Positions 1-64,000 of a stretch of 64,000 bases of DNA are shown here, piece after piece. The DNA is taken from NCBI GenBank assembly GCA_035937795.1, contig DASZHO010000051.1, positions 35,290-99,289 on the forward strand, in the 5' to 3' direction. The notes under the pieces are model-generated. The model did not search any database. It was not told the origin of the DNA and saw only the letters and a list, made by a program, of their open reading frames with translations. The translations under genes were made by a program, and so were the position numbers. The stretch's first letter is position 1, and each line of letters starts with the position of its first letter. The stretch is from Vicinamibacterales bacterium. Its GTDB lineage: Bacteria; Acidobacteriota; Vicinamibacteria; Vicinamibacterales; JAMQPK01.

Positions 1-1
1 G

Positions 2-274
2 GCCAAGATCGTCGATCTGTCTGGTCCCTCGACGAAGATCGTTCCCGGCCACGGCGTCGTCGTCGACAAGGCCGCGGTGGCGGCGCACCGCGACATGATC
101 GTCGCCATCCGAGACAAGATCGCCCCGATGGTGAAGCAAGGGATGAGCGTCGAGCAGGTGACCGCCGCGAAACCGACCGCGGCCTACGACGCGAAGGTCC
201 CCGGGGTCGGCACCACCGGCGATCGGTTCGTCGGTCAGGTCTATGCGGAGCTGAAGACCCCACCCGCCCGGTAG
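2..274 (+). CDS. 3' end of a gene truncated by the window edge; possibly an MBL-fold metallo-hydrolase C-terminus
   Basis: Frame 2 is open from base 2 to the TAG at 272-274 (AKIVDLSGPSTKIVPGHGVVVDKAAVAAHRDMIV...). The VPGHG stretch resembles the last His-ligand region of metallo-beta-lactamase-fold proteins. The family call rests on that motif only. Confidence 0.4.
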   Translation, partial: AKIVDLSGPSTKIVPGHGVVVDKAAVAAHRDMIVAIRDKIAPMVKQGMSVEQVTAAKPTAAYDAKVPGVGTTGDRFVGQVYAELKTPPAR

Positions 275-304
275 TCGGGGAGAGGATCGCGTCGTGGCCG
301 TCGA

Positions 305-2554
305 TTAGCGTTGGAAGGCGTATGAGAGCTTGACGAAAAACTGGCGATCCAGCCGCGCCAGGCGCCGCTGGCCCAGCAGTTCCCGATCGTCGCCGTACCC
401 GACGAACATCACCGACTGCCAATTGATCTTGTACGCGACGAGAGCTGAGCCGCCGAATGTTCCCGACCGGGCGTCGACGCTCGACGTGTAAAGCGACGGA
501 TCGCGCGTCGTCCGGACGTACTGTCCGATGACGCGGACGAACAGCCGCGAGGTGAAGGCGTACGTGCCCTTCACCCGCGAGACGCGCTGGATGAAGAGTC
601 GCGCACCGGCCGACTGCGATCCGTCGACATTCAGCCAGCGCGTGTTCTCGAGGAGATCGAGTGCGAGATGATCGGTCGCCTGCAGCGTCGCGCTGGCATT
701 GATCGTCGACCCGTGGGCGGGACGCGCGTTCTCGAAGTCGATGTCCTGCCCGAGCGTGCCGTTGAGGGCGACCGAACTCAGGCGGCGCGACGGACTGAAC
801 TGCACGGAGTAGCCGAACTGTTTGCGGCGTATCAGCGTGTCGCCCGCGAGCGTTGGGTTGTCGATATAGCGGAACTGCATGAAGCCGCTCCACCAAGTGT
901 TCAGTCCGATGCCCGGTTCAACGTCGCGCGTAATGACCGGCCCTGACGGCTCCGCTTGATAATCCAAGGTCACGAACGGCCGGGCGAGGGATACGAACCC
1001 GGTCGGATGCACGGACCATCCGGCGTACCCGTAGGCTTCTCGATACCCTACTTGCGGCACGAAGCCGGTGTCGGCGCGGAACCCGCTGCCGACGTCGCTG
1101 TACTTCGCGTACCAGTCGAGATGTCGCGTGTTGTGGCTCCAGTTGGTCTGGAACGCGCTGCCGTTGAGTCGTTGTCCGTTCCATTCGCCGGCGAGGTCGG
1201 GCCGATCCGGCGTTCGCGTCTCGCTGAACAGCCACTGGCCGGTGAGGACGTCGGCGCCCGACAGCCGCCATTGGAAGTCGGGACCGGCGACTCTGTTGTG
1301 TGCGCTGGCGTCGACGGCTTCCCGATCGGTCACGAGAGCGCCGACAAACGACAATCCGATGTCACGCTTCGCGCGGCCGACGAATACGCGCGACGCGAAG
1401 TCCTGCGACGCGGTGGACGAATCGTTTGGACCCGGGAGGATCGCGCTGCCGCCGCCGGAGTCTTCGGTCACGAGCGCCGTGTAGCGAATGCCCCCTGCGT
1501 TGCCGGTGACACGTCCGCCCCACGCCGGTGCGGTAATCGTGCGCGTGTAGACCGCCTGAATCGCCGTCTGCAACAGATCGACGCCTTCGAGAAAGAACGG
1601 CCGCTTCTCCGGAAAGAGCAGCGCGAAGCGCTCGTTGGCGGAAATCTGCGCCGTGTCGGACTCCACTTGCGAGAAATCGGGCTTGACCGTCAAGTCGATC
1701 GCGTTGTTTGCGTCGGGCGTGAGCTTCACGTCGACACCGACGTGCGGCTTGATCGGCGCGGCGACCAGCGGCGATCCCAGCACGTCACCGGCCGGGTGCG
1801 CCGTGTCGCTCGCGCTCGCGTACGGCGCCGCGATCAAGTGTCCGCCCTTCGGCAGTCCTTCGAGCCCGGACAAGACGTTCTCGTGACAGATCAGACAGTT
1901 GTTGCCGCGCGGAATCCGAGCCGACATCAACTGATAGCGGTACTGCCTCGGGTAGTTGCGAAACAGAATGATGCCCCACGTCTGCGGGTCGACGTTCCTG
2001 TATCGCAGCGTGGAAAACGGAATCCGCATTTCGACGATCCAGCCGTGATCCGTGATGCGCGCGGCGGAATCCCAAAAGAAGTCTGGCGAGGCGTTCTCTC
2101 CGGACGAGTCGTCCGTGACGGCGTCGTACTGGACGTTGCGCGGATTGACGAAGAATTCAAACGCCGTGCGACCCGTGTTCAGCGGATCGATGAAGATCCC
2201 GCCGAAGTCCATGCTGTTCCCGTTGATCGCGTCGTGGTCGCCAAGCGGCGCGCGGATTGTAGAAGGATTCGGATCATCGAACTCGAACGCCGCGTAGAAG
2301 AACCGGTCGTCATAGGTCAGGTAGCCGATGCTCTTCACTGACGGCACCGCGTTGTCGCCGGGCTGGACCTCGTACCACGTCTCGATCCGGGTTGCCGTCC
2401 GCCACGCCTCGTCGGACAAATCGCCGTCGATTCGAATCGGACCTGTTGCCCGCGTGATGTGAAATGTCGTGCCGACCAGCGACGGCTGGCCGCCGGCCGT
2501 CGCGGCCCAACCCACGAGGACCGCCATCAAGAGAGACACCCGAACCGAAGGCAC
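305..2554 (-). CDS. Secreted or outer-membrane protein with an N-terminal CBM9/DOMON-like domain and a DUF5916-like beta-rich C-terminal region
   Basis: 749-aa ORF with a signal peptide (MPSVRVSLLMAVLVGWAATAGG). The segment IRIDGDLSDEAWRTATRIETWYEVQPGDN...YLTYDDRFFYAAFEFDD is the typical start of CBM9-like/DUF5916 proteins. The C-terminal half is long, beta-rich and aromatic-rich. Confidence 0.65.
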   Translation of the reverse strand: MPSVRVSLLMAVLVGWAATAGGQPSLVGTTFHITRATGPIRIDGDLSDEAWRTATRIETWYEVQPGDNAVPSVKSIGYLTYDDRFFYAAFEFDDPNPSTIRAPLGDHDAINGNSMDFGGIFIDPLNTGRTAFEFFVNPRNVQYDAVTDDSSGENASPDFFWDSAARITDHGWIVEMRIPFSTLRYRNVDPQTWGIILFRNYPRQYRYQLMSARIPRGNNCLICHENVLSGLEGLPKGGHLIAAPYASASDTAHPAGDVLGSPLVAAPIKPHVGVDVKLTPDANNAIDLTVKPDFSQVESDTAQISANERFALLFPEKRPFFLEGVDLLQTAIQAVYTRTITAPAWGGRVTGNAGGIRYTALVTEDSGGGSAILPGPNDSSTASQDFASRVFVGRAKRDIGLSFVGALVTDREAVDASAHNRVAGPDFQWRLSGADVLTGQWLFSETRTPDRPDLAGEWNGQRLNGSAFQTNWSHNTRHLDWYAKYSDVGSGFRADTGFVPQVGYREAYGYAGWSVHPTGFVSLARPFVTLDYQAEPSGPVITRDVEPGIGLNTWWSGFMQFRYIDNPTLAGDTLIRRKQFGYSVQFSPSRRLSSVALNGTLGQDIDFENARPAHGSTINASATLQATDHLALDLLENTRWLNVDGSQSAGARLFIQRVSRVKGTYAFTSRLFVRVIGQYVRTTRDPSLYTSSVDARSGTFGGSALVAYKINWQSVMFVGYGDDRELLGQRRLARLDRQFFVKLSYAFQR

Positions 2555-2654
2555 GCGAACCTAAGTTTAACCGTCGCCGCACTGCCGCGTACCGCGTATC
2601 GCCACAACAGCGGGCCGGCATGACGTGAACATCGGTTTCGGGCAGGTCGCGCCC

Positions 2655-3563
2655 CTATTGACCGCGTGGTGGTTCGAGATCGCCCGCGCCTTCCTCGTCC
2701 TCCCACTTCCTGCGCAGCGCCGCGCGCTGCTGCCGGCGCCTGAAGATGGCATAGAGCGCCAGCAGCGTCACGATCATCCAGAGCGCGTCGGCGGTCGTGA
2801 AAAACGGGCCCCATCTCGTCCAGAACCGGTGCCGATTCCAGAATGCAGCTTCCTCGTCCGGGACACTGCGGCCCATTACCCGCTCAAACGCGTCGTCGAA
2901 CGAGGCGCCGGCCACCATTCGCGCGAGCAGTTGGGCGGGTGCCGACGATCCGTGCTGCCGGACAAGGTCGCGAACGAACGCACCGGCCAGCGTGTAGGCG
3001 CGGATACGGGCGCCCTCGTCCTGCATGAAGAGCGCGTCGACCTGGTCCAGCGGCGTGGGCTCCACGAACGTGAGCTCCTGAAACAGCCGCGCCTGGTCCT
3101 CGAGTCCCCACGAGCGCTCGGCCGCCATCGCGAGACCCTCCTGGAACCAGCGCGGCAGCGGCTTGCCGCCGGCCGCGCGCGTGATGAGCACGTGCGCCAC
3201 TTCGTGGTGCAGCACGTCTTCGAGCGAATCGTATGGGTAGGTCAGCGACCGGGATGGAAAAAGGACAACCAGACTCTCTTCACCGATCGCGAAGCCGGCT
3301 GTCGATGGCGGAACTTGACGTGCCCACTCGGAGCTCTCCGACGCCAGCACCACGTGGATCGCAGGTCCCGGATCGGACAGCCCGACAAGCCGCATCACGC
3401 CGCGCAGGCGGGTCGGGTCGAACGACTCGAGGCGCGCGCGGGCAGCCGCCAGCTCATCGTTCGGCGCCGGCGCTTCGATGTTGAGTTGCGGGACGGACGG
3501 CGGGTCGGACGATTGCCGGCCTACCGCTACGAGCAGCGAAAGCAACAGGACGATCGGCGGCAC
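2655..3563 (-). CDS. Peptidase MA-like (gluzincin) zinc metalloprotease with a C-terminal TM anchor
   Basis: 302-aa ORF with an HEXXH motif (HHEVAHVLI) followed by WFQEGLA, a candidate third-ligand Glu. There is an N-terminal hydrophobic signal and a C-terminal hydrophobic helix (ALWMIVTLLALYAIF). It lies 17 bp downstream of addA on the same strand. Confidence 0.55.
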   Translation of the reverse strand: MPPIVLLLSLLVAVGRQSSDPPSVPQLNIEAPAPNDELAAARARLESFDPTRLRGVMRLVGLSDPGPAIHVVLASESSEWARQVPPSTAGFAIGEESLVVLFPSRSLTYPYDSLEDVLHHEVAHVLITRAAGGKPLPRWFQEGLAMAAERSWGLEDQARLFQELTFVEPTPLDQVDALFMQDEGARIRAYTLAGAFVRDLVRQHGSSAPAQLLARMVAGASFDDAFERVMGRSVPDEEAAFWNRHRFWTRWGPFFTTADALWMIVTLLALYAIFRRRQQRAALRRKWEDEEGAGDLEPPRGQ

Positions 3564-3579
3564 GGAAACCCTCTGGTCT

Positions 3580-6500
3580 CTAGATCCTCAACAAGAACGC
3601 CGACACCGGCTTTGCACAGGCTGCAGCGACCGCCGACGCGTATAGCCTCACCTGGCGCTGGTAGGAGGTGTCTGGTCCAATCTCTTCGTCCGTCTTGAAG
3701 TCAACAAGCGTCCATCGATCGTCTTCCTCAAAGGCCAGGTCGACGACTCCCTCGATAAGCCTATCGCCATCACGCCAGGCAACCGGCGCTTCGCGCCGGC
3801 AGCGATTTGTCTTCATGGCTTCGCGGGCGCGCCTGAGAATCGGATGCGCCAGCACAGCCTGCACGACGTTTGCGGCGGATTCTGCTTCCTGCCGGGTGGC
3901 TCCAAGAGTCCGGGCCTGAAGGGCCGTGAGACGTTCGATGACATCGGGTTCTCCGTCAAAAGGGACGATTCCAAGAACGGCATGAACGAGCGCCCCGAAA
4001 CGGGCGCCGGATGGGCGGTCGCGCTCCCTCGGAACCTGAATGATGTCGACGGCCGGCAGCGCGAGGTCCTCCGGGAACTCCCCGGTTTTTGCCCACTGCG
4101 TTACAGTTTGCGCGGTAACGGACGGACGGGATCCGCCGGCAAGCGCGGCATCGCTGCCCCCACGCCAGGCCCGGTAGTCGGCCAGGCCGGCCTCGACAAT
4201 CCGGGGCGCGACATCCTTGACGATCAGTTCGGAACGACGAATACCGAGGGGCGGCTCAGCGTCGAGCTTCAAGTCGCGGGGATCCCACCAGACGACGGAG
4301 TGACCGGCGCCAAAGGCGTGCAAGCCCGGCGAGACTGTGCTCGGCGATGCGGGATCTCCGTTTGGCCGGATCAGAACCGAATCCTTCGAGCGGAACTCCG
4401 GACAGCCTGGAGCGCGCGTTTGCTGCCGGCGCGCTTCCACCGCGGGATAGATCGCGCAGTTCACCGGCTCGATCCAGCCCTCCCGCTCCTCGTCTCCGAC
4501 TGCGGGCACAACCAGCAGGTCTCGCGCACGAGTGGCGGCCACGTACGCAAGCCGCACTCCTTCGGCCTCGTCGCGCTCCAGCTCTTCAGCCTCGTGTTCA
4601 ATCAGATCGAACGGCGAACAGCCGGCAAGTCGAACGGCGCACGTCCCACGATCCGAATCGATATACCGGCTGGCAGCGGTCGATCGCAGTCTGGCGGTCA
4701 TGTCCGCGAGGATCACGACGGGGAATTCCAGGCCTTTGGCTTTGTGCACCGTCATGAGGCGGACGCCGTCGCTGCCTTCTTCGAGGATCGGCGCCTCTCC
4801 GGCCTGGCCGCTCTGGGCCTGTTCGCGCAGCTCCTCGATAAACCCACGAAATGAGATCCCACCCTCGGCCTCGTACCGGCGCGCGAGCTCGGCAACGTAG
4901 AGCACGTTCGCCAGCACCTGCTCGCCGCCGTGCTCGAGCGCAAACCGCACGTGCGCACGGGTCGTCCCGAGCAGCGTCGAAATGGTCGTTGCCACCGGGA
5001 CGTAGTTTCGAGAACGATGCAACGCCTGCAAGAGCTCGAGCGCCCGGACGATGGGAACGCAACCGGGCGAGACGTCCTTCGGAATCCTGAACGGATGGAA
5101 ATGGCCGAACTGATGGCGATATTCCAGCAATTCCTCGTCGCCGATCGCAAACAGGGCTCCTCTCAACGTTGCAAAGACCGACAGCTCGTCGTCCGGCCAT
5201 TCGATAGCGGCCAAGGCCGCGCGCAACGTCTCGATCTCGGCACGATTGTGAAACGACCGACCGCCCACGAGCAGATGCGGGATGCCGCGCGCCTCGAGCG
5301 CCCGGACGTACAGCCGCGTCATATCCTGCTCATAACTGACGAACCGGCGGAACAGCAGGCAGATGTGCCGCGCCTGGACTGGAACGAGCCGCTCCTTTTC
5401 GCCCGGCTTGAAGCCAAGGGCAACGGCCGGGACGAGCTCGTTCGCAGCGGAATCAGCGGACGATGGACGCTCGGCCACCGTCCAGTTGCTTTCGTGAACG
5501 AGCCAATCGACAAACGCGCCCACGGCAGCAGGAAGGGATTCCTCGATTGATGTGTTGGCGATGCGCTGTATCCCGTAGGGCTCCGGGACAGGAAGCACGA
5601 CCACCGACGGCTGTTCAGATGCGTCGGCGCGGAACGGCTCGAGCGGAACATAGCCGGCTTGCAGCGCGGCACGATCGCCGGTCATCGCAGGTTCAAATGA
5701 CGCGTTGATGGCGCGCTGGATGTTCGGCCGGGCACGGAAGCTGGTGCGCAGCGTCACACGCTTCGCTCCAGCTGCCTCCAACATCTCGTAGACACGGCGG
5801 TAGACTCCAACGTCGGCGCGCCGAAACCGATAGATCGACTGCTTCGGGTCGCCGACCATGAAAAGCTTGCCGGGGACGGACCGAACTTTGCGCCAATCTG
5901 CGACAGCGGGGTCGTCGGCGGCCAACAGCATCAGGATTTCAGCCTGCAGCGGATCGGTATCCTGAAACTCATCGACAAACAGACGTTTGAACCGCTGCTG
6001 AAAGCTCCGTCGCACATCGCCGTCGTTTCTCACCAGATCGCGAGCCTTGAGAAGCAAATCGAGAAAATCGAGCGCGCCGGCCCTGGCCTTCGCGTCCTCG
6101 TATGTCTGCGCACACGCGCGGAGTTCCAGGCGCAGGAGCGCCGCGAGGTCGGCGTTCGCATCCGCCTCAAAGCGATTCAGCTCGGCTTGCAGCTCTTCGC
6201 GTGCACGGCAGACGTCCTCGCGGAGGACGCCGGGCCGATAGGTCTTGCCGCTGCCTTTGCGCGCGCGCTGAAACTGACGATTCCTGCCCAGCTCGATGAG
6301 CGTGCCCTCCAGCCGGCCGTAATCCCGCGGCATGACTTTTTCGGTGCGGGCGATTTCTTCGGTGAGCTGTCTGGCAGGTCGAGCGTCCAGGTAGAAGTTG
6401 TCGTACTGGTAGGCAGGGTCAGCGGACAAGCGCGCAAACTCTTCCAACCGCGTCACGAGGGCGTCGATACGGCCTGGACGATCGAACGGTGGCCGCTGCC

Positions 6501-7122
6501 AATCACAGTCGAAATCGCGCCATTGAATCAGATCCCAACCGGCGTTGCGAAGCCGTTCGACCGGGCCATCGTCGTTGTCCGCGCCTGGCCCGAGTCCGGC
6601 GAAACCAGGACGCCGCAAGGAGCGCTGGATGCCTTCAGGGGGATTGCCGAGCTGCTCCTGGAACCATGTCTGAAACGCGGCGTCGTACAAGCGGCGAGCC
6701 TGCTCCTCGGTGAGAACCGCGAACAGCGGATCGACGCGCGCCTCCACCGGACGCTCCCGCAACAGATCCGCGCAGAACCCGTGAATCGTGCTGACCTGCG
6801 CTTCCTCGAGGCGGCGAAGCGCGTGATCGAGACGCGCGCGTTCCTTCGACCCGGCGGCTGCCGCTCCGCGCGATTCTTCGAGCGTCTCCCTGAGTCTCAG
6901 CTTGAGCTCGCCGGCGGCCTTCTCGGTGAAGGTGACCGAGACGATCCCGGTGACCTCGGCCTCTCCGGTCTCGATGACACGGACGATGCGGCGGACGAGC
7001 TCGGTGGTTTTGCCCGTCCCCGCGGCCGCTTCGACGATGAGAGTGGCGTCGAGGGCTTTCGAGATCAGGTCGCGGTCGCGCTGATCGGCAAGCGGCGGCT
7101 GCTCTGCACGCGGCGGCATCAT
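3580..7122 (-). CDS. addA: AddA-type UvrD/Rep-family helicase-nuclease subunit
   Basis: 1180-aa ORF with a Walker A motif (EAAAGTGKTTEL), a DEFQDT motif and UvrD-type motifs throughout. The C-terminal PD-(D/E)XK-like nuclease signature is GVVDLAFEEDDRWTLVDFKTDEE. The start overlaps the addB stop by 4 nt. Confidence 0.85.
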   Translation of the reverse strand: MMPPRAEQPPLADQRDRDLISKALDATLIVEAAAGTGKTTELVRRIVRVIETGEAEVTGIVSVTFTEKAAGELKLRLRETLEESRGAAAAGSKERARLDHALRRLEEAQVSTIHGFCADLLRERPVEARVDPLFAVLTEEQARRLYDAAFQTWFQEQLGNPPEGIQRSLRRPGFAGLGPGADNDDGPVERLRNAGWDLIQWRDFDCDWQRPPFDRPGRIDALVTRLEEFARLSADPAYQYDNFYLDARPARQLTEEIARTEKVMPRDYGRLEGTLIELGRNRQFQRARKGSGKTYRPGVLREDVCRAREELQAELNRFEADANADLAALLRLELRACAQTYEDAKARAGALDFLDLLLKARDLVRNDGDVRRSFQQRFKRLFVDEFQDTDPLQAEILMLLAADDPAVADWRKVRSVPGKLFMVGDPKQSIYRFRRADVGVYRRVYEMLEAAGAKRVTLRTSFRARPNIQRAINASFEPAMTGDRAALQAGYVPLEPFRADASEQPSVVVLPVPEPYGIQRIANTSIEESLPAAVGAFVDWLVHESNWTVAERPSSADSAANELVPAVALGFKPGEKERLVPVQARHICLLFRRFVSYEQDMTRLYVRALEARGIPHLLVGGRSFHNRAEIETLRAALAAIEWPDDELSVFATLRGALFAIGDEELLEYRHQFGHFHPFRIPKDVSPGCVPIVRALELLQALHRSRNYVPVATTISTLLGTTRAHVRFALEHGGEQVLANVLYVAELARRYEAEGGISFRGFIEELREQAQSGQAGEAPILEEGSDGVRLMTVHKAKGLEFPVVILADMTARLRSTAASRYIDSDRGTCAVRLAGCSPFDLIEHEAEELERDEAEGVRLAYVAATRARDLLVVPAVGDEEREGWIEPVNCAIYPAVEARRQQTRAPGCPEFRSKDSVLIRPNGDPASPSTVSPGLHAFGAGHSVVWWDPRDLKLDAEPPLGIRRSELIVKDVAPRIVEAGLADYRAWRGGSDAALAGGSRPSVTAQTVTQWAKTGEFPEDLALPAVDIIQVPRERDRPSGARFGALVHAVLGIVPFDGEPDVIERLTALQARTLGATRQEAESAANVVQAVLAHPILRRAREAMKTNRCRREAPVAWRDGDRLIEGVVDLAFEEDDRWTLVDFKTDEEIGPDTSYQRQVRLYASAVAAACAKPVSAFLLRI

Positions 7123-10100
7123 GGCCGTTTCCTCAGCTCCAGCAAATCACCGATCTGATTGTGCAATTTTCCTTTGGCACGCCGTTCCTGGTCGGGGCCG
7201 CACACTGGAAGAAAATCGCACATGCCGCAGGCCTTCTCAGCCGGCGCCGGCGGCAGCATGCCGAGCTCCACGGCGCGGTCGACGATTTCGAGCACCTCGA
7301 TCCCTGTCTGCCGCGTGCGGTCGTTTATCAGAACGGAATGTTCGGTAAAACCGCCGCCCGTCGTGCAATACGAAAAGCGGCCGCTCTCCACCGTGCAACC
7401 GGTGGCTGCCTCCACCGCGAGGCTGTAGATGACGGGCTGAAGCTGCGCTCCCCCGCCGATGATGGCACCCTTCGAAGAGCGATTCTTCCCGGTCTTGTGG
7501 TCGGTGACCCTCAGAATCTTCGTCCCGGGCTTGCGCTCGACGAGATCGACCGAGCCGCGGAGGATGAACCGTCCGTCGATGGTGACCGGATCCGGCAGAC
7601 TCCCCGGATCGTGTCCAGGCTGCCCGGGCAACCCGAATGCGAACTCGAAGAGCCAGGGCTCCCACTCGGCGCTCGAGGCCAGCTGGTCGACCCAGACACG
7701 AAGATCGGTCCGCATGCTCGCGATCTCGTCGTCCCACACCCGGTCGATGGCGGGAGCGAGGCGCTCGTAGTAATCCGCCGCGATGCGCGTGAGCGTCTGG
7801 TCGAGTGTTTCGAGCACGCGTGTCCGCTGGGCAGTCGTGACCGGGAGCTTCGCCTGTTGAAGCGCGCGGAAGAACTCGGCCTGCACCTGATGGAAGAGGC
7901 TCCCCTTTGTCAGCGGGTCCATGCGCTGAAGCGGCTCTGGTTCCTCGAGAGGCGCGAGACGGTACGCTGCGGAGACGAAGAACTGGTAGGGACAGGAGGC
8001 GTACTTCTGCAACGCCGAAACCGAATAGGCCCGGGCGCCCAATCGCTGCGCTTGAAGGAACGGGCGCGTTCGGTCGGTAACGCGGACAAGCCCGTCGTAT
8101 TGCGACCAGCTCTTCTGCGCGCGCGCCCAACGCTCGGTGACGGATCGCCTCAGGCAATCGTTCAACGTCAGCATGTAGTGCGCACGGCCCTTGACGTCAC
8201 CCTTACTCACCATGAGGGCGCGGAGCACTGAAAGGTCGTGCTCGAAATCATCGATGGCATCCGCGGCGTGAGTTGGGGCCGGCCACGCGAGGCTCGCATG
8301 GGACTCCTGCGCGGCCATCTGTTCGAGCGCCTGATGGTCGGGAACGCGCCCGGTGACCGCGCGCATGATCTCGAGCGCGTAGAATGAAGGGACGCGCGCG
8401 CGCGCTTCCGACGTTTCGATTCGCGGAAACGACACAAACAGCCGGCCGGTCGCGGCGCCGACCACAAGGCGCAGCAGCAACCGCTCGAGCTCGGCCCGAT
8501 CGTCCTGTACGGGCAGGCCGGTTCCGAGCTCACGCCGCAGATCGTCGAGCAGCAGCGGATCCTCGCGCAGCTTCTGGGGAAACAGACGCTCCGCCAGGCC
8601 TGGCGCGAACACCGTTTTGAATGCGCGGCCACGAGCTTGATGCGGGCTGCCGACAAAGACGCGGCCGTAGCGATTGGCGGGCGGCTCCACTTCGAGCGAC
8701 AGAAGGCGATCGGCGAGAACATCGCGGATTTCTGTCAGCGCGACCGGTCCCACGCCGGCCATCGGGCGCAGATCGGCCAGCACCCGCAGGACGTGCTCCG
8801 GCTTCCTGAGGACGCGTGGCGCGAAACCCTCGAGACGCTGAAGCCAATCGCCCCACGTGGCCTGGCCGGGCCAGCCGGATACAGTTTCGACGAGGGGCAG
8901 CGCGAACGCGCGAAGATGCTCGAGGTTCCGCAGCTCGCGTTCGAGATGCGGGATGCGTGGTGAGTCGGGGTCATCATCCTTCAGCTCACCGATCTTCAAG
9001 CGGTACTGCCCGGCCAAACCGTCCAGCCGCCGCGCCCACCGCTTGCTTCCACCGATGACGGCCGATTCAACCAGCAGGCTCTCCCATTTCCAAGGCGCGC
9101 GAAGCGTACCGGCAACCACGGCGGAGGCTGGATCGGCGTCCGAGGGCGCCGGCGCTTCGACCTTCTCTTGCTCTGAGTCATCGGGTCCGCGGTCCGGGAG
9201 CACACCGAGGGCTTCGTCGCGGGAGGCAACCCACGTTTCTGCCGGCTTCTCATCACCTCTGGCGCCAAGCGACGGAACCTGCGCGAGCGAGAGGTATTCG
9301 GCGAAGCGCTTCGCGGAAAAGTTTTCAGCCGCGCAACTCAGGATGGCCAGAAACGCCCGGCCCGCAGGATGAGGACGCTTGATGCCGCGATCAAAGAAGG
9401 CCGGGATCCGGGCGCGCGCGAGCGCGTGCTCGAGCACGCCGACATACTGCTGGGGCGAGCGGATGAGGATCGCAATCTCGTCGAACCGGACGCCTCCGGC
9501 GGCTTCTTTGAGAATCCGCCGCGCAATCTCTACGCACTCGCGGCCTTCCCCGGGCGCCGAGAACCAGACCAGCTCACCCGTGCGCTCTCGCCCTGGGGGC
9601 GGCTCGGCAGAAAACAAGTGGCGCGAGAGCCGCGCCAGATCCGTCTCAGCGTCCCGCTCGAGTGATTCCAACTCAACCCCACGTTTCTGAAGCAGTGCAA
9701 CCGTGGACACGTCACCGTCCGGAATCGTGATGAGCGCCCGTGGCGATCTCTCAACGAGGGTCCAGAGGAACCGGGCCTCGGCATCGGACTCAAACGGCAC
9801 GTCGAGCAAGACCGTGGGCATGGGCGGCCATGCGGCCTCCGGTGCCTTCAGTGCCTTTGTGGCCGTGTCGAAAAGCGAGGCGCGATCGCTGGCGCCAGCC
9901 TCGTTCATCAGCGTCTCAACGCTTTCAAGCAGCTCCGCGAGGTCCGGCCCGCTGCGCGAGAGGGGCGCCAACCGGCGGGCGGCAATCCCAGCCAGCCGCA
10001 GTTCGAGCAAGGTACGCGCGAGGGCCTTCGGAAACCCCGGAGAGCGCGACACCGGCGAGAAATATTCGAGGGCTTCGTCGTTGGCCGCGTCGAATGCCGC

Positions 10101-10421
10101 TCGCGCCGCAACTGCCTCGTGCCCCAGAGCCGACGCCGGCGACTGCCCGCGAGCCGCAAGATCCGCCGCTGCCAAGCGCGCCGCGAGCTGGGTGAAGGAG
10201 AGGCGATGGAGGCCGAACGTTGCGCCCTTCTCCAGGGCGATCGTGCGGGCCAGATCGTCGGCTGCCCCGCGCGAGGCCGCGAGCAGCAAGACTTCGGTGC
10301 CTGGACTGAAGGCATCCAGAAATCGTCTGGCTTCCTGAAGACGGATCGGTGCCGACGCCGATCGAACGGCTCTGACGCTTACGTTACGGGGCTTGGCACC
10401 CTTTGAGCGAGATCCGGGCAT
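7119..10421 (-). CDS. addB: AddB-type PD-(D/E)XK nuclease subunit with an Fe-S cluster cysteine set
   Basis: 1100-aa ORF immediately upstream of and overlapping addA. It carries the Cys pattern of the AddB iron staple (SCPYQFF ... CGMCDFLPVCG) flanking a RecB-type nuclease motif (VDLVERKPGTKILRVTDHKTG). No intact N-terminal Walker A is visible, as in the non-Bacillus AddB type. Confidence 0.8.
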   Translation of the reverse strand: MPGSRSKGAKPRNVSVRAVRSASAPIRLQEARRFLDAFSPGTEVLLLAASRGAADDLARTIALEKGATFGLHRLSFTQLAARLAAADLAARGQSPASALGHEAVAARAAFDAANDEALEYFSPVSRSPGFPKALARTLLELRLAGIAARRLAPLSRSGPDLAELLESVETLMNEAGASDRASLFDTATKALKAPEAAWPPMPTVLLDVPFESDAEARFLWTLVERSPRALITIPDGDVSTVALLQKRGVELESLERDAETDLARLSRHLFSAEPPPGRERTGELVWFSAPGEGRECVEIARRILKEAAGGVRFDEIAILIRSPQQYVGVLEHALARARIPAFFDRGIKRPHPAGRAFLAILSCAAENFSAKRFAEYLSLAQVPSLGARGDEKPAETWVASRDEALGVLPDRGPDDSEQEKVEAPAPSDADPASAVVAGTLRAPWKWESLLVESAVIGGSKRWARRLDGLAGQYRLKIGELKDDDPDSPRIPHLERELRNLEHLRAFALPLVETVSGWPGQATWGDWLQRLEGFAPRVLRKPEHVLRVLADLRPMAGVGPVALTEIRDVLADRLLSLEVEPPANRYGRVFVGSPHQARGRAFKTVFAPGLAERLFPQKLREDPLLLDDLRRELGTGLPVQDDRAELERLLLRLVVGAATGRLFVSFPRIETSEARARVPSFYALEIMRAVTGRVPDHQALEQMAAQESHASLAWPAPTHAADAIDDFEHDLSVLRALMVSKGDVKGRAHYMLTLNDCLRRSVTERWARAQKSWSQYDGLVRVTDRTRPFLQAQRLGARAYSVSALQKYASCPYQFFVSAAYRLAPLEEPEPLQRMDPLTKGSLFHQVQAEFFRALQQAKLPVTTAQRTRVLETLDQTLTRIAADYYERLAPAIDRVWDDEIASMRTDLRVWVDQLASSAEWEPWLFEFAFGLPGQPGHDPGSLPDPVTIDGRFILRGSVDLVERKPGTKILRVTDHKTGKNRSSKGAIIGGGAQLQPVIYSLAVEAATGCTVESGRFSYCTTGGGFTEHSVLINDRTRQTGIEVLEIVDRAVELGMLPPAPAEKACGMCDFLPVCGPDQERRAKGKLHNQIGDLLELRKRP

Positions 10422-10591
10422 GCGGCTTCCCGCGCTCAGCGAATCGTTTCGACGTTTCCTGAAGGGAAAGGGAATCGACGGCGGGCGGAATTGTTCATCT
10501 GTTGCTCCTTCCCGGACTCCATGCCGGGCAATTCAACGACAGCGGCGCGACGCTCGCTGTTAATGGACCGATGCTAGCACGGACGAACGCG

Positions 10592-11386
10592 CTAGCCGAG
10601 CTTCTGGAGAACTACCTGGATGCCTTCTCGGACGATCGTCATGTCACTCTGGAGAGCCGTCACGTCCTTCCGGATCCCCGTCACGTCCCCCTGAAGACTC
10701 GTCACATCCTTCCGGATCCCCGTCACGTCCCCCTGAAGACTCGTCATATCCTTCCGGATCCCCGTCACGTCCCCCTGAAGACTCGTCACATCCTTCCGAA
10801 CGCCCGTCACATCCTTCCGAACGCCCGTCACATCCTTCCGGATCCCAGTCACGTCCCCCTGAAGACTCGTCACATCCTTCCGAACACCGGTCACGTCCTT
10901 CCGGATCCCTATCACGTCCCCCTGGAGACCCGTCACATCCTTCCGAATCCCCGTCACGTCCCCCTGAAGACTCGTCACATCCTTCCGAACGCCCGTCACG
11001 TCCTTCCGGATCCCCATCGCGTCCCCCTGGAGACCCGTCACGTCCTTCCGGATCCCCATCACGCCCCCCTGGAGACCCGTCATGTCCTTCCGGATCCCCA
11101 TCACGGCCCCCTGGAGACCCGTCACATCCTTCCGGATCCCCATCACGTCCCCCTGGAGACCCGTCACATCCTTCCGGAGAGCCGTCACGTCCCCCTGAAG
11201 AATGTCGATACGGTTGTGTACCACGGCGAAGTTTTGATCTACGCCGGCGAACCGCTCGTCAAGCATTTCTGCCTGTGCGCGGAAACGCTTCTCGAGAATT
11301 CTGTCGAAGCTGTCGAGAAAGGCGTCGAATTTTTTCACTCTCTCCTCGAGCGCGTCGACGCGGGCGGCCGATGTCCTTTGCGGCAT
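10592..11386 (-). CDS. Heptad-repeat coiled-coil protein of unknown function (27 consecutive near-identical heptads)
   Basis: I place the start at the ATG at 11386-11384 (MPQRTSAARVDALEERVKKFDAFLD...) rather than at the ORF-track start. After an about 60-aa helical N-terminus come 27 heptads of the form G-I-R-K-D-V-T / S-L-Q-G-D-V-T. Hydrophobic residues follow the 3/4 spacing of coiled-coil a/d positions. The protein ends IVREGIQVVLQKLG. Confidence 0.65.
   Translation of the reverse strand: MPQRTSAARVDALEERVKKFDAFLDSFDRILEKRFRAQAEMLDERFAGVDQNFAVVHNRIDILQGDVTALRKDVTGLQGDVMGIRKDVTGLQGAVMGIRKDMTGLQGGVMGIRKDVTGLQGDAMGIRKDVTGVRKDVTSLQGDVTGIRKDVTGLQGDVIGIRKDVTGVRKDVTSLQGDVTGIRKDVTGVRKDVTGVRKDVTSLQGDVTGIRKDMTSLQGDVTGIRKDVTSLQGDVTGIRKDVTALQSDMTIVREGIQVVLQKLG
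10637..11203 (-). repeat. 21-bp tandem repeat array (27 units, two alternating unit types) encoding the heptads
   Basis: Plus-strand units cgtcacRtccttccggatccc and cgtcacgtccccctgaagact alternate with few substitutions. Both strands stay open across the array, which is why the track shows a 442-aa plus-strand ORF here. Confidence 0.9.
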
Positions 11387-11625
11387 GGCCTTGCCCGATT
11401 GCGAACGCCGTGCCGGACGACGGTAGCATCGTCGCCTCGCGAAAACAACGAGGACTGGGCGGCCGTCGCTTTTTCTGCGAGCGCGTCGAGCAGACAACAT
11501 CGCAGAATCCGCTCCGGACCACGCGCACACACTCCCGGTGGGTTATCTGCAATGGTGAAGCACGTCGTTGATGAACGCGAGGTCGACGTTGCGCACCGGC
11601 AGATTGGGGTCTGTAAATTTCCTGG

Positions 11626-13329
11626 TTACGTGCTGATTTTCTTCCAGTTCTTAGCCAGATGCTCCGCCGTCCGCCACGCGAGGGCTTGCGCGGTCAGCGT
11701 AGGATTGTGCGCGCCGCTGGTGCCCATGACGCTGGCGCCGAGGATGCCGAGGTTCGGCGCTTCGTGCGAAAAGCCCCACGCATCGGCGACGTTGGTCTCG
11801 GGGTTGGCGCCCATCCGCGTGCCACCGTAGGCGTGCGTCGTCGGACCCATCGTGCCGACCGGGCCGCGCTGCACCGCGATCGCCCCGGCCGCGCGATACC
11901 ATTGCTCCATCTTGCCCTGGATGAACGCGGCCGATTTGCGCTCGTTCTCCTTGTAGTCGGCGGTGATCCGGCAGACGGGCGAACCAAGCGGATCCTTCAC
12001 GGACGGATCGAGGTCGAGATAATTATCTTCGTACGGCAAGGTCGTCTTCTGCAGATATGCGCTGTGCCAGCGGTCCGCGTTGGCGTGGATAAAGCTTTTC
12101 CACGCCGATCCCCAGACGGGCGCTTTGCCGAAGGTGCTCATGCTCGCCGCGCTGATCGGCCGGCGGTCGGAATAGACAAACATGTTGCCGCCGCCGATGA
12201 AATCCAACGATCCGTGCTCAAAATTATCGTCGGCCCAATCGTCGATCGCAACGCCCTGCGCAGGCAGGCCGTACCAATTGTTCAGGTTGAATGGAAACAG
12301 CGCGGTGACGCCGGCGCCCTGATTGTGGCTGAAATAGTGACGTCCCACCTGTCCATGGTTATTCGAGAGGCCGTTCGGAAATGCCTTCGACTTGGACAGC
12401 AGCAGCGTGCGGACGTTCTCGTACGTGTAAGTGGCGAGCAAAACCACGGATGACGGCTGAAAGTACGTCTCCCTATCCTTTATATAAGTCACGCCGCTGA
12501 CGCGGCCGTTGGCGTCCACGTTGATCCCGGTCACGTGCGCTTCAGTCACCACGGCCAGCTTGCCGGTTTTCTGCGCCTTCGGAATCGTCGTGACCGCGGT
12601 CGAGCCTTTCGCGCTGACGTGACAGCCGCCGCGGTTGCAATAGCCGTGGTACACGCAGCCGGAGCGATTGCCATAGGCCTTGCTATTGATTGCCGCCGGC
12701 CCGGGAAACGGATGCCAGCCGAGGCCGTGGGCGACCGACGCCATCTTGTCGTGCCACTCGCTCCAGCGCAGCGGCGGCATCGGGTACTCGCGCTTGCGGG
12801 GCCCCTCAAAAATATTCCCGCGCGGATCGATCGCGCCGCTGATGTTCCCTGCCTTCCCCGAGACGCCAATCTCCTGCTCGACGATGTCGTAGTAGGGTTC
12901 GAGGTCTTCGAGGGCGATCGGCCAGTCTTCCACCGTTGAGCCCTTCGGGATGCGCGACGCGCCGTAGCGCCTCGTGGTTTCGCTGACAACCTTGAAATCC
13001 CACGGGTTGAGCCGCCAGCTCTGCGCCCAATAGTGAAGGGACGTTCCGCCGACAGCGTTCATCATCGGATGGATCGCGGGGCGGGGCGAGTACCCTGTGC
13101 TTGCGTTGGGCCGATGGGTGGGGACTTCGTGCTGAGCTTTCTGCACAGCCTGCGGCCAGGCGCGGAAATTATTTCTGATTTCGTCAGGCGCAAAATCCTT
13201 TGGGGCCAACCAGGTGCCCGCTTCCAAGCCGACGACTTCGATGCCGGCTTGAGTGAGCGGAAGGACGGCGACGCCGCCGGTGGCTCCAAGGCCGATGACG
13301 ATGACGTCTGTTTTTTTCAGAGTCGGCAT
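11626..13329 (-). CDS. GMC-family FAD oxidoreductase (gluconate 2-dehydrogenase flavoprotein-like large subunit)
   Basis: Rossmann FAD motif VIVIGLGATGGVAVLPLTQAGIEVVGLEAG and a GMC-type C-terminus (HAYGGTRMG...HNPTLT). I prefer the ATG at 13329 (MPTLKKTDV) because a GAGG lies about 10 nt upstream. The ORF track starts at a GTG at 13344. Confidence 0.85.
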   Translation of the reverse strand: MPTLKKTDVIVIGLGATGGVAVLPLTQAGIEVVGLEAGTWLAPKDFAPDEIRNNFRAWPQAVQKAQHEVPTHRPNASTGYSPRPAIHPMMNAVGGTSLHYWAQSWRLNPWDFKVVSETTRRYGASRIPKGSTVEDWPIALEDLEPYYDIVEQEIGVSGKAGNISGAIDPRGNIFEGPRKREYPMPPLRWSEWHDKMASVAHGLGWHPFPGPAAINSKAYGNRSGCVYHGYCNRGGCHVSAKGSTAVTTIPKAQKTGKLAVVTEAHVTGINVDANGRVSGVTYIKDRETYFQPSSVVLLATYTYENVRTLLLSKSKAFPNGLSNNHGQVGRHYFSHNQGAGVTALFPFNLNNWYGLPAQGVAIDDWADDNFEHGSLDFIGGGNMFVYSDRRPISAASMSTFGKAPVWGSAWKSFIHANADRWHSAYLQKTTLPYEDNYLDLDPSVKDPLGSPVCRITADYKENERKSAAFIQGKMEQWYRAAGAIAVQRGPVGTMGPTTHAYGGTRMGANPETNVADAWGFSHEAPNLGILGASVMGTSGAHNPTLTAQALAWRTAEHLAKNWKKIST

Positions 13330-13346
13330 GATTCGCTGCCTCACGT

Positions 13347-13386
13347 GGGCTCAGGGCTCAAGGCTCAGGGCTCAAGGCTCAGGGCT
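13347..13386. repeat. Heptamer tandem array RGGCTCA x5 plus a partial unit
   Basis: gggctca gggctca aggctca gggctca aggctca gggct. It fills the gap between the subunit-3 stop and the GMC start. On the coding (minus) strand it reads (TGAGCCY)n, and the first TGA is the actual stop of the upstream gene. Confidence 0.9.
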
Positions 13387-14056
13387 TCGAGAACATCACG
13401 TAGTCGTACGCGCTCTTGTGGTTCGCCTTCGCCGGCGCGGACATGCTCTGCTCGCTCGCGGCGACCGAGAGGCGGACGCCGGGATAGGCAATCAGATCCC
13501 AGCCGACCATGCCGGCGTTGCCGCCGTAAATCGGATCGCAGAACATGCCTTGCAGCGTGTGAGCGCGGATCAGGTTGAAAAATGCAGCCGAGCTCGGAAT
13601 GAACCCGAGCTCGACGTCCTGCTCCATTTCACTGAGCACGGCGTTCTGTTGATTGACGCCAAGGTCTCCGAATGAACGGGCGGACGGTTCCTTCGACCGC
13701 GCGTAGACATTGATCGCAGCAAGGCCCACCGAATAGTCATCGCGATACGACGCGAGCGCTCCGTCGAGCGCGTTATCGATGTACCGTGCGGCGCGCGCTT
13801 CTGTCGCGCCAGGGCCGAGCTCGTCGGTGGGCACGAGCCGCGCGCAGATCGCCTCGAGCGTGGCGAGCTCGGTTGCCGTGAGCGCACCGCCGTCGGCTAA
13901 GATCGGGTTTTGGCGGACGATGCCGGCTTGCGCCTGGGTCACGGCGAGGAGCCCGCGGCGGAAGAGCAGCACCCGACTCAATTCGGGAAGCCCCACGACG
14001 GCGACTCCGGCGAGCCCGGCCCGCTTCAGCCATTCGCGACGCGAAACCTCGACCAT
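13379..14056 (-). CDS. Gluconate 2-dehydrogenase subunit 3-family small subunit with a TAT signal
   Basis: 225-aa ORF with the twin-arginine signal SRREWLKRAGLAGVAVVG. It lies directly upstream of the GMC flavoprotein on the same strand, the usual pairing for this family. Confidence 0.7.
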   Translation of the reverse strand: MVEVSRREWLKRAGLAGVAVVGLPELSRVLLFRRGLLAVTQAQAGIVRQNPILADGGALTATELATLEAICARLVPTDELGPGATEARAARYIDNALDGALASYRDDYSVGLAAINVYARSKEPSARSFGDLGVNQQNAVLSEMEQDVELGFIPSSAAFFNLIRAHTLQGMFCDPIYGGNAGMVGWDLIAYPGVRLSVAASEQSMSAPAKANHKSAYDYVMFSKP

Positions 14057-14251
14057 GCTTCCTCCAAGCGTGGTGAGAGATTAGCACTCCCTTGACCCAA
14101 TCGGAGTCGCAGAAATTGCGCTCCAACCCTTCGGCCCCGGTATACTTTTTCGTGATTTGGTTGGCGATGTACGTCGCCACTCCACCTCGAGAACCGCGAC
14201 CAGAAGCGGAAAACAGTCCAAGTAGCGACGCTTCGTCGCCCTTCCGTCCCT

Positions 14252-14803
14252 TTACGGAATAAACGTGAACTTCGCCTGGCTGGTGACGGAATTTGCCCAG
14301 CCGAGCAGCGAGGCGCCGGGCGGGCGCACGCGCGCGGAGATGCGCACGTAATATTCGCGGTTGGGATCGAGCGTCGACGTCTTGCAGAGCTGCAGCCCCT
14401 TCAGCGACATGAGCCACTGCCGCACCACCGCCTCATCGCCGGTGACCAGCGCTTCCTGAATGCGGCCGTCGACCATCCGCGACAGATTGTGCAAGCGCGT
14501 CAGGTTGTCGTACCGATCGCTGATGGTCACCGTTATCGCGGCGATCGTGCGGTCGACCCACGCTGGCACATTTATCCGGAGCTCGACATCGTAGACAAAC
14601 GTCGTCCGCAAGCCGCTGGCGATCGCCTCGCGCACTTCGTCGGTGTACGCGTCGGCGAGCTCGGCGGAGACGATCACGGAATCGTCGCGGACGATCGGAA
14701 CGATACGCAGGGTTCCGGCCGCGCGAGCGAGAGCGCCACCGGCAACCAACGCCAACAGACAGCAAAACAGGGTTCGACGCCGCAGCATTTTCAAGATCCC
14801 CAC
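14252..14803 (-). CDS. DUF4390-like secreted protein
   Basis: Signal peptide (RRRTLFCCLLALVAGGALARAAG). The core EAIASGLRTTFVYDVELRINVPAWVDRTI...DRYDNLTRLHNLS matches my recollection of the DUF4390 pattern (GlpltFvyeveL...LsYnaLTRqY). Confidence 0.55.
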   Translation of the reverse strand: MGILKMLRRRTLFCCLLALVAGGALARAAGTLRIVPIVRDDSVIVSAELADAYTDEVREAIASGLRTTFVYDVELRINVPAWVDRTIAAITVTISDRYDNLTRLHNLSRMVDGRIQEALVTGDEAVVRQWLMSLKGLQLCKTSTLDPNREYYVRISARVRPPGASLLGWANSVTSQAKFTFIP

Positions 14804-14823
14804 CGAAACGTTGTGTGCCGACG

Positions 14824-15417
14824 TTAGTACCGAATCGCGACGGCCATGTTCGCGCGCCAGAACGAGAGATGCTCGCCGCCGAAACTGGCGCCCTGCAGCT
14901 GGTTGTCGCCCAGGCTGCTGAACCGGCGCACTTCCCAGCTCAACCCGACGCGTTTGGTCAAAAACCCGGTAACGCCACCGCCGAAATCCATCGTGGGCCG
15001 CGTGCTCGCCACGCGCAGCGCGCCAAACCTGCCGTCGATCCGGACCCGCACCATCCCCAGACCGGCGACGAAGTACGGCCGCAATGTGTACTCGGTCATC
15101 CGATGCGGCATGGCGACGATGAGATCGCCCGTCAACGTCGAGATGCCGCTGCCCAACAACAGATTCTGATCGCGACGGTGAAAAAACCCGGAGGCGCGTC
15201 CCAGATCGACGTCCAGGCCGAACACCTCGCCTATCAGCACACCGGTGACGCCGATCATCCGATGCGGGCGGGGAGCGGCCATCTCGAGATCAACGAACGT
15301 CGTGCCGCCGCCGAATGTCAAAGCCGCGAATGGCTTCACCTGCCATTCGGCCGCCGCCGGTCTTGCGATCAAAAGCAGCGGCGCAACCAGCCAAACACCG
15401 ATCCGTCCGATCCGCAT
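14824..15417 (-). CDS. Small outer-membrane beta-barrel protein
   Basis: Signal peptide (MRIGRIGVWLVAPLLLIARPAAAEW). Alternating-hydrophobicity strands rich in G/F/T. The C-terminus ends in an aromatic residue (AVAIRY), typical of the OMP beta-signal. Confidence 0.55.
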   Translation of the reverse strand: MRIGRIGVWLVAPLLLIARPAAAEWQVKPFAALTFGGGTTFVDLEMAAPRPHRMIGVTGVLIGEVFGLDVDLGRASGFFHRRDQNLLLGSGISTLTGDLIVAMPHRMTEYTLRPYFVAGLGMVRVRIDGRFGALRVASTRPTMDFGGGVTGFLTKRVGLSWEVRRFSSLGDNQLQGASFGGEHLSFWRANMAVAIRY

Positions 15418-15432
15418 TCTAGGGACGGGCCA

Positions 15433-16482
15433 CTAGCGCGCAAACAGACTCAGAAACAGCCGCGCAAACGGCGACACCATCAAATCGCCGGCCGCCAGCG
15501 GCAGCGGCTTCACCAGGCGATCGCTGTTCGCCAGCAGGATCAACGTCATGCCGCGCGCCGGCAGCGTGATCATCAGCGAAGACGCGGCGCCTTCATCCAG
15601 CCCGAACTGCCAGACGACAGCCTCAGCGTTATAGGTCTGGACGAACCATCCCAACCCATGCGGCAGCGCACGATTGCCGGGACCGATCGGCGCGCGCCAC
15701 GCGCTGTCGAGCGTCTCGGGTTCGAGCAGGATGCCCTGCTTGAGCGCGAGATCGAATTTCGCGAGGTCGTAAACCGTCGAAATCAACCCGGTCGCCGGCG
15801 TCAGGGTTTTTGCGACATACTGCGACACGACCCCTCGCCCCTTGGAATCGATGGCATATGGCGTCGCGAGGCGCTGAAGTACGTCCGCGTACCGAGCCGC
15901 CTGGTCCGGATCGGGAATGCCCTCGACCGGTGGCTGAAGAAAAATGCTGTCTGAGCCCGGCACGGAATCGACCATCGCCAGCCGCTCGAGGAGCGTGGCG
16001 AAGGTTTCGCGGAATGAGACATCGGTGCACGCGCGCACCGCATCGGAGAGCGGATCCAGCCGGTCGGGATGATAGGCAAACACCTGGTTGGCGTCGGTGT
16101 GGGTCAGCAACTGCCGGATTGTCAAGTCGGGCTGGGAGCTGTTCGACTGGAACTTTGCGATGTGGTCGTCGAGCGACAGCCGATTCTCCTCCACGCAACT
16201 CAGCACGAGCGTCGCCGTGATCATCTCGGTGAGGCCGTCGGCGTGAAAGGGTGTGTCTGTTCTCGTCACGACGTTTCGATTGAGGTCCTGCCGGCCGTAG
16301 GCGTGCTGCCACACGATTTGATTCGGGTCGACGATGGCCGCGGCAAGGCCGGGGATGCCGGCCTGGGCCCGCAGGGAATCGAGGTAGTCCCTGAACACAT
16401 CGTAGACAGGGCTCTGGGCGTAGGCCGGCGCGCAGACCAGCAGGAGGACGATAACCGCTGAAATAAGCTGTAAACGGCGCAT
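15433..16482 (-). CDS. Beta-lactamase/serine-hydrolase-fold protein, predicted catalytically inactive
   Basis: The start is set at MRRLQLISAVIVLLLVCAPAYAQ (ATG at 16482), which gives a signal peptide. The family-typical segment is PGLAAAIVD...YGRQDL...DTPFHADGLTEMITATLVL. The position of the SxxK motif reads G-L-T-E, so both Ser and Lys are replaced. Confidence 0.65.
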   Translation of the reverse strand: MRRLQLISAVIVLLLVCAPAYAQSPVYDVFRDYLDSLRAQAGIPGLAAAIVDPNQIVWQHAYGRQDLNRNVVTRTDTPFHADGLTEMITATLVLSCVEENRLSLDDHIAKFQSNSSQPDLTIRQLLTHTDANQVFAYHPDRLDPLSDAVRACTDVSFRETFATLLERLAMVDSVPGSDSIFLQPPVEGIPDPDQAARYADVLQRLATPYAIDSKGRGVVSQYVAKTLTPATGLISTVYDLAKFDLALKQGILLEPETLDSAWRAPIGPGNRALPHGLGWFVQTYNAEAVVWQFGLDEGAASSLMITLPARGMTLILLANSDRLVKPLPLAAGDLMVSPFARLFLSLFAR

Positions 16483-16760
16483 AGGCGCGGTCCGGGGGGC
16501 GAGGAGATTGTACCGGAAAAACCGGCCAAATCCACACGTCAAAGCCGCACGCGCAACAATTCTTCGATCGCGGCTCGGCGCTCGTTCGAAGAAGCGTGAA
16601 AGAACGCGAAGGCCGCGCGGCGATCGAGGGCCTGTCATGCCTTATGATTGTGGGATTGCCCGGCTGAAACCTTCGCGCGTGACTTACGTCTAAGGCTTGG
16701 TAGCAGGGCTGACCCGCCCAGACGCCCGCGTAGCGACTCCGTCCTACATCCTTACTACTT

Positions 16761-17945
16761 ATGACGAAATCACTGAATCGCCGTTTGCTCGTCGCGCTGT
16801 TGTTACTTGAGACGGCCGCCGCATGTGGCAGCCAACCAGCCGGAGGCGGGGGCGGCGGCGGTGGACGCGGCCGCGGCAATATGCCGCCGATGCCGGTCGA
16901 TATCGTGGCGCTCGAGGCGAGGCCGCTCGAGCAAACGACCGAGTTTGTCGGCACGATCAAATCGCGGCGCCAAACCAGCGTGCAACCGCAGGTGGAAGGC
17001 TTCCTCACGCGCATCAACGTGAAGTCGGGCGACCGCGTCGGCACCGGCGCCGGGCTGATGGAGATCGACTCGCGCCCGCAGCAGGCGGCCATCGCCAGCC
17101 AGGAGTCGGTGCTCACGCAGCGACAGGTCGACCTGACGTACGCGCGGCAGGAAGCCGATCGCTCAGCCAGATTACTCGCGGCGGGGGCGGCGAGTCAGAT
17201 GGACGCCGACAGGGCGAATAACGCGGTGAAGGCGGCCGAGGCGCAGCTGCGGACGGTCGAGGAACAGATCCGGGCGCTTCGCACCGACCTCGCCTATTAC
17301 CATGTCACCGCGCCTAGCGGCGGCGTCGTTGGCGATATTCCGGTACACGAAGGCGACCGCGTCACGAAAACGACGCTCCTCACGACGATTGACGCGAACG
17401 AGGGCCTCGAGGTGTATCTGAACATTCCGGTACAGGACGCCCAGAAATTGAAAATCGGCCTTCCGGTACGATTGCTGGATGAGAAGGGCGCGCCCGCGTC
17501 GGCGTCGGCGGTGAGCTTCATCGCGCCGTCGGTCGACGATTCCACGCAAACAGTTCTGGCGAAGGTGCCGATCGCCGCGCCGGGCGGATTCCGCACGTCG
17601 CAGTTCATCCGCGCGCAGGTGATCTGGTCCACCGAGCCCGGTCTGACGATTCCGGTCACGGCGGTGGTGCGCATCAACGGACAATTTTTCGCGTTCGTCG
17701 CCGAGCCCGGTCAAGGCGGCGGGCTGGCGGCGCATCAGCGTGCCGTGACTCTGGGCCCGGTCATGGGCAACAGCTACGTCGTGACTGGTGGCTTGAAGCC
17801 CGGGGAGAAGCTGATCGTGTCGGGAATTCAGAAGATCGGAGACGGCGCGCCGGTCCAGGCCAGTGCCAGTGGTCCGCCCAAAGACGAAGGGGGGAACGGT
17901 GGAAGAGAAAGCGGCGCCGCAGGACAGGCGGGAGGTGGCCGGTAA
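16761..17945 (+). CDS. RND efflux periplasmic adaptor (membrane fusion protein)
   Basis: Lipoprotein-like N-terminus (LLLLETAAACGS), a poly-Gly linker, and HlyD/AcrA-type hairpin and barrel-sandwich segments. It lies directly upstream of the RND pump. Confidence 0.85.
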   Translation: MTKSLNRRLLVALLLLETAAACGSQPAGGGGGGGGRGRGNMPPMPVDIVALEARPLEQTTEFVGTIKSRRQTSVQPQVEGFLTRINVKSGDRVGTGAGLMEIDSRPQQAAIASQESVLTQRQVDLTYARQEADRSARLLAAGAASQMDADRANNAVKAAEAQLRTVEEQIRALRTDLAYYHVTAPSGGVVGDIPVHEGDRVTKTTLLTTIDANEGLEVYLNIPVQDAQKLKIGLPVRLLDEKGAPASASAVSFIAPSVDDSTQTVLAKVPIAAPGGFRTSQFIRAQVIWSTEPGLTIPVTAVVRINGQFFAFVAEPGQGGGLAAHQRAVTLGPVMGNSYVVTGGLKPGEKLIVSGIQKIGDGAPVQASASGPPKDEGGNGGRESGAAGQAGGGR

Positions 17946-20900
17946 ATGTTTACTGACGTCTTCATCCGCCGCCCGATTCTGGCAACGGTCTGCTCTCTTC
18001 TCATCACGCTCGCCGGCGCCATCTCGATTCCGAACCTGCCCATCGGACGCTATCCCGAGCTCGCGCCGCCCTCGGTCTCGGTGGGCGCGTTTTACACCGG
18101 CGCCAACGCTGAGGCGGTGGAAAGCGCGGTCACGACGCCGATCGAGTCGGTGATCAACGGCGCGCAGGGCATGACCTACATGACCTCGGCCAGCACGAAC
18201 AGCGGCGTCAGTTCGATCACCGCGACATTCGAGATCGGGCGTGACGCCGACCTCGCTGCGGTCGACGTGCAGAACCGGGTGAACTCGTCGCTCGGGCGGT
18301 TGCCGGCGGAAGTGCGCACCAACGGCGTGACGGTCACGAAGAGCTCCTCCGGGTTTCTCGCGGCCCTCGGCTTTTACTCGGACAACAACCGCTACGACTC
18401 GCTCTTCATCAGCAACTATGTCGATCGGTATGTTCGAGACACCCTGAAGCGGGTGCCGGGCGTGGCCGACGTGATCATCTTCGGCGAACGCCGGTTCGCG
18501 ATGCGGCTGTGGCTGGATCCGAGCAAGCTCGCGGGCCGCGGCCTCACCGCGGGCGATGTCACGAACGCGCTCCGAGAGCAGAACGTGCAGGTGGCCGCCG
18601 GATCGGTCGGCGCGGAGCCTTCGTCATCCGATCAGATGTATCAGCTCAGCGTGCGCGCCGCCGGCCGCCTCTCCGAGGCGAATCAATTCGAAGACATCGT
18701 GGTGAAGACCGGCAAGGACGGCGCGCTGGTCCGCGTCAAGGACGTCGGCCGCGTGGAGCTCGGCGCCGAGGACTACTCGTCGCGGCTGCGCTTTGCCGGG
18801 GTCGAGGCCTCCGGCGTCGGCATCACGTTGCTCCCATCCGCCAACGCGCTGGAAACGTTTCGCGGCCTCATGGCGGAAATGAGCAGGCTCGATCAGCAGT
18901 TTCCTCCAGGCCTCAAGTGGCAGCTTGCCTTCGACAACGTGAGCATCGTGCGCGAATCGATCATCGAGGTGCTGATCACCCTGGCCGAGGCCATCGCGCT
19001 GGTCATTCTGGTGATGTTCCTGTTCCTGCAGAACTGGCGCAGCACGCTCATCCCGGCCATCACGATTCCCGTGTCGCTCGTCGGGACGTTCGCGTTCATA
19101 AAACTACTCGGCTTTTCCATCAACACGCTGACGCTCTTCGGCATCGTGCTCGCCACAGGCATCGTTGTCGACGATGCGATCGTCGTGATTGAGAATATCG
19201 AGCGCCACGTCGGCCAGTTCGGAAAGACCGCGCACGAAGCGGCCAGCGACGCCATGCGCGAGGTGTTCTCGGCGGTCGTCGTCATCGGCATCGTGCTGGT
19301 CTCGGTGTTCCTGCCGATCGCGTTCTTTCCCGGCACCACCGGCCGCATGTACCAGCAGTTTTCGATCACGATCACCTTCGCGGTGGTGCTGTCGGTGTTC
19401 AACGCCATCACGTTCACCCCCTCGCTTGCCGCGCTCCTGCTCGAAGGCGAAACCCACGAGCACGGCCGGTTCTTCACCGGGGTGAACCGCGTGATTGACG
19501 GCGGCACCGCTGTCTACGTCCGGACGGTGCACCGGGCGATCGGCTTCAAGTGGGTGATGCTGGCGGTGTTCGTCGCCGCGCTGGGCGCCACCTACGTGGT
19601 CTATCGCGCGGTTCCCGGCGCGTTCGTGCCGTCGGAAGACGAGGGGTACTTCATCACCATCGTGCAGGCGCCGTCGGGCGCGTCGATCGAGTACACGACC
19701 GACATCATGAAGCAGGCCGAAGCCCTCTACAACAAGCAGCCGGAGATTGCCGCCGTCTTCTCCGTCGCCGGATTCAGCTTCAGCGGCGCGGCGTCCAATG
19801 GCGGGCTGATGTTCGTCAGGCTGAAGGGGTTTGACGAACGCCAGGGCAAGGAGCATTCGCTCGAGACGGTGATTAACCGGGTGCGCGGCCCGCTGATGGG
19901 CATTCCGGGCGGGCTCATCATTCCAACCGCGCCGCCGCCGATTCAGGGTTTGTCGGCGTTCGGCGGCTTCCAGTTCGAGGTCCTCGATCTCGTGGGCGGC
20001 GACATCGGCCAGCTGGCGAGCGTCACCCAGCAGGTTGCCGCGGCCGGAAATCAGTCGGGCCGCGTCGCCGGACTGTTCTCGAGCTTCACCGCGAACGATC
20101 CGCAGCTGGTCGTGACGGTCGATCGCGATCGCGCGCGCAGCCTCGGGCTGCCGATCAGCCAGGTCACCGACGCGCTGACCGTGCTCCTTGGCTCGCAGTA
20201 CGTGAACGACTTCGACTTCAACAATCGCGCGTACCGGGTTTACGTCCAGGGCGACGAACGGTTCCGCGCCAAGCCCGACGATTTGAAGCAGTACTACGCG
20301 CGCGCCTCCAACGGCGACATGGTGCCGCTGTCGTCAGTCGTGAAGCTGAGCGAAACCACCGCGCCGTCAGTCATCAATCACTTCAATCTGTTCCGGTCGA
20401 CCGAGATCACCGGGTCGGCAGTGCCGGGCGTGAGCTCGGGCCAGGCGCTCCAGATCATGAGCGACATCGCTCATAACGCGCTGCCGCAAGGGTTCGACTT
20501 CGCATGGGCCGGGCTGTCGCTGGAAGAGATCAAGTCGGGGTCGCAGGCCATCTACCTGTTCGCGCTCAGCATCCTGCTGGTGTATCTGGTGCTGGCGGCG
20601 CAATACGAAAGCTGGATTCTACCGCTCATCATCCTGCTGGGCGTGCCGCTGGCGGTCTTCGGCGCGCTCAGCGCGCAGTACCTGCGCGGGTTCTCCAACG
20701 ACGTGTTCTGCCAGGTCGGGCTCGTGATGCTGATCGGGCTGGCGGCGAAGAACTCGATCCTGATCGTGGAGTTTGCCGAGCAGCTTCGCGGGCAGGGCCG
20801 CTCGATCGTGGATGCCGCGATCGAGTCGGCGCGCATCCGGCTGCGGCCGATTCTCATGACCTCGTTCGCATTCATCCTCGGCGTGCTGCCGCTGGCGCTG

Positions 20901-21080
20901 GCGACCGGCGCTGGATCGGGCGCACGCAATTCGGTGGGCACGGCCGTGGCCGGCGGCATGCTGGCCAGCACGTTCCTGTCAATCGTCTTCATCCCGGTTC
21001 TCTATGTCATCATTCGAACGATTGCGCCGGGCAAGATCCGGCATTCGGCCGCGCCGGTGGAAGGAGCCGCGCATGCGTAA
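17946..21080 (+). CDS. RND (HAE1/AcrB-type) efflux permease
   Basis: 1044 aa. The N-terminus MFTDVFIRRPILATVCSLLITLAGAISIPNLPIGRYPELAPPSVSV is a canonical AcrB start. The 12-TM architecture has two large periplasmic loops. Confidence 0.95.
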   Translation: MFTDVFIRRPILATVCSLLITLAGAISIPNLPIGRYPELAPPSVSVGAFYTGANAEAVESAVTTPIESVINGAQGMTYMTSASTNSGVSSITATFEIGRDADLAAVDVQNRVNSSLGRLPAEVRTNGVTVTKSSSGFLAALGFYSDNNRYDSLFISNYVDRYVRDTLKRVPGVADVIIFGERRFAMRLWLDPSKLAGRGLTAGDVTNALREQNVQVAAGSVGAEPSSSDQMYQLSVRAAGRLSEANQFEDIVVKTGKDGALVRVKDVGRVELGAEDYSSRLRFAGVEASGVGITLLPSANALETFRGLMAEMSRLDQQFPPGLKWQLAFDNVSIVRESIIEVLITLAEAIALVILVMFLFLQNWRSTLIPAITIPVSLVGTFAFIKLLGFSINTLTLFGIVLATGIVVDDAIVVIENIERHVGQFGKTAHEAASDAMREVFSAVVVIGIVLVSVFLPIAFFPGTTGRMYQQFSITITFAVVLSVFNAITFTPSLAALLLEGETHEHGRFFTGVNRVIDGGTAVYVRTVHRAIGFKWVMLAVFVAALGATYVVYRAVPGAFVPSEDEGYFITIVQAPSGASIEYTTDIMKQAEALYNKQPEIAAVFSVAGFSFSGAASNGGLMFVRLKGFDERQGKEHSLETVINRVRGPLMGIPGGLIIPTAPPPIQGLSAFGGFQFEVLDLVGGDIGQLASVTQQVAAAGNQSGRVAGLFSSFTANDPQLVVTVDRDRARSLGLPISQVTDALTVLLGSQYVNDFDFNNRAYRVYVQGDERFRAKPDDLKQYYARASNGDMVPLSSVVKLSETTAPSVINHFNLFRSTEITGSAVPGVSSGQALQIMSDIAHNALPQGFDFAWAGLSLEEIKSGSQAIYLFALSILLVYLVLAAQYESWILPLIILLGVPLAVFGALSAQYLRGFSNDVFCQVGLVMLIGLAAKNSILIVEFAEQLRGQGRSIVDAAIESARIRLRPILMTSFAFILGVLPLALATGAGSGARNSVGTAVAGGMLASTFLSIVFIPVLYVIIRTIAPGKIRHSAAPVEGAAHA

Positions 21081-22386
21081 GCGTGTCCTGCCGGCTGGCG
21101 CGGTGTTGATGGCCACGATCCTGGCGGCCGCCGCGCCGGCACAGGCGCAAACGCCGCCAGCGCAAGCGCCGCCAGCGCCACAGATGGAGAGCGTGTCGTT
21201 CGAAGAGGCCGTTGAGCGTGCGTTGAAGAACAACCCGACGATTGCGCAGGCCGCCGAAGCCGTGCTGCGCGCGGAGGGGCTGCTGCGGCAGGCGCGCGCG
21301 GCGACGCGGCCGGCGGTGAACGCCACTCTCAGCAATACAACGCTCAACACCGGCACCTCGTTCAACGGCATCGTCGTGATACCCCGCAACCAGTCGACAA
21401 TTTCCGGCGATCTCAGCATGCCGGTGCTGGCGCCGGCGCGGTGGGCGGCGGCCAGCCAGGCGCGCGATCAGGTCGAGGTCGCCAACCTGTCGACCGCGGA
21501 TACGCGAAAACAGATCGCCGCGGCTACCGGGCAGGCCTATCTTGCCGTTATCACTCAGCACCGCCAGCTCGAGGTGAATCAGCGCGCACTTGACGCCGCG
21601 AGGGCGCATCTCGACTACGCACAGCGATTGCTCGCGCAAGGCGCTGGCACGCGCCTGAACGAGCTGCGCGCGGCTCAGGAAGTAACGTCAGACGAGGCGC
21701 GGCTGGAAGATGCGGGGCTCGCCGTCCGGCGAGCGCAGGAGGCCCTCGGCGTGCTGATCGCAGCCAATGGACCGGTGGACGCGGCGACCGAGCCGACGTT
21801 CGACATTCCGCCCGCGACGGCCGTCGCCGACGAAACATCGTGGATGGCCACACGCACCGACGTGCGGCTTTCGACGGCCACCGAGCGCGCCTTCGAGCGC
21901 GTGTGGCACGACAGCCGCAAGGACTATTACCCCAATGTCACCGCGGCGTTCGATCCGCAGGCGCTCGCGCCCAGCGGTGCGTTTGCTCCATCCAGAAGCT
22001 GGCGTTTCACGGTTTCCCTCTCGCAGCCGATTTTCGACAGCGGCCAGCGGAGCGGCCTCGCGAAGGTCCGCGAGGCGGCCGCCAAAACCTCGCAGTTTGC
22101 GCTCACAAGCGTCCAGATTCAGGCGCGATCCGAAGTGCGGCTGGCGCAGGAAACGATTCGAAGCACCGAGCGCTCGCTTGCCAGCCAGCGGCTTGCCGCG
22201 CAGCAGGCCGGCGAGGTGTTGAGCATCACCAACACTGCCTTCCAAGCGGGCGCGACGACCAACCTCGAAGTCATTGACGCGCAACGATCGGCGAGAGACG
22301 CGGAGGCGGAAGCGGAGATTGCGGCCGACGCGGTCCGACGCGCGCGGCTGGATTTGCTGACCGCGCTGGGGAAGTTCCCTCAGTAG
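21073..22386 (+). CDS. TolC-family outer membrane factor
   Basis: The start is set at ATG 21073 (MRKRVLPAGAVLMATILAAAAPAQA), overlapping the pump stop (ATGCGTAA). The sequence has tandem TolC-type helical repeats and is the last gene of the efflux operon. Confidence 0.85.
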   Translation: MRKRVLPAGAVLMATILAAAAPAQAQTPPAQAPPAPQMESVSFEEAVERALKNNPTIAQAAEAVLRAEGLLRQARAATRPAVNATLSNTTLNTGTSFNGIVVIPRNQSTISGDLSMPVLAPARWAAASQARDQVEVANLSTADTRKQIAAATGQAYLAVITQHRQLEVNQRALDAARAHLDYAQRLLAQGAGTRLNELRAAQEVTSDEARLEDAGLAVRRAQEALGVLIAANGPVDAATEPTFDIPPATAVADETSWMATRTDVRLSTATERAFERVWHDSRKDYYPNVTAAFDPQALAPSGAFAPSRSWRFTVSLSQPIFDSGQRSGLAKVREAAAKTSQFALTSVQIQARSEVRLAQETIRSTERSLASQRLAAQQAGEVLSITNTAFQAGATTNLEVIDAQRSARDAEAEAEIAADAVRRARLDLLTALGKFPQ

Positions 22387-22425
22387 GCTGTAGGCTCTCG
22401 GCTCTCGGCTCTAATCTCAGGATCA
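22384..22425. repeat. Heptamer tandem array (TAGGCTG TAGGCTC TCGGCTC TCGGCTC TAATCTC AGGATCA)
   Basis: It begins exactly with the TAG stop of the TolC gene and ends 10 nt before the SDR start codon. Confidence 0.8.
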
Positions 22426-22435
22426 GGGAGTACGC

Positions 22436-23167
22436 ATGGATCTGGCCAATAACACCGTGGTCGTCACGGGCGGGGCATCGGGCATCGGGCTCGCACTTGC
22501 CGAACGATTCTTGAAGTCGGGCAGCAACGTGATTATCTGTGGCAGGCGCGCGCAAAAGTTGCGCGAGGCGCGGGCCACGCATCCTGGTTTCAAGGCGCAG
22601 GTCGCGGACGTCAGTACGGCGTCCGGCCGGGAGGCACTCGCCGCCTGGGTGGTGAAAGAGTTTCCGCAGACGAACATCCTCGTGAACAACGCGGGGATTC
22701 AGCGCCGCATACGGCTTGCCGACAGCGAGCCGTGGGAGCAGACCCACCAGGAAATCGCCGCGAATCTCGAAGCCCCCATTCATCTGTCCCGCCTGTTCAT
22801 CCCGCACCTGCTGACGCTGCAGCGGGCCGCCATCGTCAACGTGACGTCGGGCCTGTCGTTCTTGCCGCTGGCGGCAGTGCCGGTGTACTGCGCGACCAAG
22901 GCTGCGCTGCATTCCTACACGCTGTCGCTGCGGCAGCAGCTCAAGGACACACCAATTCGAGTGGTCGAAATCATCCCGCCGGCGGTCGACACCGACCTGG
23001 GGGGTCCCGGCCTGCACACGTTCGGCGCGAACGTGAACGAGTTCGCCGACGATGTGATGGAGAAGGTTCAGGCGGGGGCAGCCGAAGCCGCATACGGATT
23101 TTCCGAACAAGCCAGCCACGCCTCGCGCGAGGAGCTCGACGCTATCTTCCAGCGGATGAACGAGTAA
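22436..23167 (+). CDS. Short-chain dehydrogenase/reductase (SDR)
   Basis: TGGASGIGLALAERF cofactor motif, NNAG, and YCATKAA (YxxxK catalytic motif). Confidence 0.85.
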   Translation: MDLANNTVVVTGGASGIGLALAERFLKSGSNVIICGRRAQKLREARATHPGFKAQVADVSTASGREALAAWVVKEFPQTNILVNNAGIQRRIRLADSEPWEQTHQEIAANLEAPIHLSRLFIPHLLTLQRAAIVNVTSGLSFLPLAAVPVYCATKAALHSYTLSLRQQLKDTPIRVVEIIPPAVDTDLGGPGLHTFGANVNEFADDVMEKVQAGAAEAAYGFSEQASHASREELDAIFQRMNE

Positions 23168-23250
23168 CGGCGCTTCCGGGCGTCCGCGCCAGCCCGGTGG
23201 CTCCTTTCCCACCCTGGCTCCTCTTTCCACTCCGGCGACTCGCCCACCCT

Positions 23251-23277
23251 GCAACCCTGGGGTCCCCGTTCCCGTAG
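23251..23277 (+). promoter_or_regulatory. Candidate ECF-type promoter (GCAAC-N17-CGTA) upstream of the ECF sigma gene
   Basis: The sequence tgcAACcctggggtccccgttccCGTAg lies about 35 nt upstream of the sigma start. The AAC-N16/17-CGT spacing resembles autoregulated ECF promoters. This is a weak pattern match only. Confidence 0.25.
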
Positions 23278-23312
23278 ATCGAAGAGGAAGCAAACGTGGA
23301 CAATGAGCGAGG

Positions 23313-23861
23313 TTGGTGGCTGCTACAGACGGTGAGCTGGTCGAGGGAGCGCTCGCGGGGTCCGAGCATGCGTTCCGGGACCTGGTCCGCCGCCACGAGC
23401 GCGCGGTGTTCGGGGTCATCGTGCGCGTGCTCCGCAACCCCTCGCGGGCCGAGGAGCTGGCGCAGGACACCTTCGTGAAGGCCTTTCGCGCCCTCCACAC
23501 CTACGACTCCAACCGAAAGTTCTCGGCGTGGCTTCTGACGATCGCCCATCACACGGCAATCGACGAAGTGCGCAAACATACGATCGAGGCCGGCGAACTG
23601 GATCCGCAAATGCCGGATCGCGCGCAGCCGACGCCCCATCAATCGGCCGAACGCGCAGAGCTGGCGGCGGTGCTCCGGACTGCCATCGGCCGGCTGCGTC
23701 CCGAGTATCGCGAGCTGGTGTCGCTGAAATACGAACAGGAGCTAGAGTACGAGGAGATCGTGGAAATCACCGGCCTGCCGATGGGCACGGTGAAGAGCTC
23801 GCTGCACCGCGCGCGCAAGGAGCTGGTCGAACACCTCGACGAGCTGGGATGGAGGCACTGA
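23313..23861 (+). CDS. ECF (sigma-70 family group 4) RNA polymerase sigma factor
   Basis: Region 2 (FRDLVRRHERAVFGVIVRVLRNPSRAEELAQDTFVKAF) and region 4 (YRELVSLKYEQELEYEEIVEITGLPMGTVKSSLHRARKEL) are both recognisable. The start is an alternative TTG/GTG codon. Confidence 0.85.
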   Translation: MVAATDGELVEGALAGSEHAFRDLVRRHERAVFGVIVRVLRNPSRAEELAQDTFVKAFRALHTYDSNRKFSAWLLTIAHHTAIDEVRKHTIEAGELDPQMPDRAQPTPHQSAERAELAAVLRTAIGRLRPEYRELVSLKYEQELEYEEIVEITGLPMGTVKSSLHRARKELVEHLDELGWRH

Positions 23862-23864
23862 CCC

Positions 23865-24371
23865 GTGACTGAGCAGGAATGGGATGAGCTGAAAGGGCGG
23901 GAGCTCGACGACAGCCTCGCCGCGCTGTTCAGAGCCGTCGACGCGCCGAAGCCGCTGCCGGGATTCACGTCGCGCACGATGAAAGCGGTGCGCCGCGAAC
24001 CGCTACCGGAGGGGCGTCGGGCGCTTCGCCATCCGCTGCTGGCGCCGCTGGGCTGGGCCGCGGCCATCACCGTGGCGATGGCCGCGGCTTATCTCGTCCT
24101 GACGACTCAGCCGGCGGTCGCCGAGTCGTTCGCGCGGCTGCTCGCCGCCGGGGTGCGGCTCGTCATGTGGCTGCCGCAGCTCATCGGGTCCGCAGCGACC
24201 TTCTTCGGTGTGTTCACCACTGCCGGTTTCGCCGTCGCGCGCGCCGTCGTCACCCGGGAAGGCACCATCAGTCTGACTGTGATAGCCGCCGTTGCGGCGC
24301 TGTCGCTCGCGGCGCTGCGACGGCTGTTGATATCTGAAAGCGAGGCACCTCCATGGCAAGAGCTCTCATAA
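23865..24371 (+). CDS. Putative membrane anti-sigma factor
   Basis: It starts 4 nt after the sigma stop. It has a short cytoplasmic N-terminus followed by several hydrophobic helices. The call is by position only, and no ZAS motif was seen. Confidence 0.4.
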   Translation: MTEQEWDELKGRELDDSLAALFRAVDAPKPLPGFTSRTMKAVRREPLPEGRRALRHPLLAPLGWAAAITVAMAAAYLVLTTQPAVAESFARLLAAGVRLVMWLPQLIGSAATFFGVFTTAGFAVARAVVTREGTISLTVIAAVAALSLAALRRLLISESEAPPWQELS

Positions 24372-25714
24372 CGGCGGCACTGCTGGCGATCTTTGCCGGC
24401 GCTCCGTCTTATTCCATTTCCGCGCAGACTTCGCAGACCAGAGGCTCGGTGGCAGCGGCCGCCGGGGATCTGAAAGCGCTGCAAACCCGTTTGCAGCAGC
24501 GCTTCGACCTGCTGCCGATCGCCGACGGCGTCGTCTTGAGGCCACGATTTGCCACGCCGGTCCGCTCGATCCAAGTCACGAACACGGCGATCGCCGTCGA
24601 CGGCACGACGGTCACCGGCGCGGAGCTGCGCCAGAAGCTGGGCGGCGATGCGGATTTGATCTTCCAGCTCTCGTACCTTGACGAACCCTCGCGCCGCACG
24701 CTGCTTGGCCTGGGTGAAGCGCCCGCGACGGCCGATCAAGCGAAGCCGGCGGCGCCCGAAGCCGCGCCTGACATCTCACGCCCGAAAACGCGGGACGATA
24801 TCGTGCGCATCGGGGGCAGCGTCACCGTCGCGCGAGACGAGCACGTCACAGGCGACGTGGTAGCGATCGGCGGCAGCGCCAGCGTCGACGGTCAGGTTGA
24901 TGGCGAAGTGGTCGTCGTCGGCGGCTCGCTCACGCTCGGCCCCCATGCCAACATCAGGCACGACGTCACGGTGGTGGGAGGCACGCTGTCGAGGGACCCG
25001 AACGCGATCGTGTCGGGCAAAGTGGATGAAGTGGGTCTGGGCGGCGTGCCGTTCGGCGGCGTGCCGTTCGGCGGCGGCGTGCTCAGGCGCGGCCCGAGGC
25101 TGTATAGCTGGCCCGGATCTGCGATTGGACCCGTCGTCGGATTCGGCGGAACGATCGTCCGGGTCGTGCTCCTGATGCTTTTCGCAGCGCTGGTGCTGCT
25201 GCTGGGGCGCCCTTATGTCGAGCAGATCGCCGAGCGGGCGGCGGCCGAGCCGGTGAAATCGTGGCTCGTGGGGTTCCTTGCGGAGATTCTGTTCGTGCCG
25301 ATGCTCGTGCTCACGGTGGTGGTGCTGGCGGTTTCAATCATCGGCATCCCGTTGCTGCTGCTGGTGCCTGTCGCCATCGTCGCCTTCTGCGTCGTGGCGC
25401 TGGTTGGCTTCACCGGCATCGCCTATCACATCGGCGGAATGCTGCAGGGCCACTTCGAACAACTTCGCACGCGGCCGTACGCCGCCATGCTGGCCGGCAT
25501 CCTCGTCATCGTGTCTCCGGTGCTCGTCGCGCGGCTCGTCGGCCTGACCGGCCAGCTGGGATTCATCGCCGGCATCCTCGTGGTGATGGGCCTCATCGCG
25601 GAGTACCTTGCGTGGACCACGGGGCTGGGCGCCGCCGCGCTGGCCAGGTTCGATCGGCCGCGGCCGGCGCCACCGGCGCCGAATACCCAGGTGGTCAGGG
25701 TGGAGGGACCGTAG
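24353..25714 (+). CDS. Membrane protein with a signal peptide, a bactofilin-like beta-helix repeat region and a C-terminal polytopic domain
   Basis: Signal peptide (MARALITAALLAIFAGAPSYSISAQ). The repeats VTGDVVAIGGSASVDGQVDGEVVVVGGSLTLGPHANIRHDVTVVGGTLS are typical of polymer-forming/bactofilin-like folds. At least four hydrophobic helices follow. It overlaps the preceding gene by 19 nt. Confidence 0.5.
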   Translation: MARALITAALLAIFAGAPSYSISAQTSQTRGSVAAAAGDLKALQTRLQQRFDLLPIADGVVLRPRFATPVRSIQVTNTAIAVDGTTVTGAELRQKLGGDADLIFQLSYLDEPSRRTLLGLGEAPATADQAKPAAPEAAPDISRPKTRDDIVRIGGSVTVARDEHVTGDVVAIGGSASVDGQVDGEVVVVGGSLTLGPHANIRHDVTVVGGTLSRDPNAIVSGKVDEVGLGGVPFGGVPFGGGVLRRGPRLYSWPGSAIGPVVGFGGTIVRVVLLMLFAALVLLLGRPYVEQIAERAAAEPVKSWLVGFLAEILFVPMLVLTVVVLAVSIIGIPLLLLVPVAIVAFCVVALVGFTGIAYHIGGMLQGHFEQLRTRPYAAMLAGILVIVSPVLVARLVGLTGQLGFIAGILVVMGLIAEYLAWTTGLGAAALARFDRPRPAPPAPNTQVVRVEGP

Positions 25715-25731
25715 CACACCCTGGCAATCTC

Positions 25732-25756
25732 ATGACCGGTCATATAGACTGGTCAT
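25732..25756 (+). promoter_or_regulatory. Candidate toxin-antitoxin operator: perfect palindrome ATGACCGGTCAT plus an extra GGTCAT half-site abutting the antitoxin ATG
   Basis: The sequence is catgaccggtcatatagactggtcatATG. The palindrome is at 25732-25743 and the third half-site at 25751-25756. No Shine-Dalgarno is visible, and a TATAGA hexamer ends 8 nt before the ATG. Confidence 0.45.
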
Positions 25757-25987
25757 ATGAAAATTACCGCGACGGACTTCAAGGCCCGTTGCCTCAAGCT
25801 CATCGATCAGGTCCGAGAGCGCGGCGAGCCGATCGTGATCACCAAGCGAGGGCGGGTCGTCGCCACACTCGAGCCGGCAGGCGAACTCGACGAACAGCCA
25901 TGGCGGCGGCTGCGCGGCACCGCTCGGTGGCACGGCGACCCCTTGGCCCCAGCCATCTCAGAAAAAGAGATCAGTGCGCTGAAATGA
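25757..25987 (+). CDS. Phd/YefM-family type II antitoxin
   Basis: MKITATDFKARCLKLIDQVRERGEPIVITKRGRVVATLEP is the canonical Phd/YefM N-terminus. The stop overlaps the toxin start (ATGA). Confidence 0.8.
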   Translation: MKITATDFKARCLKLIDQVRERGEPIVITKRGRVVATLEPAGELDEQPWRRLRGTARWHGDPLAPAISEKEISALK

Positions 25988-26391
25988 GCGCCGCGCCGTT
26001 GCTGGACACGCACGCATGGGTGTGGTGGGTCGATGGCGATCGACGGCTCGGCGAATCGGCGATCGCATCGCTCGGCGCCCTGCCTGCCGACGATCGCCCC
26101 TACGTGGCGGACATCAGCTTGTGGGAAGTGGCCACCCTCGTCGAGCGTGGCCGTCTCGAATTTTCCCTGCCGTTGGCCGCCTGGCTGGAAGCGGCGGCCC
26201 ACCCCCGCTCGGTACGCGTGGTACCGGTCACTCCCGCTATTGCCGCGGAAACAGCCGGCTTACCGGACACCTTTCATCGAGACCCCGCCGACAGACTCAT
26301 CGTGGCGACGTCACGGGTGCTGCACATTCCCCTGCTGACCAAAGACCGGGGCATCATCCAATCCCGGCTGGTCTCCAGGTGGTCTCCCTGA
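25984..26391 (+). CDS. vapC: PIN-domain VapC-family toxin
   Basis: The start is set at ATG 25984 within a longer track ORF. MSAAPLLDTHAWVWW carries the first PIN Asp. SLWEVATL and DPADRLIVATS supply further conserved acidic positions. Length is 135 aa. Confidence 0.8.
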   Translation: MSAAPLLDTHAWVWWVDGDRRLGESAIASLGALPADDRPYVADISLWEVATLVERGRLEFSLPLAAWLEAAAHPRSVRVVPVTPAIAAETAGLPDTFHRDPADRLIVATSRVLHIPLLTKDRGIIQSRLVSRWSP

Positions 26392-26425
26392 CCTTCCGCA
26401 TATCCGCTGTACAATTTCCTCCGGC

Positions 26426-28255
26426 ATGAAACTCCTCTACTCCTATCTGCGCCACTACCGTTGGCTGATCGCGCTCGCGCTGGTGCTGGCGACGATCAAC
26501 CAGGTGTTTTCCCTGCTCGATCCCCTGATTTTCCGCTACGTCATCGACCGCTACGCCACGAAGTTCGCCGAGTACACAACGGGGCAGTTTTTTCGCGGCG
26601 TCAGCCTTCTGCTGGCTGCCGCCGTCGGCGTGGCGTTCGTCTCACGCGTCGCCAAGAACTTCCAGGATTACTACATCAACCTGATTACCCAGCGGCTCGG
26701 GGCCGAGCTGTACTCCGACGGGATTCATCACTCGCTGGAGCTCCCCTATTCCGTCTTCGAAGATCAGCGGAGCGGCGAAACGCTCGGGAAGCTGCAGAAG
26801 GTGCGCTCGGATGTCGAGAAGCTGATCTCGGCGGCGATCAACGTCCTGTTCACGTCGCTCATCGGCGTCATCTTCGTGATGATCTACGCGTTCAGCGTGT
26901 ACTGGCTGATCGCGCCGGTGTACTTCCTGACGATCCCCGTGCTCGGCATCGTCAGCTCGGTGCTGAGCAAGCGGATCAAGACGATCCAGAAAGTGATCGT
27001 GGCGGAGACCGCCGCGCTCGCCGGATCCACGACCGAGTCGCTGCGGAACATCGAGCTCGTCAAGAGCCTGGGGCTGGGCCAGCAGGAGATTCAACGCCTG
27101 AACGCCACGACCGGCAAGATCCTGCAGCTCGAATTGAAGAAGGTGAAATACCTGCGCAGCCTCAGCTTCATCCAGGGCACGATCGTGAACTTTCTGCGGA
27201 CGAGCATCCTATTTCTGATGCTCTACCTGATTTACGTCCGCGCGATCACGGTCGGCCAGTTCTTCTCGCTCTGGATCTACTCGTTCTTCATCTTCGGGCC
27301 GCTGCAGGAGCTGGGCAACATCATCAACGTCTACCGGGAGACCGAAGCGTCGCTGAACGTCTTCGAAGGCATCCTGCAGATTCCCAAGGACGCGAAACCG
27401 GTGAGCCCGCTGCCGCTCGACGATTTGCGGCGGCTGGATTTCGATCGCGTGACGTTTCAGCACCAGTCGGCGACGGCGCCTGCGGTCAGCGATATCTCCT
27501 TCGGCGTGAAGCGGGGCGAGACAGTCGCGTTCGTGGGCCCATCCGGCGCCGGCAAAACCACGCTCGTGAAATTGCTGGTCGGATTGTATCCGCCGGGCGC
27601 CGGGCGGATTCTCTACAACGGCATCTCGAGCGACGAGGTCGATCTCGACGTGCTCCGGGAGCGAATCGGGTTCGTGACCCAGGACACGCAGCTCTTTTCC
27701 GGGACGATCCGCGAGAATCTGCTGTTCGTGAATCCGAAGGCGTCGGATGCGGAGTGCCTCGAAGCGCTGCACAGGGCCGCGTGCGACAGCCTGCTGGCGC
27801 GGGCATCCAAGGGCCTCGGTACGGTGATCGGCGAAGGCGGCGTGAAAGTATCGGGCGGCGAGAAGCAGCGGCTGTCGATCGCGCGGGCGCTGCTGCGCCA
27901 CCCGCAACTCCTCGTTTTCGACGAAGCGACCTCCTCGCTCGACTCGCTCACCGAGGAGGGCATCGTCGACACGATTCGAGACGTCGCGAGCACGCGGGAG
28001 AGCATCACGATCCTGATTGCCCATCGACTCTCGACGATTCTGCACGCCGATCGCATCTACGTGCTCGAGCGCGGCCGGATCGTGGAAACCGGCCGGCACG
28101 ACGAGCTGGTGGAGTCGAAGGGCCTCTACTATGCGATGTGGAGGCAGCAGATTGGAGAGCGCCGGGGGACCGAGACGGCGCCAGCGGGGCTCAAGGGTCA
28201 AAGCTCAGCGGGCTCAGGGCTCAGGGCTGGGTCCGCCGTGACGGTGCATTCTTGA
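26426..28255 (+). CDS. Fused TMD-NBD ABC exporter (MsbA/MdlB-like)
   Basis: Six N-terminal TM segments, then Walker A GPSGAGKTT, the signature VSGGEKQRLSIARALL and Walker B LLVFDEATSSLD. The last about 35 aa (GTETAPAGLKGQSSAGSGLRAGSAVTVHS) are low complexity and are encoded by a heptamer array. Confidence 0.9.
   Translation: MKLLYSYLRHYRWLIALALVLATINQVFSLLDPLIFRYVIDRYATKFAEYTTGQFFRGVSLLLAAAVGVAFVSRVAKNFQDYYINLITQRLGAELYSDGIHHSLELPYSVFEDQRSGETLGKLQKVRSDVEKLISAAINVLFTSLIGVIFVMIYAFSVYWLIAPVYFLTIPVLGIVSSVLSKRIKTIQKVIVAETAALAGSTTESLRNIELVKSLGLGQQEIQRLNATTGKILQLELKKVKYLRSLSFIQGTIVNFLRTSILFLMLYLIYVRAITVGQFFSLWIYSFFIFGPLQELGNIINVYRETEASLNVFEGILQIPKDAKPVSPLPLDDLRRLDFDRVTFQHQSATAPAVSDISFGVKRGETVAFVGPSGAGKTTLVKLLVGLYPPGAGRILYNGISSDEVDLDVLRERIGFVTQDTQLFSGTIRENLLFVNPKASDAECLEALHRAACDSLLARASKGLGTVIGEGGVKVSGGEKQRLSIARALLRHPQLLVFDEATSSLDSLTEEGIVDTIRDVASTRESITILIAHRLSTILHADRIYVLERGRIVETGRHDELVESKGLYYAMWRQQIGERRGTETAPAGLKGQSSAGSGLRAGSAVTVHS
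28186..28231. repeat. Degenerate GGCTCAG-type heptamer array inside the 3' end of the ABC exporter ORF
   Basis: The sequence is ggggctcaagggtcaaagctcagcgggctcagggctcagggctggg. It contains the same gggctcagggctcaggg core as the array at 63231-63283. Confidence 0.75.
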
Positions 28256-28369
28256 TTTAAAGCGCGTAACAATCATTCCTCCTCTCGCTGAGCCGTTCCT
28301 TCAGATTCCACCATCACGGAAGACCTGGGCCAACTACAATGAACGCCACCAGCTCTTCTGGGGTTCCCC

Positions 28370-31033
28370 ATGGTCCTTGCTGCCGGCACTCGCCTCGGCC
28401 CGTACGAAATTCTCGCGCCGCTCGGCGCGGGCGGCATGGGCGAGGTCTATCGCGCCCACGACACCAAACTTGGGCGTGATGTCGCCTTGAAGTTCCTGCC
28501 AGACAGTTTCGTGCACGATCCCGATCGCGTGGCCCGTTTCCGCCGGGAAGCGCAGGTGCTCGCAGCGCTAAATCATCCGCACATCGGCGCGATCTACGGC
28601 CTGGACGAAGCCAGTGGCCAGCAATTCCTTGTGCTGGAACTCATCGATGGCCAGACGTTGGCGGATCGCCTTGCGAAGGGGCCGCTTCCACTCGACGAAA
28701 CGCTCGCGATCGCGACACAGATAGCGGACGCTCTCCAAGCGGCTCATGAGAAGGGCATCATCCATCGCGATTTGAAGCCAGCGAACATTGCGCTGACGAG
28801 GGACGGCAACGTGAAAGTGCTCGACTTTGGCCTCGCCAAGCCGACCGAAGCGGCGACCGCAGTGCCAGTCGATCTGGCGAACTCGCCGACGTTGACGTCG
28901 CCCGCGATGATGTCCGGCGTTGGCACGATCCTCGGCACAGCCGCGTATATGAGCCCTGAACAGGCGAAGGGCAGAGCGGCGGACACACGTAGCGATATCT
29001 GGGCGTTCGGCTGCGTCCTGTTTGAGATGCTAACCGGCCGGAAGTTATTCGCCGGTGAGACGATCTCCGACACGCTGGCGGCGGTGCTGAAGGACGAGCC
29101 AGACCTGACGCGAGCGCCAGCCCGCGTGCGACGCCTGCTTCGCGCATGCTTACAAAAGGACCCCAAGCAGCGACTGCAAGCGATTGGTGATTCGCGCCTG
29201 TTGCTCGAAGATGCGGCAGAAGCAGAACCAGAGACCAAGAGCAACGTGCGATGGGCGCTGGCCGCAGCAGCGTTCGCCATCATTGCTGCCCTCGCGTTGT
29301 GGGCGCCGTGGCGCCGCCCCGCACCCAACAATGCACAAGCTGCACTACAACTGGATCTCGATCTGGGAGCGGCCGTGGCGCCAACCAACCTCGGCGCGGA
29401 CGCGCTCCTTTCACCAGACGGAACCCGGCTTGTCTTTGTCGCCCAAGGTTCGAACGGAAAGTCGCGATTGTTGACTCGTCGTGTCGACCAGTCGCAGCCC
29501 GTTGAGCTGCACGGCGGTGAAGGAGCGTACGCACCGTTCTTCTCTCCGGATGGACATTGGGTGGCCTTCTTCGCGGGAGGAAAACTGAAGAAAACGTCCG
29601 TGGACGGCGGCGAGCCGGTGATTCTGTGCGAGGCCCCCGCCGGCCGCGGCGGCAGCTGGGGTGAAGACGGCAATATCGTTGTTGCGCTAGATTCACAAGC
29701 GGGCCTGTCTCTCGTTCCCTCCGAAGGTGGGAAGGTTGTTCCGCTGACGACGCTGGCGCCGGGGGAAAACAGCCATCGTTGGCCTCAAGTCCTGCCCGGC
29801 GGCAAGATTGTCCTCTTCACTTCGAACACGACCTTCGGGAATTTCGACGAAGCCAGCATCAGCGCCCTGTCTTTGGCGGATCATAAATGGAAGATCGTGC
29901 TGGAGCGAGCGGGCATGTATCCGCGGTACGTGCCGAGCGGTCATCTGATCTACGTGACCAAGGGGACCCTATTCGCCGTGCCGTTTGACCCCGTCAGCGC
30001 GGAGGTTCGCGGGCGACCCGCGGCCCTGGTCGAGGATGTCTCGAACGATACGACGTACGGGTTTTCGCGGCTCGATTTCTCTGTCGGCGGAATGTTGCTC
30101 TACCGGAGAGGCAGGACGGAAGGCTTGAGAACCGTTCACTGGATGGATAGCACCGGGGGAATAGAGGCTCTAGAAATCGGGCCTGCACTTTACATGTTCC
30201 CCCGCATCTCGCCGGACGGCAGCAAACTGATCTGGATGGTAAACCAGGGGCCGAGCGCAGATCTGTGGATCTACGATTGGCAGCGCGGCAGCAAAACCCG
30301 GCTGACGGACGGCAAGAGTGTGAACGCCTATCCGGTATGGAGCCCAGACGGACGGTATGTCGTCTTCAGTTCGTCGGGAGGCATGTTCTGGACGCGCGCG
30401 GACGGCGCCGGGAAGCCGCAACAGTTGACGGCGAGCAAGGCTCTCCAGTTTCCGACGTCCTTCACACCAGACGGCGGACGGTTGGTCTTTTCAGAATTGA
30501 ATCCCGGTGGCGGTCTCATCCAGACCGTGCTCCTTGACGGAAGCTCCGGGCAGTTGCGCGCCAACAAGCCGGAGGTGTTCCTGCAAACGGTGTCCGCAGT
30601 GCCGTTCCCGGCTTTCTCGTCGGACGGGCGATGGCTGGCCTACGCGGATGCGGAGTCCGGAGGCTATGAGGTGTATGTTCGTGCGTTTCCGGACAAGGGC
30701 ACGAGGTGGCTGATCTCGAATGGCGGCGGAACGATGCCGGTGTGGTCGAGAAACGGGCGCGAGCTGTTCTATCGAACCGAAGACAGTCAGATCATGGTGG
30801 CAACGTACGCAGTGAAGGGCGACACCTTCGTTGCTGACAAGCCTCGAGTGTGGTCAGAGCAGCGACTGGCGAATACGGGCTTGACTCCCAACTTTGACCT
30901 CGCTCCGGACGGGAAACGCTTCGCGGTGCTGATGACGGCGGGAAGCCCCGTGCCGCCCGAAGCGCAAAGCCACGTCACACTGGTGATGAACTTCTTCGAC
31001 GAGCTGCGGCGGATCGCGCCCGCAGCGAAATGA
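28370..31033 (+). CDS. Ser/Thr protein kinase with a TM segment and a C-terminal TolB-like beta-propeller
   Basis: Hanks kinase motifs are present: GAGGMGEVYRA, HRDLKPANI, DFGLA and AYMSPEQ. A TM helix (WALAAAAFAIIAALALWAPW) follows. Repeated SPDG/FSPDG/WSPDG propeller motifs run to the C-terminus. Confidence 0.85.
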   Translation: MVLAAGTRLGPYEILAPLGAGGMGEVYRAHDTKLGRDVALKFLPDSFVHDPDRVARFRREAQVLAALNHPHIGAIYGLDEASGQQFLVLELIDGQTLADRLAKGPLPLDETLAIATQIADALQAAHEKGIIHRDLKPANIALTRDGNVKVLDFGLAKPTEAATAVPVDLANSPTLTSPAMMSGVGTILGTAAYMSPEQAKGRAADTRSDIWAFGCVLFEMLTGRKLFAGETISDTLAAVLKDEPDLTRAPARVRRLLRACLQKDPKQRLQAIGDSRLLLEDAAEAEPETKSNVRWALAAAAFAIIAALALWAPWRRPAPNNAQAALQLDLDLGAAVAPTNLGADALLSPDGTRLVFVAQGSNGKSRLLTRRVDQSQPVELHGGEGAYAPFFSPDGHWVAFFAGGKLKKTSVDGGEPVILCEAPAGRGGSWGEDGNIVVALDSQAGLSLVPSEGGKVVPLTTLAPGENSHRWPQVLPGGKIVLFTSNTTFGNFDEASISALSLADHKWKIVLERAGMYPRYVPSGHLIYVTKGTLFAVPFDPVSAEVRGRPAALVEDVSNDTTYGFSRLDFSVGGMLLYRRGRTEGLRTVHWMDSTGGIEALEIGPALYMFPRISPDGSKLIWMVNQGPSADLWIYDWQRGSKTRLTDGKSVNAYPVWSPDGRYVVFSSSGGMFWTRADGAGKPQQLTASKALQFPTSFTPDGGRLVFSELNPGGGLIQTVLLDGSSGQLRANKPEVFLQTVSAVPFPAFSSDGRWLAYADAESGGYEVYVRAFPDKGTRWLISNGGGTMPVWSRNGRELFYRTEDSQIMVATYAVKGDTFVADKPRVWSEQRLANTGLTPNFDLAPDGKRFAVLMTAGSPVPPEAQSHVTLVMNFFDELRRIAPAAK

Positions 31034-31980
31034 TTCGCGTCACGCACGACCGCGCGGAGTGGGCGCGGACGCGAGAAGCGCTGCTGCCGTCGATACATGA
31101 GATCGATCGGAGCGCCACGCGCATCTGGTTTCATTTTTTTCCCCTACTGTTAGCCGACGCGTTTGCGCGCAGCGAGAAGCCAGCGCAGCTGGCGAGAGAG
31201 CTCCGGCTCGACGGAAGTTACCGGCTCGCCGACCAGATCGACACGAGCCATTGGTTTCTGTACGGCCACCGGTACTGGCCGCAAGTGAAAGCAGCCATCA
31301 TCACGCGAGTCAACGTCGCGTCCTCGGACCAGGACCTGTCGACGGTCGTTCGCGACATCGCGCGAGACGTTGCTTCGGCGCTCAGCGTGGATGAGTCGCT
31401 GGCCGCCGGAATCGCCGCCGTGGGACTGATGACGCTGCAGCAGGTTGGCATGTCAGCGTTCCGAACAATATCCGGCGGGTCTGGCGAGGCTCAGGTTCAA
31501 ACGGGGCTCGCGGGCAGATCGCCCGCGCAGATTCTCGCGGCGCGCAAGAAGGACGACAGGCAAGGCTTCATGGGATTGCTGCGAGGGGCGGAGCAGCGCC
31601 GCTACACGGTGAGGTTCGACGAGCGCGGCGACGACGCCCGCTTCACCGCGATCAACTCACAGCATTTGACGACGGCGTCGGCAAACGACCCGCGCGACTA
31701 TCCGCCGGCTGCCCGGCGCTGCCACGAGGGACCGATCCCGGTCGAGTGCCGCACGGCGTCGTGCGGCACCTGCTGGATCGGGGTGCTTGCGGGCGCCGAC
31801 AAGCTTTCCGACGTGGAAAAGCAGGAGGCGCGCAGGATGAAGGAATTTGGCTATCTCGACTCGGCGGAAGCAAAGCCGTTGATTCGCCTTGCCTGCCAGA
31901 CGATGGCGTCCGGCAACGTAACGATTGTGATTCCTTCCTGGAACGGCTTCATCGGCAAAGCCGGCTTAGGCGGAATGTAG
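31030..31980 (+). CDS. Unknown N-terminal domain fused to a plant-type [2Fe-2S] ferredoxin-like domain
   Basis: The start overlaps the kinase stop (ATGA). The C-terminus has the C-x4-C-x2-C ... C pattern (ECRTASCGTCWIGV ... IRLACQ). I do not recognise the about 220-aa N-terminal domain. Confidence 0.55.
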   Translation: MIRVTHDRAEWARTREALLPSIHEIDRSATRIWFHFFPLLLADAFARSEKPAQLARELRLDGSYRLADQIDTSHWFLYGHRYWPQVKAAIITRVNVASSDQDLSTVVRDIARDVASALSVDESLAAGIAAVGLMTLQQVGMSAFRTISGGSGEAQVQTGLAGRSPAQILAARKKDDRQGFMGLLRGAEQRRYTVRFDERGDDARFTAINSQHLTTASANDPRDYPPAARRCHEGPIPVECRTASCGTCWIGVLAGADKLSDVEKQEARRMKEFGYLDSAEAKPLIRLACQTMASGNVTIVIPSWNGFIGKAGLGGM

Positions 31981-31988
31981 ACGCCACG

Positions 31989-33395
31989 GTGAACGCCGAT
32001 CTCATCCGCCGCTGGCTGCAGCTCGGACAACTCATAGCCGGCGTGTTGACCCTGACGGCGGGAGTTGCTCAGCTCGGGTTCTCGCGGCCTTTCAAGCAAG
32101 ACCGCAATCGGCCGCTTGCGTTTCTCGGCGTCACCGGGCTGTTGTACGGCACACGGCTCCTCGCCAACCTCCCACAAATCCAGGAGCTCATTCCGGCCCC
32201 TCGCCTGTTCTGGCTCTATATCGACACGTGGGTCAGCTACATCATCCTGGTTCCGACGCTCTACTACTTCGAGCTGGCCTTCGGCGGTGGATGGCGCCAG
32301 GCCATTCGATGGATGCGTCGCATAGTGACGCTGTACGCCGTCGCCGCGATGGCCATTGATGCGCTTACCGGGACGCCGGCCGCCGCGAAGGGACCGCTGA
32401 ACTATCTGAGCATCGCCGCGATCGGCGCCGTCTTCGCGAGCAGCTTCGGCGCCCGCCCGACGCCTTTCCAGGGGGTTCGGGTCGTCAGGGCGGGCGTGCT
32501 CGTCTTCGGCGCCTTCGTGCTCTTCGAAAACCTCGTCAGAGCCCGTTGGCTGCCCGGCACCTGGACTGTGGAATGGGCCGGCGTGCTAGTGATGCTGGGG
32601 TGTCTTGGCTATGTGGCCGTCTCGCGCGCCGTGGAGAACGACCGGAGGCTCTACGAGCTGAAGCACGAGCTCGAAACCGCGCGCCAGATCCAGGCATCGA
32701 TCCTGCCGCGGCGGATCCCGGTCATCGAGGGGCTGGCGATCGCGGCGCGTCTCCTGCCAATGACGGAGGTCGCCGGCGACTTCTACGATTTCCTCGAGCT
32801 GGGTGCCGGCCGGATCGGCATCCTTGCCGCCGATGTATCGGGCCATGGCGTGCCGGCCGCGCTGATCGCGTCGATGGTGAAGGTCGCGCTTGGCGCCCAG
32901 GTGGGGCAAGGGGAGAATCCGGCCAGCGTGCTGAACGGGATGAACCAGATTTTCTGCGGCCGGCTCGAGAGCCAGTTCGTGACAGCTGCCTACGTCTATC
33001 TCGACACGGCCGACGGACGACTGCGGTACGGAGCTGCCGGCCATCCGCCGGCGCTGCTGGTCAGGGCGAACGGCGAGGTCGATGACCTTGTCGAAAACGG
33101 CGTCATGCTCGGCCACTTTCCAGACTGGAGGTACACGTGGGTCGAGCGCCCATTTCGGCCAGGCGACCGCCTGATTCTGTACACCGACGGCCTCATCGAG
33201 GTGAGCGACGCGCGCGGCGACTTCTTCGACGCCGAGCGGCTGCGCGCCTTTGCGCGCGATGGCCGAGCGCGGGACGCCGGCGCTTTTATTGACGCGCTGG
33301 TCGGCCACGTCAGCAGCTGGGCCGGGCGCGCCGGCGCGCCCAGGTTCGACGACGACGTCACGGTTGTCGTGGTCGACAGGCTGCCTCTGCCGTGA
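31989..33395 (+). CDS. SpoIIE/PP2C-family phosphatase with an N-terminal multi-TM sensor domain
   Basis: The C-terminal PP2C/SpoIIE motifs are VAGDFYDF, ADVSGHGVPAAL, GHPPALL, LYTDGLIE and DDVTVVVV. The N-terminus has about 7 hydrophobic helices. The start is uncertain. I chose GTG 31989 just after the upstream stop, while the track ORF opens at 31746 inside the previous gene. Confidence 0.75.
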   Translation: MNADLIRRWLQLGQLIAGVLTLTAGVAQLGFSRPFKQDRNRPLAFLGVTGLLYGTRLLANLPQIQELIPAPRLFWLYIDTWVSYIILVPTLYYFELAFGGGWRQAIRWMRRIVTLYAVAAMAIDALTGTPAAAKGPLNYLSIAAIGAVFASSFGARPTPFQGVRVVRAGVLVFGAFVLFENLVRARWLPGTWTVEWAGVLVMLGCLGYVAVSRAVENDRRLYELKHELETARQIQASILPRRIPVIEGLAIAARLLPMTEVAGDFYDFLELGAGRIGILAADVSGHGVPAALIASMVKVALGAQVGQGENPASVLNGMNQIFCGRLESQFVTAAYVYLDTADGRLRYGAAGHPPALLVRANGEVDDLVENGVMLGHFPDWRYTWVERPFRPGDRLILYTDGLIEVSDARGDFFDAERLRAFARDGRARDAGAFIDALVGHVSSWAGRAGAPRFDDDVTVVVVDRLPLP

Positions 33396-33405
33396 GCCAT
33401 CCTGG

Positions 33406-34581
33406 TTAGCCCGGCGACGCGCCCTGGGTGGCCGTGTAGACCGCGTAGAGCGACTGAGACGCCGCCATGAACAGACGATTCCGCTTGGGGCCGCCGAACG
33501 CGACGTTCGCGCACGCCTCCGGCAGGCGAATGCGTCCGAGCAGTTTCCCTTCGGGCGACCAGACCGTGGCGCCGCTGTACCCGATCGAGCTGCCGGCGTT
33601 GCTGCCGCACCACAGGTTGCCGAACACGTCGACGCGAAATCCATCGGGGCCGCATTTGACGCCGTCGACCATGAAATCAGAAAACAGCTTCACGTTCGCG
33701 AGCTTGTTGGCAGCCGTTACGTCGCCGCTCACGATTCCGCCGCGCGCGACGATGTAGACCTTTTTGTAGTCGGGCGAAAAGGCGATTCCGTTGCATCCCG
33801 GGCCAAGATCCTGCTGGCTGATTACCATGTCGACGCGGCCGCTCGGATCGACGCGATAGACATTCCAGTCGAGCTCGCGCCTGAGCAGGCCGGAGCCCGC
33901 GGGTTGACCCGCTTTTGCATTCATCTTGCCGTCGGGATTGCTGGGGCCCCCTGCCACATCGACCTGGCCTTCATAGAGCGATCCGCCGTAGGCGGGATCT
34001 GAAAACCAGACGCTGCCGTCGGGATGCGGCGCCAGGTCATTCGGCGAATTCAAGTGCTTGCCCTGATACGAATCGGCCAGCACGGTGATCGACCCATCGT
34101 GCTCAAAGCGGACGACGCGCCGGGTCAAGTGCTCGCAGGTGAGCTGGCGCCCCTGATGGTCAAACGCATTGCCGTTGCTGTTGTTCGACGGGTAGCGGAA
34201 GACGGTGACACGGCCGTCGTCGTCCAAATACCGCATCTGGCGGTTGTTTGGAATATCGCTCCACACCAGATAGCGGCCCTGGCTCGACCACGCCGGGCCT
34301 TCGCACCAGAGCCCGCCGGTCCATAGCCGTTGAATCGGCGAGCTGCCGACGCGAAGCGCGTTGAATGCAGGATCGATCGTGAGCACATCGGGATCCGGGT
34401 AATTCGCCGGGCCCGCGCCCGGCGTGAAATCGCGCGGGGGATTCGAGATCACGGTCGGCTGGGCCGGCGGAGGCGGCGCCTGAGCTCCCCGCTGCGCGAA
34501 TGCCGCGCGCGGCACGAATGCCGCGACGCCGGCGGCGGCGCCCATCTTGCCGATCAGATCGCGGCGGGACAGTTGATTCAT
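33406..34581 (-). CDS. SMP-30/gluconolactonase/LRE-family beta-propeller protein with a TAT signal
   Basis: Twin-arginine signal (SRRDLIGKMGAAAGVAAF). Family-typical segments are CEGPAWS, NGNAFDHQGRLLTCEH-like and PNDL..HPDGSVWFSDP. Confidence 0.75.
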   Translation of the reverse strand: MNQLSRRDLIGKMGAAAGVAAFVPRAAFAQRGAQAPPPPAQPTVISNPPRDFTPGAGPANYPDPDVLTIDPAFNALRVGSSPIQRLWTGGLWCEGPAWSSQGRYLVWSDIPNNRQMRYLDDDGRVTVFRYPSNNSNGNAFDHQGRQLTCEHLTRRVVRFEHDGSITVLADSYQGKHLNSPNDLAPHPDGSVWFSDPAYGGSLYEGQVDVAGGPSNPDGKMNAKAGQPAGSGLLRRELDWNVYRVDPSGRVDMVISQQDLGPGCNGIAFSPDYKKVYIVARGGIVSGDVTAANKLANVKLFSDFMVDGVKCGPDGFRVDVFGNLWCGSNAGSSIGYSGATVWSPEGKLLGRIRLPEACANVAFGGPKRNRLFMAASQSLYAVYTATQGASPG

Positions 34582-34600
34582 AATCGATCTCCTCGCTCCC

Positions 34601-35551
34601 CTAACGGCGGCGCCTGGCTGCTTTCCGCGGCTTCGGCCGTGCGGTCTTCTTCGCGGTCTTTTTCTTCGCGGCTTTCTTCGCGGTTTTTTTCGTGGTTTGT
34701 TTCGCGGCCGTTTTCTTCGCGGCCTTCGCCGGGGCCGTTTTGCGCTTCGCCGGCTTCGATTTTTCAGCCGTCGAGGCCTTCTTCGAATGGACCGCGAATG
34801 CGGCGCCCTGCGGATCCATCACTTGGGTGATCCAGTCGCCGCCGGGCACTTCCATCGGACCGTTCAGCACTTTGCCGCCGACCTGCGGAACAATGGCGGC
34901 CACCTTTTTCGAATCGGGGACCAGGGCGTACGGAAGCCAGTGCGGCGCAGCCGGCATCTCGGCCGGCTTGTTGAACATCCCGCCGAGCATGTTGCCTTTC
35001 CACCCGAACATTTGGTACGTGTTGCCCGGGCCCATTTCCATCGAATCGAGTTTTTCCCATCCGAACAGCGTCTGATAGAAATTCCACGCCGCCTTCCAAT
35101 CGGTAGTGACGAGCTCGTGCCAGGAAAAATCGCCGAGGCCGGGTTTCCCGTCGCCCGCCGGCCCCGCGCCTGGATTCGGCGTGAAGACCGCGAACACCGC
35201 GCCCTGCGGGTCCTGCAGGATGGCGACGCGGCCGATCTCGGGAATATCCGCCGCCGGCTTCAGAACTTTTCCGCCGAGCTCAATCGTTTGCCGCGCCGTC
35301 ACGTCCACGTTCGGCGTGCCGATATGGCTGAGCCAGTGCGGCGGCGCGCCCATCGCCTTGGCTTGCTCGGGCAGCAGCGTCGAACCGGCCCTCGGCCGGC
35401 CACCGCTGGTGAACAACGTGTAGGACGGATCCTTGTCGTAGGGTTGCGGCGTCCAGCCGACGATGTCTTTGTAGAACTCCGCTGCCGCCTTCGGATCCGG
35501 CGTCATCAATTCATGCCACACAAACCGACCGCGAACCGTCTTGTCAGCCAT
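34601..35551 (-). CDS. Tandem VOC (glyoxalase/bleomycin-resistance fold) protein with a 60-aa Lys/Ala-rich histone H1-like C-terminal tail
   Basis: The start is set at MADKTVRGRFVWHELMT (ATG at 35551). There are two copies of the F.WHEL.T ... DPQGA.F VOC pattern. The tail reads KKASTAEKSKPAKRKTAPAKAAKKTAAKQTTKKTAKKAAKKKTAKKTARPKPRKAARRRR. Confidence 0.7.
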   Translation of the reverse strand: MADKTVRGRFVWHELMTPDPKAAAEFYKDIVGWTPQPYDKDPSYTLFTSGGRPRAGSTLLPEQAKAMGAPPHWLSHIGTPNVDVTARQTIELGGKVLKPAADIPEIGRVAILQDPQGAVFAVFTPNPGAGPAGDGKPGLGDFSWHELVTTDWKAAWNFYQTLFGWEKLDSMEMGPGNTYQMFGWKGNMLGGMFNKPAEMPAAPHWLPYALVPDSKKVAAIVPQVGGKVLNGPMEVPGGDWITQVMDPQGAAFAVHSKKASTAEKSKPAKRKTAPAKAAKKTAAKQTTKKTAKKAAKKKTAKKTARPKPRKAARRRR

Positions 35552-35764
35552 CGCGCCTCCCAGTGAAAGGCGCAATTATAGCTGCATGAAATGACAAGGG
35601 CCGGGCAAAAAAGCCAGGCCCCTGTCACCGTCCAGCTCGAGCCGGACGCCGCGGGTGTACGCCGTGGGAGCTAAGCGGTGCGACCGGCGGAGGCGGCGGA
35701 CGGTCTCCAAGGAGCTCATCGACCCGCTCGGCATTGTCGTACCAGAGGAAGGGCGTCGCGACAG

Positions 35765-37129
35765 CTACGGCGAAAATCGTCGATGCCGGCTGCGGTCGTT
35801 GCGGGGGCGGGCGTGCGAAGGCGCACTGGCGTGCGGGTGGCGTGGTCCCTGGCTCGGGCCGTGACCGTGCGGACTCGAGTGCGGCTGCGCGTGCTGCGCG
35901 CGCCGTTCGGTGTTGACTCTCGCCCGCTGGCGGTCTTCCGCCTTGCGCGCGCGAATCTCCGCGATGCGCTGCGCGTGCGGCACCTCAAGCCGCTGCTCGC
36001 CGCGGGCCTGGTAGTCGAAATCGGGCACCGTGACGCGCGGCAGGCGCTTGTTGATGGCGCGCTCGATCGCGCGAATGTTCCCTTCGTCTTCCGGCGCCAC
36101 GAGGGTAAAGGCCGACCCGGTCAGTTCCGCGCGCGCGGTCCGTCCGACGCGGTGAATGTAGTCCTCGGGCACGGCGGGCACATCAAAATTGATCACGTGG
36201 CCCAGGGCGGTGACGTCGATGCCTCTGGCCGCGATGTCGGTGGCCACGAGCACGCGGTATTTTCCGCTCTTGAAGCCCGACAGCGCGTCGGTGCGCTGCG
36301 ACTGCGAGCGGTTGCCATGGATGCGCTGCACGTTGATGTTGTGCTGCCCCAGGTGCCTGGCGAGCCGATCGGCACGATGCTTGGTGCGGGTGAACACGAG
36401 CGCCTCCTTCACATCGCCCTTACTCAACAGCGCGACCAGCAGGGCCGGCTTGAGATGCGTGGCGACCGGATAGATCGCTTGCGTAATCCCCGTAGCGGGG
36501 GCCGCGCGCCGTTCGAGATTGATCATCGCCGGGCTGTGCAGCATCTCCTGCGACAACTTCACGATCGGCGGCGGCAGCGTCGCGCTGAAAAACAGCGTCT
36601 GCCGCTTGGCCGGGATATGGCGAAGTATCCGCCGGATGTCGGGGAGGAACCCCATGTCGAGCATGCGGTCGGCTTCGTCGAGCACGAGATATTCCAGCCC
36701 GTTCAGCTTCGCGTACGGCTGGCGGAAATGATCGAGGAGCCGTCCGGGTGTTCCCACGATCACGTCCACGCGTGTGCGGAAGGCGTGCTCCTGCGGCCCC
36801 ATGCCGACGCCGCCGAACACCGACGCGCCGGTGATGGGCGTATGCACAGTCAGGTCGGTCAGGTCTTCCAGAATCTGCGCCGCCAGCTCGCGCGTCGGCG
36901 TAATGATCAGCGCACGCGTCGTGCCGCGAGGCTTTCCCATCAGACCGTTGAGAATGGGGAGCAGGAACGCGGCCGTCTTGCCGCTGCCGGTCTCCGCGCA
37001 TGCAAGCACGTCGCGGCCTTCAATCCCCGGGGGGATCGCGTCTGCTTGAATCGGAGTGGGGCGGGTGAAACCGAGGTCTTTGACGCCGCGAAGGAGGTCG
37101 GGGTGGAGCTTGAATTGAGTGAAAGGCAT
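35765..37129 (-). CDS. rhlE: DEAD-box ATP-dependent RNA helicase (RhlE-like) with a basic His/Arg-rich tail
   Basis: Q-motif region (FTRPTPIQ), AETGSGKT, DEAD (VLDEADRM), SAT and HRVGRTAR. Confidence 0.9.
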   Translation of the reverse strand: MPFTQFKLHPDLLRGVKDLGFTRPTPIQADAIPPGIEGRDVLACAETGSGKTAAFLLPILNGLMGKPRGTTRALIITPTRELAAQILEDLTDLTVHTPITGASVFGGVGMGPQEHAFRTRVDVIVGTPGRLLDHFRQPYAKLNGLEYLVLDEADRMLDMGFLPDIRRILRHIPAKRQTLFFSATLPPPIVKLSQEMLHSPAMINLERRAAPATGITQAIYPVATHLKPALLVALLSKGDVKEALVFTRTKHRADRLARHLGQHNINVQRIHGNRSQSQRTDALSGFKSGKYRVLVATDIAARGIDVTALGHVINFDVPAVPEDYIHRVGRTARAELTGSAFTLVAPEDEGNIRAIERAINKRLPRVTVPDFDYQARGEQRLEVPHAQRIAEIRARKAEDRQRARVNTERRAQHAQPHSSPHGHGPSQGPRHPHASAPSHARPRNDRSRHRRFSP

Positions 37130-37152
37130 TCACTCAACTCTATCATGCGCTC

Positions 37153-37605
37153 TCAGGGCTTGACCGCCCTGCCCTGTGCGTCGACCGCCACTTCCACGCT
37201 CTTGCCTGCCTTCGTTTTCACGGTCGACTCATAGGCCACCACCGACTTGCCCTTGGTGACCGATTCAACTTTCGTCACCTGGCCGCGGGCCATCAATGCT
37301 TTCATCGCGGCCGGCGGCACCGCATCGTTGGCGATCTCTTCTTCAATTTCCACGACGGTGCCGGCGGCGTCGAACAGGAGATCCCGCGTGCGGCCATTCA
37401 GCACGGTCTCCACTTCGTAAAAGGTCTTGCCGCCTTCCACTTCCTTGTTGAAGCCTTTCAGGGTGGCGCCCTTCGTCCGTTCCTGCTCGGCCGAGGCCTG
37501 GACGGCCTTCGGCAAATCCTGCATCCGGATTTTTGTTTCCTGAGCGAATACGCCGAACGCAAAAATCGCGGCGAGCGCGCAGGCGAGCGAAAGTGTTCTC
37601 GTCAT
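37153..37605 (-). CDS. Periplasmic PepSY-like repeat protein
   Basis: The start is set at MTRTLSLACALAAIFAFGVFAQ, a signal peptide. There are two repeats of the form K...EVE.GKTFYEVE / KGKSVVAYESTVKTKAGKSVEVAVD, typical of PepSY-like lipocalin-type small proteins. Confidence 0.5.
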   Translation of the reverse strand: MTRTLSLACALAAIFAFGVFAQETKIRMQDLPKAVQASAEQERTKGATLKGFNKEVEGGKTFYEVETVLNGRTRDLLFDAAGTVVEIEEEIANDAVPPAAMKALMARGQVTKVESVTKGKSVVAYESTVKTKAGKSVEVAVDAQGRAVKP

Positions 37606-38090
37606 GTCTTCATTGTGCACCCGGGCGCATGAACGAACCATGACGTTCGCTTCGGCCCGGAAGTGACTAAAATAGCCCTCTCCACCCTGTGCAGGCGATG
37701 AGCGCAACAACCTGTGCGCATTGCGGCGGAACGATCGCGCTTCCCCACCGGTCCGATGTCGATTGCTTCCGCGAGCTCTAGGGCGAAGTGGCGGCAGCGT
37801 GAGGCGGCTTCGTGCGCTCACCAGGCGCAAGGGCCAGCTGATGCGCGCCCGGGTCCGGGCCCGCCAGCGGGAGATAGCCGGCCGGGCGAAAGAGGCGTCG
37901 ACACCAAGGAAGCCGCTCGCCAGCGTGCTTGGCCCACAGAATCGCGGAACGTCTCCTTTAGCGGCCAGGAAGTTTAGACAAAGGGAGAGAAAAAGCTGGG
38001 GGCTGACGGCGAGTAGCTCAAATGCTTGGAATTCCAGCCTCTCCGGCTGGAGCCGAACTTGCTTGGTGTACGCTTACCGGAGGTTCCCAT

Positions 38091-38819
38091 ATGCGGTATC
38101 TCGGCCTCGCTTTCGCGCTGCTGCTTGCTCTTCCCCGCGCGAGCGGCGCGCAATCCCCCGATTTTCTGTTTGGAGCACCCCACGGCACGGTTGCCGTCCG
38201 CAGCGGCTGGATGATGGCGCGTGCGGGCAGCGACATCTATACTTTCGTGCAGAGTCAGCTGACGGTGAACAAGAAGGATTTCAACTCGCCGGTTTTCGGC
38301 CTCGACCTCGATTTCGCGATTGCGCCGCGGATGACGGCGGTGGCCGGCTTCGATCTCAGCGGCTCGAGCACGAACTCCGAGTACCGCAACCTGGTCGATA
38401 ACCAACGGCTGCCCATCAAGCAGACCACGTCGCTGCACGAGCAGAACATCAGCGGCAGCCTGAAATTCGCGCTGACGCCGCGCGGACGGGAAATCAGCCA
38501 GCACGCGTGGATTCCCTCGGCTGTCACGCCGTTCGTGGGCGCCGGCGGCGGCGTGATGCACTACGGCTTCACGCAGAACGGCGACTTCGTCGACTTCACA
38601 GACAACTCGGTGTTCACGCACACATATCAGTCGAGCGGTTGGGCGCCGAGCGCGCATGTGTTCGGCGGCGTCGACGTGAAGGCGTCGCGGCGGATTTATT
38701 TCAGCGCCGAGGCGCGCTATCTCTGGTCCCACGCCAAGCTCGGCAACGATTTTTCAGGATTCAATCCGATCGACCTTGCCGGCTTCAGGATGACAGGCGG
38801 CATTCGCTACATGTTTTAG
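38091..38819 (+). CDS. Outer-membrane beta-barrel protein
   Basis: The start is set at MRYLGLAFALLLALPRASGAQ. The sequence has alternating beta-strand patterning and the C-terminal beta-signal GGIRYMF. Confidence 0.55.
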   Translation: MRYLGLAFALLLALPRASGAQSPDFLFGAPHGTVAVRSGWMMARAGSDIYTFVQSQLTVNKKDFNSPVFGLDLDFAIAPRMTAVAGFDLSGSSTNSEYRNLVDNQRLPIKQTTSLHEQNISGSLKFALTPRGREISQHAWIPSAVTPFVGAGGGVMHYGFTQNGDFVDFTDNSVFTHTYQSSGWAPSAHVFGGVDVKASRRIYFSAEARYLWSHAKLGNDFSGFNPIDLAGFRMTGGIRYMF

Positions 38820-38832
38820 GGTGGAGACGACG

Positions 38833-40260
38833 ATGAAAACCATCATCGGCATATTCGCGGCCGCGATCGCGCTCGGCGCGATGCCTGCGGGCGCGCAGGG
38901 TCCAGCGACGTCAGTGTCGAGCGGCGCGGGGGCTCGCGCAGCAGGCCCACGTTTCGACGCACGGTGGACGCCTTATCTCGGATGCTGGCGGCTGCTTCAG
39001 GAAAATGTGCGCGCCGAAGGCGCGGGGGCGCCGCCAGCCGCAACGCCCGCAGGACCGACGATCACGGTGTGCGTGGCGCCGTCGGGCACAACGAGCGGCG
39101 TGGCGATGACGACGTTCGCCGACGGCAACAAGATTCTTGAACAGACCGCGGTGGCGGACGGCGCGCCGCGCGCGCTGGCCGAATCCGGCTGCACCGGCAC
39201 GCAAACCAGCGAATGGTCCAGCGACGGCTTGAGGCTGTTCACGCACGTCGATCTCGCGTGCAACGATCGTCCGGCGCAGACCCTCTCGGGTCTCACGCTG
39301 TTCGCGAAGGGCCCGGCGTGGATCGACATCCAAGCCACCACCGCGGACGAGCAGCAAGTGCGAATCCGCCGGTACGCGCGCGCCTCCGACCAGCCTGACG
39401 GGCTTGCCGCGCTCCCGGCTGACGCCATCACACGCGCAATGGTCGACGCGCAGGCGGCGAGCGTCCATCGGTTGAGCCAGAACGATATCGTGGAGGCCAG
39501 CAAGAAGACAGCGCCGCAGGCGGTGGAAGCGGCGATCGTCGAAACGCAGGCGCGCTTCGCGCTCGATAGCCGCACGTTGAAACAACTGGCCGACGCCGGC
39601 GTTTCGCCAAACGTGATTGATTTGATGGTCGGGCAGTCGTTTCCGTCGCACTTCCGCGTCGAGCGGCCGATCACGCTCCCGCCATCGCCGGTCTCCGCGT
39701 CGACGGGCACGGCGGCGGCAGCCGGATCGGCGCAATATCCAGCGGCGCAATATCCCACGCCATATCCCTACTCTCCGTATGGGGCCTACGCGTACGATCC
39801 CTTCTACTACTACTCCTACTACTACTCTCCGTTTGCCTACCCGTACTATTGGGGCAATCCCGGCTACTATGGCGGGCCGATCTACTTCATCGATAACGGC
39901 GGGACAATCATCGCCCCGAACGGATCTGGCAGCGGCGGGGGCGGCGCCGCGGCCAGCGACAACGGCCAAGGACAGGTGATCAACGGACGCGGCTACACGC
40001 GCGTGCATTCGGGTTCGGGGGGGGATGCGGCGCAGCCGACGGCGCACGTCGTAACGGCAACGTCGCCCAAAACGGTTCGGGGGGCTTCAGGCTCGGGCGC
40101 CGCCTCATCTTCGAGCTCCGGCTCGAGCTCCTCTGGATCGAGCTCTTCCGGTTCATCGGGGTCGTCATCTTCGGGGTCTTCAGGGGGAGCGTCGGTTTCC
40201 GGCAGCGGCTACTCGAGCGGTGGCTCGGGCGGCGGTGGACGGACCGCGCAGCCGAAGTAG
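38833..40260 (+). CDS. Secreted protein with a globular N-terminal part, an extreme Tyr/Pro-rich segment and a Ser/Gly-rich tail
   Basis: ATG 38833 lies 7 nt after a GGAG. Signal peptide MKTIIGIFAAAIALGAMPAGAQG. Tyr-rich segment YPAAQYPTPYPYSPYGAYAYDPFYYYSYYYSPFAYPYYWGNPGYYGGPIYF. Tail SGSGAASSSSSGSSSSGSSSSGSSGSSSSGSSGG...GGSGGGG. Confidence 0.55.
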   Translation: MKTIIGIFAAAIALGAMPAGAQGPATSVSSGAGARAAGPRFDARWTPYLGCWRLLQENVRAEGAGAPPAATPAGPTITVCVAPSGTTSGVAMTTFADGNKILEQTAVADGAPRALAESGCTGTQTSEWSSDGLRLFTHVDLACNDRPAQTLSGLTLFAKGPAWIDIQATTADEQQVRIRRYARASDQPDGLAALPADAITRAMVDAQAASVHRLSQNDIVEASKKTAPQAVEAAIVETQARFALDSRTLKQLADAGVSPNVIDLMVGQSFPSHFRVERPITLPPSPVSASTGTAAAAGSAQYPAAQYPTPYPYSPYGAYAYDPFYYYSYYYSPFAYPYYWGNPGYYGGPIYFIDNGGTIIAPNGSGSGGGGAAASDNGQGQVINGRGYTRVHSGSGGDAAQPTAHVVTATSPKTVRGASGSGAASSSSSGSSSSGSSSSGSSGSSSSGSSGGASVSGSGYSSGGSGGGGRTAQPK

Positions 40261-40276
40261 GCTGCGAGGAGGCTGA

Positions 40277-40798
40277 GTGAAATCCATCGTCCCATTGCTG
40301 ACAGCCGGAATGCTCACTGCAGCGATGAACACTACGAGCCTAGCCAAGACCGGCGGAGTCGGGATCTATGCCATCGTCGACAAGATCGCGTTCGAGCCCG
40401 ACAAGACCTCTCCGGAGCGAGTTCGGATTGACGGTACGTTCGTCGTCCCGATCCGCATGTCGAGCGGTGATTACGCTCCTCCGAAGCGTGGGTTTCTATA
40501 CTTCAAAACAGCAGCGGGACGGGAACACGCTGCCAGAAGAGACTGGGCAGCTCTGACATCGGTGGCCGGCACCGGCGAGGTCATCGGATTTGCGTTCTAC
40601 TGGGTACCCGACGCTCACACGGGTGGCAATCCGCACCATACCCTCGAGGTCACGGTCCATCGCAACGGTGCTGCTGCCTCACCGGACGACTATCCGCTGT
40701 CGTTCGCCGAGGTTCTCCCCAAGGAGAATGCAATTGTGAAAGCCGGAAACCCGGCGTTCGACACCGTCGTCTTAAAGCAACTCAAAGGAGTTGGCTAG
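40277..40798 (+). CDS. Hypothetical secreted protein
   Basis: GTG start preceded by GAGGAGG. Signal-like N-terminus (MKSIVPLLTAGMLTAAMNTTSLA). I recognise no family. Confidence 0.4.
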   Translation: MKSIVPLLTAGMLTAAMNTTSLAKTGGVGIYAIVDKIAFEPDKTSPERVRIDGTFVVPIRMSSGDYAPPKRGFLYFKTAAGREHAARRDWAALTSVAGTGEVIGFAFYWVPDAHTGGNPHHTLEVTVHRNGAAASPDDYPLSFAEVLPKENAIVKAGNPAFDTVVLKQLKGVG

Positions 40799-41466
40799 GC
40801 CCGGAGACGCCGGCGCGCGGGACGTTCGACGTCGAGCGGGATCATTCCGTGATAGGCCGCCACCAGCTCCGTGCGGCTGCGACAGCCAACCTTCCTGAAG
40901 ATGTGCATCAGGTGCACCTTGACGGTCGCCTCGCTGATCGCCAATCGATCGGCGAGCTCCTTATTCGCGAAGCCCGCCGCGGCGTGCCGAAGCACTTCCC
41001 GTTCGCGTGCGCTGAGGTACTGCCAGCCGGCGAGGCGCTGGCCTGCCTCGGCATCGGGCCTGCATTTCTTCCACGCGGCGGCGACGATGTGCCGTGGCGC
41101 CCAGATCTTCCCCTGGTGGACGAGCGTGATCGCCTGAACCACTTCTTTCGCCCGCGCCCGCTGGTACAGGATGCCGCGCGCGCCCGCGATGAGGGCGTCG
41201 GTCGCCAACGGCCCATCATCCGGCAAGGCGAGCACGAGGATCTTCGGCTCCACCGCCGAGCAGAATCGCTGGCACAACGCGAGCGCTCCGCCCATGCGTC
41301 CGTCGAGCAGCAGGATCTCGGGACGGCCGGCGGGCACGGTCGCCAGCAGCGCGTCTTTGTCGCGAACGTCGACGAACTGGAGCGATGCCTCGGAGTTGAT
41401 GATGCGCGCGAGGCCCTCCGAAAACAGACGAGTGTCGCTCAGGACGCCGACACGCACTGCTGACAT
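40795..41466 (-). CDS. LuxR/FixJ-type response-regulator-like transcription factor with an atypical receiver
   Basis: The start is set at MSAVRVGVLSD. The C-terminal HTH is LSAREREVLRHAAAGFANKELADRLAISEATVKVHLMHIFRKVG. The receiver-like N-terminus retains LLLDGRM, but the acidic pair near the N-terminus reads SD rather than DD/ED. Confidence 0.7.
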   Translation of the reverse strand: MSAVRVGVLSDTRLFSEGLARIINSEASLQFVDVRDKDALLATVPAGRPEILLLDGRMGGALALCQRFCSAVEPKILVLALPDDGPLATDALIAGARGILYQRARAKEVVQAITLVHQGKIWAPRHIVAAAWKKCRPDAEAGQRLAGWQYLSAREREVLRHAAAGFANKELADRLAISEATVKVHLMHIFRKVGCRSRTELVAAYHGMIPLDVERPARRRLRA

Positions 41467-41657
41467 CGAGCACCAACCCTTATGGGAGCGCAATCAGGAC
41501 CCCCAGCAGAATGATGATAGGCAGCGCAGCCGATCCGGGTCAATCAACAAAGCACGAGAATCGGGTTCGCGTCTCAGCCGTACGTCGTACTCCGTTCGTC
41601 TAGCAGACAAGCGCGAGACCGACCGCCATACTACCGCGCGAACTCTCGACTCGCGCC

Positions 41658-43175
41658 ATGAACACGCTCGGAACGGTCGCCAACTTCGCAGGCCCGCTCG
41701 ACGCACGGGATCGGGAAACGATTGTTGCGCTTCGCCGTGTCCTCGATGCCCACGGTTTCGCCACTGCCGCCGTCCCCGCCGCCATGGGGGGCACATTGCG
41801 GTCGGATTTCCACCTGCGTGTCGACCTGCCGCTGTACCTCCGCCGCCTCGCCGGGCCGGCGCCCATCAACACCCTGATCAAACTGTTCGTGCTCGACCAG
41901 TGGGTGGAGGAGAGCGCCGCGCGCCGCGCGCTGGCGCCCCTCGACCTCGGCGACGTCCGCGCGCTGGGCCTCATCGAGAAGGACGAGGAGAGGGGCGTGC
42001 GGGCCCGGGTGCGTCTCTCCGGCTACCGTGATCTCGTGCTCGCGCACGACCGGTACGACGAGCAGCTTCGCGTGCTTCAACCCGACCACGTGCTCGACGT
42101 CAATCCGACCAGCGTCACGCTCGCGAACCTCACCGTCCGCCGCCACGTGCGATCGGCGCTCGACGTCGGCACCGGGTGCGGCGTCCTGGCGCTGCTCGCG
42201 GCGCGCCACGCCGACCGCGTGGTCGCGACCGACACGAACGCGCGGGCGCTCAACCTCGCGTCGTTCAACGGCCAGCTGAACGGCATCGAGCACATCGAAT
42301 GGCGGATGGGAAGCCTGTTCGAGCCGGTCGTGGGCTGCCGATTCGATCTGATTGTCTGCAATCCTCCCTACGTCATCTCTCCAGATTCGCAGTACGTATT
42401 CCGCGACAGCGGCCGGAAGGGCGACGCGATCTGCGGCGAGATCGTCCGCCGCCTGCCGGATCATCTCGAGGAGGGCGGCTTTGCCTCGATGCTGTGCAAC
42501 TGGACGATGGCGCGCGACGAAGAGTGGCCGTCGCCGCTCCGCCGTTGGGTCGAGGGAACGGGGTGCGACGCCTGGCTGCTGTGCAGCACCACGCACGACC
42601 CGCTCACCTATGCCGCGTTCTGGAATCGAACCCAGGAGCGGGAACGATACGAGCAAGCGCTGGACCGCTGGGTCGCCTACTGTCGCGAGCTGAACGTCGA
42701 CGCGATCGGACTCGGCGCCGTCATCCTCCGCCGGAAGGCTGGCGGGCCCGTCTGGGTTCGCACCAGCAGCCTGCCCGAGAGCCCCATCGACACGTGCGAC
42801 TCGCAGATTCAGCGCGTGTTCCGCGCGGAGGACTATCTCGCCTCGATTCGTACCGATGCGGCGTTGCTTGCGCACACGTTCGTCGTGGCCGACGACCACC
42901 GGGTGATCCAGACGCTGGCGCCGACAGACGATGCCTACGAGTCGGTGAACGCGGAGATCGAGCTGACGGGCGGCTTCAGGACGCGAGGCTCGGTCGACGC
43001 CTACACCGTGCGCCTGCTCGCGCGATGCGACGGGCGCCGTTCCCTCAACGAGATCGTGAGCGAACTGGCGTGGGGGGGCGGGCCGCCCCGCGATCAGATA
43101 GCTACGGCCTCTGCGGCGATCGTCAAGAGGCTCGTTGCGGCCGGATTCCTGATTCCCGCCGATGAACGCTCGTAA
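41658..43175 (+). CDS. Class I SAM-dependent methyltransferase (NPPY type) with an extended N-terminal domain and a PqqD/RRE-like C-terminal domain
   Basis: SAM motif I (ALDVGTGCGVLALLAA), then DLIVCNPPYV, the NPPY motif of N-directed HemK/PrmC-like methyltransferases. The last 60 aa (VDAYTVRLLARCDGRRSLNEIVSELA...AIVKRLVAAGFLIP) resemble PqqD-type winged-helix domains. Confidence 0.7.
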   Translation: MNTLGTVANFAGPLDARDRETIVALRRVLDAHGFATAAVPAAMGGTLRSDFHLRVDLPLYLRRLAGPAPINTLIKLFVLDQWVEESAARRALAPLDLGDVRALGLIEKDEERGVRARVRLSGYRDLVLAHDRYDEQLRVLQPDHVLDVNPTSVTLANLTVRRHVRSALDVGTGCGVLALLAARHADRVVATDTNARALNLASFNGQLNGIEHIEWRMGSLFEPVVGCRFDLIVCNPPYVISPDSQYVFRDSGRKGDAICGEIVRRLPDHLEEGGFASMLCNWTMARDEEWPSPLRRWVEGTGCDAWLLCSTTHDPLTYAAFWNRTQERERYEQALDRWVAYCRELNVDAIGLGAVILRRKAGGPVWVRTSSLPESPIDTCDSQIQRVFRAEDYLASIRTDAALLAHTFVVADDHRVIQTLAPTDDAYESVNAEIELTGGFRTRGSVDAYTVRLLARCDGRRSLNEIVSELAWGGGPPRDQIATASAAIVKRLVAAGFLIPADERS

Positions 43176-43226
43176 CACGGCCGCCAGGTGGACAGTGAAG
43201 TGGATCGTGAGAGAGGAGGCACCTGC

Positions 43227-43763
43227 ATGGAAATCGGTTTGAAGAGCCTGAGCAGCACGAAGGGTACGGGGCGGCGCACACTGCTGCAGCGCGGGCTTGC
43301 GCTCATTGGCGGCGTCGCCGCTGTCGGGACCGGCGCGCGGTGGGCGACGCGCGAGGTGGGCGCGTCGGCGTTGCGCCGGGGTCCGACGCTGACCGTGTAC
43401 GGCCGCAAGCGGCCCGTGGCGGGCGACAACGAGGCGCGGATCATGGCTTTCGGGGAGCTGCTGGATGCTCCCGACGGCCGGACGATCGGCGAGTTCCACA
43501 CGAATTGCTTCTGCCTGTCGACCCCGCTCGGCCTCCAACCGACTGCGGGTTCGAATCTCGAATTTCACGTCATGCAGTTCAAGGACGGCACGCTGTTCGG
43601 CCTGCGCGGGGGCTCTCCGGGCAGCGACGCGCCGATTCCGAGCGCGGTCATCGGCGGCACGGCGCGCTACGCGGGCGCGTCCGGCAGTCTCGTCGAGCGT
43701 CCGCTCGGCGCCGGCGCGCGCGGTCACGATCTCGTGGAATTTGTCATTACGTTCGCCAGTTGA
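43227..43763 (+). CDS. TAT-signal small beta-barrel protein, dirigent / allene-oxide-cyclase-barrel-like
   Basis: ATG 43227 is preceded by GAGAGGAGG. Twin-arginine signal (GRRTLLQRGLALIGGVAAVG). The body (LTVYG...FGELLDAPDGRTIGEFHTNCF...FKDGTLFGLRGG...AVIGGTARYAGASGSL) matches the dirigent-like pattern ending in aivGGTG.y.GA.G. Confidence 0.5.
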   Translation: MEIGLKSLSSTKGTGRRTLLQRGLALIGGVAAVGTGARWATREVGASALRRGPTLTVYGRKRPVAGDNEARIMAFGELLDAPDGRTIGEFHTNCFCLSTPLGLQPTAGSNLEFHVMQFKDGTLFGLRGGSPGSDAPIPSAVIGGTARYAGASGSLVERPLGAGARGHDLVEFVITFAS

Positions 43764-43774
43764 GGAGGGGGCAG

Positions 43775-44239
43775 ATGGCATACGACGCATTCTTGAAGCT
43801 CGAGGGCATTGAAGGAGAGTCGGCCGATCACAAGCACAAGGGCGAGATCGAGGTGCTCAGCTTTTCGTGGGGCGTCTCGAACGCGACCGCGTCGGCGACC
43901 GGCGGCGGTGGAGCGGGCAAGACCTCCGTCCACGATTTCTCGATCGTGAAGTTCATCGACCAGGCGTCACCGATCCTCTTCCAGAAATGCTGCGAGGGCG
44001 ACACCATCGGCGAGGGCCTGTTCACGCTGGTCGATCGCGGCACCGGTCTCGGGTTCTACAAGGTCCAGTTCGAGAGCGTCCTCATTTCCAGCCTTCAGCC
44101 GACAGGCTCCCCCGGCGGCAGCGCCGCCATGGAGCAGCTCACGTTCCGGTTCTCGATGGTCGACATCAGCGCGTCCGACCTGAGGGGCAACACGACGAAC
44201 ACCATTCGTTGCTCGATGGGCGGCGTGAACGGCCAGTAA
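43775..44239 (+). CDS. hcp: Hcp-family (type VI secretion tube-like) protein, orphan
   Basis: ATG 43775 is preceded by GAGGAGGGG. MAYDAFLKLEGIEGESADHKHKGEIEVLSFSWGVSNA...GGGGAGKTSVHDFSIVKFIDQASPILFQKCCEG is the canonical Hcp1 N-terminal signature. Length is 154 aa. Confidence 0.8.
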   Translation: MAYDAFLKLEGIEGESADHKHKGEIEVLSFSWGVSNATASATGGGGAGKTSVHDFSIVKFIDQASPILFQKCCEGDTIGEGLFTLVDRGTGLGFYKVQFESVLISSLQPTGSPGGSAAMEQLTFRFSMVDISASDLRGNTTNTIRCSMGGVNGQ

Positions 44240-44415
44240 GACGTCACCACGTTCGAGTGTCGGCAGAATCCAGGGCTCAGAAGCACCCCTTGGTCCCGCG
44301 GTGCGACGACCCGAGCTGGCCCTGGGTTCTTCCTCATGCTCACTGCGCCGCCGTTTCCCCGCGCGCCGGTGGTTGGCATCTGCGGGTGCCAGATTCCGAG
44401 GCAATCACGCTTTGA

Positions 44416-44661
44416 ATGAAACTCATCATCGTCGACCGCTCAAAATTTGCGACGTATCAGCGGCTGCTGGACAAATTCTCTGACGACCTCAATGTGAGGG
44501 TCATCTGGGATCGTCGCAAGAACCAAATACGGCAACGCGCAGTGCCGCACACGCCCGAGCGCCGTTCCGGCGACCGCCGCCGCCTCGCGAAGCCGTGGAA
44601 CGGGAAAGACTACATCGTCATCAATGCGGTCGTTGAACGGCGGCGCGAGGGCGTGGGATGA
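44416..44661 (+). CDS. Small Arg-rich hypothetical protein (81 aa)
   Basis: MKLIIVDRSKFATYQRLLDKFSDDLNVRVIWDRRKNQIRQRAVPHTPERRSGDRRRL... The first about 35 aa look like the start of a receiver fold, followed by ERR/DRR-rich basic repeats. I recall similar small ORFs in Acidobacteria and Deltaproteobacteria but know no function for them. Confidence 0.45.
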   Translation: MKLIIVDRSKFATYQRLLDKFSDDLNVRVIWDRRKNQIRQRAVPHTPERRSGDRRRLAKPWNGKDYIVINAVVERRREGVG

Positions 44662-44683
44662 ATCCGGACCTGAAGGATGGGAC

Positions 44684-44881
44684 GTGCTAGTACGAATCGT
44701 CCGGCGACCGTTCGGCTTTGCCCACGGCGTGTCCCTCAGACGGTTCAGGCCGGGACAGACCTACGATCTAGATCCTTCGGTGGCCGATTACCTCATCGTG
44801 CAGGGGTTCGCCAGAATGGAGATGAGGCGAGAGGAGCGATCGATCGGGGCGCGCCCGGGGGATCGCCGCAAGATGCGCTGA
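44684..44881 (+). CDS. Small hypothetical protein (65 aa) with a basic tail
   Basis: GTG 44684 is preceded by GAAGGATGGGA. The sequence is VLVRIVRRPFGFAHGVSLRRFRPGQTYDLDPSVADYLIVQGFARMEMRREERS... It lies 22 nt after the previous small ORF. Confidence 0.4.
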   Translation: MLVRIVRRPFGFAHGVSLRRFRPGQTYDLDPSVADYLIVQGFARMEMRREERSIGARPGDRRKMR

Positions 44882-45724
44882 TCAGGCGATCACGTCGACG
44901 CGGCAGATCCATCCAGTGCTGGGACTCCTGTCCCTCTCCCATCCCGGATGGATACCTGCGTCGCAGAAATAGAGCTTTTCGTTCAGCAGCGCCAGGCCGT
45001 GCGGATCCGGATCGCCAACTGCCAACTGAATGGTCTCGAGCGTGGCGCCGGTTTTAGCGTCCATTTTCATGATTCGCGCCGCATCGTCTCCGTCCACCAC
45101 CCACATCGCTCCGTGGTCCCAGGCCAGCCCGTGCGGGCGCGCCATCTGAAATGGATGCGCGATGATCGGCTGAAACGTTTCCGCATCAACCTCCATCAGG
45201 GCCTTCAACCGGCCCGCCGCCATCCAGAGCTTGCCGTCCACATACTCGATGCCGGTCATCGACCCGCCGCCGAGCGGCACCTCGTGGCGCTTCACAAGTT
45301 TGCCGTTCATGTCCAACTGGACAATTTCCGGCGCTGTCCGATCGATTTTCACCGGCCGATCGAACTGCTGGGCGCCGTTGGCCGACATCCAGATGTAGCC
45401 GCCGCCCACGGCGATGCCGCTGCAATTGTGGCATTCGGTATCCAGCGCTCGCAGCACTTTGCCGTCCAGATCCATCAGGATCGCGCGATCGGTCACCTGT
45501 TCGCCAATCCAGAGTCCCTCGGCGCTTGCGTCGAGCGCGTTGGGATGGCCGTCGGGCGTCTTGAAGAGTTTCGCGATAGTGGCCTTGCGGACTGGCGGCG
45601 GAGGCGAAGTGCGAGCGGGCGCGCGCACTTCGCCGGGCGCAAGCGGCCGGCCCTGGCCGAACGAGGGCGCTGAACCCACGGCGACGCCCGCGCCGATCGA
45701 CATCAAGAAATCTCTTCGCTTCAT
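44882..45724 (-). CDS. TAT-signal beta-propeller protein
   Basis: The start is set at MKRRDFLMSIGAGVAVGSAPSFG. Repeated blade-like segments are present (GLWIGEQ.., GGGYIWMSANG, GKLWMAAG, GAMWVVDGD, KLYFCDAG). The exact family is uncertain (glutaminyl cyclase-like or NHL/YncE-like). Confidence 0.5.
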   Translation of the reverse strand: MKRRDFLMSIGAGVAVGSAPSFGQGRPLAPGEVRAPARTSPPPPVRKATIAKLFKTPDGHPNALDASAEGLWIGEQVTDRAILMDLDGKVLRALDTECHNCSGIAVGGGYIWMSANGAQQFDRPVKIDRTAPEIVQLDMNGKLVKRHEVPLGGGSMTGIEYVDGKLWMAAGRLKALMEVDAETFQPIIAHPFQMARPHGLAWDHGAMWVVDGDDAARIMKMDAKTGATLETIQLAVGDPDPHGLALLNEKLYFCDAGIHPGWERDRSPSTGWICRVDVIA

Positions 45725-45756
45725 AGACAGGACGTTGTCCGAGCGCCGGAGTTTTG

Positions 45757-46053
45757 TCAAGGCGCCTCTTCGATTTCGTCGATCGGACAGGTGAGGCGCG
45801 GACGGCGCGGGTCGCTGATATCAAGCTGGTTCCAGCGCGCCACGAGCTTCCTGCGCCTGCCGAACAAGGCCGCCGTCAGCGACCAGCGCTCGAGGAGCGC
45901 ACCGGAGCCGAGCAAGTACGCCACGATCTGATGCTCGCCGTCGCGGCACTCGGAGCGCACGTCTATGACATTGGCGACCGTCCGGCCGTCCGAGGCGACG
46001 ACGCGGCTGCCGATCAAGTCTTCAAGGCGGATCGTGCGCGGCACAGCGGTCAT
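45757..46053 (-). CDS. PRC-barrel-like small protein
   Basis: The start is set at MTAVPRTIRLEDLIGSRVVASDGRTVANVIDVR, a PRC-barrel-like G..V...dG..vG.v.dv pattern. The ATGA overlaps the upstream gene stop. Confidence 0.4.
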   Translation of the reverse strand: MTAVPRTIRLEDLIGSRVVASDGRTVANVIDVRSECRDGEHQIVAYLLGSGALLERWSLTAALFGRRRKLVARWNQLDISDPRRPRLTCPIDEIEEAP

Positions 46054-46439
46054 TTCCTGCCTCGGGGCGACTTCCCTCCGGGCAATTTCCTGATCACGTG
46101 CTCGCGCAGCCATTTTTCACCGCGCAGCAACCGCTCGTCGGCCTCCGAATCGAGCGGCATCTCGACGTCGATACCCTTGCGGCGGACGTCCTCGAACGGG
46201 AGCCGCACCGAGTCGAGCGGCACCGGGCTCCACCGCTCTCCGAGCCGCTGCAACCATTCCGCGAGTCTCACACTCACGCGGCGCAGCGCCGTGAGCGTGC
46301 CGATTTCAATTTCTCCGAGCCGCGGAGGCTTGTCCTGGCGAAGATAGACGATGATGCCGTCAACGCGGCCGAATTCCCGGCCGTTCCTGTCGAGCAGGAG
46401 CTGATCGAGCACGTCGCGGACAACGTCGAATTCAACCAC
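46050..46439 (-). CDS. PRC-barrel-like protein
   Basis: The GTG start at 46439 overlaps the Nramp 3' end by 8 nt. VVEFDVVRDVLDQLLLDRNGREFGRVDGIIVYL fits the PRC-barrel pattern. Confidence 0.4.
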   Translation of the reverse strand: MVEFDVVRDVLDQLLLDRNGREFGRVDGIIVYLRQDKPPRLGEIEIGTLTALRRVSVRLAEWLQRLGERWSPVPLDSVRLPFEDVRRKGIDVEMPLDSEADERLLRGEKWLREHVIRKLPGGKSPRGRK

Positions 46440-47646
46440 CGAGCACCTGCACGGGTATCGCGAGCAAGGCCAGCACGAACGACAGCAGCACGATTGCAAC
46501 CACGGCCACGTTGGTGACCAGCCCGTTGGTATACGCCTTCAGCCTGCGTCTGTCGTTCATGATGACGATGAGAGGAGCAATCATGATCGGGAGCGCCAGG
46601 ACCGTCATCGACATGGAGAACATCGTGAACTTGAGCGGATCGATACCCAGGATCGACGGAATGATGCCGAGCACGATCGCGACGATGTACGTAAGCGCGA
46701 AGCGGGCTTCCTCAGCAGGCTCCTGGCTCTCGCCCCATTTCCATCCGAACGTCTGCGCCGTGATGTAGCTCACGTCCAGCGCCACTTCCAGCGCCGCGCC
46801 GACGCTGCCGATGAAGAGCGAGGCACAGAACAGCCAGAATCCCCACCGGCCGAGGGGCTGGCTCAGCGCGACCCCGGCCTGTTGATAGGTATCGGCAACG
46901 ATGCCGCGCGGCGCAAGCACCATCGCCGCAACGACGAGCACCGCCATGTTGATCATGCTGCCGAAACCCATGCCGAATGCGGCCGTCATCTTGTTCGGCG
47001 TGAGATCGGACGTCTTCCAGCGATCTTCAATGGCGCCGGAGGAATAAAACGAAACCAGATAGGGACTGACGGTGGCGCCGATGATGCCGACGGCGAGATA
47101 GGCGTACTGAGCCCCATCTTTCATTGGACGGCGCGGGATGAAGCCACGGGCGACCTCGCGCCAGTCCGGATGCAGCCACCACGCCGCGAGCACGAACGAC
47201 AGCGTCACCATTCCGAGAATGGCGACGCCGCTCTCGATCGATCCAAACGTGCCCTTCCACAGCACCGCCCAGACAAGGAAGGCCACCGGAATGGCCCACA
47301 CACGGATGGAGATTCCCGTGGCAAGCTCCAGCGCAAGGGATGCGCCGCCGATCTCTGACGCCAGCACCAGCAGATCGATGAGGATCTGCGTGGCAAGCGG
47401 CCAGACCTGAAACGAAAAGCCGAAGTCTTCGCGCATGGCGCCGATGACCGTTTCTCCGCTGACGGCGGACAGCCGGCCGCTCATCTCGAGAAGAAACGCA
47501 ATGCAGATCGTGCCAAGCGCGATTGCCCAGAGCAGCTCGAAACGGAACGCCGCACCCGCCTGCAGCGCGGTGCCCATGGAACCGACTTCGAGGTAGCTGC
47601 CCACGCTCGTCAGGATGCCAAGCGCGGCCTTCTTGAGCGTCTTCAT
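46432..47646 (-). CDS. mntH: Nramp-family divalent metal (Mn/Fe) transporter
   Basis: 404 aa with about 11 TM helices. It has Nramp-type N-terminal segments, and its start overlaps the upstream gene stop (ATGA). Confidence 0.85.
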   Translation of the reverse strand: MKTLKKAALGILTSVGSYLEVGSMGTALQAGAAFRFELLWAIALGTICIAFLLEMSGRLSAVSGETVIGAMREDFGFSFQVWPLATQILIDLLVLASEIGGASLALELATGISIRVWAIPVAFLVWAVLWKGTFGSIESGVAILGMVTLSFVLAAWWLHPDWREVARGFIPRRPMKDGAQYAYLAVGIIGATVSPYLVSFYSSGAIEDRWKTSDLTPNKMTAAFGMGFGSMINMAVLVVAAMVLAPRGIVADTYQQAGVALSQPLGRWGFWLFCASLFIGSVGAALEVALDVSYITAQTFGWKWGESQEPAEEARFALTYIVAIVLGIIPSILGIDPLKFTMFSMSMTVLALPIMIAPLIVIMNDRRRLKAYTNGLVTNVAVVAIVLLSFVLALLAIPVQVLGG

Positions 47647-48080
47647 CGAGCGGCCCGCACGCTATCGGCGAGCGCACGCAAAGCCATGTGGAGCTGCCGC
47701 AGCCGCCCGGCATCGAGCAGGCCGGTATGCGCCGCGTTGTCGAACTGCTGCCGCACCTGATCGTTCAGCGCGCCCGCCCGATCCCGCACGGCAGGCGGAA
47801 CATCCCGCGATTCGTTGAGCGGCCGCTGGAGCTGCCCGGTTTCGAGCGATCCCGCCGCAACGAGGTCCCTGACGTACGCGTCAGGCACATACCGCCGCTG
47901 CCGCAACTCCTCGGAATATGTTCCCGCGGACGCCCACGCCGCGCTCTGTTCGATCAGGCGCGCGTATTTTTCCGACCGCGATCGGTCGCATGCCGACGAC
48001 ATCAGGATCACCGCCATCAGGATCGTCGCCGTGCTGGTGATTCGCAGTGGCCCCAACAGCGACCATGATAAGCGCGTCAC
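47643..48080 (-). CDS. Hypothetical membrane-anchored or lipoprotein-like protein, first gene of the Nramp operon
   Basis: GTG start. N-terminal hydrophobic segment ending in SSAC. The rest is helical. I recognise no family. Confidence 0.4.
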   Translation of the reverse strand: MTRLSWSLLGPLRITSTATILMAVILMSSACDRSRSEKYARLIEQSAAWASAGTYSEELRQRRYVPDAYVRDLVAAGSLETGQLQRPLNESRDVPPAVRDRAGALNDQVRQQFDNAAHTGLLDAGRLRQLHMALRALADSVRAAR

Positions 48081-48183
48081 GTCCCGCCATGCCGCCGCCG
48101 CAGGGAATTAGTTCAATGAAGGGCTTGCTCTCGCGGGGGAGATCGATCGTGCGCGCGACGGCGCAACACGGCCCGAAGGGGAC

Positions 48184-48216
48184 GCGCTTCGCCTGAAGTG
48201 GATGCGCTTCGCCTGA
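48184..48216 (-). promoter_or_regulatory. 13-bp perfect direct repeat (gcgcttcgcctga x2, 20-bp spacing) upstream of the Nramp operon
   Basis: The copies are at 48184-48196 and 48204-48216. They lie about 105-135 nt upstream of the operon's first start codon (48080) and just downstream of the metallothionein-like ORF. Confidence 0.35.
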
Positions 48217-48236
48217 TGCCAGCGACTTTTGTGCCC

Positions 48237-48389
48237 TTAAAGGTTACAGGCTGGGTGCTTGCAGTCGCATTTGAGCTCGATCTCGTCCGCGGCCTCGCGG
48301 CAGTGCTCGCTGCAATATTTGCCGTAAGCTCCGTCTTTGGAAACGCTGCACTTACAGGCAGGGTGGGCGCACTTGGTAGTGTCTGACAT
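48237..48389 (-). CDS. Cys/His-rich metallothionein-like small protein (50 aa; not in the ORF track)
   Basis: The reverse strand from the ATG at 48389 reads MSDTTKCAHPACKCSVSKDGAYGKYCSEHCREAADEIELKCDCKHPACNL, ending at TAA. It has 9 Cys and 3 His in 50 aa, arranged as CxHPxCxC ... YCSxxC ... CxCxHxxC. A GGAG lies about 8 nt upstream. Confidence 0.6.
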   Translation of the reverse strand: MSDTTKCAHPACKCSVSKDGAYGKYCSEHCREAADEIELKCDCKHPACNL

Positions 48390-48415
48390 GTTTGCTCCGT
48401 GATTTGGGGAAAGCT

Positions 48416-48438
48416 GGCGGGTCCGGGTGGGACCCGCC
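48416..48438 (-). terminator. Stem-loop between the DUF1328 gene and the metallothionein-like gene
   Basis: Perfect 9-bp GC-rich stem, ggcgggtcc (48416-48424) pairing with ggacccgcc (48430-48438), with a 5-nt loop. On the minus strand it is followed by agctttcccc. Confidence 0.45.
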
Positions 48439-48458
48439 GCAAGCGAGCGACGGCTGGT

Positions 48459-48626
48459 TTAGATGACGGGCCCTCTCCGTCCTGTGGCGAGATGGATCAC
48501 CAACAGGATGATGCCGATAATGAAGAGCACCCAAGCGATCTGGGACGCGACGGCCGCGACACCGCTGGCGCCAAGCACCCCGGCAATCAGGCCCACGATG
48601 AGAAACACGAGCGCGTAATAGAGCAC
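48459..48626 (-). CDS. DUF1328 (UPF0391/YtjA-like) small membrane protein (55 aa; not in the ORF track)
   Basis: A GTG at 48626 is preceded by GGAAAAGGAGGTAACC. The sequence VLYYALVFLIVGLIAGVLGASGVAAVASQIAWVLFIIGIILLVIHLATGRRGPVI is the characteristic two-helix DUF1328 sequence. Confidence 0.7.
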   Translation of the reverse strand: MLYYALVFLIVGLIAGVLGASGVAAVASQIAWVLFIIGIILLVIHLATGRRGPVI

Positions 48627-48883
48627 GGTTACCTCCTTTTCCGAGGTGAAGAAAAGCAGAACGTATGCCGCTTTCCATTCCTATATGCATCAATGGTTTG
48701 CGCAGAATCCCAACTCATCTATGTAGCGGATCGCTGCAGATTGGCATTTCCGCGCGTCTCACGCGTGGCACAGATTTCGGAGGAACTCCGAAACCATGGA
48801 CGACATCAGAGAGCTTGCCGAATCACCGACCTCCATTCACAACGAGGTTCATTACGTGGAACGGAACGAATGATGTGCAGCCG

Positions 48884-48889
48884 TATAAT
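48884..48889 (+). promoter_or_regulatory. Perfect TATAAT -10 hexamer upstream of the PEBP gene
   Basis: ccgTATAATgc lies in an unusually AT-richer 295-bp divergent intergenic region, 33 nt before ATG 48922. An AAGGAG Shine-Dalgarno is at 48911-48916. The -35 element is not convincing. Confidence 0.35.
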
Positions 48890-48921
48890 GCTCCCGCTGA
48901 CCGATCAGCAAAGGAGCGGGT

Positions 48922-49551
48922 ATGACAGCGGGAATGAAGCAAGCGATGGCTGCAATGACGTTCCTCGCCGCAGCGGCGGTGAGCGTCGCGGGACAACAGG
49001 GCGGAGCCGCGGCAGGGCAAGGGGGCGGCCGAGGAGGTGGCGGCGGGCGCGGACCAGCGGGTCCTCCATTCACGGTCAGCAGCTCGGCGCTGACCGACCT
49101 GCAAATTCTGCCGTCGAAGTACGGATGCGCGGCCTCGCCGGTCAACGTGTCGCCGCCGATTTCCTGGACCAACGCGCCCCCCAATACGCAGAGTTTTGCG
49201 CTGCTCGTGCAGGATATGGAACCGCGGCCAGGCCGCGGCGTGCAAGCGTTTCCGCACTGGTGGATCTGGAACATCCCGTCAACCGCCACCTCCCTGCCGG
49301 AAGGCGTGGCGAGCACCGGGGAGCTTGCCGACGGATCGCGACAGACTCCGTCGCAGCTGCAAGGCGCGACGATCACCTATCGTTCGCCGTGTCCACCGGC
49401 GCCCCAGGTGCACCACTACTCGTTCGATCTCTACGCGCTCGACACGAAGCTCGATACGCTCGCATCTGGTGCTTCGCGCGACGATCTGAACAAGGCGATG
49501 GATGGCCACGTCATCGGGCATGCGGTGATGGTGATCCCGTTCCATCAATAA
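48922..49551 (+). CDS. YbhB/YbcL-family PEBP (Raf-kinase-inhibitor-like) periplasmic protein
   Basis: Signal peptide, a Gly-rich linker, then PFTVSSSA...LPSKY...SPPISW.N.P..TQSFALLVQD.D...HWWIWNIP and the YRSPCPP....HHYSFDLYALD motifs typical of bacterial PEBP. Confidence 0.8.
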   Translation: MTAGMKQAMAAMTFLAAAAVSVAGQQGGAAAGQGGGRGGGGGRGPAGPPFTVSSSALTDLQILPSKYGCAASPVNVSPPISWTNAPPNTQSFALLVQDMEPRPGRGVQAFPHWWIWNIPSTATSLPEGVASTGELADGSRQTPSQLQGATITYRSPCPPAPQVHHYSFDLYALDTKLDTLASGASRDDLNKAMDGHVIGHAVMVIPFHQ

Positions 49552-49555
49552 GGGA

Positions 49556-49639
49556 GAAACGAGATCGGGAGTCGTTGTCTTGGCGCGTGCGACCGATGAA
49601 CGCGCGCGACCGATGACAACAACTCCCGATCTCGTTTTC
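49556..49639. terminator. Long imperfect palindrome (about 22-bp arms, structured 35-nt loop) between the PEBP stop and the KirBac start
   Basis: The left arm gaaacgagatcgggagtcgttgtc (49556-49579) pairs with gacaacaactcccgatctcgttttc (49615-49639), with one mismatch and one bulge. The loop contains gcgaccgatga twice and its own GC hairpin. The right arm ends in TTTTC, 1 nt before the GTG start of the next gene. Confidence 0.5.
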
Positions 49640-49640
49640 A

Positions 49641-50624
49641 GTGCAAACTCCATTTGAACCCAGTCCGTTAGCAGCGCGGCAAACGGCTGACGAGCAGGCG
49701 CGCGACCGCGACCTCGGCTTCGGTTCGGTCGTCAGCCGCGACAGCCGCGCCCGCCTCCTCAACCGCAACGGCACGTTCAACGTGATCCGCGAGGGTCTCC
49801 GCTGGCTCGAAATGGTCGAGCCGCATACGCTGCTGCGGATTTCCTGGACGAAATTCATCGCGGTTGTCGTCGGTGTGTACGTCGTGCTGAATCTGATTTT
49901 CGCCCTGTGCTTCATGGCGTTCGGGCCCGGCGACCTGCTTGGACCTGGCGCACAGATGCTCGGCGGCCAGTTCAGCCAGGCCTTCTTCTTCAGCGTCCAG
50001 ACATTTGCGACCATCGGCTACGGGCAGATTGGTCCCAACGGCCTGGCCGCCAATCTGATCGTCACCGTCGAGGCGCTCGTCGGTATGATGTATCAGGCGC
50101 TCGCGACGGGTCTGCTCTTCGCCCGCTTTGCGCGGCCGACGGCGGATATCCTGTTCAGCCATCTCGCCGTGATCGCGCCCTACGCCGACGGGCTGTCGTT
50201 TCAGTTCCGCATCGCCAACCTGCGCCGGAACGAGATTATCGAGCTCGAGGCCAACGTGTTGTACAGTGCCATGGAACCGGACGGACGCGGCGGCACGGTG
50301 CGGAGATATTCGCCGCTTCCCCTCGAGCGGAACAAGGTGGTGTTCTTTCCGCTGTCCTGGACGATTGTTCACCCGATAGACGCGGCGAGCCCGCTAGCCG
50401 GCAAGACTCGCGACGACCTGGCGCGCAGCCGTGCGGAGATTCTCGTGCTGCTGTCGGGCATCGACGAAACGTTCGAGCAGGGGGTGCACGCGCGGTCGTC
50501 GTACGTGACGGACGAAATCGCCTGGAACGCGCGCTTCAAGTCGATGTATCGGCAATCCGACGGGCCGATGGGCGTCACGGTGGACATCAAGCAGTTGCAC
50601 GCGATCGAGCCGGTCAAAACATGA
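49641..50624 (+). CDS. Prokaryotic inward-rectifier-type potassium channel (KirBac)
   Basis: Selectivity filter TIGYG (FSVQTFATIGYGQ), two TM helices, and a Kir-type cytoplasmic Ig-like C-terminal domain. GTG is the only in-frame start candidate upstream of the conserved N-terminal region. Confidence 0.85.
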   Translation: MQTPFEPSPLAARQTADEQARDRDLGFGSVVSRDSRARLLNRNGTFNVIREGLRWLEMVEPHTLLRISWTKFIAVVVGVYVVLNLIFALCFMAFGPGDLLGPGAQMLGGQFSQAFFFSVQTFATIGYGQIGPNGLAANLIVTVEALVGMMYQALATGLLFARFARPTADILFSHLAVIAPYADGLSFQFRIANLRRNEIIELEANVLYSAMEPDGRGGTVRRYSPLPLERNKVVFFPLSWTIVHPIDAASPLAGKTRDDLARSRAEILVLLSGIDETFEQGVHARSSYVTDEIAWNARFKSMYRQSDGPMGVTVDIKQLHAIEPVKT

Positions 50625-51070
50625 CCGCACGTCACGCCCTCTTCGCCGTCCTTTCCGTCCTCCTGTCGAGCGCCGGCTGTGGGGGAGGCGATCCCTCGAA
50701 CGCGCCCCCGGGTCCGTTGCCCGAGTACAAAGTGATCGACCTCACGCCGGGCGCGGGCGCCTCGCCGAAAGCGGGCGATCGCATCACGGTGAACTACACC
50801 GGCTGGCTGTACGACCCGAGCAAGCCGGACAACAAGGGCAAGCAGTTCGATACGTCGGTCGGGCGCGGGCCGTTCACCTTCACCCTGCGCGGGGGCGAGG
50901 TGATTCCGGGGTGGGATATGGGCTTCGACCACCTGAAGCTTGGAGGGACGCGGCGGCTGATCATCCCGCCGCATCTTGGCTATGGCGCGCAAGGCACGCC
51001 GGACGGCGCGATTCCTCCCAATTCGGCGCTGGTGTTCGAGATGCAGTTGCTGGATATCAAGCCGAAATAA
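50621..51070 (+). CDS. FKBP-type peptidyl-prolyl cis-trans isomerase, probable lipoprotein
   Basis: ATG 50621 overlaps the KirBac stop (ATGA). The N-terminus is LLSSAGCGGG. The FKBP core reads VNYTGWL.DG..FDTS..RG.PFTFTLG.GEVIPGWD.G...GG.R.L.IPP.LGYG. Confidence 0.9.
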   Translation: MTARHALFAVLSVLLSSAGCGGGDPSNAPPGPLPEYKVIDLTPGAGASPKAGDRITVNYTGWLYDPSKPDNKGKQFDTSVGRGPFTFTLRGGEVIPGWDMGFDHLKLGGTRRLIIPPHLGYGAQGTPDGAIPPNSALVFEMQLLDIKPK

Positions 51071-51081
51071 GCGCCTACCTC

Positions 51082-51840
51082 TTACGTCGCCGCGAAGGGC
51101 TCGGTCATGAGGTGACTGGCCGCCCTCTCTTCGCGATTCGGCGATCGGCGCGGCGAAGAGTAGCGGTCACCGGTGGTGACGTCACCGTTTTCGAGCAGTT
51201 GCTTGAAGCGGCGCAGATCCTGGTCGATCTCCTGCTGCGCGTCGTCCCCGAGCAACCAGGCCACGCTCGCGCCGACTTTTCCGGCCGGCGGGTCGTATTG
51301 CAGCTTCACGCGAACCTCGGTGCCGTGGCCGCCGCCCGCCGGTTTGAACCACACAGACCCGGCGCTGACGACCTCTGAACCGGGCAAAGTGCGCCAGGAA
51401 ATCAGCTCCGGCGGAACGTCTCTGATGATTTCGGCTTCCCACGAAACGGTCGAGCCGAGCGGCCCCTTCGCCGTCCACAGTGAGCGGTTAGCGCCGAGAT
51501 CCTGCACCTCCACGAGGTGAGACATGAACCTTGGCAGGTGCTCGAATTGGCGCCAGTAGGAATGGATTTCCTGCGCCGGGCGATAGATCGTCACCGTGCT
51601 CTGCACGATCACGCCGCGCGATCTACCGAGCGCCAGGCGCGTGTCGCGCGAGGCGGTGTTGCGCCCCATGAGCTCGTTGACGGGGCAGAAGCCCGAGACG
51701 CCCCGGCCGATCAGGCCGAGGCCGGCCAGCCCGAGCAAGCTACTCTGGCGCTTGTAACCAGCCACCGCGAGCGCCGCACCGGCAACGGTAGACACCCATT
51801 TCTCGGTCGCAGAGATATTGGGTTTGTACATGTTGTTCAT
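51082..51840 (-). CDS. DUF2892 (YgaP-like membrane) domain fused to an SRPBCC/polyketide-cyclase-like domain
   Basis: The N-terminus EKWVSTVAGAALAVAGYKRQS..LGLAGLGLIGRGVSGFCPVNELMG is typical of DUF2892. It is followed by an SRPBCC-type segment (VTIYRPAQEIHSYWRQFEHLPRFMSHL). Confidence 0.6.
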   Translation of the reverse strand: MNNMYKPNISATEKWVSTVAGAALAVAGYKRQSSLLGLAGLGLIGRGVSGFCPVNELMGRNTASRDTRLALGRSRGVIVQSTVTIYRPAQEIHSYWRQFEHLPRFMSHLVEVQDLGANRSLWTAKGPLGSTVSWEAEIIRDVPPELISWRTLPGSEVVSAGSVWFKPAGGGHGTEVRVKLQYDPPAGKVGASVAWLLGDDAQQEIDQDLRRFKQLLENGDVTTGDRYSSPRRSPNREERAASHLMTEPFAAT

Positions 51841-51932
51841 GAGTGGCTCCGTTTACGATGCGATCGGCCAGTCGACCGGGTATTTAGGAGTAGGCTGCAT
51901 GGCGCGTGCCGGGGAGGTAGAAAATACGGACG

Positions 51933-52895
51933 ATGACGAATCTGCAGTGGACCGTGACAGCGGTAGATGCGGGGATGACGATCGACAAGTTTCTGGCGGC
52001 GGCCGGACGGCTTGGCTCACGGTCGCGAGCGGCGGCCGCGCGGCAGAGGGGAAAAGTTTTCGTGAACGGCGCAGAGGCGGGTCCTGCGCTGGCGGCGCTG
52101 CGATTGTCCGCGGGTGACACCGTGCGGGTGTGGGAGGACCGTCCGGGCAGCGCCCGGCGGCGCGCTTTTCCCTTCAAATCTGGCGAGCTGCAGATTCTCT
52201 ATGAGGATCCGTCCTTGATCGTGTTGAACAAGCCGGCGGGGCTGCTGGCGGTGCCGCTCGAGCGGCGCGGGGAAGAAACGTCGATTCTCGATCAGCTCCA
52301 AGCCCACCTGCGCTCGCACGGCAAGCGCAAGCCGCTGGTCGTTCACCGAATCGACCGCGACACCTCCGGCGTCGTGTTGTTCGCGAAAGACGGCCGCACG
52401 CAGGCCGCGCTGAAAGCGCAATTTCGCGAGCGCACGCCGGATCGCGTTTACCTCGCCGTCGTCTACGGCCACCCGAGACCGGAGGCGGGGACCTGGCGGG
52501 ACCATCTCGTATGGGACGCCAAGGCGTTGATTCAAAAGGAAACACATCCGCGCGATCCGCGGGCGGCGGAGGCAATCAGCGAGTACAAGGTGATGGAAAC
52601 GTTCGGAGCCACATCGCTCGTCGAGGTTCGGCTCAAGACGGGTAAACGCAATCAAATCAGAATTCAGGCGAGGCTCCGCGGCCACACGCTCGTAGGCGAG
52701 GTCCGTTACACCTATGGGCCGGACGAGCTGCGTCCGGTGGCGTTCAAGCGCCAGGCGCTCCACGCCTGGCGTCTGAGCTTCCGGCACCCGGCCGATAACC
52801 GCGTGATGAAATTCGAGGCGCCGATTCCGTCTGATTTGAAAAAACTGATCGCCGGGCTCAGATTAAGTAAGAAGGACGGAAGTAAGAAGGAGTGA
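51933..52895 (+). CDS. rluD: RluA-family pseudouridine synthase (RluD-like, with an S4 domain)
   Basis: S4-like N-terminus, the catalytic HRIDRDTSGVVLFAK motif and KTGKRNQIRIQA. The last 12 codons (LRLSKKDGSKKE) are encoded by a purine-rich repeat. Confidence 0.9.
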   Translation: MTNLQWTVTAVDAGMTIDKFLAAAGRLGSRSRAAAARQRGKVFVNGAEAGPALAALRLSAGDTVRVWEDRPGSARRRAFPFKSGELQILYEDPSLIVLNKPAGLLAVPLERRGEETSILDQLQAHLRSHGKRKPLVVHRIDRDTSGVVLFAKDGRTQAALKAQFRERTPDRVYLAVVYGHPRPEAGTWRDHLVWDAKALIQKETHPRDPRAAEAISEYKVMETFGATSLVEVRLKTGKRNQIRIQARLRGHTLVGEVRYTYGPDELRPVAFKRQALHAWRLSFRHPADNRVMKFEAPIPSDLKKLIAGLRLSKKDGSKKE

Positions 52896-52920
52896 AGTAA
52901 GAAGGAATGAAGGAGTGTGG
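52861..52920. repeat. Purine-rich tandem repeat, agtaagaagga x3 at 15-bp period (one C in 60 nt)
   Basis: Copies of agtaagaagga are at 52866-52876, 52881-52891 and 52896-52906. The repeat spans the rluD stop and the convergent MFS gene stop (52923). The related string aaggagtgaagg recurs at 54845-54856. Confidence 0.85.
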
Positions 52921-52922
52921 GG

Positions 52923-54272
52923 TCATTCTTGCTCGGGCGGCGTCATCAGCTGCGCCGCGCTCTGCAGACCGGTTGCCATCTGCGGCAGGATGCCCATCCG
53001 CACGTAAATCGGACGGACCACCGAGCGGATCTCGGGCAGTTCCTGCCTGAACCAGACGGCGGCAGCCGCACACAGGATCCCGCTCAGGAGGACGGTGTGC
53101 GGCGCGCCAATCCGCGCGGACAACGCGCCGGCCAGCAGGCTGCCGAAGGGGGCGGTGCCCAGAAAGCACATCGTGTAGAAGCTCATCACGCGTCCCCGCT
53201 TCTCATCGTCGACGATGGTCTGGATGACCGTGTTGCTCGAGGCCATCTGCACCATCATGCCAGAGCCGACGAACGTCATGAAGATGAGCGACAGCCACAG
53301 ATGGCGGGAAAACGAGAAGGCGACGAGCGCGAGGCTGAACGTCGTGGTCGCAATCAGGATGACGCGGCCCAGACCCACCACCGATTTTCGCCCGGCCAGC
53401 CACAGAGCTCCTGCCAGCGCTCCGCAACCGGAGGCGGTCATCAGAAAGCCCAGCGTATGCGGGCCGCCGTGCAGCACGTCGTTGGCGAATACCGGCATCA
53501 GCACCGCGTACGGCATGCCGAGCAGGCTCACCAGCGCCAGCAACGTCATCAGGGACCGGATCGGCCTGAATCCCGTCACGTAGCTCAGCCCTTCCTTGAA
53601 CTGGGTCAGCACCGTCGCGCTATGCGCCCGCCTGTGCGTCTTCCGGACGCCGCGCATCATCAGGAGCGCCACGATCACCGCGAAGTAGCTGAAACCGTCG
53701 ATCAGGAAACACCACCCTTCACCCGACCAGGCGATGACGAGGCCGGCGATTGACGGACCGATCAGCCGCGCGGCGTTGAACATCGACGAGTTGAGCGCAA
53801 TCGCGTTGGACAAATCCTCCTTGTCTTCGATCATTGTTACCAGGAACGCCTGACGGCCGGGCATGTCGAAGGCGTTCACGACGCCCTGAACAGCGTTCAG
53901 CAGAATGACGGCGGTCACGGTGATGTGTCCTGTCAACATCAGGCCGGCCAGGGCGAACGACTGCAACATCGAGATCACCTGCGTGCCGACCAGCAGCTTG
54001 TGGCGATCCCACCGGTCGACGTAGGCGCCGGCAAAGGGTCCCATGACAAATCCGGGAAACTGGCCGGCGAACCCAACCACGCCGAGCAGAAGCGCCGAGC
54101 CGGTGAGGCGATACACCAGCCAGCTCGTCGCCGTCATGGTCATCCAGCTGCCAATCAGCGAGACGATCTGACCTCCGAAGAACAAGCGGTAATTGCGGTA
54201 GGAAAGCGCCCGGAGCATGAAGGAAATACGGGAGGGCATCAGGGAGATTTTATAAGAGTTTTCAGGGCACAA
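52923..54272 (-). CDS. MFS transporter (EntS/MFS_3-like)
   Basis: About 12 TM helices, with the family-typical start LRALSYRNYRLFFGGQIVSLIGSWM. The TTG at 54272 has GAGGAG 6 nt upstream. Internal ATGs at 54239 and 54218 are alternative starts. Confidence 0.85.
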   Translation of the reverse strand: MCPENSYKISLMPSRISFMLRALSYRNYRLFFGGQIVSLIGSWMTMTATSWLVYRLTGSALLLGVVGFAGQFPGFVMGPFAGAYVDRWDRHKLLVGTQVISMLQSFALAGLMLTGHITVTAVILLNAVQGVVNAFDMPGRQAFLVTMIEDKEDLSNAIALNSSMFNAARLIGPSIAGLVIAWSGEGWCFLIDGFSYFAVIVALLMMRGVRKTHRRAHSATVLTQFKEGLSYVTGFRPIRSLMTLLALVSLLGMPYAVLMPVFANDVLHGGPHTLGFLMTASGCGALAGALWLAGRKSVVGLGRVILIATTTFSLALVAFSFSRHLWLSLIFMTFVGSGMMVQMASSNTVIQTIVDDEKRGRVMSFYTMCFLGTAPFGSLLAGALSARIGAPHTVLLSGILCAAAAVWFRQELPEIRSVVRPIYVRMGILPQMATGLQSAAQLMTPPEQE

Positions 54273-54324
54273 AGGGCACTCCTCTTGCAGCTCTCACCAC
54301 AACGAGGAAATCGGGAGGCAGAAA

Positions 54325-54840
54325 GTGCGCATTGCCATACACCCCCATTCATCCCACGAACACCCCCATCTGCATCAGGCTCATCTGCATCACCACGTGC
54401 TGTGGGGGATCTTGATGATTCTGGTGTTGCTGCTGCTGCTCTCGGCGCTCGTCACCGCAGACGCCACCGTCACAACGTCGGGCACGATCGCCGCCGCGCC
54501 GGACAGTTTCCTCGGCACCCAGGTGGCGTTGCCGAACGCCGAGGTTCGACACGCAAAGAGCGTGGGCGTGTTCACCCTGGCCGAAAACGAACTCTCCTTC
54601 AACTCGGACATCGCGGTTATCGTTCCGACCCCGGCGCTGGACGCTGTTGAGGAAAACGAGCTGGTGTCGGTCGAGGGCACGGTCCGGCTTTACAACGTGG
54701 CCGAATTCGAGCGGGATTACCTCTGGTACCGGGAGGCCGACTTCAAGGCCGATGAAAATCTGCTGTTGAACCGGCCGGTCATCGTGGCCAGCTCGGTTCT
54801 GACGGCGGAAGGGGCGGAACTGGTGGCCCCGGGAAAGTAA
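54325..54840 (+). CDS. Single-pass membrane protein with a His-rich cytoplasmic N-terminus
   Basis: GTG start preceded by GGGAGG. The N-terminus MRIAIHPHSSHEHPHLHQAHLHHHV has 10 His in 25 aa. A TM helix (LWGILMILVLLLLLSALV) follows, then an about 125-aa extracytoplasmic domain of unknown family. Confidence 0.45.
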   Translation: MRIAIHPHSSHEHPHLHQAHLHHHVLWGILMILVLLLLLSALVTADATVTTSGTIAAAPDSFLGTQVALPNAEVRHAKSVGVFTLAENELSFNSDIAVIVPTPALDAVEENELVSVEGTVRLYNVAEFERDYLWYREADFKADENLLLNRPVIVASSVLTAEGAELVAPGK

Positions 54841-54855
54841 AATAAGGAGTGAAGG

Positions 54856-55980
54856 TCACTTGATGACGCTTTGCAGGTATTTCAGCACTTCCTGTTCGCC
54901 GACGAGGGCGGCGTAGCCGGCGGCGCTTCTCCCCTCCTTGTCGTGCGCCATCGGGTCGGCACCTTTCGCCACAAGCAGTTTCACCGTCTCCAGCAGTCCG
55001 CGAACCGACGCGCCCATCAGGGCTGTACGGCCCAGCTTATCGACTGCGTTGACGTCGACGGCGCGGTCGATCAACAGCTGCATGGTTTCGGCGCTGCCGC
55101 TGAAGGCAGCCGCCAGCAAGGGAGTGAGACCGTCGGCATTAGCGGCGGTCACGTCGATTCCCTTCGATACCAGCATCTTCATGGTGCCTGCACAACCGCC
55201 CATGGCGGCGGCGATGGGAGCCGTATGGCCACCCTCGTCTCTTGCGTTCAACTCGACACCTCGGGCGAGGAAGAGCTGAACGATGTCGTCGTGGCATTTG
55301 GAGGCGGCGACCAGGTAGCCGGCCGCCATTCCCTTTTTCGCGCCGCCCTCGAGCAGCGCGTTCGCCGCATCGATGTTGCCTGCCGCCGCCGCGTAGACCA
55401 GCGGTGTCCCGCCCTGTGCGTCGGCGGCCTCGACGTCCGCGCCCTTCGCCATCAACGCCCGCAGCGGCGCGGCAAAACCCTGGATTGCGGCCGCCATCAA
55501 GGCGGTCCGCCCCAGCCGGTCTTTCGCGGCGAGATTGGCCCCGCGCGCCAGGAGCAACTCCACCGAATCGGCGTAGCCGCCAAAGGCCGCGCTCATCAGC
55601 GCCGTGGATCCAACCGAATTTGCCGCATTCACGTCCGCGCCGGCATCGAGCAGCGCGCGCACCGCGTCCGCGCGGCCCGTCGACGCGGCCGCCATCAGCG
55701 CGGTCATGCCGTCCTTGTCGGCGGCGCGCACGCTGGCGCCTTTTGCGATGAGTAACTGCAACACGGGCGTGTGCCCTTCGGCCGCTGCCATCATCAGCGG
55801 CGACACACCCTCCACGTCCCGCGCATTCACCGCCGCGCCGGCATCGAGCAGCACCTGGACCGCGGCAAGGTTTCCCTGCGCCGCGGCGTAGGTCAAGGCG
55901 GTTCGTTCGCTCCGATCGGTCTCATCGACCTTGGTCCCTGAACCGAGGAGAGATTGCAACCGCACCGCATCGCCCCGCAT
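54856..55980 (-). CDS. Ankyrin-repeat protein (about 11 repeats); probably extends to a CTG start at 56076 that adds a signal peptide
   Basis: The canonical repeats G.TALM.AA..G......LL..GA.VNA run throughout. The frame stays open 96 nt upstream of the ATG and encodes (L)TPARSLTPCLLLALALPLHAQDLQSQLAEAA. Confidence 0.8.
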   Translation of the reverse strand: MRGDAVRLQSLLGSGTKVDETDRSERTALTYAAAQGNLAAVQVLLDAGAAVNARDVEGVSPLMMAAAEGHTPVLQLLIAKGASVRAADKDGMTALMAAASTGRADAVRALLDAGADVNAANSVGSTALMSAAFGGYADSVELLLARGANLAAKDRLGRTALMAAAIQGFAAPLRALMAKGADVEAADAQGGTPLVYAAAAGNIDAANALLEGGAKKGMAAGYLVAASKCHDDIVQLFLARGVELNARDEGGHTAPIAAAMGGCAGTMKMLVSKGIDVTAANADGLTPLLAAAFSGSAETMQLLIDRAVDVNAVDKLGRTALMGASVRGLLETVKLLVAKGADPMAHDKEGRSAAGYAALVGEQEVLKYLQSVIK

Positions 55981-56072
55981 GGCGGCCTCGGCGAGCTGAC
56001 TTTGCAGGTCTTGCGCGTGAAGAGGCAGCGCCAGCGCCAGCAGCAGACACGGGGTCAGAGACCGCGCCGGGG

Positions 56073-56456
56073 TCAGTGCACTTCCCCTTCGCCTTCAGGG
56101 CACTGAATCTCCACAAATCGCAGCCACGCGGCAATTTCACGCGGGGAGGGCAGGTCGGCAACGTTGGCGGAAGAGGTGATCCAGTGAAGCTCGCCCCACC
56201 GGTCGGCGACCGCGCAACCGGGCAGCGGCATCCCCTCGACCGGATTGGTGGTGACGACCACGACCGCGTCATGGACGGCGAGCGCCGGGAGCGCCTCGCG
56301 CAATTGCTGGATGTAGACCCGGGCGTCAGCCGAGTTCTCCTCGGCAAGGCACACGAGCGCGAGGTTTTTTTTCTGCCACACGTCCGCGTAGTTCACCCGG
56401 ATATCGTCGACGGTGACGATTTCAAAATGGGGAACGCGGTCGCCCTGAAGGAGCAT
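56073..56456 (-). CDS. Hypothetical protein, possibly thioredoxin-like fold without a CxxC
   Basis: 127-aa ORF between guaB and the ankyrin gene on the same strand. VPHFEIVTVDD..VNYADVWQKKNLALVCL resembles the N-terminal strand-helix of AhpC/TSA-like proteins, but no redox Cys pair is present. Confidence 0.35.
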   Translation of the reverse strand: MLLQGDRVPHFEIVTVDDIRVNYADVWQKKNLALVCLAEENSADARVYIQQLREALPALAVHDAVVVVTTNPVEGMPLPGCAVADRWGELHWITSSANVADLPSPREIAAWLRFVEIQCPEGEGEVH

Positions 56457-56468
56457 TCGAAAAACTTA

Positions 56469-56496
56469 CCACAGAGAACACAGCGGAGCACAGACC
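56469..56496. repeat. Short CACAG-containing repeat in the guaB-downstream spacer
   Basis: The sequence ccacagagaacacagcggagcacagacc contains cacag three times at 9-10 nt spacing, within a 50-bp intergenic gap. Confidence 0.5.
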
Positions 56497-56506
56497 TTTT
56501 GACGCT

Positions 56507-57991
56507 TTACCGCTCGAATGACTCGCGGCGGCCGGAGGCCGACAGCTTGATGATGTACTGCTCGGGATGATCCCAGAACAATTTTCTCAGCTCGCCGAGG
56601 CTGCTCGCCCCGCCGTAGCTGATCGACGAGCAGAGATGCTTCAGCATGCCGGCAATTACCGGCCGCACCGACCCGCGCAGGGGCACGCTCACCTCGAGAC
56701 CCTCGGCGCCGAGCGTATCCACGTCGATCGCATCGGAGTCCTCGACGTCGAGCCGATCCACCATCGCGCCGATCGACGCCATCCCCCTGAATACCTTGAA
56801 CGGCACGCGCACCACTTTCTGCGACTCGGGCAGCACGACGGATTTGTGAACCGTCTCGCCTGGCGTCTCCGTGGTGCCGGCAAACGCATTGCCCAGCATC
56901 ACCGTGTCGCCACCGAAGAGCAGCGCCTCGATGATGCCGCCGTCGCGGCGAATCCCGCCGTCGGCAATCAGCGGAACCCTGTCACCAACGGCCATCTGGC
57001 ATTCGACGAGCGCCTGAAGCTGCGGCACGCCGAAGTTCGTGTTCAAACGGGTCGTGCACCCGCCGCCGGGCCCGATCCCCACTTTGATGCCGTTGACGCC
57101 GCGCTCCGCGAGATACCTCGCACCCTCGGCCGTGGCCACATTGCCGGCAATCATTTCGAAATCACCGAGCTTCGCACGGAACGCTTCGACGGCCTTCGCC
57201 ATCACCACCGAATGGCCGTGGGCGATATCGATGACGAGCACGTCGACGCCCGCGCGGATGAGCTCCGCGGCGCGCTCGAGGAAATCGCCTTTGGCGCCGA
57301 TCGCGGCGCCGACTCGAAGGCGACCCTGCGCGTCGCGCGACGCAAACGGCAAACGCTTCTGATGAACGATATCCCGGGAGGTGATCAGCCCTGTCAGCAC
57401 GCCGTTCGGGCCCACCAGCGGCAGCTTCTTGATTTTTCGCTTCGCCATCACCCGCTCGGCCTCGTCGAGTGAGATGTCGCCTTCGTGCAGCACGAGCTTG
57501 TCGAGCGGCGTCATCCGCTCGCCCACCTGCTGCTGGCCGCCCACGAAGCGGGCGTCGCGCGTGGTGAGCAACCCTCTCAGCTTTCGATCGCCATCCACGA
57601 CCACAAGCGTTCCCACACCCGAGCGCTCCATGGTCTCGGTCGCCTCGCGCAGGCTGGCCGTCGCACCGATCGTGTAGGGGTCCGGAATGACGCCGTGCTG
57701 GGTGCGCTTGACGACCTCGACTTCGCGCACCTGTGCGGCAATGTCGCCGCCGCGGAAGCCGCGGTCGATGATGCCAATCCCGCCCTCTTCGGCCTGGACG
57801 ATGGCCATGGCGGCGCGGGTAATCGTATCCATGTTGGCGGACACGATCGGGTGTTTCAGCGTGAGATGCTCCGACAGACGCGACGACAGATCGATGGTCC
57901 TGGGATCGCGCCGCTCGAGCACGCCGAAATGCGGCGAGAAGAGAAAGTCGTCGAACGTACAGCCATGGACCTCGGCCAGCAGATCGGTCAT
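56507..57991 (-). CDS. guaB: IMP dehydrogenase family protein with a CBS pair
   Basis: The motifs are FDDFLFSP...VSANMDTIT, an inserted CBS pair, DIAHGHS, GNVAT, the catalytic loop [18 protein letters not shown] and GMAS. The loop differs slightly from the classical GSICTTR. Confidence 0.8.
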
Positions 57992-58023
57992 TGCGACATC
58001 ATATCCAAATAGACCTAACGAGT

Positions 58024-59592
58024 ATGATTACCTCAGTGACCACCCGCCGGGTTTTCCATGCCGTGTACGCGCTGCTGGGCCTGTTCCTCGCATCGTTGTT
58101 GAGCGGGTTGAGCGGGTTGAGCGGGTTGAGCGGCGTAGTGTCGGGACAGGCGCCCGGTTCCGGTGGGTCCGTGACCGTGCTCTCCCGCGACGGCCGGCGT
58201 CCGCTGCCGGCCGTGGAAGTGCAGGGCCACAGCATGGTGGGGCTGGACGACCTCGCCAACCTGTTTCAGCTCACCATCCGTGAAGATGCCGCTCCGCGCG
58301 CGGTCACTGTGACCTACAAAGATCGGACGATCGTGTTGACGCCCGATCAGGCGCTGGCGTCGATGTCGGGGCGCCTCGTCTCGCTGCCGGCGCCGCTGAC
58401 GCGGCAGGGCCGCCGCTGGCTGGTACCGGTGGAATTCGCCGGCGTTGCGTTGCCGCTCATCTACGACACGAAGCTTGACTACCGCCCGGACTCGCGGCTG
58501 CTGATCGTGGGCGATATGCGGGTGCCTCACGTCGTGGCGCTGTACGACGACACCGGCAACATTCTGCGAGTCACGCTGGGCATCACACCAAAGGCGATGA
58601 CCAGCATCGTTCAGGATCAGAACCGGCTGCTGGTACGAATCGACGCCGATGCGCTCGATCCTGCGCTGCTGCCGCCGCCCCAGCAGAATTTCCTGACCGG
58701 CATTCGAGCCACCGAGCCGAACACGATCCAGATGGATCTCGGCTCGCGCTTTGCGTCGTACCGCTCGTCGACACCGATTTCCACTGGCGCCGCGGCGCAG
58801 CTGACGATCGATCTGCTGCCGGCGGCGGGAGAGTCCACGTCTGCAGGCCCAGCACCGGCGCCGCCCGAGCCGAACGCGTCGAACCTTCCGGTGTTCGGCG
58901 GCGCACGATCGTCGATTCGCACCATCGTGCTCGATCCGGGGCACGGCGGCGACGATAGCGGGGTGAAGGGCACGGCCGGCATCCTGGAGAAGGACGTGGC
59001 GCTGGCGGTGGCCAGGCGCGCGAAAAGCGTGATCGAGGGCCGGCTCGGCATTCGAGTACTGTTGACGCGCGATGAAGACACCAAACCCGATGCCGACACG
59101 CGCGCCGCGGTTGCGAACAACAACAAGGCCGATCTGTTCATCAGTCTGCACGCGAACGGGTCGCCTCGCGAGTCGGCCCAAGGCGCGCTGATTTACTACC
59201 TGAATCTCGATCATTCAGGCGAAGAAGCGCGGCGGCAATCGCAGGCCGACCGCGAGGTGCTCTCGATATACGGCGGCGGCAGCCGGGAATTCGCGCTCCT
59301 GGACTGGGAGCTGGCGCAGGCGGCGCACGTTCAGGAATCCGCGGCGTTTGCGGGCCTCATCGAACAGAAGATGCGCGCCATGGCCAACGTGTCGGCGGTG
59401 AGCGTGCAGAAAGCACCGATGCGCGGGCTCACCGCCGCCAACATGCCGGCGGTGCTCATCGAAATGGGCTACCTGTCGAACCCGGCCGAGGAGAAAACGC
59501 TCTCGTCGGCGGAATTTCAGAGCGGTGTGGCGCAAGCCATCGCGGAAGCCGTGATCGCCTTTCGGGACTATCTCGAACAAGCGCCAAGGTGA
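58024..59592 (+). CDS. N-acetylmuramoyl-L-alanine amidase (Amidase_3, AmiC-like) with an AMIN-type N-terminal domain
   Basis: The start is set at MITSVTTRRVFHAVYALLGLFLASLL. The catalytic-domain motifs are VLDPGHGGDDSGVKG, ISLHANG and EMGYLSNP. Confidence 0.85.
   Translation: MITSVTTRRVFHAVYALLGLFLASLLSGLSGLSGLSGVVSGQAPGSGGSVTVLSRDGRRPLPAVEVQGHSMVGLDDLANLFQLTIREDAAPRAVTVTYKDRTIVLTPDQALASMSGRLVSLPAPLTRQGRRWLVPVEFAGVALPLIYDTKLDYRPDSRLLIVGDMRVPHVVALYDDTGNILRVTLGITPKAMTSIVQDQNRLLVRIDADALDPALLPPPQQNFLTGIRATEPNTIQMDLGSRFASYRSSTPISTGAAAQLTIDLLPAAGESTSAGPAPAPPEPNASNLPVFGGARSSIRTIVLDPGHGGDDSGVKGTAGILEKDVALAVARRAKSVIEGRLGIRVLLTRDEDTKPDADTRAAVANNNKADLFISLHANGSPRESAQGALIYYLNLDHSGEEARRQSQADREVLSIYGGGSREFALLDWELAQAAHVQESAAFAGLIEQKMRAMANVSAVSVQKAPMRGLTAANMPAVLIEMGYLSNPAEEKTLSSAEFQSGVAQAIAEAVIAFRDYLEQAPR
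58099..58134 (+). repeat. 9-bp in-frame tandem repeat (ttgagcggg x3 plus ttgagcggc) encoding LSG x4
   Basis: It is seen directly in the sequence, lies just after the signal-peptide hydrophobic core of the amidase, and is translated as LSGLSGLSGLSG. Confidence 0.85.
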
Positions 59593-60179
59593 TGACCAAA
59601 CGACGCGACATCCTCGTGTACGCCGTGCTGGCGGGAGTTCTGGTCGCCGGCCTGATCGTCCTGTTTTTTGTGGGACCCCGATGGCTGAGCACGCCCGGTC
59701 CCGTCCAACCCGGAGCAGCGGCGGGCGCGGCGGAGGCCCGAAAGATTCGCGCGCGGCTCTTCTTTGTGGGTCCCGACGGGGAGCGTCTGTCGCCCGTGGA
59801 GCAGGAAGTGCCCCTCGGTGACGGCCCCGCCGAACAGGCCAGGCGTATCGTGGAAGCGGAGCTTTCCGCCCCGCCGACGACTTACGCGTCTCCGATTCCG
59901 GCCGGCACCAAACTGAAAACGATCTTTCTGACGCCGAAGGGCGAGGCGTACCTGGACCTGAGCCCCGAGGTACGCACGAATCATCCGGGCGGAACGACCA
60001 ATGAAGTTCTCACGGTTTACGCGCTCGTAAACGCGCTGACATGGAATCTTCCGGCGATCACCGGCGTGCAAATTCTCGTCGACGGGAAGGAAGTCGACAC
60101 GCTGGCCGGCCATCTCGATCTCCGCCGGCCACTCGAGCAGGATCTCACTTATGCGAATGGACAATCGAGCCCCCAATGA
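59589..60179 (+). CDS. GerMN-domain protein
   Basis: It overlaps the amidase stop (GTGATGA). It has an N-terminal TM anchor. The segments [18 protein letters not shown].........EL...P......IPAGTKL..IFL...GEAYLDLS fit the GerMN pattern, and the amidase-GerMN pairing is common. Confidence 0.6.
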
Positions 60180-60872
60180 GCTGCGCGCCACGCGCATCCA
60201 CCCGCAATTTCTCATCCATCCAGAGGGCTCGGTGCTCATGGAGTCGGGCCGCACGCGGGTGATCTGCACGGCCAGCGTGGAAGACCGCGTCCCTCCGTTT
60301 TTGCGGAACAGCGGCAAAGGCTGGGTCACCGCCGAGTACGGCATGCTGCCGCGGGCGACGTCCACACGCACGCAGCGCGAGGCGTCGACGGGAAAGGTCG
60401 GCGGGCGCACGCAGGAGATCCAGCGGCTCATCGGCCGATCGCTGCGGTCGGTGATGAAGCTCGAGTTGCTGGGCGAGCGCACGGTATGGCTGGATTGCGA
60501 TGTGATCCAGGCCGACGGGGGCACGCGCACGGCGTCGATCACCGGCGCGTTCGTGGCGCTCGTGCTGGCTCTTCACTATCTGCGGGAGAAGGATCTGTTG
60601 CAGACGATGCCGGTCGTCGAGTATGTCGCGGCCACCAGCGTGGGGATCGTCGACGGCGCGCGGCTGCTCGATCTGGCCTATGAAGAAGACTCGAAGGCGG
60701 AAGTCGACATGAACATCGTGATGACGGGCGCTGGGAAGTTTATCGAGGTGCAGGGAACGGCAGAGGCGGCCCCCTTCGGCCGGGACGCGCTGCTGGAAAT
60801 GCTGGACCTCGGGCAGGCCGGAATCCAGAAGCTGATTGCGCTGCAGAAAGAGGCGGTGGGGCACATACTGAA

Positions 60873-60876
<4 letters not shown>
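60151..60876 (+). CDS. rph: Ribonuclease PH
   Basis: [16 protein letters not shown]...[20 protein letters not shown]...[19 protein letters not shown]...[19 protein letters not shown] is the canonical Rph sequence. Confidence 0.95.
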
Positions 60877-60943
<67 letters not shown>

Positions 60944-60949
<6 letters not shown>

Positions 60950-61546
60950 GTCCTGCTGGTGGCGACCGCCAATCCCGACAAGCTGAAGGAAATCGTCCGC
61001 GCTCTCGCCGATCTGCCGGTCACGCTGAAGACGCTCAACGATTTTCCAGGAGTGACAATCGCCGAAGAAACCGGATCGACGTTCGCCGAGAACGCGCGTC
61101 TGAAAGCGCTGCACTACGCCACGGCGACCGGCTTATTGACGATGGCCGAAGACTCAGGGTTTGAGGTCGACGCGTTGAACCGCGAGCCGGGAATCTACTC
61201 GGCACGTTATCTGGGGCCCAACGCCACGTATCCGGAACGGTTCGAGGCGATCTACGCCGCCGTTCGAAGGCGCAAAGACAAATCAGACCAAAGCAACGGC
61301 GCCAGGTTCGTGTGCGCGGTGGCGCTGGCCGCGGACGGCAAGATCGCCTTTGAAACCAGGGCGGTGGTCGAGGGACGACTCGCAGCACAACCCTCGGGCA
61401 CCGGCGGCTTTGGCTACGACCCGATCTTCTGCTACCCCCCTTACGGCAAAACGTTCGCGGAAGTCACGCCGGAACAGAAGCTCGCCGTGAGCCATCGGGG
61501 TGAGGCCATCCGCGCCCTGAAAACCCACCTCGAGCAAAATCTGTAG
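60944..61546 (+). CDS. rdgB: Non-canonical purine NTP pyrophosphatase (RdgB/HAM1 family)
   Basis: KVLLVATANPDKLKEI...ETG.TF.ENA.LKA, the FGYDPIF motif and SHRG. The start is a TTG inside the heptamer array. Confidence 0.9.
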
Positions 61547-61556
61547 CCAAAACGGC

Positions 61557-61589
61557 CCGGGAGCTGAATCATTTCAATACGGCTCCCGG
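61557..61589 (+). terminator. Weak stem-loop after rdgB
   Basis: ccgggagc (61557-61564) pairs with gctcccgg (61582-61589) across a 17-nt loop, with no U-tract. Two further small hairpins follow at 61593-61608 and 61639-61658. Confidence 0.3.
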
Positions 61590-61666
61590 CGAATCAGGCC
61601 TGCCTGATCCGGAATGAGGCGCGGCCCGACGCGCCGTGGCGGAATCCTTGCATTCCGCTCATCGTT

Positions 61667-63226
61667 ATGGCGACGCTCGACACCAATTCGTACTGGACCG
61701 ATAACACGCCAGACCCGAAATTCTCCTCGCTCAAGGACGACCTCGCCGTCGATGTCCTCATCGTAGGCGGCGGCATCACCGGCATCACCGCAGCCTACCT
61801 GCTCAAGCGCGCGGGCCTCACTGTCGCGCTCGTCGAGCGCCACCGCTGTGTGTCGGCCGATACGTCGCACACGACCGCCCACTTGACATGCGTGACCGAC
61901 ATGCGGCTGGCCGACCTCGTCAAGAATTTCGGCAAGGACCACGCGCAGGCGGTCTGGGACGCGGGGTTCCATGCGATCGACACGATCAACACGCTGGTCT
62001 GGCGCGAACAGATCAAGTGCCAATTCGCATGGGTGCCCGGCTACCTGTACGATTCGCCGGATCGACCAACCGATCTGCGCGAAGAAGCGAAGACGGCGAA
62101 CGAGTTGGGGTTCGACGCCGAATATCTCTCGCGCATTCCGCTCGTCGACGGCCCCGGCGTCCGCTACGACAATCAGGCCAAGTTTCATCCGCGCAAATAC
62201 CTGCTGGCTCTCCTGCGCCTGATTGCGGGCAAAGGCAGCTACGTGTTCGAGGGCACGAGCGTCGAAGAAATCGAAGCCACGCCGCGGATCACCGCCACGA
62301 CGGAGGGCGGCCATCGCATTCACTGCGAACATGTGTTCATCGCCACCCACGTGCCGCTACAGGGGATGACGAATCCGGCCTCGGCGATGTTTTTCCAGTC
62401 AAAGCTCGCGCTCTACAGCTCTTACGCGGCCGGGGGCTGGGTGAAACGCGGCACGATTCCTGAAGCGCTGTTCTGGGACACGCGCGATCCCTACGACTAT
62501 CTGCGCGTCGATCGCCGGCACGACCATGACTATGTGATATTCGGCGGCGAAGATCACAAGACCGGCCAGATGGACGACACCTCGAAGTGCTACGCCGCGC
62601 TGGAACAGCGGCTGAAGCGCTTGATTCCCGACATCAGCCTCACGCACCGCTGGTCGGGCCAGGTGGTCGAGACCAACGACGGACTGCCCTACATCGGCGA
62701 ATCCGCAGAGAGGCAATTCGTCGCGACCGGTTTTTCGGGAAACGGGATGACGTTCGGCACCCTGGCGGCCATCATGGTGACCGACGCGATCACCGGACAT
62801 CCGAATCCATGGAAGGAGCTCTTCGACCCGGGCCGGACGAAGATCAAGGGCGGGCTGTGGAACTACATCAAGGAAAACAAGGACTACGCGTATTACCTGA
62901 TTCGCGATCGGTTCGCGGGCGGGGGGAGCACGTCGCTGCGCGCGGTAAAACGAGGCACCGGCGAAGTGATGGACGTGAACGGGCAGCCCGCCGCGGTGTA
63001 TCGCGGGCTGGACGGCAAGATCAGCGTGCGCTCAGCCGTGTGCGCTCACATGGGCTGTTACGTCCACTGGAACGACACGCAATGGACATGGGATTGCCCG
63101 TGCCACGGCTCCCGGTTCAAGGCCAACGGCGATGTCTACGCGGGGCCGGCCGAGTCGCCGCTGGGGGAGATCAAGCCGCAGGACGAAAAGCCCGACAAGA
63201 AAGTCGCCCGGGCGCGGAAGAAGTAG
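61667..63226 (+). CDS. FAD-dependent oxidoreductase fused to a C-terminal Rieske [2Fe-2S] domain
   Basis: DVLIVGGGITGITAAYLLKRAG dinucleotide motif. The Rieske motif is CAHMGC...CPCHGSRF near the C-terminus. Confidence 0.8.
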   Translation: MATLDTNSYWTDNTPDPKFSSLKDDLAVDVLIVGGGITGITAAYLLKRAGLTVALVERHRCVSADTSHTTAHLTCVTDMRLADLVKNFGKDHAQAVWDAGFHAIDTINTLVWREQIKCQFAWVPGYLYDSPDRPTDLREEAKTANELGFDAEYLSRIPLVDGPGVRYDNQAKFHPRKYLLALLRLIAGKGSYVFEGTSVEEIEATPRITATTEGGHRIHCEHVFIATHVPLQGMTNPASAMFFQSKLALYSSYAAGGWVKRGTIPEALFWDTRDPYDYLRVDRRHDHDYVIFGGEDHKTGQMDDTSKCYAALEQRLKRLIPDISLTHRWSGQVVETNDGLPYIGESAERQFVATGFSGNGMTFGTLAAIMVTDAITGHPNPWKELFDPGRTKIKGGLWNYIKENKDYAYYLIRDRFAGGGSTSLRAVKRGTGEVMDVNGQPAAVYRGLDGKISVRSAVCAHMGCYVHWNDTQWTWDCPCHGSRFKANGDVYAGPAESPLGEIKPQDEKPDKKVARARKK

Positions 63227-63230
63227 CCAC

Positions 63231-63283
63231 GGGCTCCAGACTCAGGGCTCAGGGCTCTGTGGGCCCCGAGTCCTGAGTCTCAC
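63231..63283. repeat. GGCTCAG-type heptamer repeat forming a hairpin between convergent genes
   Basis: The sequence is gggctccagactcagggctcagggctctgtgggccccgagtcctgagtctcac. Here agactcagg (63238-63246) pairs with cctgagtct (63272-63280). It fills the 63-bp gap between the Rieske-FAD gene and the peroxiredoxin gene. Confidence 0.8.
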
Positions 63284-63289
63284 GCGATC

Positions 63290-63895
63290 TCAGTTCGAGC
63301 TGGCCTTGGTCACTCCGAGCTCGCCGAGCTTGGCGGCGAGGTCCTCGGCCGAGGTCGCCGGCTTCACGGCCTTGTCGATAGCCAGAATTCTTCCATCCTT
63401 CCCGATGTAGAACGTCCAGCGATTCGCGACGCCGCGCGCGTTCAACACGCCGTATGCGGTCGCCACTTCTTTCGTGGGGTCGCTCAACAGCGGAAAGTCG
63501 GCGGCCTCCTTCTGCACTTCCTGACCGTTCAGCATCACCGATTTTGCATTCGCGAACGCGGTGTTCTTCTCGATCGGATCGACGCTGATCATGAAGTACT
63601 GCACCTGGTACTTCTTGATCATGTCGCCGTGCTCCGCCAGCGATTTGCACTCGATCGTGCATCCCTGGGTGAAGGCCGCCGGGAACCAGGCGAGCGCGAT
63701 GGCTTTCTTTCCCGCGTAGTCGGTCAACTGATGGGTCTTGCCATCGGTCCCCTGGAGCTTGAAGTTCGGAGCCTTGTCGCCCACCTTCAACTCGGCCATC
63801 GGCATGGCGTTGCCGCCGGCCGCCCCCTGGGCAAACGCCATCGTCACGCCGCCCAGCGTCACGGCCGCGAATCCAACGAGAATCAAACTTCGCAT
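63290..63895 (-). CDS. Secreted peroxiredoxin (AhpC/TSA, BCP-like)
   Basis: The start is set at MRSLILVGFAAVTLGGVTMAFAQ (ATG 63895, with GGAGGAGG upstream). The peroxidatic Cys context is AWFPAAFTQGCTIEC. Confidence 0.85.
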   Translation of the reverse strand: MRSLILVGFAAVTLGGVTMAFAQGAAGGNAMPMAELKVGDKAPNFKLQGTDGKTHQLTDYAGKKAIALAWFPAAFTQGCTIECKSLAEHGDMIKKYQVQYFMISVDPIEKNTAFANAKSVMLNGQEVQKEAADFPLLSDPTKEVATAYGVLNARGVANRWTFYIGKDGRILAIDKAVKPATSAEDLAAKLGELGVTKASSN

Positions 63896-64000
63896 AAACC
63901 TCCTCCTGCTTTTATAGCCAACCACTCGCCTGAAATCCTCAGAGAAAACCGGTCGTGCAGCATCGAACACGATATCATAAGCGTCAGTTTCAAGGGCGGG

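What the first reader, a model, noticed from the sequence alone, without database searches (positions are those of the whole stretch)
10592..11386. Protein made of 27 almost identical heptads (21-bp DNA tandem repeats) just upstream of addB
From residue about 60 the protein is a continuous run of heptads, GIRKDVT / GLQGDVM / SLQGDVT / GVRKDVT. Val or Met and Ile or Leu occupy strict a/d coiled-coil positions for about 190 residues, which would give a rod roughly 28 nm long if fully helical. The DNA units are so similar that recent expansion or ongoing gene conversion is likely, so unit number may vary between strains as a length-variable spacer or ruler. Such perfect heptad arrays are rare in bacteria, and I cannot assign a family. 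There is no signal peptide or TM segment.
Basis: seen in the sequence. Interest (0 to 1): 0.65.

Follow-up and report, generated by a model that had tools for sequence, protein, structure and literature searches.

The report
Small coiled-coil protein with expanded heptads
A real acidobacterial gene encodes one very long alpha-helical rod because a 7-residue unit of an otherwise ~100-residue, uncharacterised coiled-coil protein has been amplified to 27 copies; it is a tidy example of repeat-driven length change, its function is unknown, and it is not tied to the neighbouring DNA-repair genes.

Summary
Window 10637..11203 is a 27 x 21-bp in-frame tandem array inside the minus-strand CDS 10592..11386 (264 aa). 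The minus frame is the coding one: homologues share its head and tail, substitutions fall mainly on third codon positions, and a conserved promoter-like element lies upstream.

The protein belongs to an unnamed family of small (about 70-170 aa) stand-alone coiled-coil proteins from soil Acidobacteria. Members have a conserved head (FRxQAEMLDERF) and tail (DMTIVREGIxIILxKL), and a central heptad segment that expanded independently in different members. Others have about 1-10 D[VI]xxLxx heptads; this one has 27.

The a/d positions are hydrophobic at 66 of 66 sites over 229 residues. AlphaFold2 gives one helix, residues 6-263. A parallel homo-oligomer, probably a trimer, is inferred, not shown.

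Pfam hits above threshold (LPP, NPV_P10, DUF1664) come from summed repeat scores and vanish when the repeats are collapsed.

Adjacency to the addB-like gene is incidental, because close relatives lack the gene there. The exact copy number is not independently verified: the only other assembly of this strain ends inside the array. A ruler or spacer role is speculation. This is a new member of a known kind, of modest interest.

The parts
10592..11386 (-). CDS of the 264-aa coiled-coil protein (ATG 11386, TAG 10592..10594)
   Evidence: - It is listed as an ORF.
- GC by codon position 1/2/3 is 0.67/0.39/0.77, like neighbouring genes.
- Homologues share its head and tail in this frame.
- Nucleotide differences in the head against L003 and L004 are [4,10,18] and [2,8,18] by codon position.
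11204..11386 (-). Head, residues 1-61, including the family's most conserved block F35-R-A-Q-A-E-M-L-D-E-R-F46
   Evidence: Invariant columns in the family alignment are D28, F35, R36, Q38, E40, L42, D43, E44, R45 and F46.
10637..11203 (-). Array of 27 in-frame 21-bp units (heptads; residues 62-250), with a 42-bp higher-order period
   Evidence: - Tandem Repeats Finder result.
- Unit table.
- Residue census by heptad position.
- Units 14-27 are reproduced identically in an independent contig, L017.
10592..10636 (-). Tail IVREGIQVVLQKLG plus the stop codon; with the last heptad it forms the conserved family tail ALQxDMTIVREGIxxxLxKL
   Evidence: Family alignments.
11398..11450 (-). Conserved upstream promoter/operator-like element. 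It contains:
- TTGTTT (11443..11448)
- the palindrome GACGATGCTACCGTCGTC (11416..11433)
- GGCACGGCGTTCGCA (11400..11414)
The ATG lies 13 nt downstream.
   Evidence: - It stands in front of every family member examined, in 13 distinct copies.
- nhmmer finds exactly one copy in the 64-kb window, E 7e-17.
- GGCACG-N4-TSGCA occurs once in the window, against 0.25 expected by chance.
- It lies in different reading frames relative to the ORF in different loci, so it is non-coding.
10502..11830 (+). Antisense 442-aa ORF. It is a by-product of the repeat, not a gene.
   Evidence: - Three of the six frames of the array have no stop codon.
- It has no family match.
- Its GC3 (0.69) is lower than its GC1 (0.71), unlike real genes here.
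- It runs across the promoter element and into the 3' end of the GMC oxidoreductase gene on the other strand.

Best explanation
**Shown.** The minus-strand ORF 10592..11386 is a real gene of a Vicinamibacterales-like acidobacterium. It belongs to an unnamed family of small, stand-alone, all-helical proteins. Typical members are 70-170 aa and have four shared features:
- a conserved N-terminal head (FDxxLExRFRxQAEMLDERF);
- a conserved C-terminal tail (DMTIVREGIxIILxKL);
- a central run of heptads whose number differs from member to member;
- their own conserved upstream element of about 55 bp.

In this genome, the native D[VI]xxLxx heptad that precedes the tail has been amplified in frame to 27 copies. 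Other members have one to about ten. The units are 21 bp, mostly organised as 42-bp pairs (xLQGDVT + GIRKDVT), with at least two amplification blocks. The result is an unbroken heptad register of 229 residues.

**Inferred.**
- Amplification arose by replication slippage or unequal recombination between units. Because the unit is exactly seven codons, any gain or loss changes rod length by about 1 nm per unit without breaking the register.
- The protein forms a parallel homo-oligomeric coiled coil, most likely a trimer. The reasons are V at a and L/I at d, D at g facing R/Q at e, and the fact that the nearest solved sequences are trimeric.
- The rod would be about 34-38 nm long and cytoplasmic, with head and tail as the functional ends and the array as a passive spacer.
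- Transcription starts at the conserved element. It reads either as a sigma-54-type -24/-12 promoter with an almost leaderless mRNA, or as a sigma-70-type promoter with an extended -10. A palindromic operator lies alongside.

**Not linked to addBA.** The gene is not functionally connected with the addB/addA-like operon downstream.
For: Array and frame:
- The array and its coding frame.
- Third-position bias of differences against homologues.

Family:
- Nine homologues of 69-117 aa match a query made of the head, two heptads and the tail, at E 1e-9 to 2e-24.
- More members come from the metagenome scan and the exhaustive profile search.
- The head-to-tail distance is 15-85 residues in 29 members, against 204 here.
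- Independent expansions of other units occur in other members: RFAEVNQ x4-5, RFAAIDA x6, and hendecads.

Structure:
- The a/d positions are hydrophobic at 66 of 66 sites; g is D in 25 of 27 units; e is R or Q.
- AF2 gives a single helix, residues 6-263, pLDDT 86.9.
- The 117-aa member P0040 is also a single helix, pLDDT 90.6.
- The best PDB sequence matches are trimeric coiled coils: gp26 tail needle 4lin, 8qox, fibritin, sigma-1 and Lpp.

Upstream element:
- It is conserved in 13 copies, with the ATG a constant 12-13 nt after T(C/G)GCA in most of them.

Independence from addBA:
- Homology of relatives L018 and L019 with the window ends at 10547 and 10513, and different genes lie upstream there.
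- Another member sits between purM and purN.

Independent sequence:
- Contig L017 reproduces units 14-27 exactly.
Against: - There is no expression or protein data.
- Oligomer state and orientation are untested, because only monomer AF2 was available.
- Glycine makes up 16% of the array, which is high for a helix. The same SLQGDV motif does, however, occur in fibritin, a solved trimeric coiled coil.
- Within the LQG-type units, nonsynonymous differences outnumber synonymous ones, 17 to 7. Constraint outside a/d may therefore be weak, and the expansion may be neutral.
- The total copy number rests on a single assembly. The other assembly breaks at unit 13/14.
- No function could be attached to the head or tail.
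Confidence: 0.75

Rival explanations
1. Neutral runaway repeat. The gene is a dispensable family member in which slippage has inflated the heptad run with no adaptive value. Rod length has no meaning, and the copy is on its way to decay.
For: - The gene is absent at this site in the nearest relatives.
- LQG-type units carry more nonsynonymous than synonymous differences, 17 against 7. These include D to A, D to G and V to A.
- Its length is an extreme outlier in the family.
- A truncated remnant of the upstream element in L002 shows that such cassettes do decay.
Against: - The ORF is intact across 565 bp of repeat, although one of the other frames has 27 stops.
- All 54 a/d positions of the array remain hydrophobic.
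- RK-type units show 11 synonymous against 8 nonsynonymous differences, with 16 of 24 changes at third positions.
- The promoter element is fully intact.
Confidence: 0.25
2. Assembly artefact in copy number. The array exists, but the figure of 27 units, or their order, is a product of assembling short reads through a repeat.
For: The only other assembly of the same strain, L017, is 99.97% identical over 10,930 bp and terminates exactly at a unit boundary inside the array, window 10930. That is typical of repeat-induced contig breaks.
Against: - The units are diverged: 18 distinct variants, with the longest exact internal repeat only 53 bp. Reads of 100-150 nt can in principle tile the array uniquely.
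- The 14 distal units are identical in both assemblies.
- The reading frame is preserved throughout.
Confidence: 0.15
3. The array is non-coding DNA, for example iteron-like protein-binding sites spaced two helical turns apart, or the plus-strand 442-aa ORF is the real product.
For: - The 21-bp period equals two turns of B-DNA.
- A plus-strand ORF, 10502..11830, is open.
Against: - The conserved head and tail flank the array in the minus frame, in homologues that have few or no repeats.
- Differences from homologues show codon-position bias in the minus frame.
- The plus ORF has no homologues or domains and a non-coding GC3 pattern.
- Three of the six frames of the array are open simply because of the repeat.
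- There are no replication genes nearby.
Confidence: 0.02
4. It is an envelope or surface fibre like Braun's lipoprotein, an adhesin stalk or a phage fibre, acting outside the cytoplasm.
For: - The heptad DVxxLxx matches Lpp. Pfam LPP scores 49.2 bits against a cut-off of 29.1.
- The nearest solved sequences are phage and S-layer trimeric stalks.
- The same GLQGDVT-type heptads serve as stalks in membrane-anchored proteases and in a LamG-domain protein.
Against: - There is no signal peptide, no lipobox, no cysteine anywhere in the protein, no C-terminal lysine, and no anchor or receptor-binding domain (sequence).
- The family start codon sits 12-13 nt after the promoter element in most copies, leaving no room for a leader peptide.
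- The LPP hit disappears when the repeats are collapsed.
- There is no phage context.
Confidence: 0.05

Closest known systems
Braun's lipoprotein Lpp (Pfam PF04728; parallel trimeric coiled coil)
   Same: - The heptad signature is the same: D at g, V at a, L/M at d (DVxxLxx).
- It is a small, all-helical, single-helix protomer.
- From general knowledge of engineered Lpp length variants: rod length sets a physical distance, the periplasm width.
   Different: - Lpp is 58 aa when mature, secreted, lipidated at an N-terminal Cys and linked to peptidoglycan by a C-terminal Lys. This protein has none of these.
- This protein is 264 aa.
- The Pfam hit is a repeat-summed artefact.
Trimeric coiled-coil fibres of phages (P22-type tail needle gp26, PDB 4lin; T4 fibritin)
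   Same: - These are the best solved-structure sequence matches (E 2e-8 for 4lin).
- Heptad-type matches to these fibres extend over more than 100 residues of the array; one search aligns residues 128-240 with 4lin.
- As recalled from the fibritin sequence, it contains the motif SLQGDV.
- From general knowledge: members of the gp26 family differ in coiled-coil length.
   Different: - These are virion parts with capping domains and a phage gene context. Here there is no phage context and no extra domains.
- The similarity is generic coiled-coil similarity.
Length-polymorphic repeat fibres and molecular rulers (BclA collagen-like repeats; T3SS YscP; phage tape-measure proteins; streptococcal M protein repeats)
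   Same: In-frame tandem repeats change the length of an elongated protein. Copy number varies between relatives.
   Different: - In those systems the length-dependent function has been demonstrated, and partners are known.
- Here nothing links rod length to any structure.
- The comparison rests on general knowledge, not on a test made here.
Widespread bacterial 'RFxxIDx' heptad-array proteins (e.g. P0070, P0079, P0165)
   Same: - Perfect tandem heptads in small proteins without Pfam domains.
- Some members of the present family expand exactly this unit (RFAEVNQ, RFAAIDA).
   Different: - Most lack the FRxQAEMLDERF head, the DMTIVREGI tail and the upstream element.
- Some carry extra C-terminal domains.

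Membership tests
Unnamed acidobacterial small coiled-coil family (defined in this report) | Head block F-R-x-Q-A/G-E-M-L-D-E-R-F | tested here: met
   Residues 35-46 read FRAQAEMLDERF. These columns are invariant or nearly so in the alignment.
Unnamed acidobacterial small coiled-coil family (defined in this report) | Tail D-M-T-I-V-R-E-G-I-x-I/V-I/V-L-x-K-L at the C-terminus | tested here: met
   Residues 248-263 read DMTIVREGIQVVLQKL.
Unnamed acidobacterial small coiled-coil family (defined in this report) | Conserved upstream element: TTGTTTTTGC-N-GACGATGCTACCGTCGTC-GGCACG-N4-T(C/G)GCA | tested here: met
   Window 11398..11450, minus strand, nhmmer E 7e-17. There are 13 copies across the loci.
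Unnamed acidobacterial small coiled-coil family (defined in this report) | Single uninterrupted helix, no other domain | tested here: met
   AF2 models: helix 6-263 for the window protein and helix 5-116 for P0040.
Lpp, lipoprotein leucine zipper (PF04728 / NF011925) | Profile score above the curated cut-off that does not depend on repeat summation | tested here: not met
   - The full-length protein scores 49.2 bits against 29.1 for Pfam.
- NCBIfam gives 38.6 against 108.
- With repeats collapsed, only 2 of 11 members match, best E 0.0079.
Lpp, lipoprotein leucine zipper (PF04728 / NF011925) | Signal peptide with lipobox Cys, and a C-terminal Lys for murein attachment | tested here: not met
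   The N-terminus is MPQRTSAARVD, the protein has no Cys, and it ends in QKLG. This was judged by reading the sequence; no predictor was run.
Baculovirus P10 / PEP_C (PF05531, PF04513) and DUF1664 (PF07889) | Score above the gathering cut-off for the non-repetitive core | tested here: not met
   - Scores are above the cut-off only for the 27-heptad protein.
- The collapsed query scores 18.3, 20.7 and 16.5 bits against cut-offs of 29.8, 38 and 34.6.
addAB (helicase-nuclease) operon component | Conserved synteny with addB/addA in related genomes | tested here: not met
   - L018 and L019 (AddB-like protein 82% identical; addBA DNA about 80% identical) have unrelated genes upstream, and homology with the window ends at 10547 and 10513.
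- Other family members lie in unrelated contexts.
Sigma-54-dependent gene | -24 GG and -12 GC elements with TGGCACG-N4-TTGCW spacing | tested here: inconclusive
   - GGCACG-N4-T(C/G)GCA is conserved in nearly all copies.
- It occurs once in the window, against 0.25 expected by chance.
- A sigma-70-like reading, TTGTTT-N17-TACCGT with an upstream TG, fits the same element.
- There are no TSS data, and rpoN or an enhancer-binding protein was not examined.
Parallel trimeric coiled coil | Oligomer number and helix orientation | not testable with these tools
   - Only monomer AF2 was available.
- The inference rests on a=V, d=L/I, g=D, e=R/Q and on the nearest PDB sequences being trimers.

The most novel reading that the evidence does not exclude
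The gene is one cassette of a previously undescribed, multi-copy acidobacterial system. The system would consist of small head-rod-tail coiled-coil proteins, each carrying the same dedicated promoter/operator (possibly sigma-54-dependent with near-leaderless mRNAs). Their rod length would be tuned by heptad or hendecad slippage, so that the family acts as a set of length-graded spacers, scaffolds or stress-protective filaments. The 27-heptad copy would be a functional long allele.
Probability: 0.12. Interest if true: 0.6.

Novelty: new member of a known kind. Interest (0 to 1): 0.35.

Why it matters
- **Clean natural example.** Because a 21-bp unit equals one heptad, slippage can lengthen a coiled-coil rod about five-fold over the family norm without disturbing its register.
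- **An uncharacterised family.** The work exposes a protein family with a strongly conserved promoter-like element in poorly studied soil Acidobacteria.
- **Annotation.** Above-threshold Pfam hits to LPP, P10, PEP_C and DUF1664 on such proteins are repeat artefacts. Many database entries of this family begin with translated promoter sequence (MLPSSGT, DDATVV, RRCYRRP).
- **Limits.** None of this changes current understanding of coiled coils or of DNA repair.

Tried and rejected
- **Exact-sequence look-ups.** Look-ups of the heptad protein (both start choices), the GMC oxidoreductase and the full-length addB-like protein found nothing. Only a shorter-start AddB record, P0192, led to the same strain.
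- **Full-length protein search.** It was swamped by repeat words and returned unrelated heptad stalks. The collapsed query solved this.
- **Species-representative genome scan.** It gave one locus only. That locus is a MAG labelled Bifidobacteriaceae, which is probably mis-binned.
- **RNA searches.** Rfam (gathering thresholds on the window, and E<=1 on 10300..11700) and tRNA scans found nothing.
- **Consensus promoter and terminator scan.** Nothing was found.
- **Other protein libraries.** PHROGs, PADLOC, NCBIfam and PDB profile searches gave only generic coiled-coil similarity.
- **Palindrome in viral contigs.** The 18-mer palindrome has 7 exact matches, but they lack the flanking blocks, and five are the same phage sequence. 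These are chance matches.
- **Inverted 8-mer downstream of the stop.** An inverted copy of the element's core (TAGCATCG, window 10569..10576) suggested flanking inverted repeats. It is absent from all other loci, so the idea was dropped.
- **Literature.** Two full-text searches found nothing relevant.
- **Fold search.** It was not run, because a single helix gives no informative fold match.

Full report
**1. The observation**

- Window 10592..11386 is a minus-strand ORF (ATG, 264 aa).
- Tandem Repeats Finder reports one array at 10637..11201: period 42, 13.5 copies, 83% matches, no indels, score 591.
- Cut in the coding frame, this is 27 units of 21 bp (10637..11203), covering residues 62-250.
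- The units are similar rather than identical. There are 18 distinct DNA variants and 12 distinct peptides.
- Four types dominate: GIRKDVT x8, SLQGDVT x5, GVRKDVT x4, and GLQGxVM/I x5.
- Units 3-10 alternate GLQGxVM with GIRKDVT. Units 11-26 mix SLQGDVT, GIRKDVT and GVRKDVT. So there were at least two rounds of amplification, and TRF also sees a 105-bp period.
- The longest exact internal repeat is 53 bp.

**2. Which strand codes**

Three of the six frames of the array lack stop codons simply because the unit has none. The 442-aa plus-strand ORF (10502..11830) therefore carries no weight on its own. Four results favour the minus frame:
- Its GC by codon position is 0.67/0.39/0.77, like the neighbouring genes. 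The plus ORF has GC3 below GC1.
- The plus ORF has no family hit.
- Homologues share the non-repetitive head and tail in the minus frame.
- Against the two closest homologous loci, the head differs at 4/10/18 and 2/8/18 nucleotides at codon positions 1/2/3.

**3. Finding the family**

A search with the whole protein was saturated by repeat words and returned unrelated proteins that use similar heptads as stalks. These included membrane-anchored trypsin-like proteases and a LamG-domain protein with about 13 GLQGDVT units. One hit, P0002, shared both ends.

I then searched with a collapsed query made of the head, two heptads and the tail (96 aa). It found nine proteins of 69-117 aa, with E from 2e-24 to 1e-9 and 38-64% identity over 75-100% of the query. 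More members came from the metagenome scan (14 loci) and the exhaustive profile search.

The family has three parts:
- a head whose most conserved block is FRxQAEMLDERF;
- a tail DMTIVREGIxIILxKL;
- a variable middle between them.

In 29 members that carry both motifs, the head-to-tail distance is 15-85 residues. Here it is 204.

Different members have expanded different units:
- RFAEVNQ x4-5 (P0039, P0040, L004);
- RFAAIDA x6 (P0002);
- VSQLTTQ (L015);
- hendecads KLARLEGKLDG in a paralogous subfamily (L001 6307..6777, L002 4553..5011);
- the D[VI]xxLxx heptad that precedes the tail.

Copies of that last heptad number 1 in P0037 and P0043, 3-5 in L002, P0045 and P0051, about 10 in P0069, and 27 here.

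The window copy is therefore an extreme expansion of a native heptad of a normally ~100-aa protein.

**4. Membership in described families**

The full protein exceeds the Pfam gathering scores of NPV_P10, Baculo_PEP_C, DUF1664, LPP and DUF4884. With the repeats collapsed, no member reaches any Pfam cut-off. No NCBIfam, PHROG or PADLOC model fits. Those hits are repeat-summed, generic coiled-coil similarity. The family is not described in these libraries.

**5. Structure**

With V67 set as position a, every a and d position from F35 to L263 is hydrophobic (66 of 66). Within the array:
- d is L/I/V;
- a is V (23), M (3) or A (1);
- g is D (25 of 27);
- e is R (15) or Q (12);
- glycine makes up 16% and sits at the exposed c and f positions.

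An N-terminal stretch, V10-L31, also follows a heptad pattern but is offset by one residue.

AlphaFold2 predicts one uninterrupted helix for residues 6-263, mean pLDDT 86.9. It does the same for the 117-aa member P0040, helix 5-116, pLDDT 90.6. A lone helix of that length is not a stable monomer, so an oligomeric coiled coil is implied.

Two inferences follow from established coiled-coil rules:
- Acidic g with basic or polar e favours a parallel arrangement, because an antiparallel one would pair D with D.
- Beta-branched V at a, with L/I at d, is the Lpp-like DVxxLxx pattern that is common in trimers.

The best PDB sequence matches are trimeric: tail needle gp26 4lin (E 2e-8), 8qox, fibritin, sigma-1 and Lpp. 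The SLQGDV motif itself, as I recall the sequence, lies in the fibritin coiled coil.

At about 0.148 nm per residue, the array would be about 28 nm long and the whole register about 34 nm.

**6. Upstream element**

All family members examined are preceded by the same block:

(c)GTTGTTTTTGC - N5 - GACGATGCTACCGTCGTC - (0-1 nt) - GGCACG - N4 - T(C/G)GCA

In most copies the ATG follows at a constant 12-13 nt.
- In the window the element lies at 11398..11450 on the minus strand. It is the only copy in 64 kb.
- It occurs three times in L001: before two coiled-coil genes and before an antitoxin gene, in a small island of toxin-antitoxin genes between purM and purN.
- It occurs twice in L002, which also holds a truncated remnant.
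- It falls in all three frames relative to the ORF in different loci. Gene callers have translated it as MLPSSGT, DDATVV or RRCYRRP at the start of many database entries. It is therefore non-coding, and it fixes the start codon at 11386.

Two readings fit the element:
- a sigma-54-type -24/-12 promoter (consensus TGGCACG-N4-TTGCW) with a nearly leaderless mRNA;
- a sigma-70-type TTGTTT-N17-TACCGT promoter with an upstream TG.

In either case the palindrome GACGA-N8-TCGTC would serve as an operator. I cannot decide between them. The motif GGCACG-N4-TSGCA occurs once in the window, against 0.25 expected by chance. Rfam has no match.

**7. Context and origin**

AddB-like homologues at 70-82% identity are named Vicinamibacterales, Acidobacteria or Binatia.

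Downstream on the same strand lie:
- a conserved 19-20-codon uORF with a strong Shine-Dalgarno sequence (10436..10498);
- the addB-like gene (7119..10421);
- the addA-like gene (3580..7122).

Upstream is a GMC oxidoreductase (11626..13344).

In the two nearest relatives (L018 and L019, about 80% nucleotide identity across addBA), homology stops at window 10547 and 10513. That is after the uORF and before the heptad gene, and unrelated genes follow. Other family members sit in unrelated contexts. The adjacency to addB is incidental.

**8. Independent evidence for the array**

JGI contig Ga0372960_0007831 (L017) is 99.97% identical to window 1..10930 and ends exactly at 10930, a unit boundary inside the array. 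Units 14-27 and the tail are identical, apart from one synonymous SNP at 10616. This confirms half of the array and shows that assemblers break there. The total of 27 rests on one assembly.

**9. Selection**

Within RK-type units, differences from the type consensus are 11 synonymous against 8 nonsynonymous, with 16 of 24 changes at third positions. Within LQG-type units they are 7 against 17. The core positions are fully preserved, but exposed positions seem loosely constrained. That fits either a spacer role or a neutral expansion.

**10. Verdict**

- A family was identified, but it is unnamed and of unknown function.
- The link to addB is rejected.
- Strain-level copy-number variation and any ruler function remain untested.
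- This is a new, extreme member of a known kind, a tandem-heptad coiled-coil protein. The conserved promoter-like cassette is an interesting side finding.

Noticed in passing
window 11398..11450 (minus); L001 6240..6297, 7979..8034, 9187..9241; L002 4529..4586, 5934..5992: A conserved element of about 55 bp, TTGTTTTTGC-N5-GACGATGCTACCGTCGTC-GGCACG-N4-T(C/G)GCA, stands in front of every family member and also in front of an Unstab_antitox gene. It reads as a sigma-54-like -24/-12 promoter (with the ATG 12-13 nt downstream) or as a sigma-70 promoter with an extended -10, plus a palindromic operator.
   Followed up: partly
window 10436..10498 (minus); L018 about 1148..1210; L019 about 5924..5983: A conserved 19-20-codon upstream ORF with a strong Shine-Dalgarno sequence lies just before the addB-like gene in three related acidobacterial loci. 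The peptides are MNNSARRRFPFPSGNVETIR, MIRLARPRSFSPLGHLGTIR and MSSARCRFLSPFPNFEAIR. It may be a leader peptide or a translational coupling device.
   Followed up: partly
L017 position 1 = window 10930: An independent JGI metagenome contig of the same strain (99.97% identical) ends exactly at a repeat-unit boundary inside the array. This shows that short-read assemblies break here.
   Followed up: yes
database proteins P0037, P0039, P0040, P0045, P0050, P0053, P0055, P0058, P0069, P0094: Many public gene calls of this family start too far upstream. Their N-termini (MLPSSGT..., ...DDATVV..., ...RRCYRRP...) are the promoter element translated in three different frames.
   Followed up: yes
L001 6307..6777 and L002 4553..5011: A paralogous subfamily has the same type of head (FREQAELIDRRF), tail (IRTDLAVVRDAVKIILSRLP) and upstream element. 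Its middle is built of 11-residue repeats (KLARLEGKLDG) instead of heptads.
   Followed up: partly
L001 6200..9500: An island inserted between purM and purN holds two coiled-coil family genes, a MazE/PemK pair, an Unstab_antitox gene and a further small ORF pair that I read as a second antitoxin and a RelE/ParE-like toxin (not checked against a library). Three of the island's genes carry the same upstream element.
   Followed up: no
L002 7079..7109: A truncated remnant of the upstream element (it ends after GACGATGCTAC) abuts the 3' end of a convergent gene. This suggests loss of a former cassette.
   Followed up: partly
L003 1858..1860: In this locus the family gene's stop codon is replaced by TAC. 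The ORF therefore runs on into a downstream ORF that ends in a Gly-Gly C-terminus, which I take to be ThiS/MoaD-like (not checked). This is either a fusion or a sequencing error.
   Followed up: no
window 10569..10576: An inverted copy of the 8-nt core of the upstream element (TAGCATCG) lies 16 nt after the stop codon. It is not found downstream of other family members, so it is probably chance.
   Followed up: yes
L002 (CAYHHH010000065.1): The only hit among species-representative genomes is a MAG labelled 'uncultured Bifidobacteriaceae'. Its contig carries two family genes with the acidobacterial-type element, so the bin label looks wrong.
   Followed up: no

Follow-up and report, generated by a model that had tools for sequence, protein, structure and literature searches.

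The heptanucleotide arrays that recur between the genes of a 64,000-nt stretch of Vicinamibacterales DNA (the window, meaning the whole stretch analysed here) belong to a kind of bacterial repeat that has long been known; they add a new example to it and not a new type of signal. The explanation towards which we lean is that they are heptanucleotide microsatellites of the STRR/TAACTGA/GGGAATC kind, prone to slippage, spread in part as a palindromic element and tolerated nowhere but between genes. Their unit, GGCTCAR, defines a repeat family that is common to many Acidobacteriota and apparently undescribed in that phylum. The window derives from a soil Vicinamibacterales metagenome-assembled genome (MAG); its gluconate 2-dehydrogenase subunit-3 protein is 100% identical to the annotated protein P0001.

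Three GGCTCAR arrays (13347, 28186 and 63231, the last with 2.4 units and an inverted partner) and one GGCTCTC array (22391–22412, 2.9 units) stand above chance level in the window (Table 1), with head-to-tail 7-nt units in at least two to three copies recognized by TRF and by a separate period scan. The scan thus bears out the arrays listed in the initial annotation: the double unit GGCTCAGGGCTCA, allowing up to two mismatches, occurs 12 times against 2.45 expected, a count reached in none of 100 shuffles, and period 7 accounts for five runs compared with 0–2 at the other periods from 4 to 12. Unascertained Vicinamibacterales DNA (123 kb) holds seven period-7 runs where about 0.1 is expected, and none at periods 4, 5, 6, 8, 10 or 11. 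The lone copies at 44271 and 52853, also assigned to the family by the initial annotation, are at chance level (18 GGCTCAG in the window, 12.1 expected) and were dropped. Rfam 15 at gathering threshold gave no match, either for the window or for 10 loci that carry composite elements, and its sub-threshold matches were generic eukaryotic miRNA-precursor hairpins only; a tRNA/tmRNA search of the window found none overlapping the arrays, and an exact-protein look-up with guessed starts returned no record for RNase PH or for a 1180-aa ORF. Phase variation does not fit the placement: since the arrays at 13347, 22391 and 60871 sit between a stop codon and the next ribosome-binding site (RBS), and that at 28186 in a non-homologous C-terminal tail, 7-nt indels would inactivate neither flanking gene.

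Table 1. Heptanucleotide arrays of the window and the gene signals flanking the array at 13347
Feature	Position	Strand	Remarks
Heptamer array (YTGAGCC)x5.7 in mRNA sense	13347..13386	-	GGCTCAR on + strand, GGCTCAG/GGCTCAA alternating; C/T alternation, 14-nt super-period
TGA stop, gluconate 2-dehydrogenase subunit-3 gene (13379-14056)	13379..13381	-	In the array's first full unit
Shine-Dalgarno GAGG (13342-13339) and ATG (13329-13327), GMC oxidoreductase gene (11626-13329)	13327..13342	-	Read from sequence
Related array TAGGCTG TAGGCTC TCGGCTC TCGGCTC TAATCTC	22384..22425	+	RNA unstructured, z +1.55
GGCTCAR-type array	28186..28231	+	GGCTCAA GGGTCAA AGCTCAG degenerate, then GGGCTCA x2.7
Unrelated-unit array (AAGTWGA)x11	60871..60948	+	Between RNase PH and RdgB/Ham1
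Short palindromic form	63231..63283	.	GGCTCCA GACTCAG GGCTCAG GGCTCTG, loop, CCGAGTC CTGAGTC

The array at 13347 takes up the spacer that separates the subunit-3 gene from the GMC flavoprotein gene. As the initial annotation had it, the subunit-3 stop on the minus strand (13381–13379) is the first TGA of the array, and further TGAs follow at 7-nt steps (13374, 13367, 13360 and 13353), closing all three frames, a closure complete within 14 nt of the stop. The Shine-Dalgarno/ATG block of the GMC gene lies directly 3' of the array, which ends 17 nt before the ATG; this start fits a JGI gene call of 567 aa in contig L127, and the block (...GTGrGAGGCAGCGAAnAATGCCGAC) is conserved ahead of the GMC gene in orthologues. 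As RNA the array is unstructured (z +0.76). The orthologous spacer of a relative with 72% protein identity (L136–L138) carries both arms of a palindrome (-76.5 kcal/mol, z -4), an intra-operon hairpin whose classic analogue we take to be the REP in the malE-malF spacer. Its right arm aligns with the array at 13347, directly upstream of the conserved Shine-Dalgarno/ATG block, a match that points to homology between the array and this arm of the palindromic element. Six other orthologous subunit-3/GMC spacers have 2–7 units, decayed or homogenized to CARAGCC; in L121 the units are CARAGCC, the TGA is lost and the array is still present. The comparison of orthologous intergenic regions proposed initially thus did find arrays, from the full palindrome to a few decayed units. 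A flank-gap-flank pattern used to scan metagenomes for orthologous spacers yielded four matches, of which one is a true orthologue (L133, about two units) and three are chance matches. Every orthologue examined, the most distant at 72% protein identity, keeps a YTGAGCC-type array upstream of the GMC RBS; because this persistence is longer than simple neutral decay suggests, selection for a function of such an array is possible. Subunit-3 orthologues stop a few codons later, after FSKA, FSKAAA, FSKTGV or FSKASMTP. The array may have crept up to the coding end until its first TGA was taken as the stop codon, and its exact placement would follow from this.

The broader claim that arrays sit exactly at gene ends holds in that they adjoin stop codons, but they fill short spacers and are equally near the next start. 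The related array at 22384, for example, begins with the TAG stop of an outer-membrane efflux gene (21004–22386) and stops about 10 nt before the ATG of an SDR gene (22436). The claim fails for the array at 28186, which is read through by an ABC-exporter ORF as a non-homologous tail (PDB homology stops at about residue 575–581 of 609) and lies 139 nt upstream of a Ser/Thr kinase gene (28370–31033). The same variant units precede the kinase orthologue in L095 and an array is found in L086, so that an array is kept in three species while the upstream neighbour changes; these comparative data tie the array to the downstream kinase gene. As RNA it has no self-complementarity (z -0.24). The AAGTWGA array has the TAG stop within its first unit and a TTG start within its last. 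In the array alignment, contig L126 (99.8% identical) differs from the window only inside this array. At the RNase PH/RdgB junction relatives show either a GTGA overlap of 4 nt or a spacer of 16 nt, and GAAGTGA, the terminal heptamer of the ancestral state, equals the unit; the array arose in situ.

The copy at 63231 is the only one in the window that offers the G+C-rich hairpin of an intrinsic terminator. The hairpin noticed initially between convergent genes folds at -38.7 kcal/mol (63238–63280, z -3.7; other strand -37.0), between the DAO/Rieske gene (stop 63224–63226) and the AhpC gene (stop 63290–63292). The suggested role as a canonical Rho-independent terminator is not supported, as no U-tract follows it (it continues into GUCUCACGCG on the + strand and into GGAGCCCGUG on the - strand); a terminator consensus scan of this site likewise found nothing. 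The element is absent from the orthologous spacers in L129 and L131, and at its position L129 has a canonical terminator of a hairpin plus TTTTT instead, a positional analogy between the two hairpins.

The initial annotation took the family to be genome-specific, which it is not: a scan of genomes gave at least 120 loci, of which at least 65 are acidobacterial and come from about 38 MAG species. Its description as a dispersed, intergenic, REP-like repeat family is sound. The 65 Acidobacteriota loci listed hold more than 90 family arrays and 136 period-7 runs, compared with at most 13 for other periods of 4–13, and many different heptamer units coexist in them. Gene prediction in these loci used a crude caller based on GC3, and it was through the repeat that the loci had been ascertained. 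By these crude calls, 2 of 58 classifiable arrays lie within genes, although a fraction of 0.80 was called as coding. Unit number (2–7) and sequence vary among relatives in orthologous spacers. The arrays occur singly (22 between tandem, 7 between convergent and 6 between divergent genes) or as inverted pairs (8 tandem, 8 convergent and 1 divergent), and palindromes are enriched between convergent genes (8/17 vs 15.5% background, p=0.002). All 33 inverted pairs have the order (GGCTCAR)n…(YTGAGCC)n, the opposite order being absent. A conserved centre, GCAAGATCTTCGAG-N7-CTCGAAGGTTTTGC, with a G.U/A.C asymmetry, recurs at several unrelated loci per genome in at least four MAG species; its first motif (type 1) was not found in the window. 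The orientation of this asymmetric centre bears no consistent relation to the direction of the flanking genes. The strongest palindromes fold at -86 and -87 kcal/mol (z -12 and -14), and a U-tract is missing behind each inspected hairpin (the one at 63231 and those of L021 and L026). An identity as integron attC sites was rejected, as the GTTRRRY/RYYYAAC core is missing and the flanking genes are ordinary, syntenic and chromosomal. Slippage on its own leaves the strict 33:0 polarity and the conserved asymmetry of the centre unaccounted for.

These palindromes raise a possibility that we hold to be real but clearly weaker, namely that the family is a mobile, non-autonomous MITE- or REPIN-like element with its transposase encoded elsewhere, the window arrays being solo arms or decayed copies with no host function. 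It overlaps the microsatellite explanation and differs in denying any host function and in deriving all copies by transposition. Inverted arms are present in relatives. The composite of arms and conserved centre at unrelated loci in several species, the fixed polarity and the presence of the 63231 element in the window but not at the orthologous sites all speak for mobility, as does the report that Acidobacteria have RAYT-like 'TIRYT' tyrosine transposases and TIR repeat families (PMC3733652). Against it, no target-site duplication is visible at the inspected ends, the GTAG or CGTC tetranucleotide is absent from the ends of the window and relative elements inspected, and no transposase was identified beside inspected copies or among 10 window proteins scanned. 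Moreover, the many palindromic pairs with unrelated or very short (6–20 nt) loops resemble local inverted duplications rather than copies of a master element, and AAGTWGA and other-unit arrays arise without any element. Because neither transposase, nor target-site duplication, nor empty-site pair was found, mobility of the palindromic element is a proposal only, also within the microsatellite explanation.

The orientation bias predicted initially exists in relatives: single arrays between co-directional genes are oriented with TGA in the sense strand in 17 cases and in the opposite direction in 5 (p=0.017), and one extra unascertained case in L131 fits. Heptamer arrays of other units in operon spacers carry stops in the sense direction only in 8 cases and in antisense only in 2. 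The two orientations also differ as RNA: (GGCUCAR)4/6/8 has predicted folds of -11, -15.2 and -24.9 kcal/mol, compared with -2.1, -5.0 and -7.3 kcal/mol for (YUGAGCC)n of matching lengths, and flipping the array at 13347 in situ shifts the spacer MFE from -11.6 to -25.9. Since (YUGAGCC)n is unstructured and (GGCUCAR)n self-pairs through G.U, RNA structure would explain the bias equally well in these predictions, as might descent from the right arm of the palindromic element. The complementarity of (CUGAGCC)n to nt 21–27 of the 16S rRNA, the 3' end of primer 27F, was put down to chance; about 9% of all heptamers find a match in an rRNA of 1.5 kb, and the segment in question is base-paired in the ribosome.

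The initial annotation proposed a frame-independent stop, that is, that (UGAGCCY)n is selected after genes to catch read-through or frameshifted ribosomes in any frame. The three-frame closure at 13347, the sense bias in operon spacers for GGCTCAR and for other units, and the overlap of several arrays with the upstream stop codon agree with this, yet as a general function we consider it quite unlikely. Only one of the four window arrays (13347) shows TGA in the sense of the upstream gene; those at 28186, 63231 and 22391 have no sense TGA, save for two stop-bearing units at 22391. In palindromes the arm beside the upstream gene is always the stop-free GGCUCAR, arrays also lie between divergent genes (6 single and 1 palindromic), and they are as near to the downstream RBS as to the upstream stop. 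The L121 array persists without TGA, and the bias itself is equally predicted by RNA structure and by a retained right arm. Finally, repeats that in forward orientation have a stop in every frame must, as a matter of logic, lie at ORF ends, as noted for TAACTGA (PMC4679880).

We consider it very unlikely that the arrays are periodic binding sites, in RNA or DNA, through which a lineage-specific protein co-regulates the neighbouring genes, an idea put forward for TAACTGA and Geobacter elements. Conservation of an array upstream of the same RBS in seven orthologous spacers, and upstream of the kinase gene in three species despite a changed upstream neighbour, would suit such sites, as would the orientation bias and the single-stranded, thus accessible, state of solo arrays as RNA. 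However, the genes beside the window arrays have no function in common (dehydrogenase, ABC exporter and kinase, peroxiredoxin, efflux pump and SDR), the arrays of close relatives drift freely in sequence and in the number of units, many different units coexist and no candidate binding protein was identified.

The arrays recur in independent assemblies, where their absence would have counted against the initial annotation. JGI contig L127 is 99.97% identical over 13,065 nt and gap-free across the arrays at 13347 and 22391, the latter being identical in both, contig L126 reproduces the 63231 element exactly, and Logan contig L128 is 100% identical; copy-number polymorphism of GGCTCAR arrays was not seen across these three assemblies, which may all come from one sample. 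An assembly or sequencing artefact of the MAG deserves practically no credence, given identical arrays in the JGI and Logan assemblies and homologous arrays at orthologous sites in many independent metagenomes, even though contigs end in or near repeats (L128 inside the 13347 array, L127 in a 42-mer array).

The slippage-prone microsatellite explanation can be laid out in steps. Replication slippage would create and resize 7-nt tandem repeats, a bias already known in many bacteria. The GGCTCAR unit would be inherited and dispersed largely as the two arms of 5'-(GGCTCAR)n-centre-(YTGAGCC)n-3' with fixed polarity, a pattern seen directly in the loci, with mobility as its conjectured mechanism. 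Purifying selection would then restrict arrays to intergenic spacers, in keeping with their distribution, and RNA structure may decide whether an array survives at a given site. Between convergent genes the inverted form would persist as a stable hairpin, most likely a barrier to 3' exonucleases or to transcriptional read-through, and its long forms may be RNase III substrates. Inside operons the hairpin would tend to lose one arm, usually keeping the arm beside the downstream RBS, which in mRNA sense is (UGAGCCY)n, unstructured and closing three frames. Hairpin forms probably act as 3'-end barriers, and solo arms are probably unstructured, stop-rich spacers ahead of the next RBS.

A bolder version, unlikely in our estimation, would make the GGCTCAR elements a phylum-wide, actively dispersing palindrome of fixed polarity with microsatellite arms, and solo arms and NNN-YTGA arrays an unrecognized class of stop/start-junction repeats. 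If it were true, a length-tunable RNA hairpin would serve the host at convergent gene ends and inside operons; the class would join (UGAGCCY)n arms with AAGTTGA (window), TAACTGA (Beggiatoaceae) and MTYCTGA (Geobacter); and such microsatellites would be spacers free of RNA structure and with stops in every frame, setting how efficiently translation re-initiates on the gene that follows. Acidobacteriota rank with the most abundant bacteria of soil, and almost all knowledge of them comes from MAGs. An intergenic repeat that is present in many copies and can form hairpins affects the assembly of their genomes, as contigs break inside it, and also gene calling, where ORFs run through an array or are cut and acquire false C-terminal tails, as in the ABC exporter; operon-end prediction is affected as well, since the inspected hairpins lack U-tracts. 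The subunit-3/GMC spacer offers a well-resolved comparative case, followed from full palindrome to solo arm to remnant. The family also bears on the 35-year-old question of the function of bacterial heptanucleotide repeats, with the sharp difference in RNA structure between orientations as a handle.

The initial remark that no description of such an element was known is correct for the GGCTCAR unit and the phylum, and literature searches on Acidobacteria heptanucleotide repeats and on the repeat string found no relevant paper. It is not correct for heptanucleotide intergenic repeats in general (PMC4679880, PMC4692102, PMC2700814); the argument of stops in all three frames has been published for one heptamer (PMC4679880), and so have inverted heptamer pairs (PMC4692102). 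REP, BIME and REPIN sequences are dispersed, RAYT-associated intergenic palindromes, mainly between unidirectional and convergent ORFs, often inverted dimers that fold into larger hairpins, with proposed roles in mRNA stabilization or termination (Di Nocera 2013, PMC3733652). The GGCTCAR palindromes share this location; the family differs in having no 20–40-nt unit palindrome, as its arms are microsatellites of variable length. The arrays at 13347, 28186 and 22391 lack self-complementarity, and palindromy comes only from inverted arrays. Geobacter metallireducens has multicopy elements of 4–5 tandem heptamers, GGACCGG x4 at 49 loci and MTYCTGA x5 at 15 sites, annotated as putative regulatory (PMC2700814). 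MTYCTGA also ends in CTGA, but the units differ from GGCTCAR, and the GGACCGG elements lie inside genes too, whereas GGCTCAR arrays are nearly all intergenic.

Closer parallels are found among intergenic heptamers. The G-rich GGGAATC and GGGGAYT repeats of Xanthomonas and Nostoc (2–26 units) are kept between the same genes in related species with varying length and sequence, and some form inverted pairs that could fold into stem-loops (Rehm et al. 2015, PMC4692102). They are, like GGCTCAR, family-specific, intergenic and in part inverted; unlike it, they have G-tracts capable of forming G-quadruplexes (in GGCTCAR, runs of G reach GGG at most, where units join, with loops of 4 nt), and a conserved central palindrome is not reported for them. 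The TAACTGA direct repeats of marine Beggiatoaceae, some Cyanobacteria and Bacteroidetes mostly run in the forward direction and lie directly ahead of the next start codon, have no predicted RNA structure, overlap ORF ends by up to about two units as a result of their stops in three frames, and show 7-nt indels between strains and one inverted repeat among 170 sets (MacGregor 2015, PMC4679880). Both heptamers contain CTGA, and the array at 13347 behaves alike, but TAACTGA is AT-rich and almost never inverted, whereas GGCTCAR often forms inverted pairs and is structured via G.U in the opposite orientation. The general precedents are cyanobacterial STRR (Mazel et al. 1990, Calothrix) and the excess of heptanucleotide SSRs in bacteria (Mrazek et al. 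2007), as cited in PMC4692102 and PMC4679880. As far as these accounts describe them, such repeats have tandem 7-nt units in a few to tens of copies at many loci per genome, are overwhelmingly intergenic with several unit families per genome, and are hypervariable between relatives, with period 7 standing out. GGCTCAR differs in its unit, in its high-G+C phylum Acidobacteriota and in the many copies arranged as inverted pairs of fixed polarity, some with a conserved centre, while the STRR-type traits themselves, a tandem unit at many non-coding loci that is hypervariable between relatives, are all present.

The initial annotation claimed period-7 arrays at four sites in the window, and all four were recovered with Tandem Repeats Finder and our own lag-7 scan (see the table). 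The double unit occurs 12 times in the window versus 2.45 expected. Isolated GGCTCAG heptamers are at chance level (18 observed versus 12.1 expected), so the heptamers described as 'single copies' (44271, 52853) belong to no element. Across periods 4-12, the window holds five runs for period 7 versus 0-2 for the others, and 123 kb of unascertained related DNA holds seven period-7 runs versus ~0.1 expected and zero runs at periods 4, 5, 6, 8, 10 and 11. Period 7 is thus special among repeat periods.

Assemblies that match the window, possibly built from shared reads, contain the arrays as well: JGI contig L127 is gap-free at 99.97% identity across 13,065 nt and therefore reproduces the 13347 and 22391 arrays (named by window position) exactly, and JGI contig L126 (99.8% identity over 5.8 kb) carries an exact copy of the 63231 element and an AAGTWGA array (2680-2746) in which, relative to the window, several positions are substituted and about one unit is deleted. 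The heptamer arrays are therefore real. They also interrupt short-read assemblies; a Logan contig (L128, 100% identity) terminates within the 13347 array.

Among other repeats in the window, a 21/42-nt tandem array of ~27 copies (10637-11201), inside which L127 terminates, is coding in ORF 10592-11530 (minus strand, 313 aa) and gives coiled-coil-like heptapeptide repeats (GIRKDVT/GLQGDVT). The repeat (GTTGAGCGG)x4 (58098-58133), ~60 nt downstream of which L126 begins, lies in frame in ORF 57991-59592, where it encodes (LSG)x4 in the hydrophobic N-terminal region. The purine-rich 15-nt repeat (AAGTAAGAAGGAATG)x3.2 (52865-52912), with TAA/TGA in sense orientation, runs from the 3' end of ORF 51933-52895 into the gap before the convergent gene 52923-54272.

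Heptamer arrays and related elements in the window and in the compared loci (L-numbers)
Feature	Locus	Position	Units	Detection
GGCTCAG/GGCTCAA alternating array	window	13347-13386	5.7	Tandem Repeats Finder, lag-7 scan
GGCTCTC array	window	22391-22412		Tandem Repeats Finder, lag-7 scan
Degenerate, then perfect units	window	28186-28231	2.7 perfect	Tandem Repeats Finder, lag-7 scan
Array with inverted partner	window	63231-63283	2.4 + partner	Tandem Repeats Finder, lag-7 scan
(AAGTWGA)x11, unrelated unit, longer array	window	60871-60948	11	Tandem Repeats Finder
Subunit-3/GMC spacer	L121/L122		four CARAGCC, TGA lost	
Subunit-3/GMC spacer	L123		seven, decayed	
Subunit-3/GMC spacer	L124		two	
Subunit-3/GMC spacer	L125		split arrays	
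Subunit-3/GMC spacer	L133		~two	
NNN-YTGA units	L026	5108-5272		
NNN-YTGA units	L040	5541-5581		
NNN-YTGA units	L119	5880-5917		
NNN-YTGA units	L120	1344-1440		
NNN-YTGA units	L049	7593-7621		
Composite element	L026	3243-3332		
Composite element	L013, L017, L021, L030, L048, L054, L065, L067, L068, L093, L117			

The GGCTCAR family, whose unit reads YTGAGCC on the opposite strand, was scanned for with the query GGCTCARGGCTCARGGCTCA in one genome per species (all MAGs or metagenome contigs), which gave at least 120 loci, ascertained by the repeat itself. Acidobacteriota account for 65 of the 120 listed (Vicinamibacteria, Luteitalea, Acidobacteriaceae and Thermoanaerobaculia; ~38 different MAGs by record title), and the remainder are scattered across other phyla. 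With a crude GC3-based gene caller, 2 of the 58 classifiable family arrays in the listed Acidobacteriota loci are in genes, versus 80% of the DNA called coding. The polarity of inverted pairs is strict, as 33 in these loci follow the order 5'-(GGCTCAR)n...(YTGAGCC)n-3' and none the reverse. About a dozen share the conserved central palindrome GCAAGATCTTCGAG-N7-CTCGAAGGTTTTGC, which recurs at unrelated loci of the same genome and is present in at least four species; there is also a second centre type. The folding energy of such composite palindromes is -86 to -87 kcal/mol (z -12 to -14). The form with four units per arm occurs in several Acidobacteriota MAG species; its centre is asymmetric, with G.U pairs on one strand and A.C mismatches on the other, and this asymmetry is conserved. 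By the crude calls, palindromic forms have convergent neighbours more often than the background (8 of 17 versus 15.5%, p=0.002), and single arrays lie chiefly between co-directional genes, where the orientation reading (YUGAGCC)n in the upstream gene's mRNA (TGA-sense) prevails by 17:5 (p=0.017); six single arrays lie between divergent genes. The same loci hold ~40 more heptamer arrays with other units.

The 13347 array is intra-operonic on the minus strand, between the genes for gluconate 2-dehydrogenase subunit-3 and a GMC flavoprotein (genes flanking window arrays were identified by Pfam). The subunit-3 protein has 100% identity to an NCBI protein annotated to a Vicinamibacterales MAG. The mRNA reads ...AAGCCC-UGA-GCC UUGAGCC CUGAGCC UUGAGCC CUGAGCC, then CACGUGAGGCAGCGAAUC-AUG. 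As initially annotated, the first TGA is the subunit-3 stop, and with four more UGAs at 7-nt intervals it closes all three reading frames. Between the array and the GMC gene's GAGG Shine-Dalgarno lie 4 nt. All examined relatives have, in matching orientation, a YTGAGCC-type array directly upstream of the conserved SD/ATG block. The most distant relative (72% identity) has a 149-nt spacer, identical in three assemblies, in which a 54-nt centre separates a left (GGCTCAK)4 arm from a right (YTRAGCC)6 arm. The folding energy of this spacer is -76.5 kcal/mol (z -4.0), and its right arm is the aligned counterpart of the 13347 array. Subunit-3 C-termini vary (FSKP*, FSKA*, FSKAAA*, FSKTGV*, FSKASMTP*), so the window is the case where the array extends to the coding end and supplies the stop.

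The 63231 element lies between convergent genes (DAO/Rieske and AhpC), and the hairpin proposed for it is borne out by a 43-nt fold on both strands (-38.7 and -37.0 kcal/mol). Its reading as a canonical terminator fails: no U-tract follows the hairpin, for which intrinsic-terminator membership was rejected, and a terminator scan is empty there. In relatives at 82% and 73% identity the heptamer element is absent from this spacer: there is a hairpin-plus-T5 terminator of textbook type in one, and there are G+C hairpins in the second. The 63231 hairpin is therefore lineage-specific and stands in the position of a terminator.

The first bases of the 22391 array are the TAG stop of an outer-membrane efflux gene, and the array stops ~10 nt short of the next ATG. 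Because the 28186 array is oriented without stops, the ABC-exporter ORF (26426-28255) reads through it, running ~28-34 codons past the homology end. Similarity to solved ABC exporters stops around residue 575-581 of 609, and the tail that the array encodes is thus non-homologous; this extension is created by the repeat and is either an error of annotation or a genuine disordered tail. Upstream of the kinase orthologue, L095 carries the idiosyncratic variant units of the 28186 array and L086 likewise has an array, and the kinase's upstream neighbour in both is a different, divergent gene. The 28186 array is therefore tied to the kinase 5' flank and not to the 3' end of the ABC gene. The motif ACTACAAT, conserved ~30 nt upstream of the kinase ATG (window 28330-28345, L086 ~765-775), may be a -10 promoter element, in which case the array would stand upstream of the kinase promoter.

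At the RNase PH/RdgB junction, relatives (L129 9290-9340, L131 9285-9345) have either 4 nt of stop/start overlap (GTGA) or 16 nt of spacer. As the AAGTWGA unit equals GAAGTGA, the terminal heptamer of the ancestral state, the array arose in situ from this stop/start junction, and the RdgB/Ham1 TTG start is within its last unit. In a small sample, other sense-oriented operon-spacer heptamers (AAC-YTGA, CCT-TTGA, AGA-TTGA) can be written NNN-YTGA, YTGA being a start/stop overlap motif, as can GCC-YTGA and AAG-TTGA of the window, TAA-CTGA (Beggiatoaceae) and MTY-CTGA (Geobacter).

As RNA, the solo array regions are not more structured than shuffled sequence (z +0.76 for 13347, -0.24 for 28186, +1.55 for 22391 and +2.81 for 60871), and the two orientations differ. 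(GGCUCAR)n reaches -11, -15.2 and -24.9 kcal/mol at 4, 6 and 8 units through G.U self-pairing, versus -2.1, -5.0 and -7.3 kcal/mol for (YUGAGCC)n, which lacks it; with the 13347 array flipped in place, the MFE of its spacer goes from -11.6 to -25.9 kcal/mol. Three explanations thus predict the TGA-sense bias in operon spacers equally well: selection for a spacer without structure ahead of the RBS, survival by preference of the right arm of a fixed-polarity palindrome, which is the RBS-proximal one, and selection for all-frame stops, as the initial annotation suggested. We prefer the first two because they are also consistent with the many copies in which the upstream gene meets no TGA. Forward arrays that carry stops in every frame can by logic lie nowhere but at ORF ends, as had been pointed out for TAACTGA repeats (PMC4679880).

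In our model the arrays are heptanucleotide microsatellites, confined to intergenic DNA as their distribution shows, that survive in two forms, hairpins and solo arms. We infer that they are driven by slippage and that GGCTCAR has partly spread as a palindromic element. Hairpin forms would most likely serve as RNase III sites or as barriers, either at 3' ends or against read-through. The solo arms would most likely be spacers that lack structure and are rich in stops, and the number of their units could adjust how the next gene is coupled.

REP membership of the GGCTCAR arrays was rejected because the unit is not palindromic and the GTAG/CGTC tag is absent. Rfam gave zero matches for these elements, and among papers reached by full-text search none ties Acidobacteria to heptanucleotide repeats or has the repeat string in a relevant context. 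Already published are the heptanucleotide SSR excess in bacteria, the cyanobacterial STRR, the TAACTGA repeats, the Geobacter heptanucleotide elements and the GGGAATC/GGGGAYT repeats, the last with inverted pairs and with length variation and conservation between the same genes. Two features deserve recording: the inverted pairs are strictly polar, and the asymmetry of their shared centre is conserved.

What the first reader, a model, noticed from the sequence alone, without database searches (positions are those of the whole stretch)
41658..44881. Co-directional module: RRE-tailed NPPY methyltransferase, TAT-exported dirigent-like barrel, orphan Hcp and two small Arg-rich proteins
Five tightly spaced plus-strand genes (gaps of 51, 11, 176 and 22 nt) combine parts that do not belong to any system I know. 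The first is a 505-aa SAM methyltransferase with an N-directed NPPY motif. The second is a twin-arginine-signal beta-barrel of the dirigent/allene-oxide-cyclase type. The third is a canonical Hcp, and the last two are small basic proteins of 81 and 65 aa. Hcp normally sits with or near TssB/C, VgrG, PAAR and TssM, and none of these occurs anywhere in this 64-kb window. An Hcp ring 11 nt downstream of a TAT-exported protein is therefore odd. The module is flanked by a divergent atypical LuxR-type regulator. It may be an uncharacterised Hcp-dependent or Hcp-repurposed module, for example a chaperone or carrier for the neighbouring small proteins.
Basis: partly seen in the sequence, partly recalled or inferred. 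Interest (0 to 1): 0.7.

Follow-up and report, generated by a model that had tools for sequence, protein, structure and literature searches.

The report
Conserved Hcp, barrel, methyltransferase gene trio
Three of the five flagged genes form a cassette conserved across four bacterial phyla: a type VI secretion tube protein (Hcp) tightly coupled to an exported small-molecule-binding barrel, plus an N-methyltransferase whose relatives sit inside type VI secretion gene clusters, which suggests Hcp may also work outside the classical secretion machine.

Summary
All five ORFs, their spacings, the NPPY motif, the twin-arginine signal and the Hcp are real, and no other T6SS core gene was found among the window ORFs scanned. 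Only three genes form a conserved unit. In 31 of 39 species-representative loci (Vicinamibacteria, Actinomycetota, Chloroflexota, Dormiibacterota) a barrel gene is followed directly by a canonical Hcp gene, 11 nt overlap to 37 nt gap where boundaries were clean. The methyltransferase lies beside 17 of these pairs, in four different arrangements, with unrelated flanks. The two small basic ORFs and the LuxR regulator occur only in near-identical contigs and are not part of it. The barrel model is closest to pyocyanin demethylase PodA, then Diels-Alderases and dirigent proteins. The methyltransferase model matches GenN and the peptide Asn N-methyltransferase AerE and has a weakly PqqD-like tail. 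Its family lies next to at least one T6SS core marker in 16 of 56 informative metagenome loci and beside barrel and/or Hcp in 34 more. I read this as a T6SS-derived carrier, partner and modifier cassette. Whether it still needs a T6SS is open; the universal TAT signal and the presence in phyla generally regarded as monoderm argue against it. No description was found in the literature searched.

The parts
41658..43175 (+). N-methyltransferase, 505 aa. It has an N-terminal helical domain (DUF7059), a Rossmann SAM-methyltransferase core with NPPY, a middle beta/alpha domain and a C-terminal DUF7782 domain.
   Evidence: Pfam. AF2 model with pLDDT 90 and pTM 0.89. Foldseek top hits are GenN (E 6e-22) and AerE (E 5e-20), against PrmC at 3e-10. 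Syntenic with barrel-Hcp in 17 genome loci and beside a barrel in 31 metagenome loci.
41751..42005 (+). DUF7059 N-terminal domain of the methyltransferase (residues 32-116)
   Evidence: PF23186, E 1.1e-9. Helical in the model.
42360..42371 (+). NPPY catalytic motif (residues 235-238). N-P-P is invariant and the fourth residue is Y or F across phyla.
   Evidence: Alignment A4: N235, P236 and P237 invariant, with Y or F at 238.
42819..43157 (+). DUF7782 C-terminal domain (residues 388-500), weakly PqqD/RRE-like
   Evidence: PF25004, E 8e-11, and PqqD, E 0.05. TIGR03859, E 0.007. Profile A5 against PDB: PqqD 3g2b at 0.029, 5sxy at 0.17, 5vrd at 1.4. PF05402 is precomputed on homologues P0300 and P0332. 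In the model the domain is several strands followed by a helical bundle.
43227..43763 (+). TAT-signal beta-barrel protein, 178 aa (mature about 130 aa, roughly 14 kDa), PodA / dirigent / AOC fold
   Evidence: AF2 model: 8 strands, pLDDT of most blocks of the mature domain about 90. Foldseek: PodA 5k21 at E 7e-6, then Cyc15/AbyU Diels-Alderases, dirigent proteins and AOC. Profile against PDB sequences: PodA at 1.2e-3 and dirigent at 5.7e-3. The family has 509 representatives among 1.84 billion.
43227..43370 (+). Twin-arginine signal peptide (residues 1-48: G-R-R-T-L-L-Q-R-G-L-A-L, h-region, A-S-A)
   Evidence: R16, R17 and Q21 are invariant in 49 homologues. RR-x-hydrophobic signals are kept in the Actinomycetota, Chloroflexota and Dormiibacterota copies. 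This segment has low pLDDT and precedes the first strand, E54.
43775..44239 (+). Canonical Hcp (TssD-family), 154 aa, no signal peptide, 11 nt after the barrel stop codon
   Evidence: PF05638, E 9e-33. PDB Hcp1 5xeu at 1e-26 and PA0085 at 6e-22. Directly downstream of the barrel in 31 of 39 genome loci.
44416..44881 (+). Two small basic ORFs (81 aa; 65 or 85 aa). They are adjacent but NOT part of the conserved cassette.
   Evidence: Found only in near-identical contigs L001-L005. Their 90% clusters have 4 and 2 members. No Pfam, NCBIfam, PADLOC or PHROG hit.
40795..41493 (-). Divergent NarL/LuxR-type response regulator. It is adjacent but NOT conserved with the cassette.
   Evidence: GerE, E 4e-19, with a sub-threshold receiver domain. 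Absent next to the diverged cassettes in L009, L011 and L012. By tblastn of the window protein it is found only in near-identical contigs.

Best explanation
The real unit is a three-gene cassette derived from type VI secretion: an Hcp, a partner protein and a modifying enzyme.

Shown:
- A canonical Hcp is encoded directly behind, and often overlapping, a small PodA/dirigent-fold barrel. That barrel carries a twin-arginine export signal in the loci of all four phyla whose start could be read.
- The cassette's GenN/AerE-type N-methyltransferase belongs to a family that otherwise lies next to T6SS core genes (for example tssC-hcp-MT-tssE-tssF), or beside an hcp alone.

Inferred:
1. Hcp and the barrel are made in fixed proportion and form a complex. 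Hcp would act as the ring-shaped chaperone or carrier for the folded barrel of about 14 kDa, which is within the size of known Hcp-lumen cargo.
2. The methyltransferase N-methylates a protein amide or amine on Hcp or on the Hcp-bound partner. Its PqqD-like tail would serve as the peptide-docking element.
3. The barrel's destination is outside the cytoplasm, through the TAT pathway. Hcp either releases it to TAT or is co-exported with it as a signal-less 'hitchhiker'.
4. Once outside, the barrel binds or transforms a small hydrophobic or aromatic molecule, as solved members of its fold class do.

I consider it slightly more likely than not that the cassette works without a T6SS. It persists, with the TAT signal intact, in Actinomycetota, Chloroflexota and Dormiibacterota. 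The small basic ORFs and the LuxR regulator are local neighbours, not components.
For: Synteny:
- The order MT, barrel, Hcp is kept in four diverged genomes (barrel identity 75, 56, 51 and 47%) with unrelated flanks.
- In 39 GTDB species-representative loci, 31 have Hcp directly after the barrel. Spacing runs from an 11-nt overlap to a 37-nt gap where ORF boundaries were clean. The loci span four phyla, some on contigs of 0.2-1.8 Mb.
- An all-against-all neighbour clustering found no other gene family shared across phyla.
- The MT is adjacent in 17 of the 31 loci, in four different arrangements. This pattern points to selection for proximity rather than shared descent of one operon.

Methyltransferase family context. 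Of 56 informative metagenome loci, 31 have the barrel (with Hcp where the flank allows), 16 have at least one T6SS core marker beside the MT (10 have two or more), 3 have Hcp alone and 6 have neither. TssA, TssB, TssC, TssE, TssF, VgrG and a ClpV-type (ClpB-family) AAA+ ATPase were confirmed by Pfam.

Variants that keep Hcp but change the partner:
- SnoaL-Hcp-MT in L056.
- A VgrG-like gene followed by the barrel in an Actinomycetota MAG, L035.

Folds:
- Barrel.
- Methyltransferase.
- PqqD-like tail.

TAT signal conservation.

Literature:
- Hcp rings carry cargo, with candidate lumen-sized partners of 10-30 kDa (PMC8262886).
- Hcp protomers assemble stepwise around the cargo (PMC13323088).
- Monoderm genomes lacked diderm secretion systems in a survey (PMC4793230).
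Against: - No physical interaction was tested.
- T6SS cargo is loaded in the cytoplasm, so a TAT signal on an Hcp cargo has no precedent.
- By my own recollection of Hcp and TAT dimensions (not tested here), an Hcp hexamer of about 85 Å would be at or above the usual TAT size limit, which makes co-export uncertain.
- No Asn, Gln or Lys is invariant across phyla in Hcp or the barrel, so no methylation site can be named.
- In a neighbour-joining tree, barrel-linked Hcps do not separate from T6SS-linked Hcps. Nothing in the sequence marks them as repurposed.
- The MT is missing from the fetched flanks (up to 10 kb, several much shorter) of 14 barrel-Hcp pairs.
- Whole genomes of the carriers were not scanned for T6SS or other contractile systems.
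- A Vicinamibacteraceae isolate is listed with a T6SS sheath protein.
Confidence: 0.42

Rival explanations
1. The cassette is an ordinary satellite ('orphan') hcp island of a T6SS encoded elsewhere in this Vicinamibacterales genome. Hcp loads the barrel as lumen cargo and the T6SS fires it. The methyltransferase is a T6SS accessory factor. The copies in other phyla are relics, or serve contractile systems not yet recognised there.
For: - The Hcp is canonical and nests among T6SS-linked Hcps in a tree.
- The methyltransferase family lies next to T6SS core genes in 16 metagenome loci. A distant homologue sits between tssK and tssB in Solibacter-like loci.
- A barrel homologue follows a VgrG-like gene in L035.
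- The mature barrel is about 14 kDa and suits the Hcp lumen.
- Luteitalea pratensis (Vicinamibacteraceae) is listed with a T6SS sheath protein.
Against: - The barrel keeps a twin-arginine signal in the loci of every phylum whose start could be read. That would send it to the periplasm before cytoplasmic loading.
- There is no immunity-like gene, and no T6SS marker within the flanks of any barrel locus.
- The cassette is intact and translationally coupled in 26 species-level genomes of Actinomycetota, Chloroflexota and Dormiibacterota. Of these, Actinomycetota and Chloroflexota are generally regarded as monoderm, and monoderm genomes lacked T6SS loci in a survey.
Confidence: 0.3
2. The cassette is a small-molecule pathway. 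The methyltransferase N-methylates a metabolite, as GenN does. The exported barrel is an enzyme or binding protein for a related aromatic compound, as PodA, Diels-Alderases and dirigent proteins are. Hcp is only a scaffold or stabiliser.
For: - GenN is the best structural and sequence match of the methyltransferase.
- The best-matching solved structures to the barrel are proteins described as acting on small molecules, and PodA removes an N-methyl group (PodA chemistry from my own knowledge).
- In L056 a SnoaL-like protein, another small-molecule fold, replaces the barrel.
Against: - This does not explain why Hcp is the invariant partner, why relatives of the methyltransferase lie next to T6SS core genes, or why they sit beside hcp alone.
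- No other biosynthetic gene is conserved nearby.
- The PqqD-like tail, and AerE as a near-equal match, point to a peptide or protein substrate.
Confidence: 0.12
3. The cassette is a RiPP-like system. The RRE-type tail of the methyltransferase recruits a short precursor peptide, possibly one of the small ORFs, for amide N-methylation.
For: - AerE, a RiPP Asn N-methyltransferase, is a top structural match.
- The C-terminal domain is weakly PqqD-like.
Against: - No conserved short ORF accompanies the cassette in other genomes.
- The 81-aa and 65-aa ORFs are strain-specific.
- No protease, transporter or other tailoring enzyme is conserved nearby.
Confidence: 0.05
4. This is the five-gene module as first proposed. 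Hcp serves as chaperone or carrier for the 81-aa and 65-aa basic proteins, under the divergent LuxR regulator.
For: The five genes are co-directional and closely spaced. The two small ORFs are called as genes by both JGI and NCBI.
Against: - The small ORFs and the regulator were found only in contigs whose matching genes are 95-100% identical.
- They are absent beside the diverged cassette copies whose downstream genes were called, including relatives with 75% barrel identity, and tblastn finds them in none of the genome-scan loci.
- A 176-nt gap separates them from hcp.
Confidence: 0.03
5. The methyltransferase is an N6-adenine DNA methyltransferase of a defence or restriction-type system, and it lies next to hcp by chance.
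For: NPPY is also the motif of N6-adenine DNA methyltransferases. The catalytic core matches PADLOC mad2 at E 2e-18.
Against: - The PADLOC match covers only the core, residues 161-301.
- Structural matches of about 370-390 aligned columns are to GenN and AerE, not to DNA methyltransferases.
- There is no nuclease or specificity partner.
- The recurrent linkage to Hcp and T6SS genes is not chance.
Confidence: 0.02

Closest known systems
T6SS auxiliary hcp-effector islands (Hcp as chaperone and carrier of small lumen cargo, for example Hcp1 with Tse1-Tse4 in P. aeruginosa)
   Same: A canonical Hcp is encoded next to a small protein (about 14 kDa mature) of a size that fits the ring lumen. The third gene belongs to a family found next to T6SS core genes. 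One variant pairs the same barrel family with a VgrG-like gene.
   Different: The partner lies upstream of hcp and carries a conserved twin-arginine export signal. There is no immunity gene and no T6SS gene within the flanks (up to 10 kb). The cassette occurs in Actinomycetota, Chloroflexota and Dormiibacterota, where T6SS is not known. The partner's fold is that of ligand-binding enzymes rather than typical toxins.
Pyocyanin demethylase PodA (PDB 5k21) and the dirigent / allene-oxide-cyclase / AbyU-type Diels-Alderase barrel superfamily
   Same: An eight-stranded barrel. PodA is the best hit by both fold and profile. The GGTGR(Y/F)AGA motif resembles the dirigent signature as I recall it (not tested here), and some homologues hit Pfam Dirigent (PF03018).
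   Different: Only about 20% identity to PodA, and the window protein itself is below every Pfam threshold. PodA catalytic residues were not checked because the paper is not held. No member of this superfamily that I know of, and none in the searches run here, is linked to Hcp.
GenN (gentamicin 3''-N-methyltransferase) and AerE (aeronamide Asn N-methyltransferase); more distantly HemK/PrmC N5-glutamine methyltransferases
   Same: The N-terminal helical domain, the Rossmann core with NPPY and the following domain align over about 370-390 columns (TM-score normalised to the target 0.73-0.80). All are N-directed methyltransferases.
   Different: It has an extra C-terminal DUF7782 (PqqD-like) domain of about 115 aa. 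Identity is only 18-23%. Scores are far below the NCBIfam PrmC and HemK cut-offs. The genomic context is Hcp and T6SS genes, not aminoglycoside or proteusin clusters.
TAT 'hitchhiker' complexes (for example hydrogenase HybO/HybC and DMSO reductase DmsA/DmsB; from my own knowledge)
   Same: A subunit with a signal is encoded next to a signal-less partner. The genes are translationally coupled, which is consistent with assembly before export.
   Different: This is purely an analogy. No cofactor-containing redox enzyme is involved, no TAT chaperone gene is present, and an Hcp hexamer may be too wide for TAT.

Membership tests
Type VI secretion system (locus) | Presence of the core genes tssA-C, tssE-G, tssK-M, clpV and vgrG together with hcp | tested here: not met
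   Pfam on 30 window ORFs, including the 20 largest, and the JGI calls within 10 kb show no core gene except hcp. Not every window gene was scanned, and the rest of the genome was not available.
Hcp / TssD (PF05638) | Sequence match above the curated threshold | tested here: met
   113.8 bits against a cut-off of 23.5. E 1e-26 to solved Hcp1 5xeu. The score for NCBIfam TIGR03344 is 55.0, just under its cut-off of 58.9.
Hcp / TssD (PF05638) | Hexameric ring that stacks into a tube inside a TssBC sheath | not testable with these tools
TAT substrate | N-terminal twin-arginine motif, then a hydrophobic h-region, then an A-x-A cleavage site | tested here: met
   G-R-R-T-L-L-Q-R-G-L-A-L at residues 15-26, an h-region to about residue 36, and A-S-A at 46-48. 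RR is invariant in 49 homologues and kept across phyla. No dedicated predictor was run.
TAT substrate | Export depends on TatABC | not testable with these tools
   This needs an experiment.
Dirigent / AOC / PodA barrel superfamily | Eight-stranded antiparallel barrel fold | tested here: met
   Model with 8 strands. Foldseek probability 1.00 to PodA, dirigent proteins, AOC and AbyU-type cyclases.
Dirigent (PF03018) | Pfam match above threshold | tested here: not met
   The window protein has no Pfam hit. Only 3 of the 120 listed homologues carry a precomputed PF03018 hit.
PodA pyocyanin demethylase | Conserved catalytic residues and activity on phenazines | not tested
   The primary paper is not held. 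Only overall similarity was measured.
HemK/PrmC N5-glutamine methyltransferase | NPPY motif and an equivalog-level score | tested here: not met
   NPPY is present. TIGR03534 scores 63.7 against a cut-off of 199.1, and TIGR00536 scores 55.4 against 115.5. PrmC is a far weaker structural match than GenN or AerE.
GenN/AerE-like N-methyltransferases | Shared multi-domain fold beyond the Rossmann core | tested here: met
   Foldseek E 6e-22 and 5e-20, with 368-394 aligned columns and TM-score normalised to the target of 0.73-0.80. phmmer E 6e-15 and 2e-10.
RRE / PqqD-like peptide-recognition domain | Significant match to PqqD, and a three-strand plus three-helix winged-helix fold | tested here: inconclusive
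   All matches are sub-threshold but consistent: Pfam 0.05, TIGR03859 0.007, and PDB PqqD chains at 0.029, 0.17 and 1.4. The model shows strands followed by three helices. A domain-only fold search was not possible.
RiPP biosynthetic cluster | A conserved precursor peptide gene next to the modifying enzyme | tested here: not met
   No conserved small ORF was found among ORFs of at least 60 aa across the loci. The local small ORFs are strain-specific.

The most novel reading that the evidence does not exclude
In at least four phyla, including lineages generally regarded as monoderm that are not known to have a T6SS, a canonical Hcp has been repurposed. It would act as the T6SS-independent partner of a TAT-exported PodA-like ligand-binding barrel, either as a cytoplasmic ring chaperone or as a co-exported hitchhiker subunit. 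A dedicated protein N-methyltransferase inherited from T6SS loci would service it. That would make this a previously unrecognised Hcp-based export or carrier system.
Probability: 0.35. Interest if true: 0.85.

Novelty: new variant of a known kind. Interest (0 to 1): 0.72.

Why it matters
Hcp is studied almost entirely as the tube and cargo carrier of the T6SS of diderm bacteria. An Hcp-centred cassette that is conserved and translationally coupled in Actinomycetota, Chloroflexota and Dormiibacterota, with a partner that carries a TAT signal, would mean one of two things. Either these phyla hide an unrecognised Hcp-using apparatus, or Hcp has a second function independent of the T6SS.

A second point stands on its own. 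A GenN/AerE-like N-methyltransferase with a peptide-binding-type tail recurs next to T6SS core genes. This suggests a post-translational methylation step in type VI secretion that I did not find described, and it is directly testable by mass spectrometry of Hcp.

The barrel's similarity to PodA also suggests an exported activity on redox-active aromatic metabolites in soil bacteria.

Tried and rejected
- **Five-gene operon.** Rejected: the small ORFs and the regulator are not syntenic elsewhere.
- **AF2 test of a barrel-Hcp complex.** I built a fused chain with a paired alignment (A3).
- **Genome scan with the 49-sequence barrel alignment.** The alignment was too diverse, so I repeated the scan with 12 sequences.
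- **A separate clade for barrel-linked Hcps.** Not seen in a neighbour-joining tree. The tree carries no support values, so it is only indicative.
- **A conserved Asn, Gln or Lys as methyl acceptor in Hcp or the barrel.** None is invariant across phyla.
- **Other conserved neighbours.** None across phyla. There are only lineage-specific flanks among the Chloroflexota and Dormiibacterota loci.
- **Phage origin.** The barrel has no relatives in IMG/VR. The Hcp matches one PHROG of unknown function.
- **Defence-system membership.** Only a core-domain match to PADLOC mad2.
- **Literature.** No paper found for DUF7059 or DUF7782, for Hcp with dirigent, for Hcp or T6SS with a methyltransferase, for Hcp in monoderm phyla, for Hcp with TAT (only an analogy), or for T6SS-independent Hcp.
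- **PodA paper.** Not held.
- **afdb50 fold library.** Unavailable.
- **Terminator and promoter scans.** They gave nothing informative for the operon structure.

Full report
**What is in the window**

The window is Vicinamibacterales (Acidobacteriota) DNA. The barrel protein is identical to NCBI VGZ27_05740 from a Vicinamibacterales MAG, and the Hcp and the two small ORFs are VGZ27-series proteins on a 127,770-bp contig.

The five plus-strand ORFs and their spacings of 51, 11, 176 and 22 nt are exactly as reported. Both the barrel and the Hcp start codons follow strong Shine-Dalgarno sequences.

Pfam and NCBIfam results:
- Gene 1 has DUF7059 + MTS + DUF7782 and sub-threshold HemK/PrmC-type matches.
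- Gene 2 has no hit.
- Gene 3 matches T6SS_HCP at E 9e-33.
- The two small ORFs have no hit.
- The divergent regulator matches GerE and has a weak receiver domain.

Pfam on 30 window ORFs, including the 20 largest, shows an AddAB-like helicase-nuclease pair, RND efflux genes, an ABC exporter, a Ser/Thr kinase, a SpoIIE phosphatase and others, but no T6SS core component. Not every window gene was scanned. The JGI gene calls for the same contig also show none within 10 kb. The 'RRE tail' is the one weakly supported element.

**Which genes belong together**

Exact-match look-ups returned only near-identical contigs. I therefore collected barrel homologues and examined diverged ones on long contigs.

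In four genomes, with barrel identity of 75, 56, 51 and 47%, the order methyltransferase, barrel, Hcp is kept while every flanking gene differs. The small ORFs and the LuxR regulator are absent.

A scan of one genome per GTDB species with a 12-sequence barrel alignment gave 39 loci. Using tblastn and ORF mapping, plus Pfam on three divergent cases, 31 of these loci have a PF05638-type Hcp directly downstream of the barrel on the same strand. Spacing runs from an 11-nt overlap to a 37-nt gap where ORF boundaries were clean.

The other eight loci break down as follows:
- Two end at the contig edge.
- One has a VgrG-like gene instead.
- One was not resolved.
- Four are weak barrel hits, probably other dirigent-like proteins.

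By record title the 31 loci come from Vicinamibacteria, Actinomycetota (Gaiellales, Actinomycetes, Nanopelagicales), Chloroflexota and Dormiibacterota. Several lie on contigs of 0.2-1.8 Mb, so mis-binning is unlikely.

The methyltransferase is adjacent in 17 of the 31 loci, in four arrangements:
- upstream on the same strand;
- upstream and divergent;
- downstream on the same strand;
- downstream and convergent.

An all-against-all clustering of neighbouring ORFs found no other family shared across phyla. The conserved unit is therefore barrel-Hcp, usually with the methyltransferase. The two small basic ORFs have 90%-identity clusters of 4 and 2 members. They and the regulator are local neighbours.

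**The barrel**

In 49 homologues the N-terminus G-R-R-T-L-L-Q-R-G-L-A-L is nearly invariant. The copies from other phyla keep RR-x-hydrophobic signals followed by Ala/Gly-rich hydrophobic stretches. This is the TAT signal pattern.

The AF2 model has pLDDT of about 90 in most blocks of the mature domain and is an eight-stranded barrel. Foldseek against the PDB ranks the hits in this order:
1. Pyocyanin demethylase PodA (5k21, E 7e-6).
2. The Diels-Alderases Cyc15b and Cyc15.
3. Plant dirigent proteins.
4. Allene oxide cyclases, interleaved with the cyclases PloI4 and AbyU.

A sequence profile independently finds PodA (E 1.2e-3) and a dirigent domain (E 5.7e-3). The best-matching solved structures are proteins described as acting on small molecules.

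The family is small, with 509 representatives at E up to 1e-3 among 1.84 billion proteins. No relative was found in IMG/VR viral contigs.

**The Hcp**

By sequence it is a canonical Hcp: E 1e-26 to a solved Hcp1 and 6e-22 to PA0085. It has the usual MA-x-D-x-FLK-x-x-G-I-x-GES start and no signal peptide.

In a neighbour-joining tree, Hcps from true T6SS loci nest among the barrel-linked ones. Nothing in the sequence marks the latter as a separate paralogue. The Vicinamibacteria copies replace the usual C-terminal GWDxxxN with a Cys-containing tail.

**The methyltransferase**

Its AF2 model is confident, with pLDDT 90 and pTM 0.89. The best structural matches are:
- the aminoglycoside N-methyltransferase GenN (E 6e-22);
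- the RiPP Asn side-chain N-methyltransferase AerE (E 5e-20).

Both align over about 370-390 columns. PrmC follows far behind at 3e-10. Sequence searches agree.

Across four phyla the SAM-binding motif and N-P-P-(Y/F)-V-x-S-P are conserved. The extra C-terminal domain, DUF7782, gives only sub-threshold matches, but they are mutually consistent and all point to PqqD.

**The decisive context result**

A metagenome scan with the methyltransferase alignment returned 80 loci. After HMM and marker searches, 56 were informative:

| Context beside the methyltransferase | Loci |
|---|---|
| Barrel, with Hcp where the flank allows | 31 |
| At least one T6SS core marker (10 with two or more) | 16 |
| Hcp alone, directly adjacent | 3 |
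| Neither | 6 |

Pfam confirmed TssA, TssB, TssC, TssE, TssF, VgrG and a ClpV-type (ClpB-family) AAA+ ATPase in these loci. In L119 the order of the Pfam-confirmed genes is tssA, tssC, hcp, MT, tssE, tssF, with a tssB match (59% identity) between tssA and tssC. In L099 and L105 the methyltransferase lies between the tssA-tssB-tssC-hcp arm and clpV-vgrG.

Contexts of Hcp homologues add two more pieces:
- Solibacter-like T6SS loci carry a distant homologue of the methyltransferase (29% identity over residues 69-363; HPPY in place of NPPY) between tssK and tssB.
- In locus L056 a SnoaL-like protein replaces the barrel in front of Hcp, with the methyltransferase convergent.

In an Actinomycetota MAG (L035), a barrel homologue with an RR signal starts 4 nt after an orphan VgrG-like gene, among housekeeping genes.

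Hcp, or another T6SS spike or tube protein, is therefore the common denominator. The methyltransferase family is an accessory gene of T6SS lineage.

**Interpretation**

Two facts are established in the literature. Hcp rings chaperone and carry cargo, with candidate lumen-sized partners of 10-30 kDa (PMC8262886). Hcp protomers assemble stepwise around the cargo (PMC13323088).

A barrel of about 14 kDa whose gene is translationally coupled to hcp fits that picture. The methyltransferase would then plausibly modify Hcp or its bound partner. These steps are inferred.

Two things do not fit a classical T6SS island:
- The TAT signal is conserved in the loci of every phylum whose start could be read, whereas T6SS cargo is loaded in the cytoplasm.
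- The cassette is intact in phyla not known to have a T6SS. A survey found no diderm-type secretion loci in monoderm genomes (PMC4793230).

I therefore give a slight edge (0.42 against 0.30) to a T6SS-independent mode. In that mode Hcp hands the folded barrel to TAT, or travels with it. The rival is a satellite island serving a T6SS elsewhere. For this organism the satellite reading remains quite possible, because a Vicinamibacteraceae isolate is listed with a T6SS sheath protein (PMC9230969).

I rate four further readings as less likely: a pure small-molecule pathway, a RiPP system, a DNA methyltransferase or defence system (only a core match to PADLOC mad2), and the original five-gene model.

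**Novelty**

I found no paper on DUF7059 or DUF7782, on Hcp linked to dirigent- or PodA-like proteins, on T6SS-associated methyltransferases of this type, or on Hcp in monoderm phyla. The library does not cover subscription journals, so this absence is not proof.

All components belong to known families. The combination and its phyletic spread are new. I class it as a new variant of a known kind (Hcp with a partner), with a substantial chance of being more than that.

**Limits**

- No interaction, export or methylation was tested.
- Whole genomes could not be scanned for T6SS genes.
- The NJ tree has no support values.
- TAT assignment rests on pattern and conservation, not on a dedicated predictor.
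- PodA catalytic residues were not compared.

Noticed in passing
L055:457-3563 and L057:945-2504 (Solibacter-like Acidobacteria T6SS loci): In L055 two methyltransferase genes sit between tssK and tssB. One is a 519-aa MTS/PrmA-type enzyme with HPPY instead of NPPY, 29% identical to the window methyltransferase; L057 carries this gene too. The other is a 491-aa PKMT-like protein lysine methyltransferase. This suggests protein methylation may be part of some T6SSs.
   Followed up: partly
L119:3735-9538; L099:73-12874; L105; L108; L111; L130: The DUF7059-MTS-DUF7782 methyltransferase family lies next to canonical T6SS core genes (tssC-hcp-MT-tssE-tssF, or MT-clpV-vgrG). I found no description of such an accessory gene.
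   Followed up: yes
L102:1887-2666, L106, L116, L135: A second, 259-aa PrmA/Methyltransf_16 (lysine-methyltransferase-like) gene lies next to the large methyltransferase in four loci. Two of them (L102, L116) carry a ClpV match.
   Followed up: no
L099:4756-5817 (also L100, L101, L102): A 353-aa protein with an eCIS_core (PF13699, formerly DUF4157) domain lies directly upstream of the methyltransferase inside a T6SS cluster. It may be an effector.
   Followed up: no
L035:8504-10459 (Actinomycetota MAG, 52-kb contig): An orphan VgrG-like gene (Phage_GPD + Phage_base_V, 492 aa) ends 4 nt before a barrel homologue with an RR signal. The flanks are biotin carboxylase, biotin ligase and a solute-binding protein, and no other contractile-system gene is nearby.
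   Followed up: partly
L056:5154-7924: This is a variant cassette. A 127-aa unknown protein and a 142-aa SnoaL-like protein precede Hcp in place of the barrel, and the methyltransferase (45% identical) is convergent.
   Followed up: partly
window 43775-44239 and the Vicinamibacteria loci L009-L019: The Vicinamibacteria cassette Hcps lack the usual C-terminal GWDxxxN motif and end in a variable tail containing a Cys. Most also have a CC pair at residues 71-72, which some T6SS-linked Hcps share.
   Followed up: no
window 44882-45760 (-): A 292-aa beta-propeller-like protein (weak Vgb_lyase match) has its own twin-arginine-type start, MKRRDFLMSIGAG. Its stop codon abuts the end of the 65/85-aa ORF with no gap, in convergent orientation.
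   Followed up: no
window 38821-40260 (+): A 479-aa protein with a signal-like N-terminus has a long Tyr/Pro-rich and then Ser/Gly-rich low-complexity tail and no Pfam match. It is flanked by two further no-hit ORFs (38022-38819 and 40277-40798) that recur in the near-identical contigs.
   Followed up: no
window 44416-44881 (+): The two small Arg-rich ORFs overlap by 38 nt if the second starts at ATG 44624 (JGI call, 85 aa). They are separated by 22 nt if it starts at GTG 44684 (NCBI call, 65 aa). No family match was found in four libraries, so whether they are real genes is unresolved.
   Followed up: partly
window 43775-44239: The Hcp matches PHROG 27303 (phage protein family of unknown function) at E 3e-25. 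Hcp-like proteins therefore also occur in phage genomes.
   Followed up: no
L114:104-5344 and L135:715-4157: Some metagenome loci appear to carry two paralogues of the large methyltransferase, and no Hcp or barrel lies within reach. The paralogues were recognised by eye from their N-terminal sequences, not by a search.
   Followed up: no
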